NCBI GenBank assembly: GCA_017446045.1
Contig: JAFSRP010000054.1
Location: forward strand, 30,852 to 94,851
Source of the DNA: Lachnospiraceae bacterium
GTDB lineage: Bacteria > Bacillota > Clostridia > Lachnospirales > Lachnospiraceae
DNA length: 64,000 nucleotides
Reading direction: 5' to 3'
In this document: positions 1 through 64,000 of the stretch, in pieces
Layout: every line of letters starts with the position of its first letter
How positions within the stretch are numbered: the stretch's first letter is position 1
Program-made: the position numbers and the translations under genes
The notes under the pieces: generated by a model
What the model was told of the DNA's origin: nothing
The model's database searches: none
Seen by the model: the letters and a program-made list of their open reading frames with translations, nothing else

Positions 1-168
1 CGTCTCGGTCAGATATTTGGAGGCAAAATCACCGGCCTTATGGCCGCCCATCCCGTCCGCAAGAATAAAGAGGTTGGGAAAAACGCCCACGGGCCGTGTG
101 CTTTCAAAGATGTAGTCCTGATTTACTTTTCTCTTCCGACCAATGTCCGTCAGAGCCTGGGCCTGCAC
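1..168 (-). CDS. stp: PP2C-family Ser/Thr protein phosphatase (Stp/PrpC-like), first 56 codons only; the gene runs off the window start
   Basis: Reverse-strand translation from GTG at 168 gives VQAQALTDIGRKRKVNQDYIFESTRPVGVFPNLFILADGMGGHKAGDFASKYLTET. It contains the PP2C signature ADGMGGH. A GGAGG lies 7 nt upstream (176-180). Its position directly after rlmN matches the usual Firmicutes order. It is not in the supplied ORF track because it is truncated. Confidence 0.8.
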   Translation of the reverse strand, partial: MQAQALTDIGRKRKVNQDYIFESTRPVGVFPNLFILADGMGGHKAGDFASKYLTET

Positions 169-180
169 TTAAAAGCCTCC

Positions 181-1254
181 TCACGCCCGGATATATCTGC
201 GGCGAAGCTGTCCGCAGGCAGAGCTGATGTCCCTGCCCATTTCACGGCGGATCGTCGCATTGATGCCGTTCTGTATCAAAACCTGCTGAAAAGCCTCCAC
301 CGTTCGTCGGTCGGGGCTTTCATACTCTCTCTCTTCGATCGGGTTGACGGGGATCAGGTTCACATGGCACATGCCTTCCCGTCCGCCTTTACGGCGGTCC
401 GATCCACCGAAACCTTCCCGGTTCAGGAGGTCTGCCAAAGCAGCCGCGTTGTCCCGGGTGTCATTGACGCCTTTCACTACGGAATACTCAAAGCTGAGAC
501 GCCGTCCTGTACGCTCATAATAATACCGGCAGGCGGCAAGGACTTCCGGCAGATGCCATACCTTCGCAGCCGGCATGATCTCCTCCCGCTTTTCCTGGGT
601 GGGCGCGTGAAGGCTCAGCGCCAGGGTCACGGGCAGGCCTTCGCCGGCCAGCTGCCGGATCCTGTCCGGTATCCCGCAGGTACTGACCGTAATATTGCGC
701 GCCGAGATATGGAGCCCGCGTTCATCCGTGATCATACGGAGAAAGCGGCACACCTCGTCGTAATTGTCCATCGGCTCGCCGGATCCCATCAGGACGACAT
801 TGGAAACGCGCTCCCCGGTGTCCTCCCCGATGCGGTATACCTCAGCCAGCATCTCCGCCGCGCTTAAGTCGCGTACACATCCGTCCAGTGTGGAAGCGCA
901 GAAACGGCAGCCCATGCGGCAGCCCACCTGGGAACTGATGCATACGGAGTTTCCGTGCTTATAGCGCATCAGCACGGCTTCAATGGCGTTGCCGTCCGAA
1001 AGGGCGAAAACATACTTGCGTGTCCCGTCGATCCGGGAAACATAGATCTCTGCCGGCTCCATCACGGTGATCATGTATTCGGAATCCAGGCGCTCCCGCA
1101 GAGCTTTCGGGAGATTGCTCATACGGGAAAACTCCCTGACCCCGCAGCGATGCAGCCAGTCGTAGATCTGGGCCGCGCGGAACTTTGCTTCCCCCATCGC
1201 GGAAAGAGCCTGCTGCAGTTCCTCCATGTTCAGTTGGCAGATATCAGGCTTCAT
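181..1254 (-). CDS. rlmN: 23S rRNA/tRNA adenine-C2 methyltransferase RlmN (radical SAM)
   Basis: The CRMGCRFCAS CxxxCxxC radical-SAM motif is present, along with GEAKFRAAQIYDWL at the N-terminus and CHVNLIPVNP plus ACGQL at the C-terminus. I chose the start at ATG 1254 (MKPDICQLNMEEL), just after the rsmB stop. The ORF-track start at 1344 would overlap rsmB by 67 nt. Confidence 0.9.
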   Translation of the reverse strand: MKPDICQLNMEELQQALSAMGEAKFRAAQIYDWLHRCGVREFSRMSNLPKALRERLDSEYMITVMEPAEIYVSRIDGTRKYVFALSDGNAIEAVLMRYKHGNSVCISSQVGCRMGCRFCASTLDGCVRDLSAAEMLAEVYRIGEDTGERVSNVVLMGSGEPMDNYDEVCRFLRMITDERGLHISARNITVSTCGIPDRIRQLAGEGLPVTLALSLHAPTQEKREEIMPAAKVWHLPEVLAACRYYYERTGRRLSFEYSVVKGVNDTRDNAAALADLLNREGFGGSDRRKGGREGMCHVNLIPVNPIEEREYESPDRRTVEAFQQVLIQNGINATIRREMGRDISSACGQLRRRYIRA

Positions 1255-1277
1255 CAAAATGAATAAGCGCCAACGCG

Positions 1278-2690
1278 CTAGAATCTCTTTTCCAGCACGG
1301 CAATGTAAAAACCGTCGTGATCCTTGGAGGGGAGCAGCTTCCACTCGGACTTCAGGATGAATCCGAGACGGTCCGCCGCCCAGCGCGCATTCTGCTCGTT
1401 TTCTTCCTCTGTGATCGTACAGGTCGAGTATACGAGTCTGCCGCGGGGCTTTACAAAACGGCTGATATTGGACAGGATATCCCGCTGTAGCTGCTGCAGC
1501 TCCCGGATGCTGAAGGCCTCCAGATTAAGTTTGATATCGGGCTTCTTGGCGATCACACCGATGCCGGAACACGGCAGATCAGCGATCAGGACATCCGCCC
1601 GGTAAAAGCTGTCTTCATCCGCCTTAAGCGCGTCGCGGACCGAGGTACGTATATTCGTAAAACCGCAGCGCTGTACATTTTCATCCAGCAGCGCGACCTT
1701 CTGCGCCGAAACGTCACGGGCATCGACCACGCCGCGTCCGCCAAGGAGCATCAGCCGGTCAGCCAGCGCAAGAGCCTTGCCGCCGGGTGCCGCGCAGACA
1801 TCGATGATATAATCATCCGCGCCCGGTGCCGCGCAGGCAGCCACCATGGCGGATGCGGGATCCTGCACCGTGACCCACCCTTTATGAAAGCTCTCCGTCC
1901 GGGTGATATCGCCGCTCTCTTTCGCTTCATATACGACCGGCAGCATGCCTTCCGGAACGGACTGCCCGGCCTTTGCGAGAAGTGATGGATAATCCAGCCT
2001 GCTTAAGACGATCCCGTCCTTTCGGAGACTGTCCGCGATCAGGCGTTCAGCCTCTTCGGGATCAGCCGCGCCCGTCCGTGAAAGATTGAAGCGAAGTGTT
2101 TCCGGTCTTTCCTGGAGAAATGCCTCAAAGATCTCCGCAGCCCTGTCCGCGCCGTATTGGTCTTCGACCATGCGGCAAAGCCATTTGGGCACGGAATACC
2201 GCTGCCAGTTCTCCTCGAAGACTGTCACTTTCGCGCTGTTGGCGTCGATCTCCCGGGCAACCGCGCGCATCACGCCGTTGACAAGTCCGCCAAGGCCATC
2301 CAGTCCGTGAAGCTTCGTCAGCACTACCGCTTCATTGCATGCCGCGCTGGCAGGCACACGGTCCATATACATAAGCTGGTAGACACCGGTCCGCAGGATA
2401 CCGCGGATCACCGGTTTCAGAAGCCGGAGCGGGCGCCGCAAAAAGCGTCCCAGTACGGTGTCGATGGTGATGAGCCGGTCCAGCGTCCCGATGACCAGGC
2501 GCTCCGTGAACGCCCTGTCACGGCTGTCCGGCACCACTCCCAGGCGCTTTGATTCCTCGAACTTTTCCTTCAGGATGGTATGTGACTTGCGGTCATTTTC
2601 CGTGATCTCCAAAAAGATGCAGAGCGCGATGTCCCGCATGTTCTGCCAGTCACGGATCGGATATTCGGTTTTTGAAGATCGGATCGTCAT
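1278..2690 (-). CDS. rsmB: 16S rRNA m5C967 methyltransferase RsmB/Sun (NusB-like N-domain plus SAM methyltransferase)
   Basis: Motifs DVCAAPGGK (SAM binding), DLPCSGIG and YSTCT (catalytic cysteines). Sits in the fmt-rsmB-rlmN neighbourhood. The start codon is uncertain; an alternative ATG lies at 2639. Confidence 0.85.
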   Translation of the reverse strand: MTIRSSKTEYPIRDWQNMRDIALCIFLEITENDRKSHTILKEKFEESKRLGVVPDSRDRAFTERLVIGTLDRLITIDTVLGRFLRRPLRLLKPVIRGILRTGVYQLMYMDRVPASAACNEAVVLTKLHGLDGLGGLVNGVMRAVAREIDANSAKVTVFEENWQRYSVPKWLCRMVEDQYGADRAAEIFEAFLQERPETLRFNLSRTGAADPEEAERLIADSLRKDGIVLSRLDYPSLLAKAGQSVPEGMLPVVYEAKESGDITRTESFHKGWVTVQDPASAMVAACAAPGADDYIIDVCAAPGGKALALADRLMLLGGRGVVDARDVSAQKVALLDENVQRCGFTNIRTSVRDALKADEDSFYRADVLIADLPCSGIGVIAKKPDIKLNLEAFSIRELQQLQRDILSNISRFVKPRGRLVYSTCTITEEENEQNARWAADRLGFILKSEWKLLPSKDHDGFYIAVLEKRF

Positions 2691-2729
2691 GGGAGCGTTC
2701 CTGTAAACCCGGGGAATATATCAGTTGTT

Positions 2730-3416
2730 TCAGCGTCTCCGTCCGCGTGAGAGAACGAGAAGCCGAAGGAGAGACAGGACAGACGATGCCGCTGCCGCAA
2801 CATAGGTCATACCGGCTGCACGCAGGACCTTGCGGGCGCCGACCAGTTCCTCTCCGACGAGGATGCGGTTATCTTCCAGGATCCGCAGCGCGCGGTTGGA
2901 CGCGTCGAACTCGATCGGAAGGAGAAGCAGCGTGAAGAATACGCCAAGGGAGAACAGGATGATCCCCACATTCTGCAAATGCACCCAGCCGAACATCAGG
3001 CCCAGTATGGCGATATATATGCCGATCTGGGAGCTCCTCGCGCAGACGGGAGCCAGATAGCGCTGCAGTGCCAGTGGGGCGTACTCCGTGGCATCCTGGA
3101 TCGCGTGTCCGCACTCGTGTGCCGCGATGCCGATGATTGCGATGCTGTTTGAGTTGTAGTTAGGCGCCAGAAGGCAGAGCTCCTTTGTCTGGGGATTGTA
3201 ATAATCCGAGGCGCCCTGGTTGATCGGTTTGACAGTCACGTCAAAAATACCATACTGCTGCAGGATCCTCCTGGCAGCATCCGAAGCGGTCATACCGGAC
3301 TGTGTTCCGATCTGGCGATATTTGCTGATGGCGCTGTTGACATTGGCCGATGCCCACACGGAAAAGACCATGCCGATCAGGACCAGGATGTAGGTCACGT
3401 CGTAATAATAGAACAT
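2730..3416 (-). CDS. membrane zinc metallopeptidase, YugP-like (Zn_peptidase_2 family)
   Basis: HECGHAIQ HExxH motif, with hydrophobic N- and C-terminal segments. About 228 aa, which is typical for the family. Confidence 0.75.
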   Translation of the reverse strand: MFYYYDVTYILVLIGMVFSVWASANVNSAISKYRQIGTQSGMTASDAARRILQQYGIFDVTVKPINQGASDYYNPQTKELCLLAPNYNSNSIAIIGIAAHECGHAIQDATEYAPLALQRYLAPVCARSSQIGIYIAILGLMFGWVHLQNVGIILFSLGVFFTLLLLPIEFDASNRALRILEDNRILVGEELVGARKVLRAAGMTYVAAAASSVLSLLRLLVLSRGRRR

Positions 3417-3465
3417 AGGACACCATACCTCCTTTATCTGCTGCTCTGTTCAATAAACTGTCGTG

Positions 3466-4413
3466 CTATAGAAAGCTTGCCGGATGGTATCCCCGCAGGT
3501 AATCCGCGGCTGCCATCCGCTTCTTTCCTTCCGGCTGGACTTCCAAAAGTTCCAGCATGCCGCTGCCGCACCGGACGACGAGCCTGCCGTCCATGGTGAT
3601 CACAGTGCCGGGCGCCTGCTGTGAGGCTGTGCCTGCCGGCCAGGCACCTGCTTCCTCCGGCGTGACCAACCGCGCGCGATGGATCTTGAGAAGCCTGCTC
3701 TCCGCATGGGTGTACGTGCCGGGCCATGGGCTGAGGCCCCGGATCAGGCGCTCGATCCGCGCGGCATCATCCTGCCACCTGACCGCGCCCATTTCCTTTG
3801 TCAGCATCTTCGCGTAGGTCATGCCCTCCGAAGGCTGGGGGGTGCGGGTCAGTCTGCCCTCTTCCAGCGCTGCCAGCGTCTGTACGATCAGCTTGCCGCC
3901 AAGTACGGAAAGCTTGTCAAACAGGGATCCGCCGGTCTCTTCGGCGGAAGGCGAGATGCGTGCCGTCATAAGGATATCACCTGTATCCAGGCCTTCATCC
4001 ATCAACATCGTCGTGACGCCGGCCTCAGCATCGCCCTCGATGACCGTCCACTGGATCGGCGCCGCTCCCCTCCATCTGGGAAGCAGCGACGCATGGACAT
4101 TGATGCATCCGTACGGCGGAAGCTCCAGGAGCTCCCGCTTCAGAAGCCGCCCGTACGCGGTGACCACGATCACTTCGGGGCCAAGCTTCCTCAGCTCTTC
4201 CAGAAAAGCCGGATCATTAGGCCGCTCCGGCTGCAGTACCGGGATCCCCAGCTCTGCCGCCCGCTGCTTTACCGGCGTAGGCTGCAGCTCGCTGTGCCTG
4301 CCTTTCGGCTTGTCGGGCTGGCTGACTGCCGCCAGGATCTCATGACCCGCATCATGCAGCGCATCCAGCGTACCCACCGCAAAATCGGGGGTCCCCATAA
4401 AAATGATCTTCAA
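3466..4413 (-). CDS. fmt: methionyl-tRNA formyltransferase
   Basis: MKIIFMGTPDFA N-terminus, the HASLLPRWRGAAPIQ motif, and position adjacent to def. Confidence 0.93.
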   Translation of the reverse strand: MKIIFMGTPDFAVGTLDALHDAGHEILAAVSQPDKPKGRHSELQPTPVKQRAAELGIPVLQPERPNDPAFLEELRKLGPEVIVVTAYGRLLKRELLELPPYGCINVHASLLPRWRGAAPIQWTVIEGDAEAGVTTMLMDEGLDTGDILMTARISPSAEETGGSLFDKLSVLGGKLIVQTLAALEEGRLTRTPQPSEGMTYAKMLTKEMGAVRWQDDAARIERLIRGLSPWPGTYTHAESRLLKIHRARLVTPEEAGAWPAGTASQQAPGTVITMDGRLVVRCGSGMLELLEVQPEGKKRMAAADYLRGYHPASFL

Positions 4414-4469
4414 GCTGTATCATCTCCGTTCATTCGCATTCAAACAGCCGGACGGCGATCCGTCCGTGC

Positions 4470-4961
4470 TTATTCCTCTGCTGCCTCTTCGTCTGCTGCC
4501 GGCTGCTCCAGCTCCCCGATGACCTTATCGATATAGAGCACACCGTGCAGGTGATCCGTCTCATGCTGGATGCAGCGGGCCAGGAGCCCGTCTGCCGTCA
4601 GCTCGAATTCTTTCATCTCGGGGTCCAGCGCACGGACCTTCACCTGTTCCGCGCGAGAGACCTGTCCCTGGTAGCCCGGGACGCTCAGGCACCCCTCGTA
4701 GTCGGTGCACTCGCCGTTCATCTCCAGGATCTCCGGATTGATGAGTACGAGCGGCTCCGGCTCCTCCATCCCCACATCGATCACGACGATCTGCTTCAGG
4801 ATCCCGACCTGCGGCGCAGCCAGTCCGACGCCCTGTGCTTCATACATGGTGTCGAACATATCATCGATCAGCTGCCGTGTCCGGTCGTTCATCTCTTTCA
4901 GCGGCCTGCACTCCTTGCGCAGGACCGGATCGCCTTCTTTTCTGACTTCTCTGAGTGCCAT
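4470..4961 (-). CDS. def: peptide deformylase
   Basis: The three deformylase motifs are present: GVGLAAPQ, EGCLS and HETDH. Confidence 0.95.
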   Translation of the reverse strand: MALREVRKEGDPVLRKECRPLKEMNDRTRQLIDDMFDTMYEAQGVGLAAPQVGILKQIVVIDVGMEEPEPLVLINPEILEMNGECTDYEGCLSVPGYQGQVSRAEQVKVRALDPEMKEFELTADGLLARCIQHETDHLHGVLYIDKVIGELEQPAADEEAAEE

Positions 4962-4969
4962 CTGTCCTC

Positions 4970-7012
4970 CTACCTGATATCAAAAGCCGTCCAGACCTTT
5001 CTGCCTCCAAAACGCGCAGATAAGGCCTCTTCCAGCGTTCCGCGTATCTTTTTTATTATATCATGCGAACTATGTTTTATATATAAAATCTTTCTGTAAT
5101 TGTCATTAATTTTGTATACGCTCTCGTTGCAGGGGCCGATCAGAATAGCGCCTGCAGGGCCGAATTCCCGGACACAGATCTCAGCTGCCAGCTCTGCCGC
5201 TTCTGCCGTCATCCCCTCGTCCTCCGAGCGGATCCTCACCTGCATCATGTAAATATCCGGCGGGTAATGCAGGAGCCTGCGGAAACTCATCTCCCGCTCG
5301 TAAAAACGTTCATAATCCTGCTGCGCCGCCAGTCCGACCGCATAATGAGACGGATCATAGCTTTGGATCACCACATCTCCCGCCCGGCTTCCCCTGCCGC
5401 TGCGTCCCGCCGCCTGGGTGATCAGCTGGAAGGTGCGTTCCGAGGCATCGTATTCCGAAGTATTGAGCGACAGGTCGGCCGCTACGATCCCTACCAGGGT
5501 CACTTTCGGAAAGTCATGCCCCTTCACGATCATCTGCGTACCGATCAGGATGTCCGCCTCTCCTTTCTGAAAGGAGGACAGGATCTGCTCGTAAGATCCC
5601 TTGGCTGTCGTGGAGTCCGCATCCATGCGCAGGATCTTCGCGGCAGGGAACATTTTCCGAGCCGCCTGCTCCAGTTTCTGCGTGCCTGTACCAAACGGCG
5701 CGATATAGGGGCTCCCGCACTGCGGGCAGCTCGACGGCATCGGCTGTGTGTGCCCGCAGTAATGGCACGACAGCAGCGCCGCCCGGCGCTCCCCGGTGTA
5801 AGGGTCGATATACCAATTGTTGTGCGCGGTCATGGAAACATCGCAGTGAGGGCATTTGATGACCGTACCGCAACTCCGGCAGGAAACGAAACCGGCGTAA
5901 CCGCGGCGGTTCAGGAACAGCATGACCTGTTCCTTCCGCTCCAGCCTGTCGGAGATCATGTCCTGCAGCATCCCCGAAAAGATGCTCCGGTTTCCGCGCT
6001 CCATTTCCCTTCGCATGTCCGTGATATGGATCGAAGGAAGCAGCGCGCCCGGATGGGCTCTTGATTTCATGACCTGCAGATCATACTCCCCATTCAGCGC
6101 TTTGGTATAACTCTCCAGGGACGGGGTCGCGGAGCCAAGGACCAGACAGGCGCCTGTCATGGCAGCCCGCTGCGCCGCCACCGTCCTGGTGTCATAGCGC
6201 GGGGAAGTGTCCGACTGATAGGTCCGCTCATGCTCCTCGTCGATCACGATGAGACCAAGCTTCGTAAAAGGCGTAAATAAAGCCGAACGGGGACCCACCA
6301 TCACGTCGATCTCCCCGTCAGCCGCCTTGCGGTATTGTTCGTATTTTTCACCCTGGCTGAGGCGGGAATGCATGACCGCTACCCGCTGTCCCAGGTGTTT
6401 CGTCAATTCACGGACCGTCTGGTATGTCAGGGAGATCTCGGGGATCAGGACGATCGTCTGCTTCCCCGCTGCCTGCATGTGCCGGATCAGTTCGATATAG
6501 ACACGGGTCTTGCCGCTTCCGGTGATCCCGTAGAGAAGTACCGGCCTTCCGCTGTTCCTGAGGATCGAAGCGCACACGGAAGCCTGCTCGGGGTTGAGCG
6601 CTTCGTCCTGCACCGCCTCCGCACCGCTCAGGTCTTCGATCCTTCGCACCGGGTCCTTCCGCCGCCGGTTCTTTCCGATGATCTTTTTTACGGGAAGGAC
6701 GGTCTGCAGCGCCTGATTCATCGTACAGCCGTATTCGGACGCCATGAACGCCGCCAGTTCGATCAGCTCGCTTCCGGTGTTCAGCGCCTTCGGCAGCAGG
6801 GAAGCGACAGGCTTGATCCTTTCCTCCGGAAAATCCACGTGATCCGTGATATCGATCACAAACCCGATGCGGTTCCTGTCCGCATTGCCAAAAGGCACCC
6901 GCACCCGCACGCCCGGAACGATCCTGTCTTCAAGATCTTCCGGAATGCGGTATGTGAATGCTCTGTCCACCTGTTCGGCTGATATGTCGATGATGACTCT
7001 GGCGTATCTCAT
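4970..7012 (-). CDS. priA: primosomal protein N' (replication restart helicase PriA)
   Basis: Walker A GITGSGKT, DEEH box (VIDEEHE), and a Cys-rich zinc-binding insert CRSCG...CPHC...CHYCG...CPQCG. Confidence 0.92.
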   Translation of the reverse strand: MRYARVIIDISAEQVDRAFTYRIPEDLEDRIVPGVRVRVPFGNADRNRIGFVIDITDHVDFPEERIKPVASLLPKALNTGSELIELAAFMASEYGCTMNQALQTVLPVKKIIGKNRRRKDPVRRIEDLSGAEAVQDEALNPEQASVCASILRNSGRPVLLYGITGSGKTRVYIELIRHMQAAGKQTIVLIPEISLTYQTVRELTKHLGQRVAVMHSRLSQGEKYEQYRKAADGEIDVMVGPRSALFTPFTKLGLIVIDEEHERTYQSDTSPRYDTRTVAAQRAAMTGACLVLGSATPSLESYTKALNGEYDLQVMKSRAHPGALLPSIHITDMRREMERGNRSIFSGMLQDMISDRLERKEQVMLFLNRRGYAGFVSCRSCGTVIKCPHCDVSMTAHNNWYIDPYTGERRAALLSCHYCGHTQPMPSSCPQCGSPYIAPFGTGTQKLEQAARKMFPAAKILRMDADSTTAKGSYEQILSSFQKGEADILIGTQMIVKGHDFPKVTLVGIVAADLSLNTSEYDASERTFQLITQAAGRSGRGSRAGDVVIQSYDPSHYAVGLAAQQDYERFYEREMSFRRLLHYPPDIYMMQVRIRSEDEGMTAEAAELAAEICVREFGPAGAILIGPCNESVYKINDNYRKILYIKHSSHDIIKKIRGTLEEALSARFGGRKVWTAFDIR

Positions 7013-7014
7013 CC

Positions 7015-8502
7015 TTACGTTATCAGGTCCTCTGCCACTGCAGAAAGCTTCATGGAATTCGATCCTTTAAAAAGTACGGCGTCGCCTGCCTTCAGATGCT
7101 GCCGGAGATCCTCCTGCAGGGCACCGCGGTCAGTATAATGTCTGATAAGGCAGGTCTTTTCCCCCGGATCCGCAGCATTTTCGATCCCTTCCCCGATATG
7201 ACGGGCAAGATTTCCGTACAGCCAGACTTCATCCAAGTGCCTCAGCTCCCGCGCGATGGTCTCGCCGACTTCCCTGTGATAGCGTGCCTCTTCCGGCCCA
7301 AGCTCCAGCATGTCCGCAAGCACCGCAATGTGCCGGCCGGACGCCGGCATCGCGTCAAGTACTCTGAGACCGGCAGTCATGGACTGCGGCGCCGCGTTGT
7401 ATGCATCATTGATCACTTTGATGCCATTTTTCTCTGTGATCCGGCCGCGGCCGCTCAGGCTTTCAAATCCCTGCAGACCCCGTATTGCCGACCGCGGATC
7501 TACACCGTTCAGCACAGCCGCGGCAAAAGCTGCCAGTGAATTCAGCACCATATGCATTCCCGGCACCGAAAGCCGCATCAGATAAACAGCATTTCCTCCG
7601 TCCGTAGTATCCGAATCAGCATCTTTGCCGTCTGTCCCGGGACTAAGCAGGTCCCCGGCGACCACGAGGTCGAATACCGGACAGCCATCCTCCTCACGGA
7701 TATTTTCCGCCCGGATGGCAGCATTTTCACCGGTCCCGTAAAAGAGAATACGGATATTCCGGTCACAGGCGATGCCCCAGCCGTGAAGGCGGTCCGGGGT
7801 GATCTCCCGCAGCAGAGGATCGTCCCCGTTCAGGAGCAGTATGCCGCCGTCCTTCATGCCGTCGAGGATATGAAGCTTTTCCTTCATGATATTTTCCTGG
7901 CTTCCCAGGTTGGCGATGTGGCTGATGCCGATCACTGTCACGACCGCCATATCGCACTGCACGACACGGGAGATACGGTGCATTTCCCCAAATTCGGAAA
8001 TGCCCATCTCGATCACGCCGATCTTTGCGTCCGGATCCGTCTCTGTCACGGTAATGGGAACGCCGCTCTGGGAGTTGGCATTACCTTTGGTACTGTATGT
8101 CCTTAAGCCTTCCGAAAGGGCAGCGGCGATCATTTCACGTGTGGTAGTCTTGCCAACGGATCCGGTCACGCCAATGTAGGGAATGCGGACATACCGGCTG
8201 CGATAATACGCGCCGAGATCCTGCAGTGCCTGCATGGTATCTTCCACGCCGATCACCGGCCATCCTGACGCTGCAGCCTGCTCCGGCAGGCCTTCCGATG
8301 AGAGCGTCGCCGCCGCGCCATGGGCAAAAGCGTCTCCGATAAAGCGGTGCGCGTCCACCCTTGCGCCGATGATGGGGACGAAAAGATCCGCGCCCTTCAT
8401 GGTGCCGGACGCGGTGGATATATTTTCGATCATGGTATCCGCACTGCCGCAAAGAAGCTTTCCTTTTACGGCAGCTGCGATCTCCGCTGCTGTTAAACGC
8501 AT
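7015..8502 (-). CDS. murF: UDP-N-acetylmuramoyl-tripeptide--D-alanyl-D-alanine ligase
   Basis: Mur ligase P-loop GVTGSVGKTTT, the NDAYNA motif, and position downstream of murE. Confidence 0.9.
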   Translation of the reverse strand: MRLTAAEIAAAVKGKLLCGSADTMIENISTASGTMKGADLFVPIIGARVDAHRFIGDAFAHGAAATLSSEGLPEQAAASGWPVIGVEDTMQALQDLGAYYRSRYVRIPYIGVTGSVGKTTTREMIAAALSEGLRTYSTKGNANSQSGVPITVTETDPDAKIGVIEMGISEFGEMHRISRVVQCDMAVVTVIGISHIANLGSQENIMKEKLHILDGMKDGGILLLNGDDPLLREITPDRLHGWGIACDRNIRILFYGTGENAAIRAENIREEDGCPVFDLVVAGDLLSPGTDGKDADSDTTDGGNAVYLMRLSVPGMHMVLNSLAAFAAAVLNGVDPRSAIRGLQGFESLSGRGRITEKNGIKVINDAYNAAPQSMTAGLRVLDAMPASGRHIAVLADMLELGPEEARYHREVGETIARELRHLDEVWLYGNLARHIGEGIENAADPGEKTCLIRHYTDRGALQEDLRQHLKAGDAVLFKGSNSMKLSAVAEDLIT

Positions 8503-8529
8503 CTTATTCCTCCGTCACTGATCCCATGT

Positions 8530-10092
8530 TCAGCTCTTTCCGAGCTCTCCTGCGGCTTTCAGGATCTCTTCCCTGTCCAGGAAATGCTTCCGGACCCCGT
8601 TTTCTTCCTGATAGTCCTCATGCCCTTTTCCGATGACCGCGATCATGTCGCCGTCCTCAGCATGCTCCATTGCCCAACGGATCGCTTCCCGACGGTCCGG
8701 GATCTTCGTATAGCCGTCCGTACGTCCCCCGGCCTTAAGATATGCTTCTTCGATATCCGCGATGATATCTTCGGTCTTCTCAAAGCGGGAATTGTCTGCG
8801 GTAAAGATACAATAATCCGCAGCATGGGCCGCTGCCGCGCCCATGCCCACGCGGCGGTCCCTGGAACGGTTTCCTCCGCAGCCAAACACCACCACCAGGC
8901 GTCCCCGTCTGTAGCTTTGCAGGGTATCCAGGAGACTGATCATGCTGACTTCGTTGTGGGCATAATCTACAATGACCGTAAAACGGTCGGACTTATAAAC
9001 GACCTCCATGCGGCCGTCCACATGGATATGCGTAAGAGCCTGCTTCACTTTGTCGCGCGGCAGCTGCATATCGGCAGCAAGTGCGAGTACGGAAAGCGCG
9101 TTGCTCACATTGAAGATGCCGGGAATGGACAGCCGGAAACTGTCCGTCAGGATCCCCGCTGTCTTAAAAGAAGTTCCCGCAAAGCCTGCATTGACTTCAT
9201 AGACCAGATCGAAGGCTCTGAGGTCGGCCGCCGGATCCCGGAGGGAAAAAGTGAGGCACTTTTCCCACGGCGCTGCTTCACTATGGTCTGCAGCAGCAGG
9301 CGCAAAGGGACCGCTGCCGTCCCCGGCAATGGCGGCCTTTTCCAGTATCTCTGCTGTATGCGGGTCGTCCGCATTGACGATCACGGTCTTTGACTGGTTC
9401 AGAAGCCTGGATTTGCACCACAGGTATTCCGCAAAATCAGCATGTTCCAGCGGGCCGATATGGTCCGGACTCAGGTTCAGGAACAGGCCGTAGTCAAACG
9501 CGATCCCCTTGGTGCGTTCCATTTTGAACCCCTGGGACGAACACTCCATCACAACAGTATCACAGCCTGCTTCTAGCATCTCTGAAAAGCGCTCATTGAG
9601 CTCGTAACTGTCCGGCGTCGTGTTTTTTGTCTCATAATGCTTCCCGCGTATCACACAGCCGTTGGTGCCGATCACGCCCACCGCGTGTCCGCATTCTTCC
9701 AGAACTGTCCGGATCATGTAAGACGTAGAGGTCTTGCCTTTGGTCCCGGTAAGCCCGATCATCGTCATCTTTCGTGAAGGATGTCCGAAGCGGGCAGAGG
9801 AGAGAACGCTCAGAGCGCTCCTCGCATTCTGCACACGGATGATGCTGAGACCGTCTAAATCAGCTAAAGAGAGCTCATTGAGCTCTCTTTCCACCACAAA
9901 TGTCCGGCATCCTTTTTGGATCGTGTCAGCAATAAAATCATGGGAATCGGTCCGGCTGCCTTTCATGCAGAGAAACACTGTATCCGGGCCGGCTTTGCGG
10001 GAATCAAAGATCACATCCCGTACCTCTGCCTCATCTGTGCCCGCCAGCACCGTGTAGTCAATGCCCTGCAGCCAATCCTTTAATAAACCCAT
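8530..10092 (-). CDS. murE: UDP-N-acetylmuramoyl-L-alanyl-D-glutamate--2,6-diaminopimelate (or L-lysine) ligase
   Basis: Mur ligase P-loop GLTGTKGKTST, plus VDYAHN and GKGHE motifs. Amino-acid specificity was not determined. Confidence 0.88.
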   Translation of the reverse strand: MGLLKDWLQGIDYTVLAGTDEAEVRDVIFDSRKAGPDTVFLCMKGSRTDSHDFIADTIQKGCRTFVVERELNELSLADLDGLSIIRVQNARSALSVLSSARFGHPSRKMTMIGLTGTKGKTSTSYMIRTVLEECGHAVGVIGTNGCVIRGKHYETKNTTPDSYELNERFSEMLEAGCDTVVMECSSQGFKMERTKGIAFDYGLFLNLSPDHIGPLEHADFAEYLWCKSRLLNQSKTVIVNADDPHTAEILEKAAIAGDGSGPFAPAAADHSEAAPWEKCLTFSLRDPAADLRAFDLVYEVNAGFAGTSFKTAGILTDSFRLSIPGIFNVSNALSVLALAADMQLPRDKVKQALTHIHVDGRMEVVYKSDRFTVIVDYAHNEVSMISLLDTLQSYRRGRLVVVFGCGGNRSRDRRVGMGAAAAHAADYCIFTADNSRFEKTEDIIADIEEAYLKAGGRTDGYTKIPDRREAIRWAMEHAEDGDMIAVIGKGHEDYQEENGVRKHFLDREEILKAAGELGKS

Positions 10093-10130
10093 ACGACCTC
10101 CTCATATTAGACGTTTTACAGACCGCACCG

Positions 10131-13100
10131 TCAGCTGCTGATCCGGGTCTCGAATTCCTCCATCGTCATCAGAATCTGACGTTCCTTCGTGCCTTCGCCG
10201 TCGCTGACCACTCCCATTTCATGAAGGTCATCCATGATCCTGGCTGCCCGGTTGAAGCCGATCTTGAACTTTCGCTGCAGGGCGCCGATGGACGCTTTGC
10301 CTGTCGTAATGATCAGCCGGCCTGCATTCTCAAAGTATTCATCCCGGTCTGACTTATGCGCTTCCTCTCCCTGGCCGGAAGCCTCTCCGCTGCCGTCCGC
10401 CGTCTGACGGGCAATGGCTGCTTCGACTTCGGTATCCGTATTCTGCTGGTTATGCTTGCGGAGGAATTCCACCACAGCTTCTACTTCGTTATCGCTCAGG
10501 AAGGCGCCCTGGATACGCTCCGGATTGTTCTTGTCGCCCGGCTTGTACAGCATATCGCCATTACCCAGCAATGTCTCCGCGCCGCCTGTATCCAGGATGG
10601 TACGGCTGTCCATCTGGCTGGGCAGACGGTATGCGATACGGCTCGGAATGTTCGATTTGATCAGTCCGGTAATCACATCTACGGAAGGTCTCTGTGTCGC
10701 CACGACCAGGTGGATCCCGGCTGCTCTTGCCAGCTGGGTCAGGCTGACGATGCTGCTTTCGATATCTTTCTTGGAATGCATCATCAGCTCTGCCAGTTCA
10801 TCGATCACGATCAGGATGAAGGGGAGCTTCTGCGGACGGTTTTCGGTGATCTCCTCTCCCGCAGCTTCCCTCCGGTCGAGCTCGGCATTGACCTCGATGA
10901 CCTTTTCATTGTATCCGCTGATATTTCTGGTTCCGGATGTCTGGAACAGCTTATAACGGTTGTTCATCTCGGACACTGCCCAGTTGAGCGCGCTGACCGC
11001 GCGTTCCGGCTTGGTCACGACATCCGTCAGCAGATGCGGAATGCCGTTGTAAACAGACAGCTCGACCACCTTGGGATCGATCAGGATCATGCGTACTTCC
11101 TCCGGAGTTGCCCGGTACAGGATAGACATGATCAGTGAATTGATGCCGACGGACTTGCCGGAACCGGTAGTGCCGGCGACCAGCAGATGCGGCATCTTGG
11201 CTATATTGCCCACGACAGGCCTGCCCTGGATATCCAGTCCGATACCCCAGCTGAGTTTCGATTTGGCACTCTTAAACTCTTCCGACTCCAGGATATCACG
11301 GAATTTGACCGTCTGGCTCTCTTCGTTCGGGACCTCGATGCCCACAGCGGATTTGCCGGGGATCGGCGCCTCGATCCGGATCTCACGCGCTGCCAGCGCC
11401 AGCTTGATGTCGCCCTCCAGAGAGGTGATCCTGCTGACCTTGACGCCGGTATCCGGTGTCATTTCATAACGGGAGACCCTGGGTCCCCTCGTAACTGCCG
11501 TTACGGTGACGCCCACACCGAAATCCTTCAGGACCTGCTCGAGCTTGCGGGCGTTCTGCATCACTTCGTCACGGCTGCTGCGGTTATTGCTGACGCTCCG
11601 TTCCAGAAGTGAATTGGGCGGGAAAACATAAGGCTTCGGCTTCGGCTTCGGTTTTTCCCGGACAGCCGCTTTTGCAGGCGTATTCTGAGGAGCAGCTTCG
11701 CCCCCTGCGGGTCCTGATGCCTTCTTTGTTTCCGCACGTCCTGCGTACCTGCCGCCGGCCCCTTCCTTGCGGCTTTCCGACGCTTTGGACCTGTCGCCCC
11801 GTTTCTCACGCATGATACGCTCCGCCTCATAACGGTCGGGCGCTTCCATCTGCCTTCCGGATCCGGTAAGCCAGGATTCTTCGGCCGGGGAGAGTTCATC
11901 GTCAGATCCGTCATCTGCGGATGATGCGCCGGTTTTCATGGTCTCGGGACTGTAATTTCCGGCATAGACCGTATCCGCAGGCTCGCGTCCCTCTGCGTAA
12001 GAGACTTCAAAGTCCCCTGCTTCCGCCGGTATCGCCCCATCCGCGATATCTGCACCGCTGCCGGGTATACCTTCTTTCATTTCCCGTATCCAGCTGTCGT
12101 GGATACCGGATGCAGCCAGCTCCTGTCCGATCTCATCCGATGCCTTTGCGAGGTCTTCTGCAGAAAAGCCTTCATTGACGTAATCATCCTCAGGCACGTC
12201 GCTGCTTACGACAGCAGAAGCTTCCACGGCTGTCACATCCGCAGCTGCGCTTTCTTCCGGTGCCGGGCGGAACGCATCAAGAAACTGCGGCTCGGAAACA
12301 GCGGCTTTAGCCCATGCCGCCGCAGCCGGAACACCACCGCGGCTGACCGCGTATCCCGCCATGCGCGCGTCCTCAAGACGAACCTGTCCCTTATTGAGCA
12401 TATTTGCATAGGACTTGTAAGTCTCATCCTCAGGCTCGTCAAACGGGACGTCGTCCGCATCCTCATTGATCTGTTTCACGCGCACTGCGGCCGCAGGCTT
12501 CCGCTCCTCCGGCCGGAACACATCACGGATCACCTGGGTATCATAATTCATGTCCGTACCCGCGGGACGTATATCGACCCGCGGCTTCATGAAGGGCTCA
12601 CGAATGTCTGCCAGGTCAGCTGTCCCGGGCTGTACATCCCCGATAATATCCCTGCCGTAGTTTGCATACATATCCGCATCAGCTGCAGCTGCCTGACCGT
12701 CCAGGGTCACCGCGCTTAAGTTACGGCTGTCGGGGATCGGCTCAAAGCTTTCTTCCAGCTTCCTGAGGCGTTCTGCTTCCCGCATGGCGTCCCGGCGGAT
12801 CATATTCTCCTTATGGCGCTGCACGGCCATCTCGCGTCCGCTGCGGGCTGCTTCCAGTGTACGGCCGGCACCGCTGCGAACGACACCAGCCGTCTTCTGC
12901 GCGCCGATCCTTGCCACATTGATAAAACTCTTTTCTGTGATCACCACCACACAGATCACCAGCAGCGCGATCAATACGAGATACGCTCCCGCATAGCCGA
13001 TCACACTTCTCAGGGCGTTGGCGATCAGACCGCCGATCATACCGCCGCCTTCGTGGCCGTCCGCACCCAGACGATAGAGCTCCACGGGAGACAGGGAGGC

Positions 13101-13550
13101 ATTCCCGCCGCCGGCCAGGGCATCACCGCCGAACATCAGATGCAGGATGGCACTGATCAGGACAAGGAGCACTCCCGTACAGACGAGTTTATGCGGCCGG
13201 AGGTAGCTGCCCTTCTCCAGATAGGCAATGAGGGCTGCCCCCGCCACGGCAAAGGGCAACAGGAAGGAGGCCTGTCCGAACAGGCCCTTTTCGAAGGCGA
13301 GTATACTCTCTCCCAGGCTGCCCAGCAGACCCAGGTTTACCAGCAAAAGGACCAGTCCGAAGGCCACCGCGACCACCGCGGCGGTCTCACTGCGTACAAA
13401 GCTCCGTTTCCTGGCCGCCACACGTTTGGTGTCCTTGCGCCTTACGGATGTACCGGTCTTCCGGCTGGCGTTCCGCCCGGCGGAAGAGGCAGTACCGCGT
13501 TTCATACCGTTTGTTGAAGATGGTTTCTTTTTCTTAGCTGTAGTAGCCAA
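10131..13550 (-). CDS. ftsK: DNA translocase FtsK/SpoIIIE (N-terminal membrane domain, long acidic linker, motor and gamma domains)
   Basis: Walker A GTTGSGKS, Walker B LIVIDELAE, and a C-terminal winged-helix gamma domain (SIGALQRKFKIGFNRAARIMDDLHEMGVV). There are 4-5 hydrophobic helices near the N-terminus. Confidence 0.92.
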   Translation of the reverse strand: MATTAKKKKPSSTNGMKRGTASSAGRNASRKTGTSVRRKDTKRVAARKRSFVRSETAAVVAVAFGLVLLLVNLGLLGSLGESILAFEKGLFGQASFLLPFAVAGAALIAYLEKGSYLRPHKLVCTGVLLVLISAILHLMFGGDALAGGGNASLSPVELYRLGADGHEGGGMIGGLIANALRSVIGYAGAYLVLIALLVICVVVITEKSFINVARIGAQKTAGVVRSGAGRTLEAARSGREMAVQRHKENMIRRDAMREAERLRKLEESFEPIPDSRNLSAVTLDGQAAAADADMYANYGRDIIGDVQPGTADLADIREPFMKPRVDIRPAGTDMNYDTQVIRDVFRPEERKPAAAVRVKQINEDADDVPFDEPEDETYKSYANMLNKGQVRLEDARMAGYAVSRGGVPAAAAWAKAAVSEPQFLDAFRPAPEESAAADVTAVEASAVVSSDVPEDDYVNEGFSAEDLAKASDEIGQELAASGIHDSWIREMKEGIPGSGADIADGAIPAEAGDFEVSYAEGREPADTVYAGNYSPETMKTGASSADDGSDDELSPAEESWLTGSGRQMEAPDRYEAERIMREKRGDRSKASESRKEGAGGRYAGRAETKKASGPAGGEAAPQNTPAKAAVREKPKPKPKPYVFPPNSLLERSVSNNRSSRDEVMQNARKLEQVLKDFGVGVTVTAVTRGPRVSRYEMTPDTGVKVSRITSLEGDIKLALAAREIRIEAPIPGKSAVGIEVPNEESQTVKFRDILESEEFKSAKSKLSWGIGLDIQGRPVVGNIAKMPHLLVAGTTGSGKSVGINSLIMSILYRATPEEVRMILIDPKVVELSVYNGIPHLLTDVVTKPERAVSALNWAVSEMNNRYKLFQTSGTRNISGYNEKVIEVNAELDRREAAGEEITENRPQKLPFILIVIDELAELMMHSKKDIESSIVSLTQLARAAGIHLVVATQRPSVDVITGLIKSNIPSRIAYRLPSQMDSRTILDTGGAETLLGNGDMLYKPGDKNNPERIQGAFLSDNEVEAVVEFLRKHNQQNTDTEVEAAIARQTADGSGEASGQGEEAHKSDRDEYFENAGRLIITTGKASIGALQRKFKIGFNRAARIMDDLHEMGVVSDGEGTKERQILMTMEEFETRISS

Positions 13551-13567
13551 AGCTCCTCCTATAAAGC

Positions 13568-15199
13568 TTATGCTCCGATGACGTTTCTGATCGCTACCGG
13601 TGTACGGTAGTTCCAGCGGTAGATCTTGATGCCGGCCCTGCGGGACGCCGCGTTCACTACCTGGCCGTTGCCGATGTATATGCCCACATGGTTGATGGTC
13701 CCGCTCTTGTTGGCGTAGAATACCAGGTCACCGGGTTTCATCTGGTCCGAGGTCACCCTGGTGCCGCTGCCCGCCTGGTCGCGGCTGACACGCGGCAGGT
13801 AGATGCCGAAGTGTGCCATGACGCTCTGCGTGAATCCGGAACAGTCACAGCCCTTCGTCAGTGAAGTACCGCCCCAGACATAAGGATTACCGATGAACTG
13901 GCAGGCATAGTTGACGATGGAGTTGCGGTAAGCCGCGGCAGCATTGGCCGCCTCAACTGCCGGATAATACTCCGTTGCCTCGGGAAGGCCGTAACGTACT
14001 TCGACATTGTTGTCCCTGGTCGATATGTAGGCTTTGTCATTCTCGTTGCCGTCGTCTGTGGAGTCGAGCTCGATCTCGACCCATCCGTCAAACTGGCTCA
14101 GGACTTCATACGCCTGGTTCTTTGTAATGGAGGTCCAGACGTTTTCCTTCTCGGTCGTCGGTTCGGATCTTACGTTCAGCGCATCCACGCGCACGAACGC
14201 TGTGAGTACCGCATACTCCAGTGCCGAATCTCTCGCGGCCTGCCCTGTTTTGCAGTATTCCGCGCTGACCCAGCCGGTGACAGGCCCCGATTTGATCTTG
14301 TACCAGGTGCCGCCGGCGTTTTCCGTCGTGTCCAGAAGTTCCGCGCCACAGCCCCTGAGGAACTTGCCGCAGATGTTGTTGATGCCGTCGTCCTTCGGCT
14401 CTTCGCGGACATTGATATAGCTTTCCGGGTTGGCGAGGACGAGGTTGTCGTACTGTGTCAGGGCCATCTCTCTCAGGTCCAGCTTGCGGGCTTCATCGAG
14501 TCCGTCGACGACATGCCCGTTGGCACTTCCGTCATCCGCCGTAATCTTGACCCATGCCTCCTTGAGTGAATCGCTGAAATCCGCATCGATGCAGGCCCAG
14601 TCACCCTCTTCGCGGACAAGGAGATACCGTTCCCCATGCCGTGCTTTGCCTACGACATTGACCGGATCGATCTCCGGCGCTGAACGGATGTTCATGACTT
14701 CGGCGTCGATGATGACACGGTCGCTCAGATTGTCGGCTGCCTTCTCCAGCGCTTCGTCACCGGTCAGGATGTAGCGTTTTGCCGCCCATCCCTCGATGCC
14801 CCCGGAGCGGATCTTCACCCAGTCTCCCTCTTCCTCAAGGATATCGCAGGCGGCACCATCGCTCAGCTTTCCGATGATGTTCTTCATGTCGATACTGTCA
14901 GGCTCGCGCCGGACATTGATATAACCGCTCACATCGACTACGCCGAGGTTCCCGTAGGAAGCTGTGGCATCCGCAAGCCGCTCCTGCAGCCGCATCTCCG
15001 CAAATTCCTCTGCCGACATCGTCTCTATCACGGCAATGGTCTCTTCTTCCGTTTCCGCATCCGGATCGGTACTCCAGGTCCCATGCCCGCTGCGGACGCC
15101 GTGAATGATCATGCCGGCGCATACAGCGACTAAAGCTGCTGCCAGTATCAGTCTGTTCTTAGAAAATCTGTTTTCCCAAAGATGTCTTCCCCGTCTCAC
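13568..15199 (-). CDS. secreted/membrane-anchored cell-wall hydrolase: repeated SH3b-like domains plus a C-terminal NlpC/P60 peptidase
   Basis: The C-terminus reads GNPYVWGGTSLTKGCDCSGF...INHVGIYIG (NlpC/P60 Cys/His). There are several 'GWV/GWA...Y' SH3b-like repeats and an N-terminal hydrophobic anchor. Confidence 0.85.
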   Translation of the reverse strand: MRRGRHLWENRFSKNRLILAAALVAVCAGMIIHGVRSGHGTWSTDPDAETEEETIAVIETMSAEEFAEMRLQERLADATASYGNLGVVDVSGYINVRREPDSIDMKNIIGKLSDGAACDILEEEGDWVKIRSGGIEGWAAKRYILTGDEALEKAADNLSDRVIIDAEVMNIRSAPEIDPVNVVGKARHGERYLLVREEGDWACIDADFSDSLKEAWVKITADDGSANGHVVDGLDEARKLDLREMALTQYDNLVLANPESYINVREEPKDDGINNICGKFLRGCGAELLDTTENAGGTWYKIKSGPVTGWVSAEYCKTGQAARDSALEYAVLTAFVRVDALNVRSEPTTEKENVWTSITKNQAYEVLSQFDGWVEIELDSTDDGNENDKAYISTRDNNVEVRYGLPEATEYYPAVEAANAAAAYRNSIVNYACQFIGNPYVWGGTSLTKGCDCSGFTQSVMAHFGIYLPRVSRDQAGSGTRVTSDQMKPGDLVFYANKSGTINHVGIYIGNGQVVNAASRRAGIKIYRWNYRTPVAIRNVIGA

Positions 15200-15201
15200 G
15201 C

Positions 15202-17829
15202 TTAGGCTCCTCCCGGTCCAACCTGCGGTCCGATCTGTACTCCCGGCGGCAGATAGATCGCCGGGCCTTCAGACGGAGCGTCAGTAATCTCTCCCGTATC
15301 ACCCTCATCCGGCTGTGTCTCCTCCGGAACCACCACGGGCGGCGGGGTCCATGTATCGTCAGTATACTTGCCGGCATCCGCAGGAGGCACGATGATGGTA
15401 CCGCCGGAGGTATGGTGATCACAGGTCTCGGTCGGCAGGTTGTTGACGTCAAAGTACTCCTTGTATACCGCCGAGCTTCCGCTGCGGACGTCACTGCGGC
15501 ATCCGGAATGAGGGATCTTGCCGCTCTTGCGGCATACATCCATCTCCACGATATCATCCGGCTTATCAAACCCGATGTCCTCCAGCCCTTCATGGACCCT
15601 GGTCATGATCTTGCGCCAGATATCCTTGTGGAAGGAGGTGCCGCCGTTGTACTGGCCTGTGGAATTATCGCTCAGGGACTGGTTGTCATCACAGCCTGCC
15701 CAGACGCCCGCGGTATAGTACGGGGTGAATCCCACGAACCAGACGTCATTGTTCCTGGTGGTCGTGCCGGACTTGCCCGCGCAGACCATATCATCAAGAT
15801 GTGAACGGCTCGAGGTATTGTTGACTGTAAAGCTGCGGGCCCACTTGGAATGGCTCTCGGTCGACCGGCGCATGGCATCTGTCAGCAGGAAGGCTGTAGT
15901 GTCCTTCATGACCCGGGTCTTGGGATCCTCGGTCAGGTCGATCAGGATATTGCCATGGTGGTCATAGACCTTCGTAAAGAACTTGTAGTCCCCATACAGA
16001 CCGTAATCCGCGATCGCGGCAAAAGCATTGGTCAGCTCCACGTTGGTCACGCCCTTGGTAATGCCGCCAAGCGCAGTCGCCGGATTGTTGTCCTCCTCGG
16101 TCAGTGAAGTGATGCCCATCTTGCGCGCGAAATCCACACCGGCCTGCGGCGTCACGGTCTCGTTCATACACCGTACGGCAACGATGTTCATGGAAAACTC
16201 AATGCCGTCGCGGATCGTGGAGTAACCGAAATACTCTCCGTCGCGCCACCAGTTTTTGAAGCGTTTGGTCCCGAGCTCGTACTCCGCGTCATAATATGTC
16301 GTAGCCAGTGTCGCCCCGTTCTCCTCGATCGCCGGAGCAAAGCTCGTGACGACCTTGAACGCGGAGCCCGGCTGGCGGAATGCCCCGCTCGCACGGTTTA
16401 AGGTCAGAGAATACTTCTTTTCACCGCGCCCGCCGCTGATCGCCTTGATCTCCTTGGTCTTCTGGTCCATCAGTACGAAAGAGACCTGAGGCTGCAGCGT
16501 AAGATCCAGATTTTCGGCAATGATCTCATCTCCTGCTTCCTCATCGATCACATGCGCTTTATACTCGTCAAGGAGCTCCGTGACCGCTTCTTCGCTCCGG
16601 AACAGTCCGTCATAGCCGGCGCGGCCTTTGATGTCCCTGGCATATTTTTCTATATCATACTCGCTGTAATGCTTCAGCCCCTCTGCCTTGTGCTGGACCG
16701 AGCAGCGCCACTTGAAACTGTATTTAGCGGTATCGTAATTATCCGGATCGTTGACTTCCTCGTCCACGATCTCCTGCAGCCGGGGATCCTGGGTCGTCAT
16801 GATGCGAAGGCCTCCGGAATAAAGCAGATTCTTGGCTTCCGCCTCTGTCAGTCCCAGACGGTCCCGGAACGTCCGGATGCACTGTTCGATAAGGGCATCC
16901 GTAAAATAGCTGTATACCGAGTCATCCGCTTTTACGATCTCGTTGTTGGACCGGATACGGTCATAGACCTTTTTGCTTTCCGCTTCTTTTTTCTGTTCCG
17001 CGGTGATGTACCCCTGCTCTTCCATGTTTTTCAACACCTGCAGCCGGCGTTCCTGATTGTCGTCCGGATGGGTCAGGGGATTCAGACGGGAAGGATTCTT
17101 GGTGATGGACGCCAGTACCGTGCACTCCGAGAGGTCAAGGTCTTTCACATCCTTACCGAAATATCTCGCCGCTGCCACCTTGACGCCCAGGGTATTGTTG
17201 CCCAGGTTGATGGTGTTGAGGTAATCCGTCAGGATCTGCTTCTTGATCTCCTCTTTTTCGACACCGGGCTGGTTCTCCAAGCTCAGCGCGATATACCATT
17301 CCTGGAACTTGCGCTCGTAAAGCTTGAAGCCCTTTTCGTTGCCGCCTGAAAAAATGTTGTTCTTGATCAGCTGCTGGGTCAGCGTGGAACCGCCGCCGGC
17401 CGAAGAGTTGCCGGTCAGGACACCGCGCACCGCTCTCGTGATCGAACGCAGGTCGATCCCGTTATGCTGCCAGAAACGCTGGTCCTCGATCGCAACGAAG
17501 GCGTTGATCAGATCCTCCGGAAGCTCTTCAAAGACCACTTCCTCCCGGTTGGAACCTTCCTGCACCAGGGTCGCGATCAGATTGCCTTCGGTGTCATAAG
17601 TCGTCGTGGCATAGCCCTGGGGCGAAAACGTCAGCGTCTCTATATCCGGCGCATTGTCGATGATACCGAGGAGCATGCCGATTCCCATGGCGCCGACGCT
17701 CAAAACGGACAGAAGGCACGCAAACACGATCAGCAGCTTCACAAAATGGATGCGCTGATTCTCTGCCTTGATATCCCCGTATATGATCTCTTCCAGGCGG
17801 TCATTGACCGCGTCTTTGGTAAATTTCAT
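15202..17829 (-). CDS. class A penicillin-binding protein (PBP1A-type transglycosylase/transpeptidase)
   Basis: GT51 motifs EDQRFWQHNGID and GGSTLTQQ. Transpeptidase motifs SAFK, SMN and KSGT. I chose the ATG at 17829 (MKFTKD...); the ORF-track start at 17910 is a GTG with no RBS. Confidence 0.88.
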   Translation of the reverse strand: MKFTKDAVNDRLEEIIYGDIKAENQRIHFVKLLIVFACLLSVLSVGAMGIGMLLGIIDNAPDIETLTFSPQGYATTTYDTEGNLIATLVQEGSNREEVVFEELPEDLINAFVAIEDQRFWQHNGIDLRSITRAVRGVLTGNSSAGGGSTLTQQLIKNNIFSGGNEKGFKLYERKFQEWYIALSLENQPGVEKEEIKKQILTDYLNTINLGNNTLGVKVAAARYFGKDVKDLDLSECTVLASITKNPSRLNPLTHPDDNQERRLQVLKNMEEQGYITAEQKKEAESKKVYDRIRSNNEIVKADDSVYSYFTDALIEQCIRTFRDRLGLTEAEAKNLLYSGGLRIMTTQDPRLQEIVDEEVNDPDNYDTAKYSFKWRCSVQHKAEGLKHYSEYDIEKYARDIKGRAGYDGLFRSEEAVTELLDEYKAHVIDEEAGDEIIAENLDLTLQPQVSFVLMDQKTKEIKAISGGRGEKKYSLTLNRASGAFRQPGSAFKVVTSFAPAIEENGATLATTYYDAEYELGTKRFKNWWRDGEYFGYSTIRDGIEFSMNIVAVRCMNETVTPQAGVDFARKMGITSLTEEDNNPATALGGITKGVTNVELTNAFAAIADYGLYGDYKFFTKVYDHHGNILIDLTEDPKTRVMKDTTAFLLTDAMRRSTESHSKWARSFTVNNTSSRSHLDDMVCAGKSGTTTRNNDVWFVGFTPYYTAGVWAGCDDNQSLSDNSTGQYNGGTSFHKDIWRKIMTRVHEGLEDIGFDKPDDIVEMDVCRKSGKIPHSGCRSDVRSGSSAVYKEYFDVNNLPTETCDHHTSGGTIIVPPADAGKYTDDTWTPPPVVVPEETQPDEGDTGEITDAPSEGPAIYLPPGVQIGPQVGPGGA

Positions 17830-18033
17830 TGATCCGATACATTCCCATATATTGTATGGCTGCGTCGTGCATTGTCGTCCGGACACAGCTTTACTTTTAT
17901 ATCTTACCACAAGATATTGGGGGAAACAATTTATGAATCAGGGTCGTTTCTTACGAATCTTTGTATACGTGCAGTCTTTTCTTTCGTGGACGCGGCGGCG
18001 GTTCTGTGCTACAATAGACCAGCTGAAACTTTC

Positions 18034-20022
18034 ATGAGGAGCATGGCATATTTCGTGTCTGTATTATCCGTAAACAATCTCAATAAGAGTTACGACGGCA
18101 AGGACATCCTCCGGGATGTTTCTTTCCACATAGAGCCGCATGACAAGCTGGCCGTGACCGGGATCAACGGCGCCGGCAAGACCACGCTGCTCCGCCAGAT
18201 CATCGGCGAAGAGCGCCCTGACAGCGGTACTGTCGTGATACCGAAGGAAGCCCGTATCGGGTATCTCTCCCAGATCCCGGATATCGAATCCGGACGGACC
18301 GTCTATGAAGAGGTCCTGAGCGTGAAGCAGGATCTCCTGGATATCGAGCGGCAGCTGCGGGTGCTGGAACACAGTATGAAAGATGATGCAGCCGCCGGCG
18401 GAGGGCCTGTATATGAACAGTACGCCGCGCTCTCCCACCGATTCGAGTCCGAAGGAGGATACGCGGTACGCTCCAATGTGAACGGCATCCTCAAGGGACT
18501 GGGATTTTCCGAAGAAGAGTACGGCAAGAAGGTATCGGTCCTTTCCGGCGGTCAGAAGACCCGGCTTTCCCTGGGCCGTCTCCTCATGGATGCTCCGGAT
18601 ATCCTGATGCTCGACGAGCCCACCAACCACCTGGACATCGCCTCGGTCAGCTGGCTTGAGAATTATCTGCGCGGCTGGAAGGGCGCGGTGATCATCGTTT
18701 CCCATGACCGGTACTTTCTTGACCGGATCGTGAACAAGGTACTGGATATCGATAACGGCCGGGCACGGCTCTACACCGGCAACTACACAGCATTCGCCGA
18801 GAAGAAGGCTGCGCTCCGGAAGGACGCCATGCGCGCATGGCTCAACAACCAGGCAGAGATCCGGCATCAGCAGGAAGTGATCGAAAAGCTGCGGCGCTTC
18901 AACCGTGAAAAGTCCATCAAGCGGGCAGAGTCCCGGGAGAAGATGCTGAACAGGATCGAACGCGTGGAAAAGCCGTTCGACGTCGATGATGCCATGCGTC
19001 TGCATTTCACACCCTCCAAGCTGTCGGGAAAAGACGTGCTCTATGCAGACGGCCTGTGCAAGGCCTACGACGGCCGGGAGCTGTTTGCCGGCGTTGACCT
19101 AGATGTAAAGCGCGGGGAAAAGCTGGCAGTGATCGGTCCCAACGGCACCGGCAAGACGACACTGCTCAGGATCATCAGCGGCAACGAGACTGCCGACAGC
19201 GGTGAGCTTGAATTCGGATCCCGCGTCGAGACCGCTTATTACGATCAGGAGCATCATGTCCTGGATCCTGACAACACGGTCTTTGACGAGATCTCCGATG
19301 CCTATCCATACATGAATAATACGGAGATCCGCAACCTGCTGGCCTCCTTCCTTTTTACCGGAGACGACGTTTTCAAGATGATCCGTGATCTTTCCGGCGG
19401 TGAGAAGGGGCGGCTGTCACTGGCAAAGCTGATGCTTTCCAAGGCCAATCTCCTGCTTCTTGATGAGCCGACCAACCACCTGGACATCACCTCCAGGGAG
19501 ATCCTGGAAGAAGCCGTGCGCAACTATGAGGGCACGGTGATCTACGTCTCGCACGACCGGTATTTCATCAACCGGACAGCCACCCGGATCCTGGAACTTG
19601 ACCACCGTCATTTCGTCAACTACCAGGGCAATTATGACTATTATCTTGAGAAGAAGGCAGACCCTGCCTTTGACGCCTCCAAAGCTGTCAGCGGAGCTCT
19701 CCCGGCAGGCACGGATGTTCCTTCTCCCGCTGCCGGGAACGCAGCGTCAGCCGCTTCTTCTCTTCTTTCCTACCAGGAACAGAAAGAGCGCAAGCAGCAG
19801 CTGCAGAAGCTTCGCACTGCTCTTTCCAACTGCGAAAAGGAGATCGGAGAGGGCGAACAGGCTTCGGAAGAGATCGACAGACAGATGGCGCTTCCCCAAA
19901 ATGCCGTCAATTCCGCGAAGCTGAACGAGCTGGTACAGAAAAAGAACGGCATCACTGCCGTTCTTGAGGAGCTTTATCAAAAATGGGAGGAGTTATCCGA
20001 AGCCATCGAAAACTTTAACTGA
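18034..20022 (+). CDS. ABC-F family ATPase (two ABC cassettes, no membrane domain, C-terminal coiled coil; translation-factor type)
   Basis: Two Walker A motifs (GINGAGKTT, GPNGTGKTT), two LSGGQ/LSGGE signatures, and two LLLDEPTNHLD Walker B motifs. The start is ambiguous among ATG 18034, ATG 18043 and GTG 18055. The ORF-track start at 17872 lies in the promoter region. Confidence 0.88.
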   Translation: MRSMAYFVSVLSVNNLNKSYDGKDILRDVSFHIEPHDKLAVTGINGAGKTTLLRQIIGEERPDSGTVVIPKEARIGYLSQIPDIESGRTVYEEVLSVKQDLLDIERQLRVLEHSMKDDAAAGGGPVYEQYAALSHRFESEGGYAVRSNVNGILKGLGFSEEEYGKKVSVLSGGQKTRLSLGRLLMDAPDILMLDEPTNHLDIASVSWLENYLRGWKGAVIIVSHDRYFLDRIVNKVLDIDNGRARLYTGNYTAFAEKKAALRKDAMRAWLNNQAEIRHQQEVIEKLRRFNREKSIKRAESREKMLNRIERVEKPFDVDDAMRLHFTPSKLSGKDVLYADGLCKAYDGRELFAGVDLDVKRGEKLAVIGPNGTGKTTLLRIISGNETADSGELEFGSRVETAYYDQEHHVLDPDNTVFDEISDAYPYMNNTEIRNLLASFLFTGDDVFKMIRDLSGGEKGRLSLAKLMLSKANLLLLDEPTNHLDITSREILEEAVRNYEGTVIYVSHDRYFINRTATRILELDHRHFVNYQGNYDYYLEKKADPAFDASKAVSGALPAGTDVPSPAAGNAASAASSLLSYQEQKERKQQLQKLRTALSNCEKEIGEGEQASEEIDRQMALPQNAVNSAKLNELVQKKNGITAVLEELYQKWEELSEAIENFN

Positions 20023-20031
20023 GGTATCCCT

Positions 20032-20232
20032 ATGCGTATCCTTGAACATCCCAAACTTCGCCGCGTCCTGGCCATCCTGGGACTGATCCTGATCCTCGGC
20101 CTTCTGGCAGGATTTCTTATCGTGCTCCTGACCGGAGGCAGCCCGCTGCTTGCGGTCGGCCTCTTCGGATGCTTCACGATGATGTCCATCGCGATGTATA
20201 TCTTTCTTGGCTACGTGCGCCGGAATTCCTGA
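20032..20232 (+). CDS. small hypothetical membrane protein (66 aa, two predicted TM helices)
   Basis: It starts 9 nt after the ABC-F stop, with a GAGG upstream. The sequence is very hydrophobic (LAILGLILILGLLAGFLIVLL ... LLAVGLFGCFTMMSIAMYIFL). I recognised no homology. Confidence 0.45.
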   Translation: MRILEHPKLRRVLAILGLILILGLLAGFLIVLLTGGSPLLAVGLFGCFTMMSIAMYIFLGYVRRNS

Positions 20233-20236
20233 GTTA

Positions 20237-21664
20237 TCATTCCCGGACATACTTTCGGAATCGCTCCAGCTGGCCGGGGCTGCACTCTGCTGTGATCCTG
20301 GTGCCTTCGTCCGTATATTCTGTTTCCAGGACAGCGGCATGTTCCATCAGCTCGCTGACGACATCGCCCCGGTCATAGGGGATCAGGAACACCGCATTCT
20401 GCAGTCTGCCATACAGCTCTCCGCAGATCAGATCAACAAGCATTTCCACCGAGGCATCTTCTTTTGCGCAAATATAGATACTTTTTCCCACTTCGCCGGC
20501 CCTGCCGGCGTCTCTTTTTTCTTCTCCCAGTCTAGGATACTCCACTTTCGGTTCACACAGATCCGCCTTGTTGAAGACGATGATCCTTGGGATCCCGCCC
20601 GCCCCGAGCTCTGTCAGGATATTCTCCGTGACTTCCAGGTGGCTTCGGAAATGGCTGTCGCTGCAGTCCGCGACCAGGACCAGCAGGTCGGCGTCCGCCG
20701 CTTCCTCCAGTGTGGATTTAAAGGCTTCCACCAGTGACGTCGGCAGCTTATGGATGAAGCCTACCGTATCGGACAGCAGGAAGTCACCTCCCCTGCCTGG
20801 CGAGATCCGGCGTACAGAGGAATCCAAAGTCGCGAACAGCATGTCCGCCTCAAATACTTTTTTGGCGCTGCCGGTCTCCTCTCCTTCCGCGGTATCTCCG
20901 ACACCGGCCCGCTCTTTGGCATCGGTTCCGTAGCGATCCAGCAGTGCATTCATGATCGTGGATTTTCCCGCGTTCGTGTACCCGATCAGGGAAGCCAGCG
21001 GCAGCTGTGAACGGCGTCGTCTCCGGCTGCGGGTACGCCGTTCCTCCGCCACTTCTTTCAGTTCCCGGTTCAGCTCCGCGATCCGTTTGTCTATGGATCG
21101 GCGGTCAAGTTCCAGCTGGGTCTCGCCTTCACCGCGGCTCGACATGGCGCCCGACGCGCCGCCCTTACGTCCCAGTGTATCCCACATGCCAACAAGACGG
21201 GTCCGGATATAGCCCAGCCTTGCATACTCCACCTGGAGCATGGATTCCCGCGTTCTTGCCCGGCTGCGGAAGATCTCCAGGATCAGGGCCGTCCGGTCCA
21301 GGACAGGCATGCCGAGTTCTTTCTGCAGATTGCGGAACTGCGCCGGAGAGAGACTGTCATTGAAGATCACTGCTTCCGCATCCACGTCAGCGCAAAGCTC
21401 ACGGATCTCCCCTGCTTTCCCCGGTCCCACATACATGCTGTTGTTGATATGGTCCAGGTTCTGTGTGATACGGCTGACGGGCGCAAGAAAACAGGCCTTG
21501 CACAGTTCTTCCAGTTCCTTCATGGAATACAGGAAATCCTCGTACACGCCTGCCTTCGCCCTGCCGGTCTCGAACACGCCGGCGCAGATCACACGGATCG
21601 TTTCTTCCCGGTCATGTTGGAACAGCTCCGATATTTCATTGATATTATAAGATGATCCCGGCAT
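20237..21664 (-). CDS. hflX: GTPase HflX
   Basis: HflX N-domain, then G-domain motifs GYTNAGKST (G1), DTVGF (G3) and NKAD (G4). Confidence 0.9.
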   Translation of the reverse strand: MPGSSYNINEISELFQHDREETIRVICAGVFETGRAKAGVYEDFLYSMKELEELCKACFLAPVSRITQNLDHINNSMYVGPGKAGEIRELCADVDAEAVIFNDSLSPAQFRNLQKELGMPVLDRTALILEIFRSRARTRESMLQVEYARLGYIRTRLVGMWDTLGRKGGASGAMSSRGEGETQLELDRRSIDKRIAELNRELKEVAEERRTRSRRRRRSQLPLASLIGYTNAGKSTIMNALLDRYGTDAKERAGVGDTAEGEETGSAKKVFEADMLFATLDSSVRRISPGRGGDFLLSDTVGFIHKLPTSLVEAFKSTLEEAADADLLVLVADCSDSHFRSHLEVTENILTELGAGGIPRIIVFNKADLCEPKVEYPRLGEEKRDAGRAGEVGKSIYICAKEDASVEMLVDLICGELYGRLQNAVFLIPYDRGDVVSELMEHAAVLETEYTDEGTRITAECSPGQLERFRKYVRE

Positions 21665-21695
21665 CCGCTCTCTTTTCTGTCATACCCGAAAACTT

Positions 21696-22193
21696 TTAAT
21701 GATCTGCATCATAAAAATGGAATCCGTCCGCCTTCTGCTGCCTGCGGATGCGCCGGCGGGTCTCGGCGCGCTCCCATTCCTCTTTGTCCTCTTCGGTCTC
21801 TAGGATCAGCCGGGGCAGCCGCGCCGGCTGATTTTCCTCATCGATGCCTACCATCGTCAGATAAGCCCTGTTGATCAGGTCCCGTCTTCCATCCGGCTGC
21901 TCGATGAAGGTCTCGACCTTCACTTCCATGGACTTATTGCCCACATGCGTGACCTTACCGCACATCACGATCATGTCCTGCAGATAGGCGCCCCGGAGGA
22001 AGCGTAAGTTGTCGACCGATCCGGTCGTCACATTCATCTGCGCATGCCGTCTGCCTACCAGGCCCGCGACCTCATCGATCCAGCACATCAGGGTGCCGCC
22101 GAAGAGACGTCCGGAATCATTCATATCCGAAGGCATGATGATGTGAAAGGTCTCAACCTTTGATTCAGCTACAGTCTTGTCTTTTCTGTCCAT
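21696..22193 (-). CDS. acyl-CoA thioesterase (hotdog fold, YciA/BFIT-like)
   Basis: Sequence pattern IIMPSDMNDSGRLFGGTLMCWIDEVAG... is typical of hotdog acyl-CoA hydrolases. About 165 aa. Confidence 0.75.
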   Translation of the reverse strand: MDRKDKTVAESKVETFHIIMPSDMNDSGRLFGGTLMCWIDEVAGLVGRRHAQMNVTTGSVDNLRFLRGAYLQDMIVMCGKVTHVGNKSMEVKVETFIEQPDGRRDLINRAYLTMVGIDEENQPARLPRLILETEEDKEEWERAETRRRIRRQQKADGFHFYDADH

Positions 22194-22242
22194 CTTCGTG
22201 ATCCGTTTAAGCCACTGTCATATCCGCAACGTTATCCGTTCC

Positions 22243-23379
22243 TTAGGATTCGAAATGCTTCGCGACCTTCTCCAGATAATGGATGACCCTGAGGTGCTGG
22301 GGACATACCTCTTCGCATTGTCCGCATCTGATGCAGTCGCTTGCCTTACCGTACTTCTTCGCCAGGACCCGGTAATTCGTGAAATTGATCGTCCAGCCTT
22401 TTTCCTCCAGATCCTCGCGCATATCTTCATTGTAGATGGAGAAATACCTCGGGATGGCAATGTGCATGGGACACCCGTCCGTACAGTAGGAACAGCCCGT
22501 ACACGGAACAGCCGTCTTATCGTTAATGATCTTTGCGACCTCGAAACAGGTATCTCTTTCCTTTTCCGTAAGAGGAACAAAATGCTCCATGAAGGAAACA
22601 TTGTCCTTCATCTGGGAAAGATCGCTCATGCCGGAAAGCACCACCATGACACCGGGGAGGCTTGCCGCAAAGCGGACAGCCCAGCTCGGCCCGGACATGG
22701 ACGGATCAAGATTTTTAAACAGCTGCGCTCCTTCCTTCGGCAGACGGGCCAGTGTGCCTCCCTTCACCGGTTCCATCACGATCACCGGTTTACCGTACCG
22801 GGCTGCCACTTCATAGCAGCCGCGGGACTGTATCCATTCGCTCTCCCAGTCCAGATAATTGATCTGAAGCTGCACGAACTCCATCTCCGGATGTTTCTTC
22901 AGGATCTTCTCCAGAAGTTCCGGAGTGTCATGGAAAGAAAAGCCGGCATGCTTTACAAGCCCTTTGGCTTTTTTGTCAAGCAGCCACCCGAAGCAGTCAT
23001 ACTCCTCGTATTTGCCGAGGCTTTCCGATTCGATCCCGTGCAGCAGGTAATAATCGAAATACCCGGCGCCGGTCTTTTCCAGCTGGGCGGTAAAGATCTT
23101 GTCCCGGTCTTCAAAGGAATTGAAGAAAGCCGAGTGCAGCTTGGTAGCCAGTGTAAAACTCTCCCTGGGATAACGGTCCACCAGGGCTGTCTTCGCGGCG
23201 CTTTCGCTCGCAAAGCCGTTGTACATCCATGCAGTATCAAAATAAGTGAAACCCTTCTGCATAAAGATGTCCACCATCTCTTTGAGCTGCTCGATATCAA
23301 CATCCGCATCATTTGACGGGTCATTGAGCGGAAGGCGCATCAATCCGAATCCGAGTTTCTTTTCCGGTTGAAAATCCAT
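22243..23379 (-). CDS. aldo/keto reductase fused to a C-terminal 4Fe-4S ferredoxin-like domain (COG1453-type)
   Basis: The N-terminus has the LGFGLMRLP and YFDTAWMY AKR pattern. The C-terminal Cys clusters are CTGCSYCTDGCP and CIRCGQCEEVCP. Confidence 0.8.
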   Translation of the reverse strand: MDFQPEKKLGFGLMRLPLNDPSNDADVDIEQLKEMVDIFMQKGFTYFDTAWMYNGFASESAAKTALVDRYPRESFTLATKLHSAFFNSFEDRDKIFTAQLEKTGAGYFDYYLLHGIESESLGKYEEYDCFGWLLDKKAKGLVKHAGFSFHDTPELLEKILKKHPEMEFVQLQINYLDWESEWIQSRGCYEVAARYGKPVIVMEPVKGGTLARLPKEGAQLFKNLDPSMSGPSWAVRFAASLPGVMVVLSGMSDLSQMKDNVSFMEHFVPLTEKERDTCFEVAKIINDKTAVPCTGCSYCTDGCPMHIAIPRYFSIYNEDMREDLEEKGWTINFTNYRVLAKKYGKASDCIRCGQCEEVCPQHLRVIHYLEKVAKHFES

Positions 23380-23430
23380 ATGTTTTCCTTTCTAATACGA
23401 TATTTTAGTCTGATTTAACTATTTTTACGA

Positions 23431-24732
23431 TTACTTCCAAAATTCTCTGTACATTTTTCCGGGTTCAAGCACGGCGCCTCTGGCAGCTGCCAGCTCCGAA
23501 ACGGTCACGAGCTGATAGCCTTTTTCCAGAAGTGCCGGAATGATCCGCTCCGCCGCATCGGCGGTCTCCTGATGTACGTCATGCATCAGGATAATGTCGC
23601 CGTCACGGACATTTTCCATAACCACCTTATAAGTGTTGTCGGGATCCTTCGTCTCCCAGTCCAGTGTATCGATGGACCAGAAAATAGCTGCAAGTCCCAG
23701 CGTATTCAGCTCCTGCGCTGCCTCGTCGACGATACCCCCTCCCGGCGGACGGACTGTCGCCGGCATCAGCCCGCAGGTCTCCTCGATCATATAATCCGCC
23801 TTCCGTACAGACGGACGGATCTCTGAGACCGGCTGCAGGTTGAAATAATTATGGTTATAGGTATGGTTGCCAAGCTCACACCCAAGTTCGACCATCTTCC
23901 GGACACAGTCATTGTTCTCGCCGTATACGTTGCTGCCCATCAGGTAAAATGTCGCGTGAGCCCCATACTTCTCCAGTACGGCAAGGACACGGTTCGTGGA
24001 CGGAGCATTCGGCCCGTCGTCAAAGGTCAGTGCCACCATGGGCTTCTCGGGATCGATCCCGTCCAGCGAAGGTGCCTTGAACGGGGGATGATTTCCTGCC
24101 TGATAGAGCTCCGGAATGACATATTTCCTGGCCACATAACCGATGCCGTTCTCGGTTTCCACCATGTAATGCGTGCCGTCGGTCCCGGTGATAACGACCG
24201 TCTGGCCTTCCTGGAGCACACTCAGCACTGCGGAATCTCCTTCGGCCGAAGCGCGCGCGTTTACAGCGGTCAGCACCTCCCCGTTCTGCGGGAAGACCTC
24301 CCAGGCATGCGGTCCGCCGCCGGCTTCTTCCTGTGTATCTGTCTCCGGAGCCTCTGTTTCCGATACCGTTTCCTTAGTCTCTTCCGCAACAGTTTCCGGC
24401 ACGGTCAGGCTCTCTGTTTCCGGTTCGGTGTCTGCTTTCCTGCTTCCGCGCAGAAAAAACATCAGGCAGGCAGCCAAGACACACAAAAGAAGAAGTACCG
24501 GAACGATCCAAGCCGGCCGTTTTGACGGGCTCCTGTGCGAAGTCCTCCCGCCAAGCGGCTTTCTGTCTGAGGGTCTTCTCTCTGCTGTTCGTCTCTCCGC
24601 TGACCTTACGGAAGAAGCGCTCCTGTCCGATCTTCTTCTGCTTCTGCCGGCATCACTGCGTTCCGGTCTGTCTGCCATAATACTCCTGCCCTGCCTGTCT
24701 GTCCGATCGTTTCCGAAGGTTTCCTGCTGCAT
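23431..24732 (-). CDS. membrane-anchored polysaccharide deacetylase (NodB/CE4 domain) with an SH3-like domain
   Basis: NodB motifs TFDDGP, GNHTYNH and IILMHD. There is a basic N-terminal tail followed by one TM helix. An alternative start lies at 24678. Confidence 0.85.
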   Translation of the reverse strand: MQQETFGNDRTDRQGRSIMADRPERSDAGRSRRRSDRSASSVRSAERRTAERRPSDRKPLGGRTSHRSPSKRPAWIVPVLLLLCVLAACLMFFLRGSRKADTEPETESLTVPETVAEETKETVSETEAPETDTQEEAGGGPHAWEVFPQNGEVLTAVNARASAEGDSAVLSVLQEGQTVVITGTDGTHYMVETENGIGYVARKYVIPELYQAGNHPPFKAPSLDGIDPEKPMVALTFDDGPNAPSTNRVLAVLEKYGAHATFYLMGSNVYGENNDCVRKMVELGCELGNHTYNHNYFNLQPVSEIRPSVRKADYMIEETCGLMPATVRPPGGGIVDEAAQELNTLGLAAIFWSIDTLDWETKDPDNTYKVVMENVRDGDIILMHDVHQETADAAERIIPALLEKGYQLVTVSELAAARGAVLEPGKMYREFWK

Positions 24733-24746
24733 TATTTTTAAAACAT

Positions 24747-26018
24747 CTATTCTCTCACCATGACAGCGACACCGTCCGGTATCGCTGTGATCGTGGCATT
24801 CTTCCCCATGATCTTTTCCGCTGTCTCCATGGCTTCCTCCAGCGAATGCGCCGGGATCATATGCAGGCCTTTCACGATCTCATCCGACGCCTCCGATACA
24901 TAGATCACCGATGCTTTCCTGAGGACCCTGATGAAGATCTGCGTCTGCCACTGATCCGGCACAGTTTCGTCCCTTCCCCTCGAAAGGAAAAGGGCCATGG
25001 TCTTTTCGATATCTGGCTCATCTGCCAGCTGATGATAGAAATGGTCTCCGCCATGACCATCGTTGCTTCTCGCCAGCATAATGATCACTCCGCCGGGTCT
25101 TACTGTGGCTTCTGCAGCAGTCATACCCTTGACAGCCTGATAGATATTCTGGTCGAGCGGGTATCCGCCATTTGTTGTAATAACGATATCTGCCGGCTTC
25201 GCATCCACACGGCAGAGAGATGACAGAAAGTCGCAGCCGACCTTGTGAGCCGCTTCCATATCGCCGGCTACAGCGAAGATCGCCTCCTTGTCGGCATTGA
25301 TGACGACGTTGCAGATAAAGGCAAGCTTCACCTGTCTGGCTGCCCATACCATGTCTTTATGGATCGGGTTGCCCTCGAGGATACCGGTCCTCGCATGTTT
25401 ATCCGCTATGAACTCGGAACAATGGTTCGCGAGTACGGTCGTTCTTGACGCGATCCCCGGGAGGATGGATTTCCTCGCGCCGGAAAAGCCCGCAAAGAAA
25501 TGCGGCTCGATGAATCCTTCCGAGCAGACCAGATCGGCATCGGCCACCAGTTTATTGATGATAAGGTCTCCGCCGCCAGGGAGCGTTCCGATGCGGACAA
25601 GCGGGGAATTATCGCAGTCATGGACAACGATCTTCTCCTGCTCCACGATCTCACGTCCGAACTTATTTACAAGTTCCTCTTTTATTGTACCCCTGTGACA
25701 GCCCGTACTGATAAGGATCGTTATATCCGCGTCCGGATTTCCCTTCCGTATCTCCCTGAGCATCGGAGGAACGATCACCTTGCTGGGAACAGGTCTCGTA
25801 TGATCAGACGCGATCAGGACGATATTCTTTTTCCCTTTCGCGAGCTCCGAAAGCCCGGGGCTTCCGACCGGATCCGCAAGCGCTTCCTCCACAAGGAAAA
25901 GCGGTTCCTTCTTTGCCCTGTAATGATGGAGTTTTGAGACCAGGACGCCCTGCAGACGCGCATCGTCCGCATCATAGTTCACAAACTCTTTTCCATATGG
26001 GAATACGATCCGCATCAT
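24747..26018 (-). CDS. LarA-family nickel-pincer-dependent 2-hydroxyacid racemase/epimerase homologue (DUF2088)
   Basis: About 423 aa. Motifs SDHTRP, TGCHRG and EPHFFAGFSGARKSILPG...ANH correspond, from memory, to the LarA catalytic His pair, the cofactor-tethering Lys and the Ni-binding His. A GGAGG precedes the tandem ATG ATG start. Confidence 0.8.
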   Translation of the reverse strand: MMRIVFPYGKEFVNYDADDARLQGVLVSKLHHYRAKKEPLFLVEEALADPVGSPGLSELAKGKKNIVLIASDHTRPVPSKVIVPPMLREIRKGNPDADITILISTGCHRGTIKEELVNKFGREIVEQEKIVVHDCDNSPLVRIGTLPGGGDLIINKLVADADLVCSEGFIEPHFFAGFSGARKSILPGIASRTTVLANHCSEFIADKHARTGILEGNPIHKDMVWAARQVKLAFICNVVINADKEAIFAVAGDMEAAHKVGCDFLSSLCRVDAKPADIVITTNGGYPLDQNIYQAVKGMTAAEATVRPGGVIIMLARSNDGHGGDHFYHQLADEPDIEKTMALFLSRGRDETVPDQWQTQIFIRVLRKASVIYVSEASDEIVKGLHMIPAHSLEEAMETAEKIMGKNATITAIPDGVAVMVRE

Positions 26019-26091
26019 AACCTCCTTGCATATCTTCCGAAATGCAGGTCAGCTGTCCTTTACAGCCTAGTATACCATAAATTGGCATACA

Positions 26092-26133
26092 TACAAGAAA
26101 GGCCGCTGTCATTTTCGATGCAGGACAGCAGCC
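26092..26133 (-). terminator. intrinsic terminator after the glycerate kinase gene
   Basis: On the minus strand: GGCUGCUGUC-13 nt-GACAGCGGCC (10 bp, one G.U pair) followed by UUUCUUGU. It begins 7 nt after the stop codon. Confidence 0.7.
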
Positions 26134-26139
26134 TTCGTT

Positions 26140-27390
26140 TTAACTGTCAGCTTTATTGCGGCGCCGGATCAGCACCACGGAGATATCATTGACATTCGTG
26201 CCGGTCGCACCGGTCCTGATCAGTCCGCCGATCGCCTCCAGACCATGGTAAGTATCGTTATCCATCATGACATCAAAGGGGTCCAGGCCTTTTTCACGAA
26301 GCTTCCCCAAAGAATCTCCGTCCACATATCCTCCCGCCGCATCGCAGGGTCCGTCGGAACCGTCCGAACCTGCAGAGAAGATCACCGTATCCGATAATCC
26401 GGCGATCTTTTCTATGGCGCTGAAAGCGATCACCTGACTGCGGCCTCCGACACCATGTCCCTCCGGATTCAGATGGACAACGGTCTCTCCGCCGGAGATA
26501 AAGGCGATCGAATGATCGATGCCTTGCCAGGACCGCGCGATGGAAGAAAGAAAGCTTCCGGCTTCGGAGGCCTCGCAGTCCATGCAGTCCGTAAGAAAAC
26601 GCGTCTCATAGCCAAGCTCCTCGCAGGCATGAGCAGCAGCTTTGCAGAACTCCCTAACGGATCCTGTGATCACAGTCTCCACATTGTCCAGCGTCTTAGG
26701 AGTCTCATTTTTCATAAGCTCCACGCAGGCGGGCGGAAGTTCGATACCGAATCTTCGTATGGTCTCTGCTGCCTCCTCACAGGTCGAGCTGTCCGGATAC
26801 GCGGGACCGGACGCGATCATATCCAGCGGATCGCCGATAATATCCGAAAGCACGACGGCATAGACCTTTGCGGGAAGGCAATGCTGTGCGAAGCGTCCTC
26901 CCTTGACATTGGAAAGGCGCTTACGGATAATGTTCATGCTGACGATATCCGCGCCCTTGGCAAGAAGCTGCCGGGTGACATTCTGCAGATCCTCCGCGGA
27001 GCACTTCGGGTTTTCAAACAGAGTGCTTCCGCCGCCGGACAGCAAAAAGAGCACCGTGTCATCCGCAGACAGGTCGGCGGTCAATTCGAGCGCTTCTTTC
27101 GTAGAGGAAAAAGAGTCATCATCCGGGACCGGATGACCGGCTTCACGGATCTTCAGTGAGCCGATCGGACCCTGAGAGTAGCCATGCTTGGTGATCACGA
27201 TGCCATCGGAGATCCGGTCTCCGAGTACTTCATGGGCTGAGTGCGCCATGGACCAGGCTGCCTTTCCGACCGCGACCAGGATCAGCCTTCCGGAGGAAAA
27301 CTCCCGGTCCTTCAGCGCGCGTCGCACAGCCTCGTCCGGCAGCATCTGCCTGACCGCATAATCAACGATATAATCACAGTCTTTCCTCAT
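26140..27390 (-). CDS. glycerate 2-kinase / hydroxypyruvate-reductase-like protein (DUF4147 plus MOFRL domains)
   Basis: The length and sequence pattern (LVAVGKAAWSMA..., LLSGGGS, GGETVV, ...GTDGSDGP..., TGTNVND) are typical of the MOFRL/GckA family. The RBS reads AGGAGGAGAAAAC-ATG. Confidence 0.8.
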   Translation of the reverse strand: MRKDCDYIVDYAVRQMLPDEAVRRALKDREFSSGRLILVAVGKAAWSMAHSAHEVLGDRISDGIVITKHGYSQGPIGSLKIREAGHPVPDDDSFSSTKEALELTADLSADDTVLFLLSGGGSTLFENPKCSAEDLQNVTRQLLAKGADIVSMNIIRKRLSNVKGGRFAQHCLPAKVYAVVLSDIIGDPLDMIASGPAYPDSSTCEEAAETIRRFGIELPPACVELMKNETPKTLDNVETVITGSVREFCKAAAHACEELGYETRFLTDCMDCEASEAGSFLSSIARSWQGIDHSIAFISGGETVVHLNPEGHGVGGRSQVIAFSAIEKIAGLSDTVIFSAGSDGSDGPCDAAGGYVDGDSLGKLREKGLDPFDVMMDNDTYHGLEAIGGLIRTGATGTNVNDISVVLIRRRNKADS

Positions 27391-27558
27391 GTTTTCTCCT
27401 CCTGTTCCGTATTATAACAAAGCCATACATGTATCGTAAACTGAAATGTCCTAAGCCGCGGAAAATGAAATGATTGCTTTTCGGGCTGACAGGACGGATA
27501 ATAGAGATAACACCGTGATCCCGCGAACCGGAAACCGGAACGGAAAGGAACCGCTCTT

Positions 27559-27759
27559 ATGGAATATGATTACAGAAAGCTGCGGCAGGCGCTGCAGGAT
27601 GAATACATGGCGGCAATGGTCGTCGGATTTACCGAGGATACCCCGAATCTGATGGAGCTGCAGTATGCTTCGGATGAATGGCTGTTGCAGGAAGCGCAGC
27701 GCAGGGGCTTTGACATGGATGAATTCGTTGTCGAAGAGGAAAAAGAGGACGGACTGTGA
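27559..27759 (+). CDS. small acidic hypothetical protein (66 aa)
   Basis: The ORF has an AAAGGAA RBS-like sequence 8 nt upstream. It is divergent from the glycerate kinase gene. I recognised no homology. Confidence 0.35.
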   Translation: MEYDYRKLRQALQDEYMAAMVVGFTEDTPNLMELQYASDEWLLQEAQRRGFDMDEFVVEEEKEDGL

Positions 27760-28008
27760 ACGGGGCGCTTTCCCCCTGGGAGGCAGAGATACCAAAGATC
27801 GGACGATCCTTTGGTAACGGCGCTAAGGATACGCTGCGCCAGATCCGTAAGGCGGCGATGCGGACATTTTTCGAATCCCATAAGGCGCGTCGCAATAGGG
27901 ATCGCGTGGCTCCTGAAGCGTTCACAGGCCGGGCCCATTCGGGGAGAATGTCCTTGATAATGAACACTTCCTGCCCTGTGAAAAGGAATAAAAGCCCGAA
28001 AAATGTCA

Positions 28009-28037
28009 TTGACAGCCGCAACCCGATATGGTATATT
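28009..28037 (+). promoter_or_regulatory. near-consensus sigma-A promoter driving tRNA-Thr
   Basis: TTGACA (28009-28014), a 17-nt spacer ending in TGg (extended -10), then TATATT (28032-28037). The tRNA starts about 25 nt downstream. Confidence 0.75.
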
Positions 28038-28062
28038 GACATGGCTGTGAAAACAGTAACAT

Positions 28063-28135
28063 GCTGATGTAGCACAGGTGGTAGTGCGTCGCATTGGTAA
28101 TGCGGAGGTCACGAGTCCGAGTCTCGTCATCAGCT
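28063..28135 (+). tRNA. tRNA-Thr, anticodon GGU (73 nt, no encoded CCA)
   Basis: Manual cloverleaf. Acceptor GCTGATG/CATCAGC; D arm GCAC-AGGTGGTA-GTGC; anticodon arm TCGCA-TTGGTAA-TGCGG; variable loop AGGTC; T arm ACGAG-TCCGAGT-CTCGT; discriminator T. Confidence 0.85.
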
Positions 28136-28143
28136 CTTAAAAA

Positions 28144-28169
28144 CCCCCATGAGTTCATTCTCATGGGGG
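28144..28169. terminator. bidirectional intrinsic terminator (tRNA-Thr on + / aminopeptidase gene on -)
   Basis: Perfect 10-bp stem CCCCCATGAG / CTCATGGGGG with a 6-nt loop. It is flanked by AAAAA on the left (UUUUU for the minus transcript) and CTTTCTT on the right. Confidence 0.8.
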
Positions 28170-28182
28170 CTTTCTTATGTGA

Positions 28183-30159
28183 TCAGACCGGGATCGCTTC
28201 CGGATCCTGCACAAGCGGCTCACAAGCCGCCTGCAGCCACATCCGCTCATCTTCATTCATATCGTCTGCCAGCTCATCGTATACCCTCTGATGATACAGA
28301 TTCAGCAGACGTATGTCTTCTTTTGTCATCAGGGACGCATCCAGACAGCTTTTGTCGATCGGGCAGAAAGTCACCGTTTCGAATCTCATAAAACGTCCGA
28401 ATTCATTGGTGTAGTCGTGCTGTACCAGCACCAGATTCTCTATGCGTACCCCGAATGCGCCCGCAACATAAAAACCGGGTTCATCCGAAAGATACATGCC
28501 CTCCTTCAGAGGCCAGGCTCCTTCCGGAGCCGCAGCCTTATACCGGATGCCGACCGGCGCTTCGTGGACATTGAGCACATGGCCAACGCCGTGTCCTGTC
28601 CCGTGATTATAATTCATGCCGCGACTCCAGAACGGCTCCCGGGCCGCATAATCGAGGACCAGGCCCGAGGTGCCTTCCAGGAATCTCGCATCTGCAAGGC
28701 GCAGGTTAGCAACAGCCGTCAGTGTTACCGCCTGCCGTTCCTCCTGCGTGATCGGTCCGCAGCTCCAGGTCCGAGTCACATCGGTCGTGCCTTCCGGATA
28801 CTGTCCGCCGGAATCTACCAGGTACAGCCCGTGCGGCTGGATCTCCACATCTTTGTCCGGATCCGGACTTGGGGCGTAATGTGCCATGGCCGCATTGGGG
28901 CCGTAGGCAGAAATCGTGCCGAAACTCTCATCAAAGAAGCCCGGCTGTGCTGCCCGGAAGCTGTGCAGCTTTTCCGCCGCGGACCATTCCGTAAGACGGG
29001 GCACGTCTGTATTTCCTTTTGCAGCCGCTGTTTCCGCGGCACGCGCCATCGCCAGCCCCTCTGTCTTGAACCAGTGCATGAACTTTGTCAGCGCCACACT
29101 GTCTTTGTGCTGGGCGATCCGGATGTTGGCCATCTCCGTTTCGTTCTTGCAGCATTTGACTTCCATTTCCGGATTCATCCGGTCAATGATCTCCGTTTCC
29201 CCGGGAAGAGACGTGACGAGCTCATAATTACAGCGCTTTTTATCAAGAAGCACAGGGCCTTCCAGCCTCTGTATATCCTCATAGATCTGATGGTAAGGGC
29301 GGAGCGTGACATGCAGATCCTCGAGATATGCAGTGACCGCATCGGTCATGTGGCCTTCATCGGTATACAAAAAGACCAAAGGCATATCGGCCTCTTCTGC
29401 TGATCCGGCATCTGTGCCTTCTGCCGGGAGCTGTACGAGCAGATAGGCCATAAATACGGGATTGTTCGGAATATCATCCGCCCGCAGGTTAAGGAGCCAG
29501 GCTATGTCATCCGATGTGATCAGGATGTGCGCGGCAGCCCCGGCTTCCCGCATGGTATCCGCAAGCTCCCGGAGCTTTTCTTCTGCCGTTTTTCCTGTAT
29601 AGCGCTCCTGCAGGATCCAGCAGGGGCTTGCCTTCTGTGCCGGACGGTCTTCCCAAAGCTCGCCGCAGAGATCTCGGTTCGTTACGACATGCTTATGTGC
29701 GCATGCTTTCGTTCCGGCGCGGCTTTTCAGCTTTCTTCCCACTTTAGTGATCAGCGCTTCTCCTTCGGTAAAAGGGGTACATTTGCCGTCAAACCCAAGC
29801 ACGCCGCCTGCAGGAAGCTTTTCCAGGATCCAGTCGTTCATCTCCGGCGTATCGGGCTCTCCCATCTTCATCAGTTCGATCCCGCTGCCGGCCAGTTCCT
29901 GTTCCGCCTGGGTGAAATAACGTCCATCGGTCCACAGAGCCGCTTCACCGCCGTCATTTATACCGTTTCCATCAGTACCCACAGTATTCGCAGTCACCAC
30001 CAGCTTTCCGTCGCCGCCGGTAAACCCGCTGAATTCCTCCAGCGCGTGAAAATGCTCACTGACATACTCACTGAGGTGCTCGTCACTGTCTGATACCACA
30101 TATACATCGATACCCAGTTCCCGCATCTTCTGCTGTAATCTGAGGATCTGTTCTCTCAT
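28183..30159 (-). CDS. Xaa-Pro aminopeptidase (M24B family, creatinase-like N-domains)
   Basis: The C-terminal M24 pita-bread motifs are present: VDSGGQY, HGTGHGVG, SDEPG and VRIEN. Confidence 0.85.
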   Translation of the reverse strand: MREQILRLQQKMRELGIDVYVVSDSDEHLSEYVSEHFHALEEFSGFTGGDGKLVVTANTVGTDGNGINDGGEAALWTDGRYFTQAEQELAGSGIELMKMGEPDTPEMNDWILEKLPAGGVLGFDGKCTPFTEGEALITKVGRKLKSRAGTKACAHKHVVTNRDLCGELWEDRPAQKASPCWILQERYTGKTAEEKLRELADTMREAGAAAHILITSDDIAWLLNLRADDIPNNPVFMAYLLVQLPAEGTDAGSAEEADMPLVFLYTDEGHMTDAVTAYLEDLHVTLRPYHQIYEDIQRLEGPVLLDKKRCNYELVTSLPGETEIIDRMNPEMEVKCCKNETEMANIRIAQHKDSVALTKFMHWFKTEGLAMARAAETAAAKGNTDVPRLTEWSAAEKLHSFRAAQPGFFDESFGTISAYGPNAAMAHYAPSPDPDKDVEIQPHGLYLVDSGGQYPEGTTDVTRTWSCGPITQEERQAVTLTAVANLRLADARFLEGTSGLVLDYAAREPFWSRGMNYNHGTGHGVGHVLNVHEAPVGIRYKAAAPEGAWPLKEGMYLSDEPGFYVAGAFGVRIENLVLVQHDYTNEFGRFMRFETVTFCPIDKSCLDASLMTKEDIRLLNLYHQRVYDELADDMNEDERMWLQAACEPLVQDPEAIPV

Positions 30160-30216
30160 TTTCTTGTTCTCTCCCGTTTATCTGCTGTCGTTAATAACAG
30201 CTTTGTCTGTCTTTTT

Positions 30217-31077
30217 TCAGATCAGTCCAAAATGCACACAAGCGTTATAAATGCCGTCGCTGCTCACGTCATCTGTCACATAATCGGCGATCGCCTTTAC
30301 CTCTTCATCCGCGTTGCCCATGGCAATGCCGACGCCCGCAGCGCGCAGCAGTGCCGTATCGTTGGGGGAATCCCCGAAAGCGTACGTGTCTGTCGGGTCA
30401 ATGCCGAAATGCCTGCACATGGTCCGCATGCCCTCTGCCTTGCTGAACCCGCGCTCCACCACATCCGCGCCGGTCCCGCCGTTAAAGGCGAACAGTTCCA
30501 GCATCGGAAAACGCGCTTCGATGATCTCCTTTTCCGCACGAAGATCGCCCGCGTAGGAAAGTGCCGTCACACGAATGTCCCTCTCGAAGATCTCCTCAAA
30601 AGGTACGAAATTGCGTCGTACCGCCTTCAGAAATGCCCGATCCGAGGCTGCTTTCCGTGCCGGATTGATGAAGAAATCTTCCGTTCCGATACTGGTGCCG
30701 ATGCAGAATCCCCGCTCACTGCAGAATTCATAGATCTCCCGCAGCAGTTCACGGTCGACCGTATGCTCGAACAGCAGCTCATCGCCAATGGTCAATTTGC
30801 TTCCGTTCTGGTGAATGATGGCGTCCGGCTGAACCATACCCTTATAACGTACACTGTAGTGCGTATCCATATCCCGCCCTGTCGACAGGATCACATAGTA
30901 ATTTGGACGCAGTAGATCAAGCGCCCGCCGGGTGCTTTCCGGGATCGTATTGGCCCGGTTGTCCAGCAGGGTGCCGTCCAGATCAAAAAAAGCAATACCT
31001 CGTTTCGGAGGTCTCGTCGTTGTCTTTATACTCAATGATGTGTCCTTTATTATACGTATATACGCAGTACCGGTCAT
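30217..31077 (-). CDS. Cof-type HAD-IIB phosphatase
   Basis: FFDLDGTLL (motif I), GRD, and GDSPNDTALL (motif IV). Confidence 0.8.
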   Translation of the reverse strand: MTGTAYIRIIKDTSLSIKTTTRPPKRGIAFFDLDGTLLDNRANTIPESTRRALDLLRPNYYVILSTGRDMDTHYSVRYKGMVQPDAIIHQNGSKLTIGDELLFEHTVDRELLREIYEFCSERGFCIGTSIGTEDFFINPARKAASDRAFLKAVRRNFVPFEEIFERDIRVTALSYAGDLRAEKEIIEARFPMLELFAFNGGTGADVVERGFSKAEGMRTMCRHFGIDPTDTYAFGDSPNDTALLRAAGVGIAMGNADEEVKAIADYVTDDVSSDGIYNACVHFGLI

Positions 31078-31100
31078 AAAAAGCCGGCTGATGGTCCGGA

Positions 31101-32465
31101 TCAGTTCTTAAATGAATGGATCGGTGCGGGGATGCGTCCCTTTCGGTCCACAAAAGCATCGCAGCTGAAACTGTTGACCGGCAGTATAGGCGCATAGCCG
31201 AGCAGACCGCCGAAGGTCGCCGTATCCCCGACGCCCTTGCCGATCACGGGAATGAGACGCACGGCCGTGGTCTTCTGGTTGATCACGCCAATGGCGGCCT
31301 CATCCGCGATGATGCCCGCGATCGTGGACGCCGGCGTATCCCCTGGGATCGCGATCATGTCCAGTCCGACTGAACATACGCAGGTCATGGCTTCCAGCTT
31401 CTCCAGACTCAGGGCACCCTCATGTACCGCATCGATCATTCCCTGATCCTCACTGACCGGAATGAATGCGCCGGACAATCCGCCGACATAGGACGACGCC
31501 ATGACGCCGCCCTTTTTCACCTGGTCGTTGAGGATCGCAAGCGCCGCTGTCGTACCCGGCGCGCCTGCACGCTGCAGTCCCATCTCCTCAAGGATCTCCG
31601 CGACGGAATCCCCGATGGCTGGCGTAGGGGCCAAGCTGAGATCCACGATCCCGAAAGGAACGCCCAGACGCCGTGACGCTTCCTGTGCCACCAGCTGGCC
31701 GACACGCGTCACCTTAAACGCGGTCCGCTTGATGGTTTCACAGAGTACCTCAAAACTCTCTCCGCGCACCTTTTCGAGCGCGGATTTTACGACGCCGGGG
31801 CCGCTGACGCCGACATTGATAACGGCGTCACCCTCTGTTACACCGTGAAAAGCGCCCGCCATAAATGGGTTGTCATCCGGCGCGTTGCAGAAGATCACCA
31901 GCTTCGCGCATCCCAGGGAGTCCCTGTCCGCTGTGAGCTCGGCTGTCTTTTTTACGATATCGCCCATCATCCGCACCGCATCCATGTCGATGCCGGTCCG
32001 GGTCGAGCCGACATTGACAGAGGAACAGACAACGTCTGTTTCCGCGAGCGCCTGCGGGATCGACTGGATCAGGAGCCGCTCCGAAGCGGTCAGTCCTTTG
32101 TTCACCAGGGCAGAGTAGCCCCCGAGGAAATTGATGCCGATCGCCTTGGCTGCCCTGTCCAGTGTCCGGGCAATGCTGACGTAATCCTCCGGCGTCCTGC
32201 AGGCTCCCGCGCCCACCAGGGATACCGGCGTCACCGATACACGCTTGTTGACGATCGGGATCCCGAAATCCTTCGAGATCGCCTCGCCCGTCTCCACCAG
32301 CCGGGAGCCGAGCCGCGTGATCTTTTCATAGATGCGCGCGTTCAGCCTGTCCATATCAGAATCGACACAATCCAGCAGGCTGATGCCCAGCGTGATCGTA
32401 CGCACATCGAGCAGATCCTGCTCGATCATTTTATTGGTTTCACGAACCTCAAACAGATTGATCAT
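31101..32465 (-). CDS. UPF0210 family protein (DUF711)
   Basis: About 454 aa. The N-terminus [13 protein letters not shown] and the overall pattern match my memory of the UPF0210 family. It is paired with an upstream ACT protein, as in other Firmicutes. Confidence 0.75.
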
Positions 32466-32526
32466 AGTATATGCTCCGTGTTAAGGTATGGATCTTATTA
32501 TTTCGGCTGCCGTCACTGACCGGTGA

Positions 32527-32799
32527 CTACAGCCTGTGCATCTTGGTGAAGATCTCCTCTTTCTGTGCCAGGATCCGAAGGCCGATTTCCTCACCGAGCG
32601 CGCGCAGATCATCGGCGACCACGCCGAACTCCTTCGTACAGTCCTGCATGTCAGCGATCAGCATCATATTGAACATATCATCCAGGATCGTCTGACTGAT
32701 ATCCAGGATATTGATCCCCTCTTTATACAGGTATCCGGAAACGCGGGCAATGATGCCCTTCGTGTCCTTTCCCACTACCGTAATAATGATCTTATCCAT
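32527..32799 (-). CDS. ACT-domain protein (UPF0237 family)
   Basis: MDKIIITVVGKDTKGIIARVSGYLY is a classic ACT beta-alpha-beta start. The protein is 90 aa from the ATG at 32799; the ORF-track start at 32841 adds 14 poorly supported codons. Confidence 0.75.
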   Translation of the reverse strand: MDKIIITVVGKDTKGIIARVSGYLYKEGINILDISQTILDDMFNMMLIADMQDCTKEFGVVADDLRALGEEIGLRILAQKEEIFTKMHRL

Positions 32800-32992
32800 A
32801 AAAGCCCCCCTTCCGAAAGCCTTTGCAGCTTTCTGTTTCACCTGTCTATTCTAACATAAATGTGGTACAATGTGGTACAATGACTGGGAAAAAAGCAGGC
32901 AGAGGCTTGCTTACACCTTTTTTTGACGACCCTGCCCGGCGGGAAAAGCAGGACTTTTCGCAAAGGAATAATGGAAACTAAGGAGTGCATCT

Positions 32993-34438
32993 ATGACTTC
33001 TCTTACCCGGATCCGACAACTGCCTTCCGGCCTGCTGCTGCGGCGCGCTGTCTGCGCGCTGCTGGCGGCGCTTCTGCTTTGTGCCATGAGCGCAGCGGTA
33101 GACCGCGGGATCCGTATGGTCCATATCCTGCCGCTCCTTTTCCTTGTCGGCTGTTCCCTGTTCCTTTGGCTGAAAGAGGACGCCGCAGGGACACCGGTAA
33201 AGGGATCCGCACCATCCGGGGCTATTTCGGGTTCCCGCCCCGTTCCGAAAAGGGATCTCAGGCTCGACTATCTTCGTCTCCTTGCTGTGGTCGGCGTTAT
33301 CACGATCCATGCCATCGATGCGCTCTTTCCCTTCCTGACGACAGAAGTCACGGGGGAATTTGCCGTCATCCGGGACGCCATGAATCCCTCCGCGATGAAG
33401 GCGGATGCCCTGATCCGCACCTGCTGCCTCGGCTTCAACATCGTCTATATCATGCTTTCGGGTGCCTTGCTTCTTCCATGGAAGGAGGAACGTCTCCGCG
33501 ACTTTTACCTTAAGAGGGTCTCCAAAGTCCTGCTGCCCCTGCTGATCTATTTCTTTTTCTATCAGTGGCAGAACGGGCAGCTGTTCCCCTTATCGCTGCA
33601 GCGCGTCGGGGATATTTTTCGCATGTTCTTTACGGCTGACATCGACTACTGCCCGTTTTACTGGCTGATCTATATCATCATTTCCCTTTACCTCATCTAT
33701 CCGTTCATGCGCTACATGATAAAAGATCTTCCCTACGGGGCACTGACCGTGCTTGCTGCAGGGATCATACTCTTTTCCGGGACTGTTGCCTATACTTCCT
33801 TTGTTTTCGCCCCCGTGATCGGCTTCTGGCTCGGGTACGCGATCCTCGGCTACTGGATCACCCGGCCTGAGTCGCGGCGTTTCGACCGCTTCCTGCTGCC
33901 CATGGGGATCCTCCAGGCCGGTGTGATCGCGCGGATGATCTGGACCAGTGAACGCTATGAAGACTATATCGGACGCATCGTTCAGTATACGCCGATCATG
34001 GTCTTTCTGGTCCTCGGTTACTTTTCCTTCGTGTATCTTCTGCCCCGGAAACTGCTTCGCGACACTTCCCTGCTCCGCTTCTTCGGCCGCTACAGCTTCT
34101 CGGTGATCCTGATCCACTGGTGGGCGCTGTACTTCATTCTCGGACGCTATTACCCCCATCTGGCACCGGGAAACAGCGCAGTCTCCGCCCCGCTCAGACT
34201 TTTCTGGAACGCTTTCGCGTCCGGCGGGATCTTCAACTCACTCTATCTGCTGATCCAGTCCATGCTCGGCACACATGCCGGCCTTGTGTACCTGATCCTG
34301 GCGGATGTCGTGCTGTCCCTGGCCGCGGGAGCTTTGCTCGAGGCCTATTTCCTGAAAGCGCCTCTGGCACTTTGGGACCGGATCGTGAATTGCATCGTCA
34401 GGAAACTCCCGCTTCGCGAAAGCAGAAATAACAATTGA
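32993..34438 (+). CDS. acyltransferase family 3 integral membrane protein (O-acyltransferase)
   Basis: LDYLRLLAVVGVITIHA motif, at least 10 hydrophobic helices, and an AAGGAG RBS 7 nt upstream. Confidence 0.8.
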   Translation: MTSLTRIRQLPSGLLLRRAVCALLAALLLCAMSAAVDRGIRMVHILPLLFLVGCSLFLWLKEDAAGTPVKGSAPSGAISGSRPVPKRDLRLDYLRLLAVVGVITIHAIDALFPFLTTEVTGEFAVIRDAMNPSAMKADALIRTCCLGFNIVYIMLSGALLLPWKEERLRDFYLKRVSKVLLPLLIYFFFYQWQNGQLFPLSLQRVGDIFRMFFTADIDYCPFYWLIYIIISLYLIYPFMRYMIKDLPYGALTVLAAGIILFSGTVAYTSFVFAPVIGFWLGYAILGYWITRPESRRFDRFLLPMGILQAGVIARMIWTSERYEDYIGRIVQYTPIMVFLVLGYFSFVYLLPRKLLRDTSLLRFFGRYSFSVILIHWWALYFILGRYYPHLAPGNSAVSAPLRLFWNAFASGGIFNSLYLLIQSMLGTHAGLVYLILADVVLSLAAGALLEAYFLKAPLALWDRIVNCIVRKLPLRESRNNN

Positions 34439-34491
34439 CATAACATCAGTCATTTAGTTAACATAAGTTCATATACCTGATCGGATAATAA

Positions 34492-34548
34492 AAGCTGCAT
34501 TCCATACCCCGCCTTGCCTGAGGACTCCGGGAGTATAGAATGCAGCTT
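34492..34548. terminator. bidirectional terminator between the convergent acyltransferase and nifJ genes
   Basis: 11-bp outer stem AAGCTGCATTC / GAATGCAGCTT enclosing a second inner stem. A-rich on the left, TATGTTTTAT on the right. Confidence 0.65.
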
Positions 34549-34592
34549 ATGTTTTATGAATGGAAACGGGATCTCCCCGGCTTTACTCTTCC

Positions 34593-37500
34593 TTACTCTT
34601 CCATCTTTTTATATTTTTCGTAACGTTTCACCGCATCCTCGCTGCCGATCCTGAAGAGGCGTTCCGCGTTTTCCGGGAAGGTCTTCCGGAGGGAAGCATA
34701 ACGCGTCTCCCCATCGAGGAAGTCAGTGAATGCCATCGTCGGCGCCTTGGAGTCGACGTGCATCGGCTGTTCCTTCCGCGGATCATAATGATACAGGTTC
34801 CAGTAACCGCTCTGTACCGCGCGCTTCATTTCCTCCTGCACCTTGCTCATGCCGCCGCGGATGCCGTGGGAAACGCACGGACAGTACGCGATGACCACTG
34901 ACGGTCCTTCATAGCTTTCCGCTTCTTTCAGCACCCTGACCAGCTGGTTCATATCCGCACCCATAGCGACCTGGGCGACATAGACGTTGCCATAGGTCAT
35001 CATGATCGCTCCGAGATCCTTTTTACGGGACTTTTTTCCGGACGACGCAAACTGCGCCACCGCACCGATCGGTGTTGCTTTGGAGCTCTGGCCGCCGGTG
35101 TTGGAGTATACTTCCGTATCCACCACAAGAACGTTGATGTTCTCGCCCTGCGCGATCACATGGTCGAGGCCGCCGAAACCGATATCATACGCCCAGCCGT
35201 CGCCGCCGAACATCCAGAATGTCTTTTTGGCCAGCTGATCCTTGTATTTCAGGATCTCTGCCGCGAGATCGCGGACAGCGGCATCACAGCTTTCAGCCGC
35301 GGATAATGTCTCCACCAGCGCGTCTGTCGCACGGCGGGAGCCTTCAAAGTCGCTGTAATTATCCAGCCAGCTGCGGCAGGCATCCAGAAGTTCCGTCTCT
35401 CCTGTATTGTTCTCCAGTGTAGCCGCAAGACGCTCAATGCGCATCTTCTGCGCTTCACGCTGCTGCCGGACGGAAAGATACAGGCCCAGTTCCAGCTCCG
35501 CGTTATTTTCGAACAGGCTGTTGGTCCAGGCAGGACCGAAGCCTCGCTTGTTTGTGGTATAAGGGATTCCCGGCATCGGTGACCCCCATGCCTGGGAGCA
35601 GCCGGTACCGTTCGCCCAGTATACACGGTCTCCGAACAGCTGGGTCAGAAGCTTCGCGTAGGATGTTTCCGCACAGCCGGCACAGGCAGCGGAAAACTCC
35701 ACGAGGGGCTGACGGAACTGTGAGCCTTTGACTGTGTAGGGATCGAAGACATCGCCCTTATCCTTCAGGGAAAGCGCATAATTCCATCTCGTCTTCTGGC
35801 TCTCCTCGAGCTCAGCAGGCACCATGGTCAGCGCCTTGCTCTTCAGCGGACATACATTGGCACAGCTGCCGCATCCGGTACAGTCATAGGTCGAGATCTG
35901 CATGGAGAAGACATACTTCGGGCCGGATCCGTCCGCTTTCAGGCCTTTCAAAGGCGCAGATACAAAACCGGCAGGCGCGGATGCCGCCTCCTCTTCATCC
36001 AGAAGATACGGACGGATCGCCGCATGCGGACAGACATAAGCGCACTGATTGCACTGAATACACTGATCGGCATTCCACTGCGGGACATTGACCGCGATCC
36101 CCCGCTTCTCATAAGCGGTGAGACCCATGTCGATCACGCCGTCCTCGCGGCCCTTAAAGGCGCTGACCGGCAGATCGTCGCCCTTCTGGCGGTTGATTGG
36201 GATCAGGATATTTTTCACCACGTCCGGGACCGGCTGTGCCGATACTTTGGCATCATCCGGACAGGACGCCCACTCCGCCGGGATCGCGACCTCGGTCACT
36301 TCCTTTGCGCCGGCCTCAATGGCATCGACGTTCTGGCTGACGACCGCATCACCCTTCATGAAATAGGTCCTGCGTGCCGCTTCCTTCATGTTATTGAGCG
36401 CCTCTTCGACAGGCATCAGTCCGGAGACCCGGAAAAATGCCGCCTGCAGGACAGTATTGGTATGGCTCCCAAGGCCGAGCCGCTCGGCGATCGAAGTTGC
36501 GTTGATCACATAGAGGCGGATCTTCTTTTCCGCAAGCTGCCGTTTGACGTTTCCGGGCAGATTCTGCGACAGAGCGCTTCCGGGTGCCGTATCTGTCCCC
36601 CAGGTACAGTTCAGAAGCAGGCTTCCGCCGTTTTTCAGCTCATCCACGATATCATACTGCGCGATATAACCCTGATTGTGGCAGGCTACGAAATCCGCCG
36701 CCTTGACGTAGTAGGAACTGCGGATCGGCTTTTTGGAAAGACGCAGATGGGATTTGGTGACACCGAAGGATTTCTTGGCATCATACTCAAAGTAAGCCTG
36801 CGCATACATATCCGCGCAGTCTCCCAGGATCTGCACGGTATTGTGGTTAGCGCCCACAGTGCCGTCACCGCCGAGCCCCCAGAACTTGCAGCTGTAAATG
36901 TCAGCCACGGGATCCGCATCTCCGATTCCCTCCAGTTTCGGTACCGGAAGGCTGAGATGCGTTACATCATCATTGATACCGATGGTGAAGCTTCTCACCG
37001 GCGTATCGGAAGCAAGATTTTCGAAGACCGCCGCGATCTGTGCCGGATCCGTGTCCTTAGAACTAAGCCCGTAGCGTCCGCCGATGACCGTGACCGGTGC
37101 ATCCTGACGGCTTGCCCTTTCCTGTCGTTCCCACTCCGCGACAGCTGCCGCGACATCCAGGAACAGAGGCTCGCCAATGCTTCCCATTTCCTTGCAGCGG
37201 TCCAGTACAGCGATCCTGCGGACGGTCTTAGGAAGTGCGTCGATAAAATGCTTCACCGAGAACGGACGGTACAGATGGACCTGCAGGAAACCGGTATGAC
37301 CGCCGCGCGCATTGAGATACTCTACCGCTTCCTGCGCCGCGCCGGAAACGGAGCCCATGGCAACGACCACATCCGTTGCCGCCGGATCCCCATAATAATC
37401 AAAAAGATGATATGTCCGGCCGGTGATCTCACCCACCTTAAGCATATAGTCTTCAACGATATCCGGAAGTGCCGCGTAAAAGCCGTTGTTGGCCTCGCGC

Positions 37501-38183
37501 ACCTGGAAGTACACATCGCCATTCTGCACAGTCGCCCTGAGTTCCGGATGCTCCGGATTGAGCGCATGCGCGCGGAAACGGTCCAGCGCATCCCTGTCCA
37601 TCAGCTTCGAAAGCTCCTTTACGTCCGGCATATCGATGCGGCTGAGCTCATGGGAAGTACGGAAGCCGTCAAAGAAATGCATAAAGGGAATGCTGCCCTT
37701 CACGGCAGAAAGATGTGCCACTGCCGCCAGGTCTGCCGCTTCCTGCACACTGCCGGAAGAAAGCTGCGCGAATCCTGTCTGCCTGCACGCCATTACGTCG
37801 GAGTGATCACCGAAAATGCTCAGGGCATGCGTACCGACCGTACGGGATGCCACATGCAGTACCGCCGGAAGACGCTCGCCTGCGATCCGGTACAGCACCG
37901 GAATCATCAGCATCAGTCCCTGGCTCGAGGTATAGCTCGTTGCCAGCGCGCCGGCCTGCAGCGCGCCATGGACGGCACCGATGGCACCGGCTTCCGACTG
38001 CATTTCGATCAGACGCACGCGCTGTCCGAACATGTTTTCCCTGCCGTCGGCGCTCCATTTATCCGTTGCGCCTGCCATCGGGGAAGACGGCGTGATCGGA
38101 TAGATCGCCGCGATCTCGGTGAATTCGTAAGCAACATGAGCCGCAGCGCCGTTGCCGTCAACCGTCATATAATTTTTTCCCAT
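34593..38183 (-). CDS. nifJ: pyruvate:ferredoxin (flavodoxin) oxidoreductase, single-polypeptide PFOR
   Basis: 1196 aa. Two ferredoxin motifs, CIQCNQCAYVCP and CTGCGSCANVCP, and the TPP motif GGDGWAYDIG. Confidence 0.93.
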   Translation of the reverse strand: MGKNYMTVDGNGAAAHVAYEFTEIAAIYPITPSSPMAGATDKWSADGRENMFGQRVRLIEMQSEAGAIGAVHGALQAGALATSYTSSQGLMLMIPVLYRIAGERLPAVLHVASRTVGTHALSIFGDHSDVMACRQTGFAQLSSGSVQEAADLAAVAHLSAVKGSIPFMHFFDGFRTSHELSRIDMPDVKELSKLMDRDALDRFRAHALNPEHPELRATVQNGDVYFQVREANNGFYAALPDIVEDYMLKVGEITGRTYHLFDYYGDPAATDVVVAMGSVSGAAQEAVEYLNARGGHTGFLQVHLYRPFSVKHFIDALPKTVRRIAVLDRCKEMGSIGEPLFLDVAAAVAEWERQERASRQDAPVTVIGGRYGLSSKDTDPAQIAAVFENLASDTPVRSFTIGINDDVTHLSLPVPKLEGIGDADPVADIYSCKFWGLGGDGTVGANHNTVQILGDCADMYAQAYFEYDAKKSFGVTKSHLRLSKKPIRSSYYVKAADFVACHNQGYIAQYDIVDELKNGGSLLLNCTWGTDTAPGSALSQNLPGNVKRQLAEKKIRLYVINATSIAERLGLGSHTNTVLQAAFFRVSGLMPVEEALNNMKEAARRTYFMKGDAVVSQNVDAIEAGAKEVTEVAIPAEWASCPDDAKVSAQPVPDVVKNILIPINRQKGDDLPVSAFKGREDGVIDMGLTAYEKRGIAVNVPQWNADQCIQCNQCAYVCPHAAIRPYLLDEEEAASAPAGFVSAPLKGLKADGSGPKYVFSMQISTYDCTGCGSCANVCPLKSKALTMVPAELEESQKTRWNYALSLKDKGDVFDPYTVKGSQFRQPLVEFSAACAGCAETSYAKLLTQLFGDRVYWANGTGCSQAWGSPMPGIPYTTNKRGFGPAWTNSLFENNAELELGLYLSVRQQREAQKMRIERLAATLENNTGETELLDACRSWLDNYSDFEGSRRATDALVETLSAAESCDAAVRDLAAEILKYKDQLAKKTFWMFGGDGWAYDIGFGGLDHVIAQGENINVLVVDTEVYSNTGGQSSKATPIGAVAQFASSGKKSRKKDLGAIMMTYGNVYVAQVAMGADMNQLVRVLKEAESYEGPSVVIAYCPCVSHGIRGGMSKVQEEMKRAVQSGYWNLYHYDPRKEQPMHVDSKAPTMAFTDFLDGETRYASLRKTFPENAERLFRIGSEDAVKRYEKYKKMEE

Positions 38184-38199
38184 AGTATATCCTTTTCCT

Positions 38200-38226
38200 A
38201 AAAGGAGGGACGGGGTCCCTCCTTTT
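38200..38226 (-). terminator. hairpin between ilvE and nifJ (terminator or attenuator)
   Basis: Perfect 11-bp stem AAAAGGAGGGA / TCCCTCCTTTT with a 5-nt loop, 55 nt after the ilvE stop and 16 nt before the nifJ ATG. The U-run is part of the stem. Confidence 0.55.
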
Positions 38227-38280
38227 GAATCAGTTTGCCGCTATTACATTCATTTGCCGCAGGATACCGGCAGATACCGG

Positions 38281-39351
38281 TCAGACGACCGGAACGATCC
38301 AGCCGAATCTGTCCTCAGCCTTGCCCCACTGGATGCTGGTGATCTCGTCATACAGATGCTGGGTGTACGGGCCGATCTTGCCGCCGTTGAACTCGTACTC
38401 CTTGCCTTCCGCATAGAGCCAGCCGACCGGGGAAACGACCGCCGCGGTACCGCAGCCCCATGCCTCCTCGAGCTTGCCGGCCTCGGCCGCGTCGATGATC
38501 TCCTGAAGGGTGATCTTGCGCTCCTCTACCGGAATGCCTTCGCTGCGTACGAGCTCCAGGATGCTCTTGCGGGTAATGCCGGGAAGGATGGAACCGTCGT
38601 CAAGTGCCGGAGTGATGACCTTGCCGTCGATCTTGAACATCATGTTCATGGAGCCGACTTCTTCAACGTACTTGCGCTCTACGCCATCCAGCCAGAGAAC
38701 CTGGGTGTATCCCTTTGCCTCTGCCAGCACGGATGCGCGCTGGGATGCCGCATAGTTGCCGCCGCACTTTGTATAGCCTGTGCCGCCTCTGACAGCGCGG
38801 ACATCGCTCTCCTCAACCATGATCCTGACCGGGTTGAGGCCTTCCGGATAATACATGCCCGAAGGCGCGAGGATGATCATGAAGACCGCATGACGAAGGG
38901 TGTGCAGGCCAACATTCGAATCATCGCCGAAAATGACCGGACGGATGTACAGGGAAGTGCCCTCGGTATGCGGTACCCAGTCCTTATCCAGGCTGACCAG
39001 CGCAAGGACAGCTTCTACGAAATCGTCAGGATCCACTTCCGGAACACCGATACGGTCCGCGGAATTCTTGAGACGGTTGGCGTTCTCATAGGGACGGAAC
39101 AGCTGGATCTTGCCCTCCGCGGTGCGATACGCCTTCAAGCCTTCGAATACCTCCAGCGCATAGTGCAGCGCGGTGCAGGCCGGGCTTAAAGAAAGCGGTC
39201 CGTAGGGAACAATGCGGGCATCATGCCAGCCTCTGTCAATGTCCCAGTCCATCAGGAACATATGGTCGGTAAATACCTTGCCAAATCCCAGTTTGGACTC
39301 GTCTGCCGGCTTCTCCTTCGGATTCGGATTCTTCGTGATCTTAATCTCCAT
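38281..39351 (-). CDS. ilvE: branched-chain amino acid aminotransferase (fold type IV)
   Basis: 356 aa. The sequence pattern (LHYALEVFEGLKAY, GTGYTKCGGNYA, EVGSMNMMF, ILPGITR, GTAAVVSPV) is typical of IlvE. Confidence 0.9.
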   Translation of the reverse strand: MEIKITKNPNPKEKPADESKLGFGKVFTDHMFLMDWDIDRGWHDARIVPYGPLSLSPACTALHYALEVFEGLKAYRTAEGKIQLFRPYENANRLKNSADRIGVPEVDPDDFVEAVLALVSLDKDWVPHTEGTSLYIRPVIFGDDSNVGLHTLRHAVFMIILAPSGMYYPEGLNPVRIMVEESDVRAVRGGTGYTKCGGNYAASQRASVLAEAKGYTQVLWLDGVERKYVEEVGSMNMMFKIDGKVITPALDDGSILPGITRKSILELVRSEGIPVEERKITLQEIIDAAEAGKLEEAWGCGTAAVVSPVGWLYAEGKEYEFNGGKIGPYTQHLYDEITSIQWGKAEDRFGWIVPVV

Positions 39352-39439
39352 AGTTACTTAACCTCCATGTGAAACTTCCATTTATTATCGTGCCGGCAAG
39401 TGCTGGCAGTGTGTACACAGACTGATCTCATTCTCCGGA

Positions 39440-39513
39440 GAAAGATTCCACCGTGCTGCTGTATTTGGCTTCACGGGCGGCTCGCCACATATGCAGCACT
39501 GCAGGAATCTTTC
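39440..39513 (-). other. long nested hairpin in the gap between the fusion gene and ilvE
   Basis: On the minus strand: GAAAGAUUCC...GUGCUGC...GGCG-AGC-CGCC...GCAGCAC...GGAAUCUUUC. The stems are 10, 7 and 4 bp. No U-tract follows. Confidence 0.4.
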
Positions 39514-39525
39514 ATCCTTCAGCAT

Positions 39526-42051
39526 TTACTTTCTGGCGATCCCCAACTCCTCACAGGCCGCTTCCCGCATCTTATATTTCAGGATCTTGCCAGCCGCGTT
39601 CATCGGGAAAGCATCGGTAAACCTAATATACTTCGGAACTTTGTGCCGCGCAAGTCTCGAAACCGTGAATTCCCGCATTTCCGGCTCGGTGAGCTTCGAC
39701 CCTTCCTTCAGGATGATGCAGGCCATGGCTTCCTCTCCGTAGCGTTCGTCCGGCACGCCGATGACGGCGGCATCCTGTACATCCGGATGGGTCAGCAGGA
39801 ATTCTTCGATCTCCTTGGGGTACATATACTCGCCGCCGCGGATGATCATATCCTTTAAACGTCCCGTGATCCGGTAGTTGCCGTCCTTATCCCGGCAGGC
39901 CAGGTCACCGGAGTGCAGCCAGCCTTCGTTGTCTACGGTATCACGGGTCTCCTCGGGCATCTTGTAGTAGCCCTTCATGGTGTTGTAACCCTTGGAGCAG
40001 AACTCACCGTTGACGCCATCGGGTACTTCCTCACCGGTCTCGGGATCGATGACCTTGCACTGGACGTGCGGGAAATCATAACCGACCGTCTCGGTACGAA
40101 GTTCCAGGCTGTCTGTCCATGCAGACATGGTAGATCCCGGAGAAGATTCTGTCTGGCCGTAGACCGAAACGATGCCCGTCATGTTCATCTCATCCGGCTG
40201 TGCCGCACGGCGCATCAGCTCCGGAGGACATCCCGCACCTGCCATGATGCCGGTCCGCATATGGGAGAAATCCGTTTTGCGGTAGTCTTCATGATTGAAC
40301 ATGGCAATGAACATCGTCGGTACGCCGTTGAAACAGGTGATGCGTTCCTGCCGGATGCATGCCAGAGAGGTCTTGGCAGAGAAATATGGCATCGGACACA
40401 TCGTTGCACCGTGTGTCATGGACGATGTCATGGAAAGCACCATGCCGAAGCAGTGGAACATCGGCACCTGGATCATCATACGGTCCGCGGTGGAAAGGCC
40501 CATACGGTCGCCGATACATTTGCCATTGTTGACAACATTATAATGCGTCAGCATGACGCCCTTGGGGAACCCCGTGGTACCGGAAGTGTACTGCATGTTG
40601 CAGACGTCGTCCGGCCGTACATGGGACGCCATCCGGTAGACCTCTTCTACCGGTACGGAATCCGCGCGGGCAAATGCCTCTTCAAAGGTGAGGCACCCCG
40701 GCATGCGGAATCCCGATGTAATAACGTTGCGCAGGAACGGCAGGCGCTTGCAGTGAAGCGGCTGTCCGGGCTTTGCTTTCGCGATCTCGGGACAGAGTTC
40801 ATTGATGATGTCACGGTAATTGGAATCCAGCGCACTCTCGATCATGACGAGCGTATGCGTATCCGACTGGCGCAGCAGGTATTCCGCCTCATGGATCTTA
40901 TACGCCGTATTGACCGTCACCAGAACCGCCCCGATCTTGGTGGTCGCCCAGAATGTGATATACCAGGCGGGTACATTGGTCGCCCAGATCGCCACCTTGG
41001 ATCCCGCCCTGACCCCCATGGAGATGAGCGCGCGGGCGAACGTATCTACATCCTCCCGGAACTCCTCGTAGGTCCTTGTATAATCAAGCGTCGTATACTT
41101 GAAGCAATACTGGTTCGGGAACTCTTCCACCATCCGGTCCAGGACCTCAGGGAAGGTCAGGTTGATCAGTTCATCCTTCTTCCAGACGTACTGTCCGGTT
41201 CCGTCGTGGTTCAGATACCGAGTACGCTTCTTGCCGCGTGTATCCTCATAGCGGTTCATATAGTTGACAAAGTAGGGGAAGATGATCTCCATATCCTGAA
41301 GATCTTCCATCCAGCTCCGCTTCCATTCCAGTGAGATATAACCGTCGAAATCGATGGAGCTCAGCGCCCGCATGATCCCGTCGATGGGCATGTTGCCCTC
41401 ACCGATCAGGTTGTAGGTGTCCCTGTCGTCGGAATCCCGCATGTGGACGTGACGTACGTACGCGCCCAGGTTGCGGATCGTATCCGCCGGCGACTCGCCT
41501 TTATCGCGATAGGGATGATGAACGTCCCAGAGCGCTGCCAGCTGGTCGCACGCATAATCGTCCATCAGCTCCCGGAGCCTTGCCGTGTCGGAATAAATGC
41601 CGCAGGTCTTCATCAGGATAGCGACCCCGGCTGTTTCCGCATAAGGCAGCAGCGCCTCCAGGTTTTCCCGGACCATGGCTTCATCGTCATATTCCGCCTT
41701 GACGGAAACGTAAGGAACGCCCATGTTGCGGGCAGCATCGATCTGGTCTTTGAGCATCCGGATATAGCTTTCCCGGTCCGAAGCATTGGGGGCGGCATTA
41801 CCGACACCGCCGTCCTGCATGCTGATATCGATCGAAGTGTCAAAGACCGGGATCTCGAGTTTCTTTTCCCTTAAACCTCTCGCTGTTGCCTGTGTATTGT
41901 ATCTGTGGAAGGGGCCGCCGCGCTGGATCAGTTCCGGTGTCTGGTGAAGATTATATACCTCGATTCCCTGAAAATGCATATCGACCGCGATCTCCTGCAT
42001 TTCCTCCCAGCTGATCTCCGTCCAGCCGCGTGTTGAAAACGAAAGCTTCAT
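39526..42051 (-). CDS. fusion protein: N-terminal xylose-isomerase-like TIM barrel (sugar-phosphate isomerase/epimerase family, about aa 1-275) plus C-terminal AMP-forming acyl-CoA synthetase/ligase (ANL superfamily, about aa 300-841)
   Basis: The N-domain has the AP_endonuc_2-like pattern (WDVHHP, HVHMRDS, YISLEW). The C-domain has ANL motifs YTSGTTGFPKGV, GYYKMPEET, WLHSGD, GRLKDMIIRGGE and PMNAAGKILK. It is a single uninterrupted ORF starting 11 nt after the upstream gene's stop. Confidence 0.8.
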   Translation of the reverse strand: MKLSFSTRGWTEISWEEMQEIAVDMHFQGIEVYNLHQTPELIQRGGPFHRYNTQATARGLREKKLEIPVFDTSIDISMQDGGVGNAAPNASDRESYIRMLKDQIDAARNMGVPYVSVKAEYDDEAMVRENLEALLPYAETAGVAILMKTCGIYSDTARLRELMDDYACDQLAALWDVHHPYRDKGESPADTIRNLGAYVRHVHMRDSDDRDTYNLIGEGNMPIDGIMRALSSIDFDGYISLEWKRSWMEDLQDMEIIFPYFVNYMNRYEDTRGKKRTRYLNHDGTGQYVWKKDELINLTFPEVLDRMVEEFPNQYCFKYTTLDYTRTYEEFREDVDTFARALISMGVRAGSKVAIWATNVPAWYITFWATTKIGAVLVTVNTAYKIHEAEYLLRQSDTHTLVMIESALDSNYRDIINELCPEIAKAKPGQPLHCKRLPFLRNVITSGFRMPGCLTFEEAFARADSVPVEEVYRMASHVRPDDVCNMQYTSGTTGFPKGVMLTHYNVVNNGKCIGDRMGLSTADRMMIQVPMFHCFGMVLSMTSSMTHGATMCPMPYFSAKTSLACIRQERITCFNGVPTMFIAMFNHEDYRKTDFSHMRTGIMAGAGCPPELMRRAAQPDEMNMTGIVSVYGQTESSPGSTMSAWTDSLELRTETVGYDFPHVQCKVIDPETGEEVPDGVNGEFCSKGYNTMKGYYKMPEETRDTVDNEGWLHSGDLACRDKDGNYRITGRLKDMIIRGGEYMYPKEIEEFLLTHPDVQDAAVIGVPDERYGEEAMACIILKEGSKLTEPEMREFTVSRLARHKVPKYIRFTDAFPMNAAGKILKYKMREAACEELGIARK

Positions 42052-42062
42052 AGTAGGTCAAA

Positions 42063-43478
42063 TCACTCCTGTTCCTCGTAGACGATCTTATTGAGCGCAT
42101 TCATATAGGCGCGGATGCTGGATCCGATAATGTCCGTGGAGATGCCGCGGCCGGAATAGACCTTGCCCTCATGCAGAAGCTTTACCACAGCCTCACCCAT
42201 GGCGTTGCGCCCTTCTGTCACCGTCTGGATCTGAAAATCGTCCAGCTCGTAATGCTGCCCGGTGATCTGTTCTATCGCGAGGAAAGCCGCGTCAATGGGA
42301 CCGTCGCCGAGGGCAACACTCTCCAGCGTCTGCTCTCCTTTCCGGATCTTCAGATGAGCCGTTGCGGTAAGAAGGTTTCCGGAATTGATGACATAGCTTT
42401 CCACTACAAATGTGGCAGGGACCTGCATGGCAGTAGAAGCGATGATAGTGTCGAGTTCGCGTGTGCCGATGCTGCCCTTCTTGGAAACGATGCGAAGGAA
42501 GGCATCATAGACCTTGGAACTGTCTTCTTCGGAAAGATCATAGCCCATCTTTGCGACTTCCTTCATCACGGCAGCCAGATCGTCATGTGCCGTAAGGGCC
42601 ACTCCGTCAGCGACATCCTGAACGCCGTTGTCAAAGGGGTTGGACTTGCTACGGCCGGTCTCGCACATCCAACGGATCTGATCCGTAATGCGCTTCATCT
42701 CCGTCGTGCCGGTCTTGCAGTACGCCTGGCAGAGATCGCTTTTGGCATTCAGTACCTTGACTGCCTTGGCAAGAGAAACGATGTTGACAGGATATGCCGC
42801 CGCTTTGACCTCACCTGCTCCGCGAATGACCGCAGCCACTGCGCATGCGTCTGCCATGGACAGTTCATCGGAACAGCTGACGCCGAGGGTGACATCCTGC
42901 AGAGCGGGAACATTGGCATAAATATGCTCCAGGAAGAGAGAAAATTCCTCCGGCAGCATGGTGCCTGCCGCATCACACACCGTAATGGTCTTTGCGCCCG
43001 CCTGGATCGCGGTGCGGATCGCTTCATACAGGAACTCCGGATCACTGCGGGTCGCATCGTCCGCGATAAATTCCACATCCTCCGTAAGCGCGGCGCAGGC
43101 GGAAACGGTGTCCTCAATGGCAGTCAGCATGTTGTGGGCTTTGAGATGATGGATATATTCCATCTGCGCCGGGCTGATGGCCGCGGGAACCTGCAGACGG
43201 GGATGACGGGCATCCTTCAGGGCCTTCCAGGTCACGCTTACGCTCTCCGGATCCAGTTTTACCGGAACAGCAAGGGAGCTGTTTTTGACAGAAGAGGCGA
43301 TGGATTTGATCCTGAGAGAATCGATCTTGCTCTGTTCGATCCCCTCGGCTTCGATCACTGCGACGCCGAGCCGGTCGAGGAGCTTCGCCATCTCCAGCTT
43401 TTCCTTAAAAGTCAGGGAAACTTCCTTTGTGTTCCCGGACTGTTTCATTGTCACATCACTGATACGAACTTCTCTCAT
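42063..43478 (-). CDS. 2-isopropylmalate synthase/homocitrate synthase-family paralogue with degenerate catalytic motifs and an intact LeuA-dimer (regulatory) domain
   Basis: Collinear similarity to LeuA: KEKLEMAKLLDRLGVAVIEA, EDVEFIADDATRSDPEFL, and C-terminal GDGPIDAAF...GRGISTDIIGSSIRAYMNALNK. However, DTTLRDGEQ is replaced by SDVTMKQSG, and HxHNDxG is replaced by SCSDELS. Confidence 0.75.
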   Translation of the reverse strand: MREVRISDVTMKQSGNTKEVSLTFKEKLEMAKLLDRLGVAVIEAEGIEQSKIDSLRIKSIASSVKNSSLAVPVKLDPESVSVTWKALKDARHPRLQVPAAISPAQMEYIHHLKAHNMLTAIEDTVSACAALTEDVEFIADDATRSDPEFLYEAIRTAIQAGAKTITVCDAAGTMLPEEFSLFLEHIYANVPALQDVTLGVSCSDELSMADACAVAAVIRGAGEVKAAAYPVNIVSLAKAVKVLNAKSDLCQAYCKTGTTEMKRITDQIRWMCETGRSKSNPFDNGVQDVADGVALTAHDDLAAVMKEVAKMGYDLSEEDSSKVYDAFLRIVSKKGSIGTRELDTIIASTAMQVPATFVVESYVINSGNLLTATAHLKIRKGEQTLESVALGDGPIDAAFLAIEQITGQHYELDDFQIQTVTEGRNAMGEAVVKLLHEGKVYSGRGISTDIIGSSIRAYMNALNKIVYEEQE

Positions 43479-43497
43479 AGTATTTCCTTTAAAAACG

Positions 43498-43621
43498 CAT
43501 CCCCTTCGCGCTTCGCGCTCGGCTCGCTCTTTTTTCCTTGTAGTTTTCGCTCCGCCTTCGGGCTGTGCTGCAACTATATGAAACTAGCGCATCCCCTTCG
43601 CGCTTCGCGCTCGGCTCGCTG
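43498..43621. repeat. two identical 32-bp GC-rich direct repeats, 92 bp apart, in the leader of the LeuA-like operon
   Basis: GCATCCCCTTCGCGCTTCGCGCTCGGCTCGCT occurs at 43498-43529 and again at 43590-43621. Each copy contains the tandem heptamer CTTCGCG x2. Copy 2 is bracketed by the 9-bp inverted repeat TATGAAACT / AGTTTCATA (43577-43585 / 43622-43630). Confidence 0.9.
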
Positions 43622-43627
43622 AGTTTC

Positions 43628-43666
43628 ATAATATAATAGGCTCCGTTCCTTTCCGGAAACGAAGCC
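43628..43666 (-). terminator. terminator-like hairpin inside the leader (possible attenuator)
   Basis: On the minus strand: GGCUUCGUUUC-CGGAAA-GGAACGGAGCC (11 bp including G.U pairs) followed by UAUUAUAUUAU. Confidence 0.45.
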
Positions 43667-43710
43667 TTGCTTTCATAACACCTGCAATATTAGTTCAGTA
43701 TCGTTTCCTT

Positions 43711-43795
43711 AACGGCATGAGTTATAAGAGTGTCCCAGCAGTAGGCCACCCAGCAGGAGGGAAACGAGTACTAAATTGCTGATCAAAATGCCGTT
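43711..43795 (-). ncRNA. candidate structured 5'-leader element (unclassified)
   Basis: An 8-bp closing helix AACGGCAU / AUGCCGUU encloses about 70 nt with a CAGCA/UGCUG helix and a CCUCC-UGCUG-GGUGG hairpin. It starts about 15 nt downstream of a good promoter. I recognised no riboswitch or T-box consensus. Confidence 0.3.
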
Positions 43796-43808
43796 CATAA
43801 TAGTGCTA

Positions 43809-43836
43809 ATTATAACCCGTTCTAAAAAAAAGTCAA
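43809..43836 (-). promoter_or_regulatory. sigma-A-type promoter for the LeuA-like operon leader
   Basis: On the minus strand: TTGACT, a 16-nt spacer, then TATAAT. Confidence 0.6.
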
Positions 43837-43909
43837 TGCAAAATATGTATTCATGTATAAAAATACATTAAAACACCCGGGAAAATACATCGGAACGGAC
43901 CCGGACAGC

Positions 43910-44587
43910 TCAATCCGGATACTCCAGGCTCTCTCCCGGCGCAAGCACCCTGACCGGGATCCCGGCGGCGGCTGTCTGCATACATTCCACAAAACGGTCT
44001 GCTGTCTGCTCGATGATGGGGAATGTTCCGTAATGCATGGGAACGACCACACCGGGGCGGATCATCCAGGCTGCCCTGGCAGCATCCTCCGGTCCCATCG
44101 TATAGACATCGCCGATCGGAAGCAGCGCGACGTCGATCCCCTCGTCACGGAGCAGTTCCATATCCTTTGTCAGGGCTGTATCGCCTGCAAAGTATACCCT
44201 TTTTTCTCCGATCTCAAATATAAATCCGCAGGCGAGCGCGCCCGGCACCCCGCTGCCATGAATAGCCGGGACCAGTTTGACAGAACCGAAAGGAAGGTAC
44301 GTCCTGCCGCCGATATTGCCGGGGATCGTCTTTATCCCGCTCTTGCCGAACAGGCTGCCTGTGAGTTCCACCGGTCCGCCGACTTCGGCACTGCAGCGAA
44401 CAGCGATCTCCTCCGTATCTCCGACATGGTCGCCGTGTCCGTGGGAAACAAAGATGTAATCCGTCTCGACCTCCCCGGAATTTACAGCAGCCAGCGGATT
44501 GCCGGAAAGAAACGGGTCGGTCAGTACCCTGTACGTACCGTCATCGAGTAAAAAGCATGCATGTCCCAAAAACGTGATCTTCAGCAT
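43910..44587 (-). CDS. metal-dependent hydrolase, UPF0173 family (metallo-beta-lactamase fold)
   Basis: MLKITFLGHACF N-terminus and the HGHGDH motif. 225 aa. Confidence 0.8.
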   Translation of the reverse strand: MLKITFLGHACFLLDDGTYRVLTDPFLSGNPLAAVNSGEVETDYIFVSHGHGDHVGDTEEIAVRCSAEVGGPVELTGSLFGKSGIKTIPGNIGGRTYLPFGSVKLVPAIHGSGVPGALACGFIFEIGEKRVYFAGDTALTKDMELLRDEGIDVALLPIGDVYTMGPEDAARAAWMIRPGVVVPMHYGTFPIIEQTADRFVECMQTAAAGIPVRVLAPGESLEYPD

Positions 44588-44745
44588 TGCGGCGCCCTCC
44601 TTTAGTCATAACTGTATAGATCGATCCTGCTTCCTGCCGGCATGTGTCCCTTCACGGACAGTTCCGCTCCAGCATCTGCCGTCTTGTTTCACACATCATA
44701 GCACAGGATACCCTTTTTGGAAATACAGACGGAGCTTCCCGGCTG

Positions 44746-45621
44746 TCAAGCCTCACACCAGCGCAAATACCACCAGATACCGAAAATGATCACGGCGCTT
44801 CCAAGCAGTGCCAGCGGCGTGGGTATCTCACCGAAGAACAGCACAGCCAGCAGCGCGGAAAATACCGGCTCTGCAAGCTTGATCGTGCTGACGGTCGCGG
44901 CATTGAAATACTTGAGTCCCCAGCTGAAAATATTGTGCCCCAGAAGAGTGCTTACGACGGCCATGCCGAGCGTCGTAAGCCAGTTGACCGGCTCATATCC
45001 CAGTACAGGCGTACCGCTTGCCTTCAGCACCGTGAACGCCACGCATGCCGTGACCAGATAGATGATCCAGGTATACAGGGTCGTACTGATGTGCTGCCGG
45101 CAGATCCTGCCCATCATGGTGTAGCCTGCCATGGACACGGATGCCACGATCGCCAGAAGGTCCCCCTTCAGCATATGCGATCCCCCGCCGGCGTCATTGA
45201 CCGCCACCATGATGCATCCCGCAAAAGCAATGAAGATACCGATAATACTGCGCGGTGAGATCCGCTCCCCAAACATCAGATAGCCGGCGATCCCCGTAAA
45301 GAAGACCTCAGCATCAGTCAGTAGCACTGCCGACGCGACGCTGGTCGCCCGGACCGCGCTGAAATAACTGAAGAAATGCACTGCCAGAAAAATACCGCTG
45401 ACGATGCAGCAAAGCAGTACATGGCGGTCAAGTGTCTGCAGCTCTTCCCTGTGTTCTTTCTTCATCAGGGTCGGCACGGTCAGGAGCAGGGCGGTGATCG
45501 TCATGCGGTACAGCACAAGCACGGGCGCCGGTGCAGTTGAAAAACGGATAAAGATCGCTGCGAAGGAGATCCCCACAGTGCCGGATAATACGATCAGTTT
45601 TCGAATCGTTGTGTTATTCAT
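44746..45621 (-). CDS. EamA/DMT-family transporter
   Basis: About 10 hydrophobic helices in a two-fold repeat. The size and composition are typical of EamA proteins. Confidence 0.7.
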   Translation of the reverse strand: MNNTTIRKLIVLSGTVGISFAAIFIRFSTAPAPVLVLYRMTITALLLTVPTLMKKEHREELQTLDRHVLLCCIVSGIFLAVHFFSYFSAVRATSVASAVLLTDAEVFFTGIAGYLMFGERISPRSIIGIFIAFAGCIMVAVNDAGGGSHMLKGDLLAIVASVSMAGYTMMGRICRQHISTTLYTWIIYLVTACVAFTVLKASGTPVLGYEPVNWLTTLGMAVVSTLLGHNIFSWGLKYFNAATVSTIKLAEPVFSALLAVLFFGEIPTPLALLGSAVIIFGIWWYLRWCEA

Positions 45622-45769
45622 GATGTCATAAAAGGAAAATATAAAAACAAAGCTGCTTTACCGCATCTTTCATGGACTTGTATTCCGTGCCTGTCTCGGA
45701 TATACTTATTTTAATACCCGGAACTTAAAGGGTACAAATCATGCACACGGAGAGCGGAGGCGTACATCC

Positions 45770-46381
45770 ATGAGTTATAAGATCATAACCATCAGCAGAG
45801 AGTTCGGAAGCGGCGGGCGCACGATCGGCCGCAAGGTCGCGGATGCGCTCGGCATCAAATGCTACGACCGCGAGATCATCGACCAGGTCGCGGATGAAAG
45901 CGGATTTGACCGGGAATATATCAAGGAAAAAGGCGAATATGTACCGCACGGCAGGATCGGCAACCTGATGAACCGCTGGTCTTACTACGGTCCGACCAAT
46001 GAAGAACGGATCTGGCAGATCCAAAGCGATATCATCCTGGATATCGCCGACCGTGAATCCTGCGTGATCGTCGGACGCTGTGCGGATTATCTCCTGAAGG
46101 ACCGCGATGACGTCCTGAAGGTCTTCCTTCATGCGGATATGGCAAACCGTGCAGAACGTATCGTCCGGCTTTACGGCGAGACCGATCAGAAACCGGAGAA
46201 GCGTCTGACAGACAAAGACAAGCAGAGAAAAGCGTATTACCAGATCTACACTGACCTGGAGTATGGCGATGCGCGCAACTACCATCTCTGCCTCAACACG
46301 GGTGCCCTCGGTGAAGCATACTGCGTCAACCTTCTGAAGGATGTTTTCCTGAAGAAGGGACCTGAGCCAAAGGATACCTGA
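45770..46381 (+). CDS. cytidylate-kinase-like family protein (P-loop NTPase-like)
   Basis: ITISREFGSGGRTIGRKVADALG N-terminus, characteristic of the cytidylate-kinase-like family 2 proteins of Clostridia. Confidence 0.7.
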   Translation: MSYKIITISREFGSGGRTIGRKVADALGIKCYDREIIDQVADESGFDREYIKEKGEYVPHGRIGNLMNRWSYYGPTNEERIWQIQSDIILDIADRESCVIVGRCADYLLKDRDDVLKVFLHADMANRAERIVRLYGETDQKPEKRLTDKDKQRKAYYQIYTDLEYGDARNYHLCLNTGALGEAYCVNLLKDVFLKKGPEPKDT

Positions 46382-46412
46382 GGTTCCGGGAACCCGATCC
46401 CTTTTCTGCCTG

Positions 46413-47465
46413 TTACATCTGTGCCTTCATCCAGCCGAGCAGATATTTGTTCACTTCCATCCGGTCCGTTTCGTTCAGGATCTCATGCCGGTCCCCCGCA
46501 AAAAGACGCAGGGCGATACGGTCATGGCCCGTCTTCCTGAGCAGCGTATACAGCCTGCGCACACCCCTGCCCATATCTCCCACCGGGTCCTCCGAGCCGG
46601 AGACCAGCAGCAGGGGCAGCGCAGCCGGTATATTCCGGATGTTCTTTTTTTTGCAGCTCTCCAGCACAAATGACAGCAAGCCCTCATATCCGTTCAGAGT
46701 AAATATAAAACGGCTTTTGGGATTCGCGTGATATGCAGTCACGATCTTCCGATCCTTGCAAAGCCAGCTGCGGTCCGGATCTTTTCCGAATGTATCATAC
46801 CGTTTATATGGTCCGCTCCCGGTCGAGATCTTCCGTATCAATCTGCTGCGGTATGCCCATCCCTTCCATGCAGCGATCAGGCGGAGCAGGATCAGCGCTC
46901 CGGCTGTCGTTGCCGGAGCAACGTATCCCGTACCCATGATCACCGCACCGCATAACGATATTTCCGCCGCTGCCCCGGCACCTTCCGCAGTCCCAGTCTC
47001 CTTCCCGGCCGCTCTGCCCGTCAGAGCGATCCTGTCCGCATAATCGCTCAGATACGTCCTCAGTTCATAAGAACCCATGCTGTGTCCGAGAATATAATAC
47101 GGAATGCCGGGATATTTCTTCTGTGTCATGATACAAAGCCTGTGAACATCCGCCAGCAGAATACGCTTCGGATGATGTTCGGCGACATCACGGGTAAACA
47201 GTCCGAGCTCTTTTTTTGAGCGGGCTGTGTCGCCATGTCCCAGCTGATCATGCATCACGACTACGAAGCCCTGACTGCACAGATACTCTGCAAATGCCGC
47301 ATAGCGGTCCTTGTATTCGCACATTCCATGAATGATCTGAAGCACGGCCCGGGGCTTTCTGTCTCCTATCCTTCCGTCTCCGGCCATGCTTTGAGGCTGC
47401 CACTCGACCGCATGGATCCTGTGTTCCCGGTCAGCGGAAAGATATGTGAATTCTCTCGTGATCAT
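46413..47465 (-). CDS. alpha/beta hydrolase (lysophospholipase / monoacylglycerol-lipase-like)
   Basis: HGMCEY...GHGDT and the nucleophile elbow GHSMGS. There is a late Asp/His region (SGSEDPV..., GDRHE). Confidence 0.75.
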   Translation of the reverse strand: MITREFTYLSADREHRIHAVEWQPQSMAGDGRIGDRKPRAVLQIIHGMCEYKDRYAAFAEYLCSQGFVVVMHDQLGHGDTARSKKELGLFTRDVAEHHPKRILLADVHRLCIMTQKKYPGIPYYILGHSMGSYELRTYLSDYADRIALTGRAAGKETGTAEGAGAAAEISLCGAVIMGTGYVAPATTAGALILLRLIAAWKGWAYRSRLIRKISTGSGPYKRYDTFGKDPDRSWLCKDRKIVTAYHANPKSRFIFTLNGYEGLLSFVLESCKKKNIRNIPAALPLLLVSGSEDPVGDMGRGVRRLYTLLRKTGHDRIALRLFAGDRHEILNETDRMEVNKYLLGWMKAQM

Positions 47466-47552
47466 AACGCACTCCCTGTTTCCCCATTATATGAAATATG
47501 CCGGACCGGTCTCTGCCGTTTCGTCATTTTCCGATCCACATTATCCGGTCCA

Positions 47553-48236
47553 TCATTCTCCCAAATAATTGAGCGCCGCATAGGCACGCCAGCCATCCTC
47601 GCCCCAGAGTCCCTTGCCGGCATTTTCCGCTTCTTTCCGTATCGTGTAAAAAAGGGATTCATATGGTTCCCCCTCTTCCATGATGTACGTGACTGCATAG
47701 CCGTCCTTCAGCATCCGGGCATTCAGACTCTCACGAAGTATTGCCTCCGTCAGGCCATCAGTGAGATCCGGCCGAGCGGTCCATACCAGTCGCAGATGGC
47801 GGCCGTAATTATCGCTTTCTCTCACTGCTTCCTGTCCCGGATCCTGCCCGGTCACTCCTGCTGCATCTTCACCGGCAACGCTGCCTGCTGCCGGCAACAG
47901 GATCCAGATCCGGTCACCTCCATGTACCAGCTCATGCATGTGTTCCGATGCCATATCGCCATAGACAGAATTACGTTTTTTGTCCTGATGCACACTTTCC
48001 GGCGCGTCGATCCCAAGAAGACGGACTTTCGTTTCATCTGTCAGAAGCAACGTGTCACCATCCACAACACTTCTGACCGTCACCGCCTTCAGTTCTCCTG
48101 AACCCGCGTTTTCCGCGGAATGACGGGCATCTTCTGCTGCCTGCCAGGAATTGACGTAATGTCCTGCCGCCAGCACAAATACCACCGCAGCCGCAATGAC
48201 CAAAAGTATATTCAGTTTTTTCCTGAAAGACTTCAT
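47553..48236 (-). CDS. thermonuclease (staphylococcal nuclease, SNase) family protein with an N-terminal anchor
   Basis: VVDGDTLLL...VRLLGIDAPE SNase motif and an N-terminal hydrophobic helix. The start is uncertain: the ORF track uses TTG at 48257, and I prefer the ATG at 48236 (MKSFRKK). Confidence 0.7.
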   Translation of the reverse strand: MKSFRKKLNILLVIAAAVVFVLAAGHYVNSWQAAEDARHSAENAGSGELKAVTVRSVVDGDTLLLTDETKVRLLGIDAPESVHQDKKRNSVYGDMASEHMHELVHGGDRIWILLPAAGSVAGEDAAGVTGQDPGQEAVRESDNYGRHLRLVWTARPDLTDGLTEAILRESLNARMLKDGYAVTYIMEEGEPYESLFYTIRKEAENAGKGLWGEDGWRAYAALNYLGE

Positions 48237-48260
48237 AATAGCTGCCACGGCCTCCAAAGG

Positions 48261-48321
48261 AAATGCACTGTACAGCCTTAACTATACCATACCGGTACAT
48301 ACTGTGCCATACAGTGCATTT
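48261..48321. repeat. 12-bp perfect inverted repeat with a 37-nt loop, immediately upstream of the nuclease gene
   Basis: AAATGCACTGTA (48261-48272) pairs with TACAGTGCATTT (48310-48321). The loop contains the palindrome TACCGGTA. Confidence 0.6.
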
Positions 48322-48410
48322 ACGTCTTTTAAAACATCATTAACAAAGAAGGGCGGCGGGCTGTACCCATACCGTTATGTGTCACCGCTCCCGTCAGCCG
48401 ATCAGCCTGA

Positions 48411-50240
48411 TCAGCCAGCGAACATCATTCCGTCAAAACACTCCATCAGCTCATACCCGTTGATCGTCGGCGGCCACTCCTCATGGTCGTCCATCTTCAC
48501 CCGGAAGACATTGCCATCATTGTCCTTCATGTCGGTATAGGTCTTTAAGTCGGAACGGAAGAAATGCAGCGCGGTACCCGCGGGTACCGGGACGTTCTGT
48601 TCGATCACCTTGTCAAGAGATGGATCCACCCGGTCAAATTCAAGATCCCGAAGCGTCGTCAGCTCAAAGTTGCCATTTTCCACATCATAGTACGGTGTCT
48701 CCGGGATCAGAACATCCTGTGCGCCGATGGAATACCAGCGTCTCGCTCCCAGTGTACTTAGAAGGTCGTACCGGCAGCTCATGCTGAAGTGTGTGATATC
48801 TACAGGAAGAGCTCTCCATGAGCCATTATACTCTTCCCGTAAGCGTTCCGGGATCACGCCGCCAAACGCGGCATTTTCCTCACCAAAATAGATCGCCCCG
48901 TCTTCTTGCAGATCAAAGGTATACATGATCCGGTAATCATTGTCCGTCACGGTGTCGACCATCAGGATATCATGGCCATAAGCCCGGATATAGACCGGGT
49001 TGAAACGGTAGAAATACGCATTGTCCGCCTCACAGTCCTTGCCGTTGATGATCACATGCAGGCTGTTGTACTCGCCGTATTCGTTCTGATCCGCGCAGAT
49101 AAGCACTTCATCCATTGTGCCGTTTTCACCGAGATCCGTCTTGAGCGGGACATAATCCGCCATTTCGATCACATAGTTCTCCTGTGCGGTCCTGGTGCAG
49201 CATGCATCGAACAGCTCCGGTGCTTCATCAAAACGGATGTGTACCGTCTGCATGCCGGATGCATATGCCGCCAGGTCATAGGGGCCGAACCAGAAGCTGA
49301 TGCCGTCCGGCTCAAGCGTAAAGGCAGCTTCTGCTTCATTTTCATCTTCTTTTTCGTCAAAGTAGGAACGGATGGTGTCTTCGTAACTTTCAAAGAAGAT
49401 CTGCTCATCGTAATCGGTACGCAGCTTTTCCAGCACCAGCTCGCCCATGGCAGGGATATCCTTTACCAGATCTCCGAGTTTCAGCTCATGGCCGGTCTGT
49501 GAATCGTAGGTATATCCGCCATAGCCGTAGTCGCCATGCGCACCGCCCCAGTAGCTTTCACTGGCGCCAAGATAACTGAAGATCCCGGCATCCGCACGAT
49601 GCACATGAACATAACCGTCCATGGAAAGCGGCGCATACAGGGGATAACCATCCTTCACCATGTTCCTGGCTTCTCCTGTCAGAAGTTTGAACTCTTCCTG
49701 AAAACGGCTGATCCGCTTTTCCGCCTCCCGGTTCAGCGCCCTGTCAAGCGCAGGAAATGCTTCTGCCGCTTCATCCGTAAGGTACACACAGTCATAAGTC
49801 GTCCCGGAAAGCTGTTTATACTCTCCGTCCACCTCATCCCACTGGTAGTCCATTCGCTGATTGATCATATAGAGGGGAATGCCGTCAGGAATATCTCCGG
49901 CTTCCTCCGGCGTATCTTCGACAGTAGTTTCTTCCTCCGGCTGTTCCAAAGCTTCAGCAGCCTTTTCAGCGCCGTTTTCCGCGGCAGTTTCCTCCGCGAG
50001 CTCTGTCTCTTCCGCCGCTGCAGCCTCTGCTTCGGTCTGCTCTTCCTTCGCTTCTGCTGAACTTGTAAATTCCTCCAGGAGCTCCCGTGCCTTTCCTCCG
50101 GACTGTGACTCCGCAGAAGTCTCCGTTTCCGGTGCAGGGGAAGCCGGCGCACTCTTGCTGCCGCAGCCCGCAAGCGATACCGCCAGCAGTATTGCCGCAA
50201 CTGACGCCCCCAGATAAGCTCTCACATACATCTTTTTCAT
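48411..50240 (-). CDS. lipoprotein with an acidic linker and a DUF3298/RsiV-like domain plus an uncharacterised C-terminal domain
   Basis: I chose the ATG at 50240 (GGAGG 5 nt upstream). The lipobox is LAGC. The central segment SYWGGAHGDYGYGGYTYD resembles the DUF3298 signature. Confidence 0.7.
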   Translation of the reverse strand: MKKMYVRAYLGASVAAILLAVSLAGCGSKSAPASPAPETETSAESQSGGKARELLEEFTSSAEAKEEQTEAEAAAAEETELAEETAAENGAEKAAEALEQPEEETTVEDTPEEAGDIPDGIPLYMINQRMDYQWDEVDGEYKQLSGTTYDCVYLTDEAAEAFPALDRALNREAEKRISRFQEEFKLLTGEARNMVKDGYPLYAPLSMDGYVHVHRADAGIFSYLGASESYWGGAHGDYGYGGYTYDSQTGHELKLGDLVKDIPAMGELVLEKLRTDYDEQIFFESYEDTIRSYFDEKEDENEAEAAFTLEPDGISFWFGPYDLAAYASGMQTVHIRFDEAPELFDACCTRTAQENYVIEMADYVPLKTDLGENGTMDEVLICADQNEYGEYNSLHVIINGKDCEADNAYFYRFNPVYIRAYGHDILMVDTVTDNDYRIMYTFDLQEDGAIYFGEENAAFGGVIPERLREEYNGSWRALPVDITHFSMSCRYDLLSTLGARRWYSIGAQDVLIPETPYYDVENGNFELTTLRDLEFDRVDPSLDKVIEQNVPVPAGTALHFFRSDLKTYTDMKDNDGNVFRVKMDDHEEWPPTINGYELMECFDGMMFAG

Positions 50241-50342
50241 ATTTTCCTCCCTGCTGAACCCTGCAGTCTGAAAAGGATCTGTTGTTCTCTGATTAACATT
50301 ATACATTCGATCTGACACCTGTGAAACATCTTTTCAGACGTA

Positions 50343-51338
50343 TCAGGGAGTCTTATCTTTCTTTTTATCCGTGAGCAGACCGGTCAGGACGGCAGCCAGC
50401 GCAAAGTTGAGGGCTACCGCAATGATCGGTGGGATCGCAACAGCAGGCGCGGTATCCGCAAATCCGGCAGCAATACCGACAGCCAGCGCATTGTTCTGTT
50501 CGCAGGAGACCAGTATCGCTGCTTTGGCACGCGGCCGGCTCATACGCAGAAGCCGTGTTACCAGAGTTACCCCGGCTGCCGCGATCACAAAGTTTACGGT
50601 AAGTGCCAGTATCACGATCAGTGCCTCAACACTGAGGATGACATCCTTATTGGGCGCTGTGCTGTTGCAGATGATCAGCATGACTGACAGAAGGCTGAAT
50701 GTCGTAAGGACACGGCGGAACCCCTGCAGCCGCTCCTGAAATGTACTTCTGAGAATGATGCCGGCTGTGATAGGGATCAGCACGATGATCGTAATGTTGA
50801 TCACCATACTGATGAGATCCACATCCACACGCGCGCCGCCCAGCAGCAGGGTCAGCAGGGGTGAAATGACGGGCGCGAGAAAAGTGCACAGCACACAGAG
50901 CGCAACACCAAAAGAGATCTCGCCTCCGGCCAGTGCGACCAGGACCGCGGCACCGGTGCCGGGCGGCATTGCTCCCAGAAGGATCAGTCCAAAGGCAAGC
51001 TGGTCATTCATCCGGAGGATCCTTGCAGTGATCCAGGCACCTGCCGCCATGATCACATATTTGGCTGCGATCCCTGCTGCAAGATCCAGCGGCCGGTGTA
51101 TCACTCCCAGGATCTCCTTTATGCTGATCGAAGCTCCCGCACCGAGCATGATAATCATGAGCATAAAGCTCGTCAGCGACAGGGTGAAGGAATACGACCC
51201 GAAATGAATGCTCCCAAGAGTCATGTGCCCCATTGCCGTAAAGGGTCCCGGCACAAGAAGGCTCAGGGCCACGGAGATCAGTACAAATACCGTCAGATAC
51301 CGGTTTACAAATCGATTGACAGACTCAAGTGTTTTCAA
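50343..51338 (-). CDS. bile acid:sodium symporter (BASS/SBF) family transporter
   Basis: About 10 TM helices. The overall pattern (LGAMPPGTGAAV..., ...SCEQNNALAVGIA) resembles the SBF family. It starts 15 nt after the upstream AKR gene's stop. Confidence 0.65.
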   Translation of the reverse strand: MKTLESVNRFVNRYLTVFVLISVALSLLVPGPFTAMGHMTLGSIHFGSYSFTLSLTSFMLMIIMLGAGASISIKEILGVIHRPLDLAAGIAAKYVIMAAGAWITARILRMNDQLAFGLILLGAMPPGTGAAVLVALAGGEISFGVALCVLCTFLAPVISPLLTLLLGGARVDVDLISMVINITIIVLIPITAGIILRSTFQERLQGFRRVLTTFSLLSVMLIICNSTAPNKDVILSVEALIVILALTVNFVIAAAGVTLVTRLLRMSRPRAKAAILVSCEQNNALAVGIAAGFADTAPAVAIPPIIAVALNFALAAVLTGLLTDKKKDKTP

Positions 51339-51353
51339 TGTGTCTTATGCTCC

Positions 51354-52520
51354 TCAATATCCGAATATAGCCGCAGCCTTTTTCATATTTTCAATAATAG
51401 ATACCGAGAAAGGACAGCGTGTCTCACAGCTGCCGCAGGATATACATTCCCCGGCATGATGCGGCAGGACCTTATAGTGCTCACGCACCGTCTCAGGGAT
51501 CGCCTCACGCGATTCTCCCGCGCCCTGTGCCTCCGCCAGATGAAGAAATCTGGTGACCTCGGCAACACTGATGCCCATCGGACAGGGCGCGCAATGACTG
51601 CAATACATGCAGTGCCCGCTCCAGCTGATCTTTGGCATGGCAGCAAGTGCCGGCGCATAGTCCCGTTCTTCATCCGAAGCATCCTCATAAGCTGCGGCCC
51701 GGCGGATATCATCCTCAGACCGCGCTCCCGCCATCACAGACGCGGCACCCGGCCGGCTCAATGCGTAGTGCAGACACTGATTCTCTGTCAGCGCCGCTTT
51801 CGCAGGAGAAAGCTCTGCATTCAACAGATCGCCGCCTCCGAATGCCTTCATTACCGTAATGCCCACGCCCTTTTTCTGACAAAGCTCATACAGAGCCTGC
51901 CGTTCGGGATCCATGTTCAGGAGCTTCTGCTCGTAGTTCTTTTCATTCCATAATTCTTCGACGTCTTCATTGGCCGGAAGAAGGTCATAGCAGGGATTGA
52001 TGCTGAACATCAGTACTTCGATGGCCCCTTCCTGTACAGCTTTCAGACCAACCTGCGGATTATGGCTGGAAAGCCCGACCGCGCGGATCACACCCCGGGC
52101 TTTCAATTCCTTTGCATACGCAAGGATACCGTTCTTTTTGACCTCTTCCCAATCCGAGAGTGAATCACAATAATGGATCATGCCGATATCCAGATAGTCT
52201 GTCCCGAGTCTCAGCAGCTGGTCCTCAAACGCAGCTTTCGTTTCTGCAAGATCCCGGGAACGCATATACTGCCCGTTTTTCCAGCAGGAGCAAAGATGAC
52301 CCTGCAGAATGAAGCGTTCACGCCTTCGCTTCAGGGCTTTTCCGAGATTTGTGCGAAAATCGGGATCCGGGGTGTACATATCAATGCAGTTGATCCCATA
52401 TTCTTCCAAAAGGTCAACAAACCGGCAGTATCCTTCCTCTGTCTGAAGCAGAAATCCTTCACAACCCATACCGATCTCACTTACTTTTATTCCCGTAGTA
52501 CCAAGTTCTCTGTATTTCAT
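51354..52520 (-). CDS. aldo/keto reductase with a C-terminal 4Fe-4S domain
   Basis: AKR N-terminus MKYRELGTTGIKVSEIGMG. The C-terminal Cys motifs are CMYCSHCAPCP and CISCGSCETRCP. Confidence 0.8.
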   Translation of the reverse strand: MKYRELGTTGIKVSEIGMGCEGFLLQTEEGYCRFVDLLEEYGINCIDMYTPDPDFRTNLGKALKRRRERFILQGHLCSCWKNGQYMRSRDLAETKAAFEDQLLRLGTDYLDIGMIHYCDSLSDWEEVKKNGILAYAKELKARGVIRAVGLSSHNPQVGLKAVQEGAIEVLMFSINPCYDLLPANEDVEELWNEKNYEQKLLNMDPERQALYELCQKKGVGITVMKAFGGGDLLNAELSPAKAALTENQCLHYALSRPGAASVMAGARSEDDIRRAAAYEDASDEERDYAPALAAMPKISWSGHCMYCSHCAPCPMGISVAEVTRFLHLAEAQGAGESREAIPETVREHYKVLPHHAGECISCGSCETRCPFSVSIIENMKKAAAIFGY

Positions 52521-52610
52521 AAAACTCTCCGTTTTGTTCGTCGTCTAGTGCGGTACTATTATACCATATTTATTGAAAATGCTCATGCAACAGATACAGT
52601 GTGAAGCTGG

Positions 52611-52870
52611 CATTTTCCATATATGACCAATCTTCATTTCTGACACCAAATTTAAGTCTGAAAAATCCGGTTTTGATTTACATAAGATAGCGAATTCTCC
52701 ATATATGAAAAAACCTGAATTTTGACACCATCAGTTTTACCGATTTACATGGTGTCAAAATTCAAGTTTAATGATATATAGAAAAATTTAAACTTATGTA
52801 AACTAATCCAGGCGTATTTCAAGCTTCTGAATGGTGTCAAATGTAGAGTTTGCGTTTATATGGAAAAATG
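52611..52870. repeat. 260-bp imperfect palindrome (two arms of about 121 nt at roughly 70% identity by eye) with a perfect 15-bp core inverted repeat
   Basis: The core is GAATTTTGACACCAT (52717-52731) and ATGGTGTCAAAATTC (52749-52763), separated by 17 nt. The outer arms share the blocks CATTTT(T)CCATATA, TGACACCA, GATTTACATAAG/AGTTTACATAAG and TCCATATATGA/TCTATATATCA in mirrored order. Confidence 0.8.
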
Positions 52871-52925
52871 GGTCTTATAACTTACTTATATCCGCACTCA
52901 CACTGGCAAATCCTCAAAAACAATT

Positions 52926-52956
52926 CATGGGAGCTCAAGCTGGCTTGGCTCCCATG
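52926..52956 (-). terminator. hairpin 3 of a tandem terminator series downstream of groEL
   Basis: 9-bp stem CATGGGAGC / GCTCCCATG. On the minus strand it is followed by AAUUGUUUUUG. Confidence 0.5.
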
Positions 52957-52977
52957 TCATCTTTAAGAAAACAAACA

Positions 52978-53012
52978 GGGATCACTTCGTGCTCTCGCAC
53001 TCCCGTGATCCC
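52978..53012 (-). terminator. hairpin 2 downstream of groEL
   Basis: 8-bp stem GGGATCAC / GTGATCCC. On the minus strand it is followed by UGUUUGUUUUCUU. Confidence 0.55.
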
Positions 53013-53034
53013 TCCAAAACCCTATTCGCAAATC

Positions 53035-53066
53035 GAGCCCTCAGCTTTCGCTTCGGGCTCTTTTTT
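53035..53066. terminator. hairpin 1 downstream of groEL; its U-tract is on the plus-strand side
   Basis: 6-bp stem GAGCCC / GGGCTC followed by TTTTTT on the plus strand (53061-53066). It lies 87 nt past the groEL stop. Confidence 0.45.
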
Positions 53067-53152
53067 GCTCATATCGTTTTGACCGTCAGATGAATCCCTT
53101 CCGATATGAACAAGTTCATACCGTCACCGATCCATCTTCCTGTTTGTTTTCG

Positions 53153-55083
<1,931 letters not shown>

Positions 55084-55182
55084 GGTACAACCTCCTTGAT
55101 CATGTAGAACAGCCTCTGTGCGGCCGTCTGATGTTATGTATGATTTCAATGATCCGGTCAGTATCCTAACCGAACGAATCAT

Positions 55183-55211
55183 AGTATATATCCTTCTGTT
55201 AGCAAAGTCAA
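55183..55211 (-). promoter_or_regulatory. candidate groESL sigma-A promoter overlapping CIRCE
   Basis: On the minus strand: TTGACT, a 17-nt spacer, then TATACT. The -35 box lies inside the CIRCE element. Confidence 0.5.
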
Positions 55212-55225
55212 CCTTTGAGTGCTAA
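55199..55225 (-). promoter_or_regulatory. CIRCE operator (HrcA binding site), one arm degenerate
   Basis: The minus strand reads TTAGCACTC-AAAGGTTGA-CTTTGCTAA against the consensus TTAGCACTC-N9-GAGTGCTAA. The first arm matches 9/9 and the second 6/9. Confidence 0.75.
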
Positions 55226-55266
55226 ATATTTTGACTGAATGTTATAAAAACTTTATTAAATACAAA

Positions 55267-55292
55267 GACCGGGGAGGTAAAACTCCCCGGTC
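55267..55292 (-). terminator. intrinsic terminator after the SAF-domain oxidoreductase gene
   Basis: Perfect 10-bp stem GACCGGGGAG / CTCCCCGGTC with a 6-nt loop. On the minus strand it is followed by UUUGUAUUU. Confidence 0.75.
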
Positions 55293-55329
55293 GTGAAATA
55301 ATACTGCAATAAAGCCGGTCCGCCGCTGA

Positions 55330-56667
55330 TTATGCGAGAAACTTCTTCATCTGCTCTCTGAGCTGCATGGTCTGGCAGTTCGGATCGTACTCGACATCGT
55401 TCAGGGACAGGATCTCGCCAGCCTTGATGTCACGAAGGACCTTCTTGCCCTCTGTGAAGTTCAGCGGAAGCAGGTGTCTCTCAACAGAGACCTTTGCCGG
55501 TGTAGCATTGCCGTATACCCAGAAGCCGCCCTCGCCGTCGAGCACGGTGCCCTTCGGGATGTCGAACTTCGCGACTGCCACAACGTCGGAACGGAATGCG
55601 CTGGAGCATCCAGTCGCCTCATGACGGCAGGCGATCTGCGCGACAGTGATGTTGGTCTCAAGGCCGATCATATGATACGGTCTGTACAGGCAGGTGAACT
55701 CTCCTGACGGATCAGTGTGCATGCCGTACTCTCTGTAGCAGTCCATCATGTACGGGCTGTCGCCATGAAGAGTGACATAGATACCGAAACGAAGATCCTT
55801 GAAGACAGGTCTTCCGTCACGCTCCTCAGAAGCGATGACTTCGACCATGCCGCTGTGATCCAGAAGGCCGCCGTTCGCCTTCGGCTTCAGGATGCGCGGA
55901 AGGTCATCCGTGCCGCAGGGCGGGAAATGCAGGCCGTCAACAGGGGGAAGCAGTCCGGTCGCATTGGAGACCGCTGCCATCTCGATCGCGGACTTGGTGC
56001 CATCCAGGAAGGAGTTGAACATCTGCGCTCTCATGTGGCTCTTCTCCGCATGCTCCGCGGTGATGCCATAATAGCCCCAGATGGTATCCGGTGTGGACTG
56101 ATGATACTCAGGCTGGAATCTGGTTCCCTTACCGGCGCAGACGACTTCGAAGCCGGCAGTTCTTGCCCAGTCGACCATGTCGACGATCTCAGCAGGCTGG
56201 TCGCCCCATGCCATGGAGTAGATAACGCCGTTCTTTCTTGCTTCGTCAGCAAGCACAGCACCTGCAAGGATGTCGCACTCAACGTTGACGCCGACCACGC
56301 TCTTGCCGTTTCTGAAAGCCTTGAGGCAGGTGTCGATACCCAGCTCGGCCTTACCGGTACAGTCGATGACGATATCGATGTACGGGGACTTCAGGAACTC
56401 ATCACGATCGGTGACTACGCAGGTCTTACCGGTCTTATAAGCCTCTTCCATGGTCTTGCAGTCGTACTGCTCCTTCGGCCACTTGGTGGTCTCGAGTGCC
56501 CAGTACGCACGTGCCGGATCAAGTTCACAGATCGCTACCAGATGGCAGCCGATGACCTTGCGGACCTGGGAAACGTACATCGTTCCGAACTTACCGGTAC
56601 CGATAATACCGACTCTTGCGGGCTTACCCTGAGCCTGCAGCTCAGCAAGCATTTGCTGATATCCCAT
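55330..56667 (-). CDS. NAD(P)-dependent oxidoreductase with a C-terminal SAF domain (COG4091 / DRL-like 'predicted homoserine dehydrogenase' family)
   Basis: Rossmann motif VGIIGTGKFG at the N-terminus, about 445 aa, and a C-terminal SAF-like segment (KFDIPKGTVLDGEGG...). AAGGAGGAA lies upstream of the ATG. Confidence 0.65.
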   Translation of the reverse strand: MGYQQMLAELQAQGKPARVGIIGTGKFGTMYVSQVRKVIGCHLVAICELDPARAYWALETTKWPKEQYDCKTMEEAYKTGKTCVVTDRDEFLKSPYIDIVIDCTGKAELGIDTCLKAFRNGKSVVGVNVECDILAGAVLADEARKNGVIYSMAWGDQPAEIVDMVDWARTAGFEVVCAGKGTRFQPEYHQSTPDTIWGYYGITAEHAEKSHMRAQMFNSFLDGTKSAIEMAAVSNATGLLPPVDGLHFPPCGTDDLPRILKPKANGGLLDHSGMVEVIASEERDGRPVFKDLRFGIYVTLHGDSPYMMDCYREYGMHTDPSGEFTCLYRPYHMIGLETNITVAQIACRHEATGCSSAFRSDVVAVAKFDIPKGTVLDGEGGFWVYGNATPAKVSVERHLLPLNFTEGKKVLRDIKAGEILSLNDVEYDPNCQTMQLREQMKKFLA

Positions 56668-56782
56668 GATAATTCCTCCTTAATAAGAAATATATAAAAA
56701 ATGTATCAATTGCTCACAAAACAGTTAGATAAATGCTGCCGGGATCGATCCGCGCTTCATGCGGTCCCGCTCACCTGTGTGA

Positions 56783-58063
56783 TCAGGAAAGCAGATTCGG
56801 CAGGAACAACGAGATCTGCGGAATGTAGGTCACAAGCAACAGCACGACCAGCAGTGAAAGGATGATCGGAAGGACATCCTTGAACATGTCGCGGATCGTG
56901 ATCTTGGAGATCGAAGCGCCGGTGAAAAGGTTGACGCCGACCGGCGGGGTGATCAGACCAATGGCCAGGTTGACGCACATCACAATACCGAAAGCGGTGA
57001 TGTCATAGCCCATACGCTGCGCGATCGGCCAAAGGATCGGGATCAGGATGTACAGCGCGGAGACTGCATCCATGACCATGCCGGCGATCAGCAGGATGAT
57101 ATTGGTGATCAGCAGGAACAGGTAAACATTTCCGCCGGTGATCGCCATCATGGCATCCGAAGCGCGGACTGCGAGATTATCGACAGTAATGACATAGGCG
57201 AACATGGTCGCTGCGATGATAACGTACATGACGACGCCCGTCTGGCTGCCGGAGTTGACGATCAGCTCCTTCATCTGCTGCAGCTTGATCCTTCTGTAGA
57301 TGAAGACACCTACGAAAAGACCGTAAACGCAGGAGACTGCTGCTGCCTCAGTGGGGGTGAAGATACCGCCGTAGATTCCGCCCAGGATGATGACCGGCAT
57401 CAAAAGGCCCCAGAACGCGTCCTTGAAGGCTCTCCAGCGCTCTGCGCCGCTTGCCTTCGGGGTCGGTTTCAGGTTCGGGTTGTTCCTGGATACGACGATC
57501 GTACAAATGATCAGTGCCGCGCCCATCAGAAGTCCCGGAACAACGCCGGCCATGAACATCTTACCGATGGAAGCGCCGGAAACGCAGCCGTAAACGACAA
57601 AGGTGACAGAGGGCGGGATAATGACGCCGATCGCTCCTGCCGCACTCATCAGGGCAGTCGCGTAAGTGACCGGATAACCTGCCTTGACCATGGCAGGGAT
57701 CAGAATGATTCCCAGTGCCGCAACGGTCGCGGGGCCGGAACCGGAGATCGCCGCAAAGAAGCAGGCAACGACGACGCAGACGATAGCGACACCGTTACGG
57801 GTGTGGCCGACGCATGCCTTCGCGAGCTCGATCAGCTTCTCGGAAATACCCGCTTTCTCCATGATATTGCCGCCCAGGACGAAGAACGGGATCGCCAGCA
57901 GCGAGAACTTGCTGGATGCGGTGAAGGCCATGACCGGGATCTGGCTGAGCTGGATCCCGTCATACAGCATGGCGATGATCGACGAAATACCCAGAGAGAC
58001 CGCGATCGGAACATTAAGGATCAGCAGTACGGCAAAACAAGCAAACAGGATTCCTGATACCAT
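56783..58063 (-). CDS. dctM: TRAP transporter large permease subunit
   Basis: 426 aa with about 12 TM helices. Typical DctM N-terminus (LLILNVPIAVSLG). It follows the small subunit with a 3-nt gap. Confidence 0.88.
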   Translation of the reverse strand: MVSGILFACFAVLLILNVPIAVSLGISSIIAMLYDGIQLSQIPVMAFTASSKFSLLAIPFFVLGGNIMEKAGISEKLIELAKACVGHTRNGVAIVCVVVACFFAAISGSGPATVAALGIILIPAMVKAGYPVTYATALMSAAGAIGVIIPPSVTFVVYGCVSGASIGKMFMAGVVPGLLMGAALIICTIVVSRNNPNLKPTPKASGAERWRAFKDAFWGLLMPVIILGGIYGGIFTPTEAAAVSCVYGLFVGVFIYRRIKLQQMKELIVNSGSQTGVVMYVIIAATMFAYVITVDNLAVRASDAMMAITGGNVYLFLLITNIILLIAGMVMDAVSALYILIPILWPIAQRMGYDITAFGIVMCVNLAIGLITPPVGVNLFTGASISKITIRDMFKDVLPIILSLLVVLLLVTYIPQISLFLPNLLS

Positions 58064-58066
58064 AAC

Positions 58067-58561
58067 TTACTTTTCCTCCTTTCCGACTGCAAGAAACTCA
58101 TGCCACTTCAGAACAGAATCGATCGCGTAGCGAACGATCATGATCGCGGATCCGACCGGAATGGTCAGACCGTAGATCCACTGCGGATACTGCATGGTCG
58201 TGGAGACCTGCTTCAATACATACTCGGACTTCACCATGCCACAGCCGTGCCAGAACAGGATCGCCAGGAAGATCAGCGCGAGGATATTCGCGACAAAGCT
58301 CAGGAACCTCTGTCCTTTCTCGGGCAGGAAACTTGTGAAGAAGTCAAGTCCGAGATGATTGCGGTTTCTTTGGCCTACCGAAGAGCCGGCCAGCGAGCAG
58401 AGCACGAACAGGACGGTAACAAACTCATCAGTAAATGCCAGTGAAGCATGGAGAACGAAACGAGAGAAAACATTGGCGAAAGTGAGGGTCAGCATAATGA
58501 CGAAGGTCACGACGTTGATCCAGTCCTCAATTCCGCGTAAAGCCTTATCGACTGAATTCAT
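58067..58561 (-). CDS. dctQ: TRAP transporter small permease subunit
   Basis: 164 aa with 4 TM helices, positioned between the DctP and DctM genes. Confidence 0.8.
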   Translation of the reverse strand: MNSVDKALRGIEDWINVVTFVIMLTLTFANVFSRFVLHASLAFTDEFVTVLFVLCSLAGSSVGQRNRNHLGLDFFTSFLPEKGQRFLSFVANILALIFLAILFWHGCGMVKSEYVLKQVSTTMQYPQWIYGLTIPVGSAIMIVRYAIDSVLKWHEFLAVGKEEK

Positions 58562-58628
58562 CAGGTACCTACCTCTCTTGTTTCTTGGTGGTGATTTGCA
58601 AAATAAAAGGAATAATTGAGAAGAAAAG

Positions 58629-58661
58629 TGCGGCCCGTCCCCGGAAGGGGTCCGGGCCGCA
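58629..58661 (-). terminator. strong intercistronic hairpin between dctP and dctQ (partial terminator or mRNA stabiliser)
   Basis: On the minus strand: UGCGGCCCGGACCCC-UUCC-GGGGACGGGCCGCA (14-15 bp, GC-rich) followed by CUUUUCUUCUC. Confidence 0.65.
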
Positions 58662-58692
58662 TCGTCTGAAATCTCAGATCAATAACCGGTGA

Positions 58693-59763
58693 TTATTCGA
58701 TACCGAACGCTGCGCAGGCTTCTGCACCGTACTGTGCCTTCATCTCTGCGTAGTAGTCCTGTACGGACGGAAGATCCTTGAATGCCTGGATCTGCTCGTC
58801 GGTCAGTGTGGTGACTTCACAGCCGGCATCGATACACTGCTGCTTCTTAGCTGCTTCGCTCTCGACCACGTTCTTGTTGCCAAGGGCACATGCAGTCTCA
58901 GCACACTCAAGCAGGATCTCCTGCAGCTCGGGCTCGAAGCCGTCCCAGGTAGCCTTGTTGAAAACAAGTGCGAATGCGCCGTAGCTGTAGTTCCACTCAG
59001 TGATGTACTTCTGTACCTCATAGAACTTGTTGGTGGTGATCAGGTCGAAACCGTTCTCCTGGCCATCAACAGTGCCCTGCTGCAGTGCGGTGAACAGCTC
59101 GGAGAATGCCATTGCGACCGGGTCAGCGCCGACTGCCTTCCAGAACTTCATGAACACATCGCCGCCGGGAACACGAAGCTTCATAGCCTTGATGTCATCC
59201 GGAGTGGTGACCTGTCTCTTGTTGTTGGTCAGCTGACGGAAACCGTTGTGGATGAAGCCGAGGGTATGGATGCCCTTTGCATCAAGAGCCTTGGTGATAT
59301 ATGCGCCGCCTTCGCCCTTCAGAGCGTCTTCAGCTTCCTGATAGGAAGTGTAGACCCACGGAATGGAAAGGGTCAGAAGGGTCTGGTCCATGTTAGCCAT
59401 AACGTCGACCGGCTCGAATGCGCAGTCAATGGAACCGCCCTGGATGTTCTCAACGCCCTTTGCCATGTCGCCGCCGGACAGCTGGTCGGAAGCGTAAACA
59501 CTGATCTCAACCGCGCCGCCGGTCTTTGCCTTAACGTCTTCCGCGAAGGACTTCGCAACGACGACTGCGTTGGACTGCTCGCCAACGGTGGAGGACATCT
59601 TCAGCTTGTAGCTCTTGCCGCTGTAGCTGGATGCTTCGCCGGAAGCAGCTGCCTGAGTCTCAGCCGGAGCTGCGGTGGTAGCCGTGGTGGAGCTTCCGAG
59701 ACAGCCGGTAAGAGATGCCGCTGCCAGAGCTGCTGCCATAACAACACTAACAATTTTCTTCAT
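58693..59763 (-). CDS. dctP: TRAP transporter substrate-binding protein (DctP family), lipoprotein
   Basis: Lipobox LTGC after a signal peptide. About 356 aa with DctP-like sequence (RVPGGDVFMKFW..., DGQENG). Confidence 0.85.
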   Translation of the reverse strand: MKKIVSVVMAAALAAASLTGCLGSSTTATTAAPAETQAAASGEASSYSGKSYKLKMSSTVGEQSNAVVVAKSFAEDVKAKTGGAVEISVYASDQLSGGDMAKGVENIQGGSIDCAFEPVDVMANMDQTLLTLSIPWVYTSYQEAEDALKGEGGAYITKALDAKGIHTLGFIHNGFRQLTNNKRQVTTPDDIKAMKLRVPGGDVFMKFWKAVGADPVAMAFSELFTALQQGTVDGQENGFDLITTNKFYEVQKYITEWNYSYGAFALVFNKATWDGFEPELQEILLECAETACALGNKNVVESEAAKKQQCIDAGCEVTTLTDEQIQAFKDLPSVQDYYAEMKAQYGAEACAAFGIE

Positions 59764-59830
59764 GTTGACTCCCCTTTCATGGAATATGAATTAAAAAGAT
59801 TACTTTTAATTGCCTGTGCAACTGTAAATT

Positions 59831-59859
59831 ATATTATCAGCTAGTCCTTGCCTTTTCAA
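59831..59859 (-). promoter_or_regulatory. candidate promoter of the TRAP operon
   Basis: On the minus strand: TTGAAA, a 17-nt spacer, then TAATAT. A TATAAT also overlaps 3 nt further on. Confidence 0.4.
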
Positions 59860-59868
59860 CTTTTATGG

Positions 59869-59885
59869 TGTAAATATTTTTTACA
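59869..59885. promoter_or_regulatory. 17-bp palindromic operator candidate TGTAAA-N5-TTTACA (site 2)
   Basis: TGTAAATATTTTTTACA lies 10 bp upstream of the candidate TRAP -35 box. A degenerate third copy, TGTAAATTATATTATCA (59823-59839), overlaps the -10. Confidence 0.5.
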
Positions 59886-60052
59886 TTTCCGTCCTGAAAA
59901 GCGCATTTATCCCCGCTATTCAGACATTTTTTGCCTCAATGTTCTATTATTTGTGCAAAACCACCAGTTTCCATGAAAGAATTTCGTAAGATTTGCCTTG
60001 TTAATTTTATGACAAATGTCCCATTTTACGTGTTTATTTTCGGTATTTTTTA

Positions 60053-60081
60053 TTGAAAACAGAATTCTTCTGTGTTAGTAT
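60053..60081 (+). promoter_or_regulatory. candidate promoter of the PrpR-like regulator gene
   Basis: TTGAAA, a 17-nt spacer, then TAGTAT. Confidence 0.5.
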
Positions 60082-60097
60082 GTAAAATATATTTACA
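60081..60097. promoter_or_regulatory. 17-bp palindromic operator candidate TGTAAA-N5-TTTACA (site 3)
   Basis: TGTAAAATATATTTACA starts at the last base of the candidate -10 and covers the expected transcription start of the regulator gene. Confidence 0.5.
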
Positions 60098-60155
60098 TTT
60101 TCTTCCGCCGTTCTCATTTTTGTCATTCTTTTAACAATTGATAAGGGGAATCGTT

Positions 60156-61964
60156 ATGCCAAAAGACCCATACCGCATCCTTGTTATCGCGCCTTATGAA
60201 GGTTTTGCCCACATATTCAGCCGTACGGTCCAAAACCGTCCGGATATACGGGCAGATATCTATTCCGCGCCTCTGAATGAGATCGAAAACGTGCTGAAAT
60301 CCATTGACACTGACCAGTACGAAGTCGTCATCTGCCGCGGACAGTCCGCCAAAGAAGCTGCCCGTCATGTCCGTCGGCCTGTCGTCACGGTGGAGTTCTC
60401 CCCGATCGACATCCTGCGAGGTCTTGAGCTGGCTTCCCTGAACCGTGAAAAGAAAATGGCGTTCGTCAGTTTCTTTGAGATGGAACATATCATCCGTCTG
60501 ATCGCTGAATTCATGAATTTCAGTGAGGCGAATTTTATAATCCCGCCCGCGCCCGCGACCAGCACGGAAATGGAAGAGATCATACTGCGGCTGCATGACA
60601 TCGAAGGTGTCGAACTCTTTATCGGCGACGGTGCCTGTACCCGCTGTGCGGCCCAGTACGGGTTTGAACACCTGCTCATCACTTCCGGTCCGGAGTGCCT
60701 GGAGAGCGCCATATCACAGGCTGTCGAGATCTGTGAGATGAGCCGGGCTCTGGTGGAACGCAACGATTTTTTCCGCACCATGCTCTCCGAAACCGATGCC
60801 CGGCTCGCCATCGTTTCCGATCAGGGCGAAAGCAGCTATACCAACATGCCCAACACACAGGTCACTGCGGACATCATCCGTTCCATTGAAAAGCACCTTC
60901 CGCCCATCATGCACCACGGCAGGATGCGCTGGGTCTACCGCTCCGATACCTCCGCATATAAGATCCAGGCCAAATCCATTGCCTGCGGTGATCAGCACTA
61001 TGCGCTGTGTGTAATAGAAGACGCTTTCGATATCATCGATCAGAAGAATTCTTCTCTGAAATACCGGGAAGCCGCAGACGTGCAGAAGGATCTGCAGCTG
61101 GTGCTCGCCACGCCGTCTCTGAGCCGCCTGCTGCCGGATATCGGCGAGAAAGCACCGGGAACGACGCCGCTGATCATTACCGGCTCTCCCGGAACAGGTA
61201 AGATCTCTTTTGCCCGGGCTGCATATGCATACAGCCCCCTGCGCAGCGGGCCTCTCCTGGAAATCGATTGCCAGGGGCTGGATAAGCGCAGTTTTCAAAA
61301 GCTGCTGAACGAAGATAATTCGCCTCTATTTGACCAGGGCTTCGTGATCATCTTCAAAAACCTGGATTCACTTCCGATCAGTTTTCAGCTGCAGCTGGCA
61401 GAAGTGATCCAAAGCATGGAACTGACGCGCAGAAACAAGATCATCTCCACTGTCAACGGGCCTTTGAATTCACTGGTGCCGGCAAACCTGCTGTCTTCGG
61501 ACCTCGCCTATGAACTGAACGGATACAGCGTCCACATCCCCGAGCTGCACGAATCTCCGGAGCTCGCCCTTTCTGTCGCGCGCCAGTATCTGAACAAACT
61601 CAACCAGGAGCTTCCCAAACAACTTGCAGGTTTTGAGCCGGACGCGCTCGATCATCTCGTCCACTTTCACTGGGATTTTGGCATACCCCAATATAAACTG
61701 GCGATCAAACAGCTTGCCCTGTCTGCTGCCGGCCAATTTATTACGGCAGAGGAAGTAAGATCCGTACTTTCAGAAATGAAGGAATCCAGGCCTGCTGCCG
61801 GCAGCATTGGCAGCAGCATCGACCTCAGCGGTGATCTCGAATCGATCACGCACCGGATCGTCATGAGAGTCCTGGAGGAAGAAGGTATGAACCAGAGCCA
61901 GGCAGCAAGACGGCTCAATGTCAGCCGAATGACCATCTGGAAACATCTGAACAGGTCAGAGTAG
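60156..61964 (+). CDS. PrpR-N-domain transcriptional regulator with a degenerate AAA+ (sigma-54-activator-like) core and a C-terminal Fis-type HTH
   Basis: N-terminal PrpR_N-like pattern (ILVIAPYEGF...VVICRGQSA). The P-loop remnant is GSPGTGKISFA. No GAFTGA is present, and the Walker B position reads VIIFKNLD. The C-terminal HTH is NQSQAARRLNVSRMTIWKHL. I chose the ATG at 60156, with AAGGGGA 6 nt upstream. Confidence 0.75.
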   Translation: MPKDPYRILVIAPYEGFAHIFSRTVQNRPDIRADIYSAPLNEIENVLKSIDTDQYEVVICRGQSAKEAARHVRRPVVTVEFSPIDILRGLELASLNREKKMAFVSFFEMEHIIRLIAEFMNFSEANFIIPPAPATSTEMEEIILRLHDIEGVELFIGDGACTRCAAQYGFEHLLITSGPECLESAISQAVEICEMSRALVERNDFFRTMLSETDARLAIVSDQGESSYTNMPNTQVTADIIRSIEKHLPPIMHHGRMRWVYRSDTSAYKIQAKSIACGDQHYALCVIEDAFDIIDQKNSSLKYREAADVQKDLQLVLATPSLSRLLPDIGEKAPGTTPLIITGSPGTGKISFARAAYAYSPLRSGPLLEIDCQGLDKRSFQKLLNEDNSPLFDQGFVIIFKNLDSLPISFQLQLAEVIQSMELTRRNKIISTVNGPLNSLVPANLLSSDLAYELNGYSVHIPELHESPELALSVARQYLNKLNQELPKQLAGFEPDALDHLVHFHWDFGIPQYKLAIKQLALSAAGQFITAEEVRSVLSEMKESRPAAGSIGSSIDLSGDLESITHRIVMRVLEEEGMNQSQAARRLNVSRMTIWKHLNRSE

Positions 61965-62100
61965 ATTGCTCTCGAAAAAGGGACCCGCCTGTTTTATAAT
62001 GTATCTTTTGTGGTTTTGATAGTAATCCACATCTGTACAGTTTATAATAAGTCTGAACCCTATGATCAAATGTACTGCAGGCAGAAAGAAGGTACTGAAT

Positions 62101-62604
62101 ATGAGTGCAGACTATAATAAGATCATGTCCGTGATCGATCAGCAGGAAAAGCTGCTTCGCATCGATCATTTCTCCAGTGAATTCGCGTTTGAACTTGGAA
62201 GTCTGATGGCAGGCCTTGCTAAAGAACGCGGGATCGCAATGGGCATCTCGATCCGCAAGATCGACGGCGCCATCCTCTTCCAGCATATGATGGATGGGGC
62301 CAATACTGTTAATACCCAGAACTGGCTTCGCCGCAAGGCCGGAATGGTTATTGCCTGGGAACACAGTTCCCTTTATATGTGGGCGCGGGAGCAGGCGACC
62401 GGACAGACCGTACAATATAACGGCCTTGATCCCAATGAGTGTGTGCAGCGCGGCGGCGGTTTCCCACTGTTTTTAAAGACCGGTGAGTTCATCGGTGTCG
62501 TCTCCGCTTCCGGACTCGCGCACAATGATGACCACCAGTTCATCGTGGATGCACTGGCAGCTTATCTGGGTCTGAAAGATATCCCTGAAGCGGTGATCGA
62601 CTGA
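62101..62604 (+). CDS. UPF0303 / GlcG-HbpS-like ('heme-degrading domain') protein
   Basis: About 167 aa from the ATG at 62101. The pattern GGGFPL...GVVSASGL is typical of the DUF336/UPF0303 family. Confidence 0.65.
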   Translation: MSADYNKIMSVIDQQEKLLRIDHFSSEFAFELGSLMAGLAKERGIAMGISIRKIDGAILFQHMMDGANTVNTQNWLRRKAGMVIAWEHSSLYMWAREQATGQTVQYNGLDPNECVQRGGGFPLFLKTGEFIGVVSASGLAHNDDHQFIVDALAAYLGLKDIPEAVID

Positions 62605-62615
62605 CCGTATACAAG

Positions 62616-62677
62616 ACAGCAGCCTGTCTCCCCGGATCTGATGATCCTGCTGGAAACAGACTGCTGTTTAATTTTTT
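62616..62677 (+). terminator. terminator after the UPF0303 gene
   Basis: Stem ACAGCAGCCTGT / ACAGACTGCTGT (one mismatch) with a long loop, followed by TTAATTTTTT. Confidence 0.55.
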
Positions 62678-62712
62678 GCGTATTTCTATCCTGTTCAATC
62701 AGTCCTGCCGGC

Positions 62713-63915
62713 TTACTTTTCGGCAGCTTTATTCTTCTTCCGGAGTTCGATCGCCGCAAGCTCACGTTCACGGCTCAGCTGTGCCCAGGTCGGGCGGGAA
62801 GCCAGTCCCTCGGAAAATGCGCGGAACGCACCCGGTATATCTATGTTCTGCGGACATACCCTGACACATTTTCCACATGCGATACAAACAGAGGGCTGTT
62901 TATCCTCCGGGAGCTGTTCGATAAACATCGATACATTAAAGGTAGGATACAGACGGTAATCGTTATATTTTGCGATCAGGACCGGGATGTCGAGCTGCAT
63001 CGGGCATCCGTCACAGCAGTAACGGCAGGCTGTGCATGGGATCGAATCTTTCATGGATTCTGCAATATCTGCAAGGAGGGCATTCTCTTCGTCGGTCAGC
63101 GGCTCGCCCTCTGAAAACGTCCGGACATTGTCCATCGTCTGTTCCAGGCTGGACCAGCCGCTCAGGACTACCCTGACCTGCGGATACTGCTGCAGCCATC
63201 GATATCCCCATGAGGCATCGCTTGTGCCGGGACGGAGTGCCTGCAGTTTCTCATGTGCCTCCGCGGGAAGATCTGCCAGCTTGCCGCCGCGCACAGGCTC
63301 CATCGCAATGATCGGAATATTTCTTTCTTCCAGCAGTTCATACTTTGCCTTTGCATCCTGCAGCGTCCAGTCCAGATAGTTGATCTGGATCTGGCAGAAT
63401 TCCATATCACCGCCGGTAAAATCAAGAAAATCTCTGATCATCTCTGTGGAACCATGCGTAGAAAATCCGAGATGCCGGATCCTGCCGAGACGTTTCTGCT
63501 CCCGAAAATAATCAATAATGCCCCAGCGGGGATCCTCATAGGTGACTACAGAACCTTCATTGACATTGTGAAGCAGATAAAAATCGAAATAATCCACGCC
63601 GCACTTCTTCAGCTGCTCCTCAAACACCTCTGCCGGATCGTAGGAACTCGCGATCTGATGCCCGGGATACTTGTCTGCCAGAAAATAGCTTTCGCGCGGA
63701 TATTTTTTCAGCGCTCTGCCTGTCACCAGCTCTGAATTGCCCCCATGATAAGGAAATGCCGTATCGAAATAATTGACGCCGCTCGCGATGGCGTGATCCA
63801 CCATCTTCTGTACCTGTACCTCGTCAATGGTCTTGCCGTCATCGAGAAGCGGAAGACGCATGGCGCCGAAACCGAGACGTGAGACCCGCTCTCCTGCCAT
63901 AGTCGTATAAAGCAT
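62713..63915 (-). CDS. aldo/keto reductase with a C-terminal 4Fe-4S domain (third paralogue in the window)
   Basis: AKR pattern LGFGAMRLP and YFDTAFPY. The C-terminal Cys motifs are CTACRYCCDGCP and CIACGKCVRVCP. Confidence 0.8.
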   Translation of the reverse strand: MLYTTMAGERVSRLGFGAMRLPLLDDGKTIDEVQVQKMVDHAIASGVNYFDTAFPYHGGNSELVTGRALKKYPRESYFLADKYPGHQIASSYDPAEVFEEQLKKCGVDYFDFYLLHNVNEGSVVTYEDPRWGIIDYFREQKRLGRIRHLGFSTHGSTEMIRDFLDFTGGDMEFCQIQINYLDWTLQDAKAKYELLEERNIPIIAMEPVRGGKLADLPAEAHEKLQALRPGTSDASWGYRWLQQYPQVRVVLSGWSSLEQTMDNVRTFSEGEPLTDEENALLADIAESMKDSIPCTACRYCCDGCPMQLDIPVLIAKYNDYRLYPTFNVSMFIEQLPEDKQPSVCIACGKCVRVCPQNIDIPGAFRAFSEGLASRPTWAQLSRERELAAIELRKKNKAAEK

Positions 63916-64000
63916 GGTATTCTCCTTCTTAAATATATCGATCCAATCCTGCCTCTTTTATGCAGAACTGATCAGTGGTACTGTCCTAACTCATTATAAA

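Follow-up and report, generated by a model that had tools for sequence, protein, structure and literature searches.

The window, that is, the whole stretch of 64,000 nucleotides that was analysed, carries on its minus strand a gene for a catalytically degenerate paralogue of isopropylmalate synthase (IPMS, LeuA), here called dead IPMS, and 11 nt past it a gene in which a TIM barrel is fused to an ANL acyl-CoA synthetase. An ORF check places the dead-IPMS gene at 42063-43478 (471 aa) and the fusion gene at 39526-42051 (841 aa), in agreement with a previous sequence-only reading of this DNA. The same reading had located the pair upstream of ilvE and nifJ and behind a long structured leader; both genes were found 3' on the same strand, and the 431-nt gap 5' of the dead-IPMS gene contains a promoter, a leader ORF and a terminator. 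The genes and domains of the locus are:

42063..43478, minus strand: catalytically degenerate IPMS (LeuA) paralogue of 471 aa, with a remodelled HMGL-like barrel and an intact LeuA regulatory (dimerisation) domain
41257..42051, minus strand: xylose-isomerase-like TIM barrel, N-terminus of the fusion, aa 1-265
39526..41151 (stop codon included), minus strand: ANL acyl-CoA synthetase domain of the fusion, aa 301-841, with all core motifs intact; proposed isovalerate--CoA ligase
38281..39351, minus strand: ilvE, branched-chain amino acid aminotransferase, 174 nt 3' of the fusion gene
38200..38226, minus strand: GC-rich hairpin GGAGGGAC-CCC-GTCCCTCC followed by TTTT, read from the sequence of the ilvE-nifJ gap
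34593..38183, minus strand: nifJ-type single-chain 2-oxoacid:ferredoxin oxidoreductase (OFOR; PFOR family), 3' of ilvE

A terminator scan predicted no terminator between the fusion gene and ilvE, whose product scores 453 bits with NF009897 (NCBIfam; cut-off 307). The hairpin behind ilvE, which ends about 17 nt 5' of the nifJ start codon, is too weak to reach the threshold of that scan; a partial terminator or an element stabilising the RNA are possible roles. The nifJ product reaches 1654 bits with TIGR02176 (cut-off 911) and thus scores as a bona fide pyruvate:ferredoxin oxidoreductase. This score and the hairpin weigh against the leucine route proposed below, in which the enzyme would act on isovaleryl-CoA or 2-oxoisocaproate.

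The 471-aa protein shares with LeuA (TIGR00973 / NF002086; 3EWB, 3RMJ, 1SR9, 3FIG) the HMGL-like TIM barrel (Pfam, aa 4-226, 110 bits) and the C-terminal LeuA_dimer domain (aa 340-465, 105 bits) and is collinear with it from end to end. However, it is about 40-50 aa shorter than the LeuA models, it is always paired with the ligase instead of leuBCD, and its best NCBIfam LeuA equivalog yields 295 bits against a cut-off of 532. Residue-level alignments to the solved IPMS structures 3EWB, 3RMJ and 6E1J were used to check the catalytic residues. In register, DTTLRDGEQ is replaced by DVTMKQSGN (aa 8-16), HCH(D/N)DLG by SCSDELS (aa 201-207) and PDTVG by CDAAG; none of the three metal ligands (Asp, His, His) is kept, nor is the substrate Arg (K12, Q13, S201 and S203 instead). 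The sequence-only reading had already claimed that the essential residues are replaced, which stands, but its N-terminal string (SDVTMKQSG, aa 7-15) was off by one residue. Because the replaced positions are themselves invariant across the orthologues, dead IPMS appears to be repurposed and not decaying. In the barrel 96 of 227 columns are invariant, and the regulatory domain, described earlier as kept, is intact and better conserved than any other part (77 % mean identity, GDGPIDA motif kept). A structural model fits LeuA 3EWB (TMt 0.92, rmsd 2.0 A). It also matches structures of the full-length LeuA from M. tuberculosis, among them 3FIG with bound Leu. As judged from these alignments, the protein is a LeuA descendant predicted to be no longer capable of IPMS chemistry.

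The 841-aa protein is composed of AP_endonuc_2 (Pfam, aa 21-246, 96 bits), AMP-binding (aa 305-696, 299 bits) and AMP-binding_C (aa 747-822, 70 bits). More than 120 protein clusters (65-91 % identity) and every locus examined have the fusion as one ORF; it is therefore real, as had been supposed. The ANL motifs are invariant. By its best NCBIfam match (NF009233, 658 bits, cut-off 832) the ligase is assigned to a poorly characterised, NF009233-like ANL clade. The N-terminal barrel scores above the gathering score of PF01261 and shares its fold with xylose-isomerase-like TIM barrels (D-tagatose/D-psicose 3-epimerases, MJ1311, Art22, DgpB/C), with which its Asp, His and Glu metal ligands are aligned. 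It differs from them by its fusion to an ANL ligase and by a conserved Lys148 in place of the first canonical metal/catalytic Glu, and no close analogue was found among the solved structures (TM about 0.7, 13-20 % identity). Given that three of the four metal ligands are retained (Asp176, His201/203 and Glu242 are kept), the barrel might be catalytic. A 14-aa insertion in this barrel is present in the window's clade.

Dead IPMS is encoded in at least 371 species-level genomes (full-length orthologues, 55-92 % identity), and the hosts of the pair are gut and rumen Clostridia. The adjacency across Clostridia implied by the earlier proposal of a gene pair is strict: in all 83 informative loci the dead-IPMS gene is immediately followed by the fusion gene, at a distance of -4 to about 40 nt, and reverse look-ups from the fusion likewise show dead IPMS upstream. 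An earlier description of the pair was not found in the literature searched, and its public annotation is generic.

The leader in front of the dead-IPMS gene comprises the following elements:

43809..43836, minus strand: sigma-70-type promoter TTGACT-16 nt-TATAAT, 11 of 12 matches
43709..43798, minus strand: Leu-rich leader peptide ORF MNGILISNLVLVSLLLGGLLLGHSYNSCR, nine Leu codons with two LLL runs
43760..43767, minus strand: attenuator segment 1 TCGTTTCC, within the leader ORF beside the Leu codon runs
43701..43708, minus strand: attenuator segment 2 GGAAACGA, directly past the stop codon of the leader ORF
43628..43667, minus strand: intrinsic terminator (segments 3 and 4) with the 12-bp stem AGGCTTCGTTTCC-GGAAA-GGAACGGAGCCT and a U-rich tail
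43588-43617 and 43496-43525, minus strand: GAGCCGAGCGCGAAGCGCGAAGGGGATGCG, a 30-nt element present twice without mismatch past the terminator and before the start codon; these are its 2 matches in the window, against a chance expectation of 0

With the -10 box ending just 10 nt before its ATG, the leader ORF is nearly leaderless; this promoter/leader-ORF layout recurs in six of eight related leaders. Homologues of the ORF (pattern LL[ST]L[LR]LGGL[LR]LG) occur in L002, L006, L007, L008, L010, L013 and L047, and between the window and L006 its core differs at three nucleotides, all synonymous. The minimum-free-energy fold has segments 1 and 2 paired. Segment 2, which 6-7 of the eight leaders retain close to the stop codon, is complementary to the 5' arm of the terminator (2:3 duplex -12.9 kcal/mol) and can therefore act as an anti-terminator. 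The terminator stem (folding energy -18.2 kcal/mol) is kept in all eight leaders, with compensatory changes in its lower part. Promoter, Leu-rich leader ORF, four-segment attenuator and terminator form a layout kept in eight loci. The predicted alternative 1:2, 2:3 and 3:4 pairings resemble the attenuator of the enterobacterial leu operon, which likewise has a Leu-codon-rich leader ORF, whereas the start of the ORF about 10 nt past the -10 box sets the window apart from it.

In two relatives (L001 and L005) a T-box leader lies directly 5' of the dead-IPMS gene (Rfam, 116 bits), and T-boxes were detected by Rfam in nine further lineages. These leaders are canonical and above the Rfam gathering score, and the specifier is a Leu codon (CUG, CUC or CUA) in all 69 parsed T-boxes before the pair. 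Only this register gives a single amino acid throughout; register -1, which reads Ser in 66 of the 69, was rejected on account of the three cases that change the amino acid and of the Leu leader peptide in the sister clade. The window's clade has thus, as read from its leaders, replaced the Leu T-box by a Leu-rich leader-peptide attenuator, and in contrast to the known leucine leaders, sister clades control one and the same operon by two mechanistically different sensors. Both T-boxes and leader peptides activate expression in response to uncharged cognate tRNA. The pair is accordingly predicted to be under leucine-specific RNA control and on at leucine shortage, and because such control responds to the uncharged tRNA, a role in leucine supply fits.

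The surrounding genes point in the same direction. Among the loci with at least 9 kb of upstream and 3.5 kb of downstream sequence (n=31) an OFOR is present in all 31, either nifJ-type or Vor-type and never both together, which upholds the link to 2-oxoacid chemistry made by the sequence-only reading. In about 19 related loci, which belong to several families, the nifJ-type gene follows immediately upon the pair, and at many loci IlvE is found within or adjoining the operon. Two observations weigh against the leucine route proposed below: at L012 the pair stands alone and no OFOR lies less than about 8 kb away, and in the Vor-type loci OFOR and IlvE are under an Ile T-box and not under the Leu T-box. 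Many loci contain a divergent operon with an Ile-specifier (AUC) T-box that encodes two MbcS-like ligases (best NCBIfam match MbcS), IlvE and a complete VorB-type OFOR (552 bits, cut-off 399). MbcS, the methylbutyryl-CoA synthetase of Staphylococcus aureus, is an ANL ligase scavenging external branched short-chain acids as CoA thioesters; it activates 2-methylbutyrate and isobutyrate and hardly isovalerate (PMC10026030), and this would account for the leucine arm having a ligase of its own. Unlike the fusion, MbcS has neither a TIM barrel nor a partner protein, and the ANL domain of the fusion is only about 23-30 % identical to the MbcS-like ligases of the isoleucine arm and belongs to a different clade. 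Instead of the keto- or hydroxy-acid suggested earlier, OFOR, IlvE and the MbcS-like isoleucine arm indicate a branched short-chain carboxylate as substrate, most simply isovalerate.

In rumen organisms the formation of leucine via carboxylation of isovalerate, and of isoleucine from 2-methylbutyrate, is established (PMC7356843; PMC2812497). The three steps of this route, known in rumen and gut anaerobes as reductive carboxylation of branched-chain volatile fatty acids to branched-chain amino acids by 2-oxoisovalerate:ferredoxin oxidoreductase (VOR; PMC7356843; PMC2812497), correspond to the ligase, OFOR and IlvE at the present locus and to its Leu and Ile control, but a dead-IPMS partner and a TIM::ANL fusion occur in none of the described versions. 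No paper assigning the activation step to genes in Clostridia was found in the literature searched. The operon would then be a module, induced by leucine starvation, that converts an external branched short-chain acid into leucine. The ANL domain of the fusion would turn isovalerate, or a very similar acid, into its CoA thioester, which the ferredoxin-dependent OFOR (nifJ-type in the window, VorB-type in other lineages) would reductively carboxylate to 2-oxoisocaproate, and IlvE would transaminate the latter to leucine. Dead IPMS would bind the ligase, possibly via its N-terminal TIM barrel, and impose leucine feedback on this committed step. Transcription would be leucine-gated as well, by the leader-peptide attenuator in the window's clade and by a Leu-specifier T-box in most other lineages. 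A precedent is HisZ, an inactive HisRS paralogue and regulatory subunit of the short-form ATP phosphoribosyltransferase, likewise a dead paralogue from the same amino-acid system, whose gene adjoins that of the first-step enzyme and through which the end-product amino acid exerts allosteric feedback (PMC9734150). The protein families are however unrelated, and we infer the complex and its leucine feedback, just as we infer the substrate of the ligase, the direction of the OFOR, the association of the two proteins and the binding of leucine by dead IPMS. An accessory regulatory partner predicts TIM::ANL fusions without dead IPMS, and more distant fusions of this kind do occur without it upstream; together with the leucine-specific RNA control this fits the ligand-sensing subunit of the sequence-only reading. 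We hold the reading as a whole, isovalerate activation for leucine synthesis with dead IPMS as HisZ-like leucine sensor, to be about evenly poised between right and wrong.

Rather unlikely, by comparison, is a dead IPMS that senses no leucine and serves an unchanged ligase as a structural, stabilising or substrate-channelling partner or as a bridge to the OFOR. The strict pairing and the invariant remodelled barrel residues indicate a conserved function of unspecified kind, and leucine control, which would then act at the RNA level only, is already present there. However, the LeuA regulatory domain with its GDGPIDA motif is the best conserved part of the protein, and effector binding and dimerisation are its sole known role in LeuA and CimA.

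It also seems unlikely that the isovaleryl-CoA from the pair serves mainly to prime the synthesis of iso-odd branched-chain fatty acids at leucine scarcity. Scavenging of branched acids for lipids by ligases such as MbcS is on record (PMC10026030; PMC11167679), a Leu T-box would equally report the lack of a leucine-derived primer, and L012 carries the pair without OFOR or IlvE. Nevertheless, the OFOR linked in every full-flank locus and the IlvE frequently in the operon are enzymes for an amino acid and not for a primer, and the retained LeuA feedback domain suits amino-acid biosynthesis. Equally improbable is a new leucine-supplying reaction of one or both remodelled barrels together with the ligase, from another precursor or by acyl-adenylate/thioester chemistry, with the 471-aa protein as a neo-enzyme. 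The invariant replaced active-site positions include potentially reactive residues (Cys168, Cys202, Asp8, Lys12, Asp140/141), and the fusion barrel combines its kept ligands and conserved Lys with the lack of a close structural analogue; on the other hand, the 471-aa protein lacks all three metal ligands of the Claisen-condensing family as well as its substrate Arg, distant TIM::ANL fusions work without the partner and no additional substrate-related genes are conserved nearby.

A catabolic operon, leading from leucine via 2-oxoisocaproate (IlvE) and isovaleryl-CoA (OFOR) to isovalerate by reversal of the ANL enzyme, is very improbable, for although the same enzymes could in principle run oxidatively and PFOR-type enzymes usually do, in most cells ANL ligases effectively run one way and T-box or leader-peptide control induces when leucine is lacking, the opposite of a catabolic need. 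A decaying leuA pseudogene, as the lost catalytic residues might suggest, or an assembly or frameshift artefact in the 841-aa ORF is refuted by the spread of full-length orthologues, the invariant substitutions and the recurrent single-ORF fusion.

The candidate new system of the sequence-only reading is new in part, as the isovalerate-to-leucine pathway is old physiology. The novelty lies in the assignment of genes and in the dead-enzyme partner: the pair probably provides the first, feedback-controlled step that this known route has been lacking.

Both minus-strand open reading frames (ORFs) and the 11 nt between them lie where the sequence-only reading had placed them:
42063-43478, minus strand: dead IPMS, a LeuA-like protein of 471 amino acids (aa), ORF read from the window
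39526-42051, minus strand: TIM::ANL fusion, a TIM barrel plus ANL ligase of 841 aa, ORF read from the window

The dead IPMS has the architecture of LeuA, an HMGL-like TIM barrel (PF00682, aa 4-226, 110 bits) followed by a LeuA_dimer regulatory domain (PF08502, aa 340-465, 105 bits), both above the Pfam gathering scores. The register of its motifs was taken from HMMER residue alignments to the solved IPMS structures 3EWB, 3RMJ and 6E1J and gives the following replacements:
aa 8-16: LeuA motif DTTLRDGEQ, DVTMKQSGN in the dead IPMS
aa 167-171: LeuA motif PDTVG, CDAAG in the dead IPMS
aa 201-207: LeuA motif HCH(D/N)DLG, SCSDELS in the dead IPMS

In LeuA, the residues lost here bind the 2-oxoacid (Arg) and the metal (Asp, His and His). 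Two of the replacements (HxHNDxG to SCSDELS, PDTVG to CDAAG) had already been read in the correct register by eye; for the first motif the loss of catalytic residues holds as well, but the string quoted for it was one residue out of register. The best LeuA equivalog in NCBIfam, NF002086, reaches 295 bits where 532 are required, and TIGR00973 reaches 276 bits where 599 are required. In Foldseek the AF2 model (pLDDT 79.9) superposes on the Listeria LeuA barrel 3EWB with a TMt of 0.92 and an rmsd of 2.0 Å. Full-length M. tuberculosis LeuA is a further match, also in its leucine-bound structure 3FIG.

The best 120 protein clusters found by protein search, all of about 470 aa, are at least 64% identical to the dead IPMS, and scanning a single genome for each species revealed at least 371 relatives, with Lachnospiraceae, Oscillospiraceae, Faecousia, Roseburia and their relatives among the carriers. 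The best 80 of these loci were kept for comparison and every one of them stems from gut or rumen Clostridia. In a 23-member alignment the replaced motifs (ISDxTMKQ, CSDxLSMAD, CD[AT]AG) are invariant or almost so, and 96 of the 227 barrel columns are invariant. The best-conserved part is the regulatory domain with 77% mean pairwise identity, which together with its Pfam score upholds the earlier claim that the LeuA_dimer domain is retained. Judged from these alignments, no IPMS chemistry appears to be left in the protein, yet it is under strong purifying selection. A decaying pseudogene is ruled out by the (near-)invariant replaced motifs and the at least 371 species-level relatives. NCBI lists the clusters simply as 'hypothetical protein'; a single IMG entry carries the name '2-isopropylmalate synthase'.

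The second protein indeed joins a TIM barrel to a complete ANL ligase, as had been recognised from its sequence. It consists of AP_endonuc_2 (PF01261, aa 21-246, 96 bits against a cut-off of 31), AMP-binding (PF00501, aa 305-696, 299 bits) and AMP-binding_C (PF13193, aa 747-822, 70 bits), the latter two likewise above the Pfam gathering scores; PF00682, PF08502, PF01261 and PF00501, the four profiles proposed for checking the pair, all matched well above theirs. The core motifs tested were the P-loop TSGTTGxPKG, YGxTE, SGD, the hinge RxKD and the catalytic Lys; all of them are intact, with YTSGTTGFPKG, YGQTE, SGDL, GRLKDMIIRGGE and AAGK invariant among 18 fusion sequences. The best NCBIfam subfamily of the ligase, NF009233, scores 658 bits and stays under its cut-off of 832, and the database name of the fusion is 'AMP-binding protein'. 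An assembly or frameshift artefact is ruled out since the fusion is a single ORF with 65-91% identity across Lachnospiraceae, Oscillospiraceae, Roseburia and Holdemanella.

The N-terminal barrel of the fusion gave a confident AF2 model (pLDDT 89.8) from an alignment built of truncated database proteins. Foldseek assigns it with a probability of 1.00 to members of the xylose-isomerase-like family, among which it found generic neighbours only (TM about 0.7, 13-20% identity), which gave no functional assignment. Sugar epimerases and isomerases possess a Glu-Asp-His-Glu metal tetrad, whereas that of the fusion barrel is incomplete: in a profile alignment with D-tagatose 3-epimerase (8XIX) and MJ1311 the positions Asp176, His203 and Glu242 are kept, and the first metal/catalytic Glu aligns with Lys148, which is conserved in the fusion family. 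A 14-residue insertion, DGGVGNAAPNASDR (aa 80-93; 41773-41814, minus strand), exists just in the clade of the window; the other members are without it.

Adjacency of the two genes across Clostridia, suggested as a check by the sequence-only reading, was found in all 83 informative loci, the fusion gene being located directly 3' of the dead-IPMS gene; this count leaves out two loci whose contigs stop at that point. Two reverse look-ups starting from fusion proteins both led to a dead IPMS upstream, and in the window the two genes are in different reading frames. Two far-off TIM::ANL fusions (L089:270-2792 and L090:161-2638), whose barrels are 33-38% identical, have only 160-270 nt of upstream sequence each; this is non-coding and promoter-like and contains no dead IPMS and no T-box. 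These partner-free fusions suggest that the TIM::ANL architecture predates the partnership, and they are what an accessory role of the dead IPMS would lead one to expect. In L090 the fusion is followed by genes for a 2-oxoacid_dh-type acyltransferase and a homoserine O-succinyltransferase-family protein.

The structured leader noticed ahead of the pair could be resolved into a promoter, a leader ORF and a terminator, with a repeat further downstream:
43809-43836, minus strand: near-consensus promoter (motif scan)
43638-43667, minus strand: terminator with a 12-bp stem
43588-43617 and 43496-43525, minus strand: two exact copies of the 30-nt GC-rich repeat GAGCCGAGCGCGAAGCGCGAAGGGGATGCG

The leader ORF encodes MNGILISNLVLVSLLLGGLLLGHSYNSCR and starts 10 nt past the −10 box, so its mRNA would be almost leaderless. 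At its stop codon GGAAACGA (segment 2) is complementary to TCGTTTCC inside the leader ORF (segment 1) and also to the 5' arm of the terminator (segment 3). The 2:3 anti-terminator pairing amounts to about −10 to −13 kcal/mol in five of the six leaders tested, the terminators to −16 to −20 kcal/mol, and by these calculated energies the alternative pairing appears credible. Promoter, Leu-rich ORF, mutually exclusive hairpins and U-tract together predict an attenuator of the leu-operon type at 43628-43836 (minus strand). This layout is common to eight loci, the window and L002, L006, L007, L008, L010, L013 and L047, and each of the eight leaders has the terminator, whose core is invariant and whose lower stem shows compensatory changes. 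All elements of the leu-operon attenuator, a promoter, a codon-rich short ORF, competing hairpins and a U-tract, have their match in the window leader, which on sequence grounds can be regarded as a classical leucine-attenuator layout with predicted read-through control. The GAGCCGAGCGCGAAGCGCGAAGGGGATGCG copies are 92 nt apart and both lie in the stretch from the terminator to the start codon of the dead IPMS; each contains a GCGC-GAA-GCGC mini-hairpin, and no further copy was found within the 64-kb window.

The window leader showed no Rfam match at the gathering or E-value threshold and hence no T-box match. In most other lineages the same operon is preceded by a leucine T-box (e.g. L001:7710-7948), in contrast to the leader-peptide attenuator in the clade of the window. 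In L001 and L005 the T-box (RF00230, 116-117 bits) immediately precedes the dead-IPMS gene, and it was found above the gathering score also in L023, L024, L030, L041, L043, L044, L050, L060 and L081. Specifier codons were read by an anchored pattern, and the register was then checked. All 69 parsed T-boxes of the relatives specify leucine (CUG 43, CUC 25, CUA 1). Register −1 would give Ser 66, Pro 2 and Thr 1, and register +1 a mixture with stop codons among them; the alternative registers are inconsistent, and register 0 alone reads as one amino acid, leucine, in every case. A THF riboswitch, an incidental Rfam hit, is also present upstream in L044 (4142-4239, plus strand).

One leucine-control mechanism therefore seems to have replaced the other on this operon. 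Two unrelated predicted leucine sensors on one operon in sister clades provide strong independent evidence that the pair serves leucine supply. A catabolic direction of the operon is rejected, because T-box or leader-peptide control induces when leucine is lacking.

The pair lies directly upstream of ilvE and nifJ as reported before, the gene order in the window being ilvE and then a 2-oxoacid:ferredoxin oxidoreductase (OFOR) of the nifJ type. Between the two a GC-rich hairpin followed by TTTT (38200-38226, minus strand) ends about 17 nt short of the start codon of nifJ; so short a remainder cannot accommodate a promoter, and nifJ is probably expressed by read-through. In about 19 related loci from several families nifJ directly follows the pair. 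Flanks of at least 9 kb on the upstream and 3.5 kb on the downstream side are available for 31 loci, and all 31 have an OFOR, of either the nifJ type or the Vor type and never of both; L012, whose flanks are slightly shorter, contains the pair alone. The window OFOR scores as a PFOR equivalog, i.e. a pyruvate enzyme, and may be no more than the housekeeping PFOR; an enzyme annotated for branched 2-oxoacids exists only in the Vor-type loci, in which the OFOR is under isoleucine and not leucine control.

Most of the other loci have instead a divergent operon behind a T-box with the isoleucine specifier AUC (25 parsed as AUC, 13 more reading CCC-AUC-C). It was found in L071 (258-9352, minus strand), L001, L005, L014, L025, L037 and about 35 other loci. 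In L071 it encodes two paralogous HTH-cupin-ANL ligases with MbcS as best NCBIfam match, a P-loop protein of 228 aa, a 2-oxoisovalerate-type OFOR in four subunits (delta, alpha, beta and gamma, alpha being VorB with 552 bits against 399) and IlvE. With these genes the operon looks complete for making isoleucine, perhaps valine, from 2-methylbutyrate or isobutyrate, and the HTH-cupin N-termini may be sensor modules in parallel to the dead IPMS. Ligase, OFOR and IlvE are co-localised in the window (fusion, ilvE, nifJ) as well as in relatives (VorB type above cut-off, IlvE).

Some further elements were observed in the neighbourhood. A Clostridiales-1 RNA (RF01699, 81 bits; 52970-53148, minus strand) precedes an aldo/keto-reductase::4Fe-4S gene (51354-52520, minus strand) by about 450 nt, and the window has an EamA gene at 44746-45621. 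In L005 (12018-14089) the pair is directly followed by a homologous AKR-Fer4 gene and an EamA transporter gene, which may reflect loose synteny or a functional link. On a Roseburia contig a TwoAYGGAY RNA (incidental Rfam hit, 107 bits; L028:4831-4996, minus strand) follows just 3' of the fusion gene. In L002 (6990-7470) the 1.1 kb ahead of the pair contain a tRNA gene (7183-7254), GGGCTTTACTAAGT in four tandem copies and an AT-rich repeat of about 30 nt, TTCAATTCATTTTTGCATCATATTATAT, which occurs several times. Unrelated to the pair, a lactate-racemase (LarA) homologue stands beside a DUF4147/MOFRL (glycerate-kinase-like) gene at 24747-27390 (minus strand).

That rumen anaerobes form leucine by carboxylation and amination of isovalerate, and isoleucine from 2-methylbutyrate, is long established (PMC7356843, PMC2812497), and the isoleucine arm encodes exactly the three steps required for that route. 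MbcS acts preferentially on alpha-branched acids and scarcely on isovalerate (PMC10026030), which gives a rationale for a separate ligase in the leucine arm. In the proposed route the ANL domain of the fusion would activate isovalerate, a substrate suggested by the context, the OFOR would carboxylate the thioester and IlvE would complete the path to leucine. The dead IPMS would be the leucine-sensing regulatory subunit of the ligase. Feedback inhibition of LeuA acts through its regulatory domain; because this domain is kept, the ligase is co-translated and the partner is dispensable in distant fusions, a leucine-sensing regulatory subunit would be the most economical role.

The nearest precedent is HisZ (PMC9734150); here the complex and its modulation by leucine are inferred. 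By sequence and gene order the dead IPMS shares the features of HisZ-type pseudoenzymes: ancestral catalysis is lost, a ligand-binding module is kept and the pairing with the ligase is obligatory. A rival reading makes the dead IPMS a non-sensing scaffold, a role which would go with obligatory pairing; the kept LeuA feedback domain points rather to sensing. Alternatively, the pair might supply a lipid primer, against which stand the linked OFOR and IlvE genes, needed for the amino acid but not for the primer. The remodelled barrels might also carry out new catalysis, although the absence of a partner from the distant fusions is what an accessory subunit predicts. We tentatively favour, at somewhat below an even chance, a LeuA-derived pseudoenzyme as leucine-sensing subunit of the TIM::ligase, the pair forming the committed, feedback-regulated entry step of a widespread route from isovalerate to leucine in gut and rumen Clostridia. 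In a stronger version of the leucine-sensing reading the two remodelled barrels would form a composite new active site.

Literature searches on IPMS pseudoenzymes and inactive IPMS paralogues, on reductive carboxylation with ferredoxin oxidoreductases and on T-box with VOR found no description of the pair, and its database names are generic. The kinds of component are known (ANL ligase, pseudoenzyme, T-box, attenuator), and it is the combination and the family that are undescribed. Since the 1960s it has been known that anaerobes of rumen and gut use branched-chain volatile fatty acids as growth factors and as precursors of amino acids, and these acids are in use as feed additives. To our knowledge, the genes activating them in Clostridia are essentially unassigned. 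The module offers a concrete, testable set of genes and can serve as a marker to predict the gut bacteria able to turn isovalerate into leucine, and the swap from T-box to leader-peptide attenuator is a clean natural case of regulatory turnover. If the dead IPMS senses leucine, it would represent a new and very widespread pseudoenzyme takeover of allosteric control, comparable to HisZ, and would correct a systematic misannotation as '2-isopropylmalate synthase', a name that can falsely imply an intact leucine pathway. The regulatory domain of LeuA would then have outlived its catalysis and been transplanted onto a salvage route.
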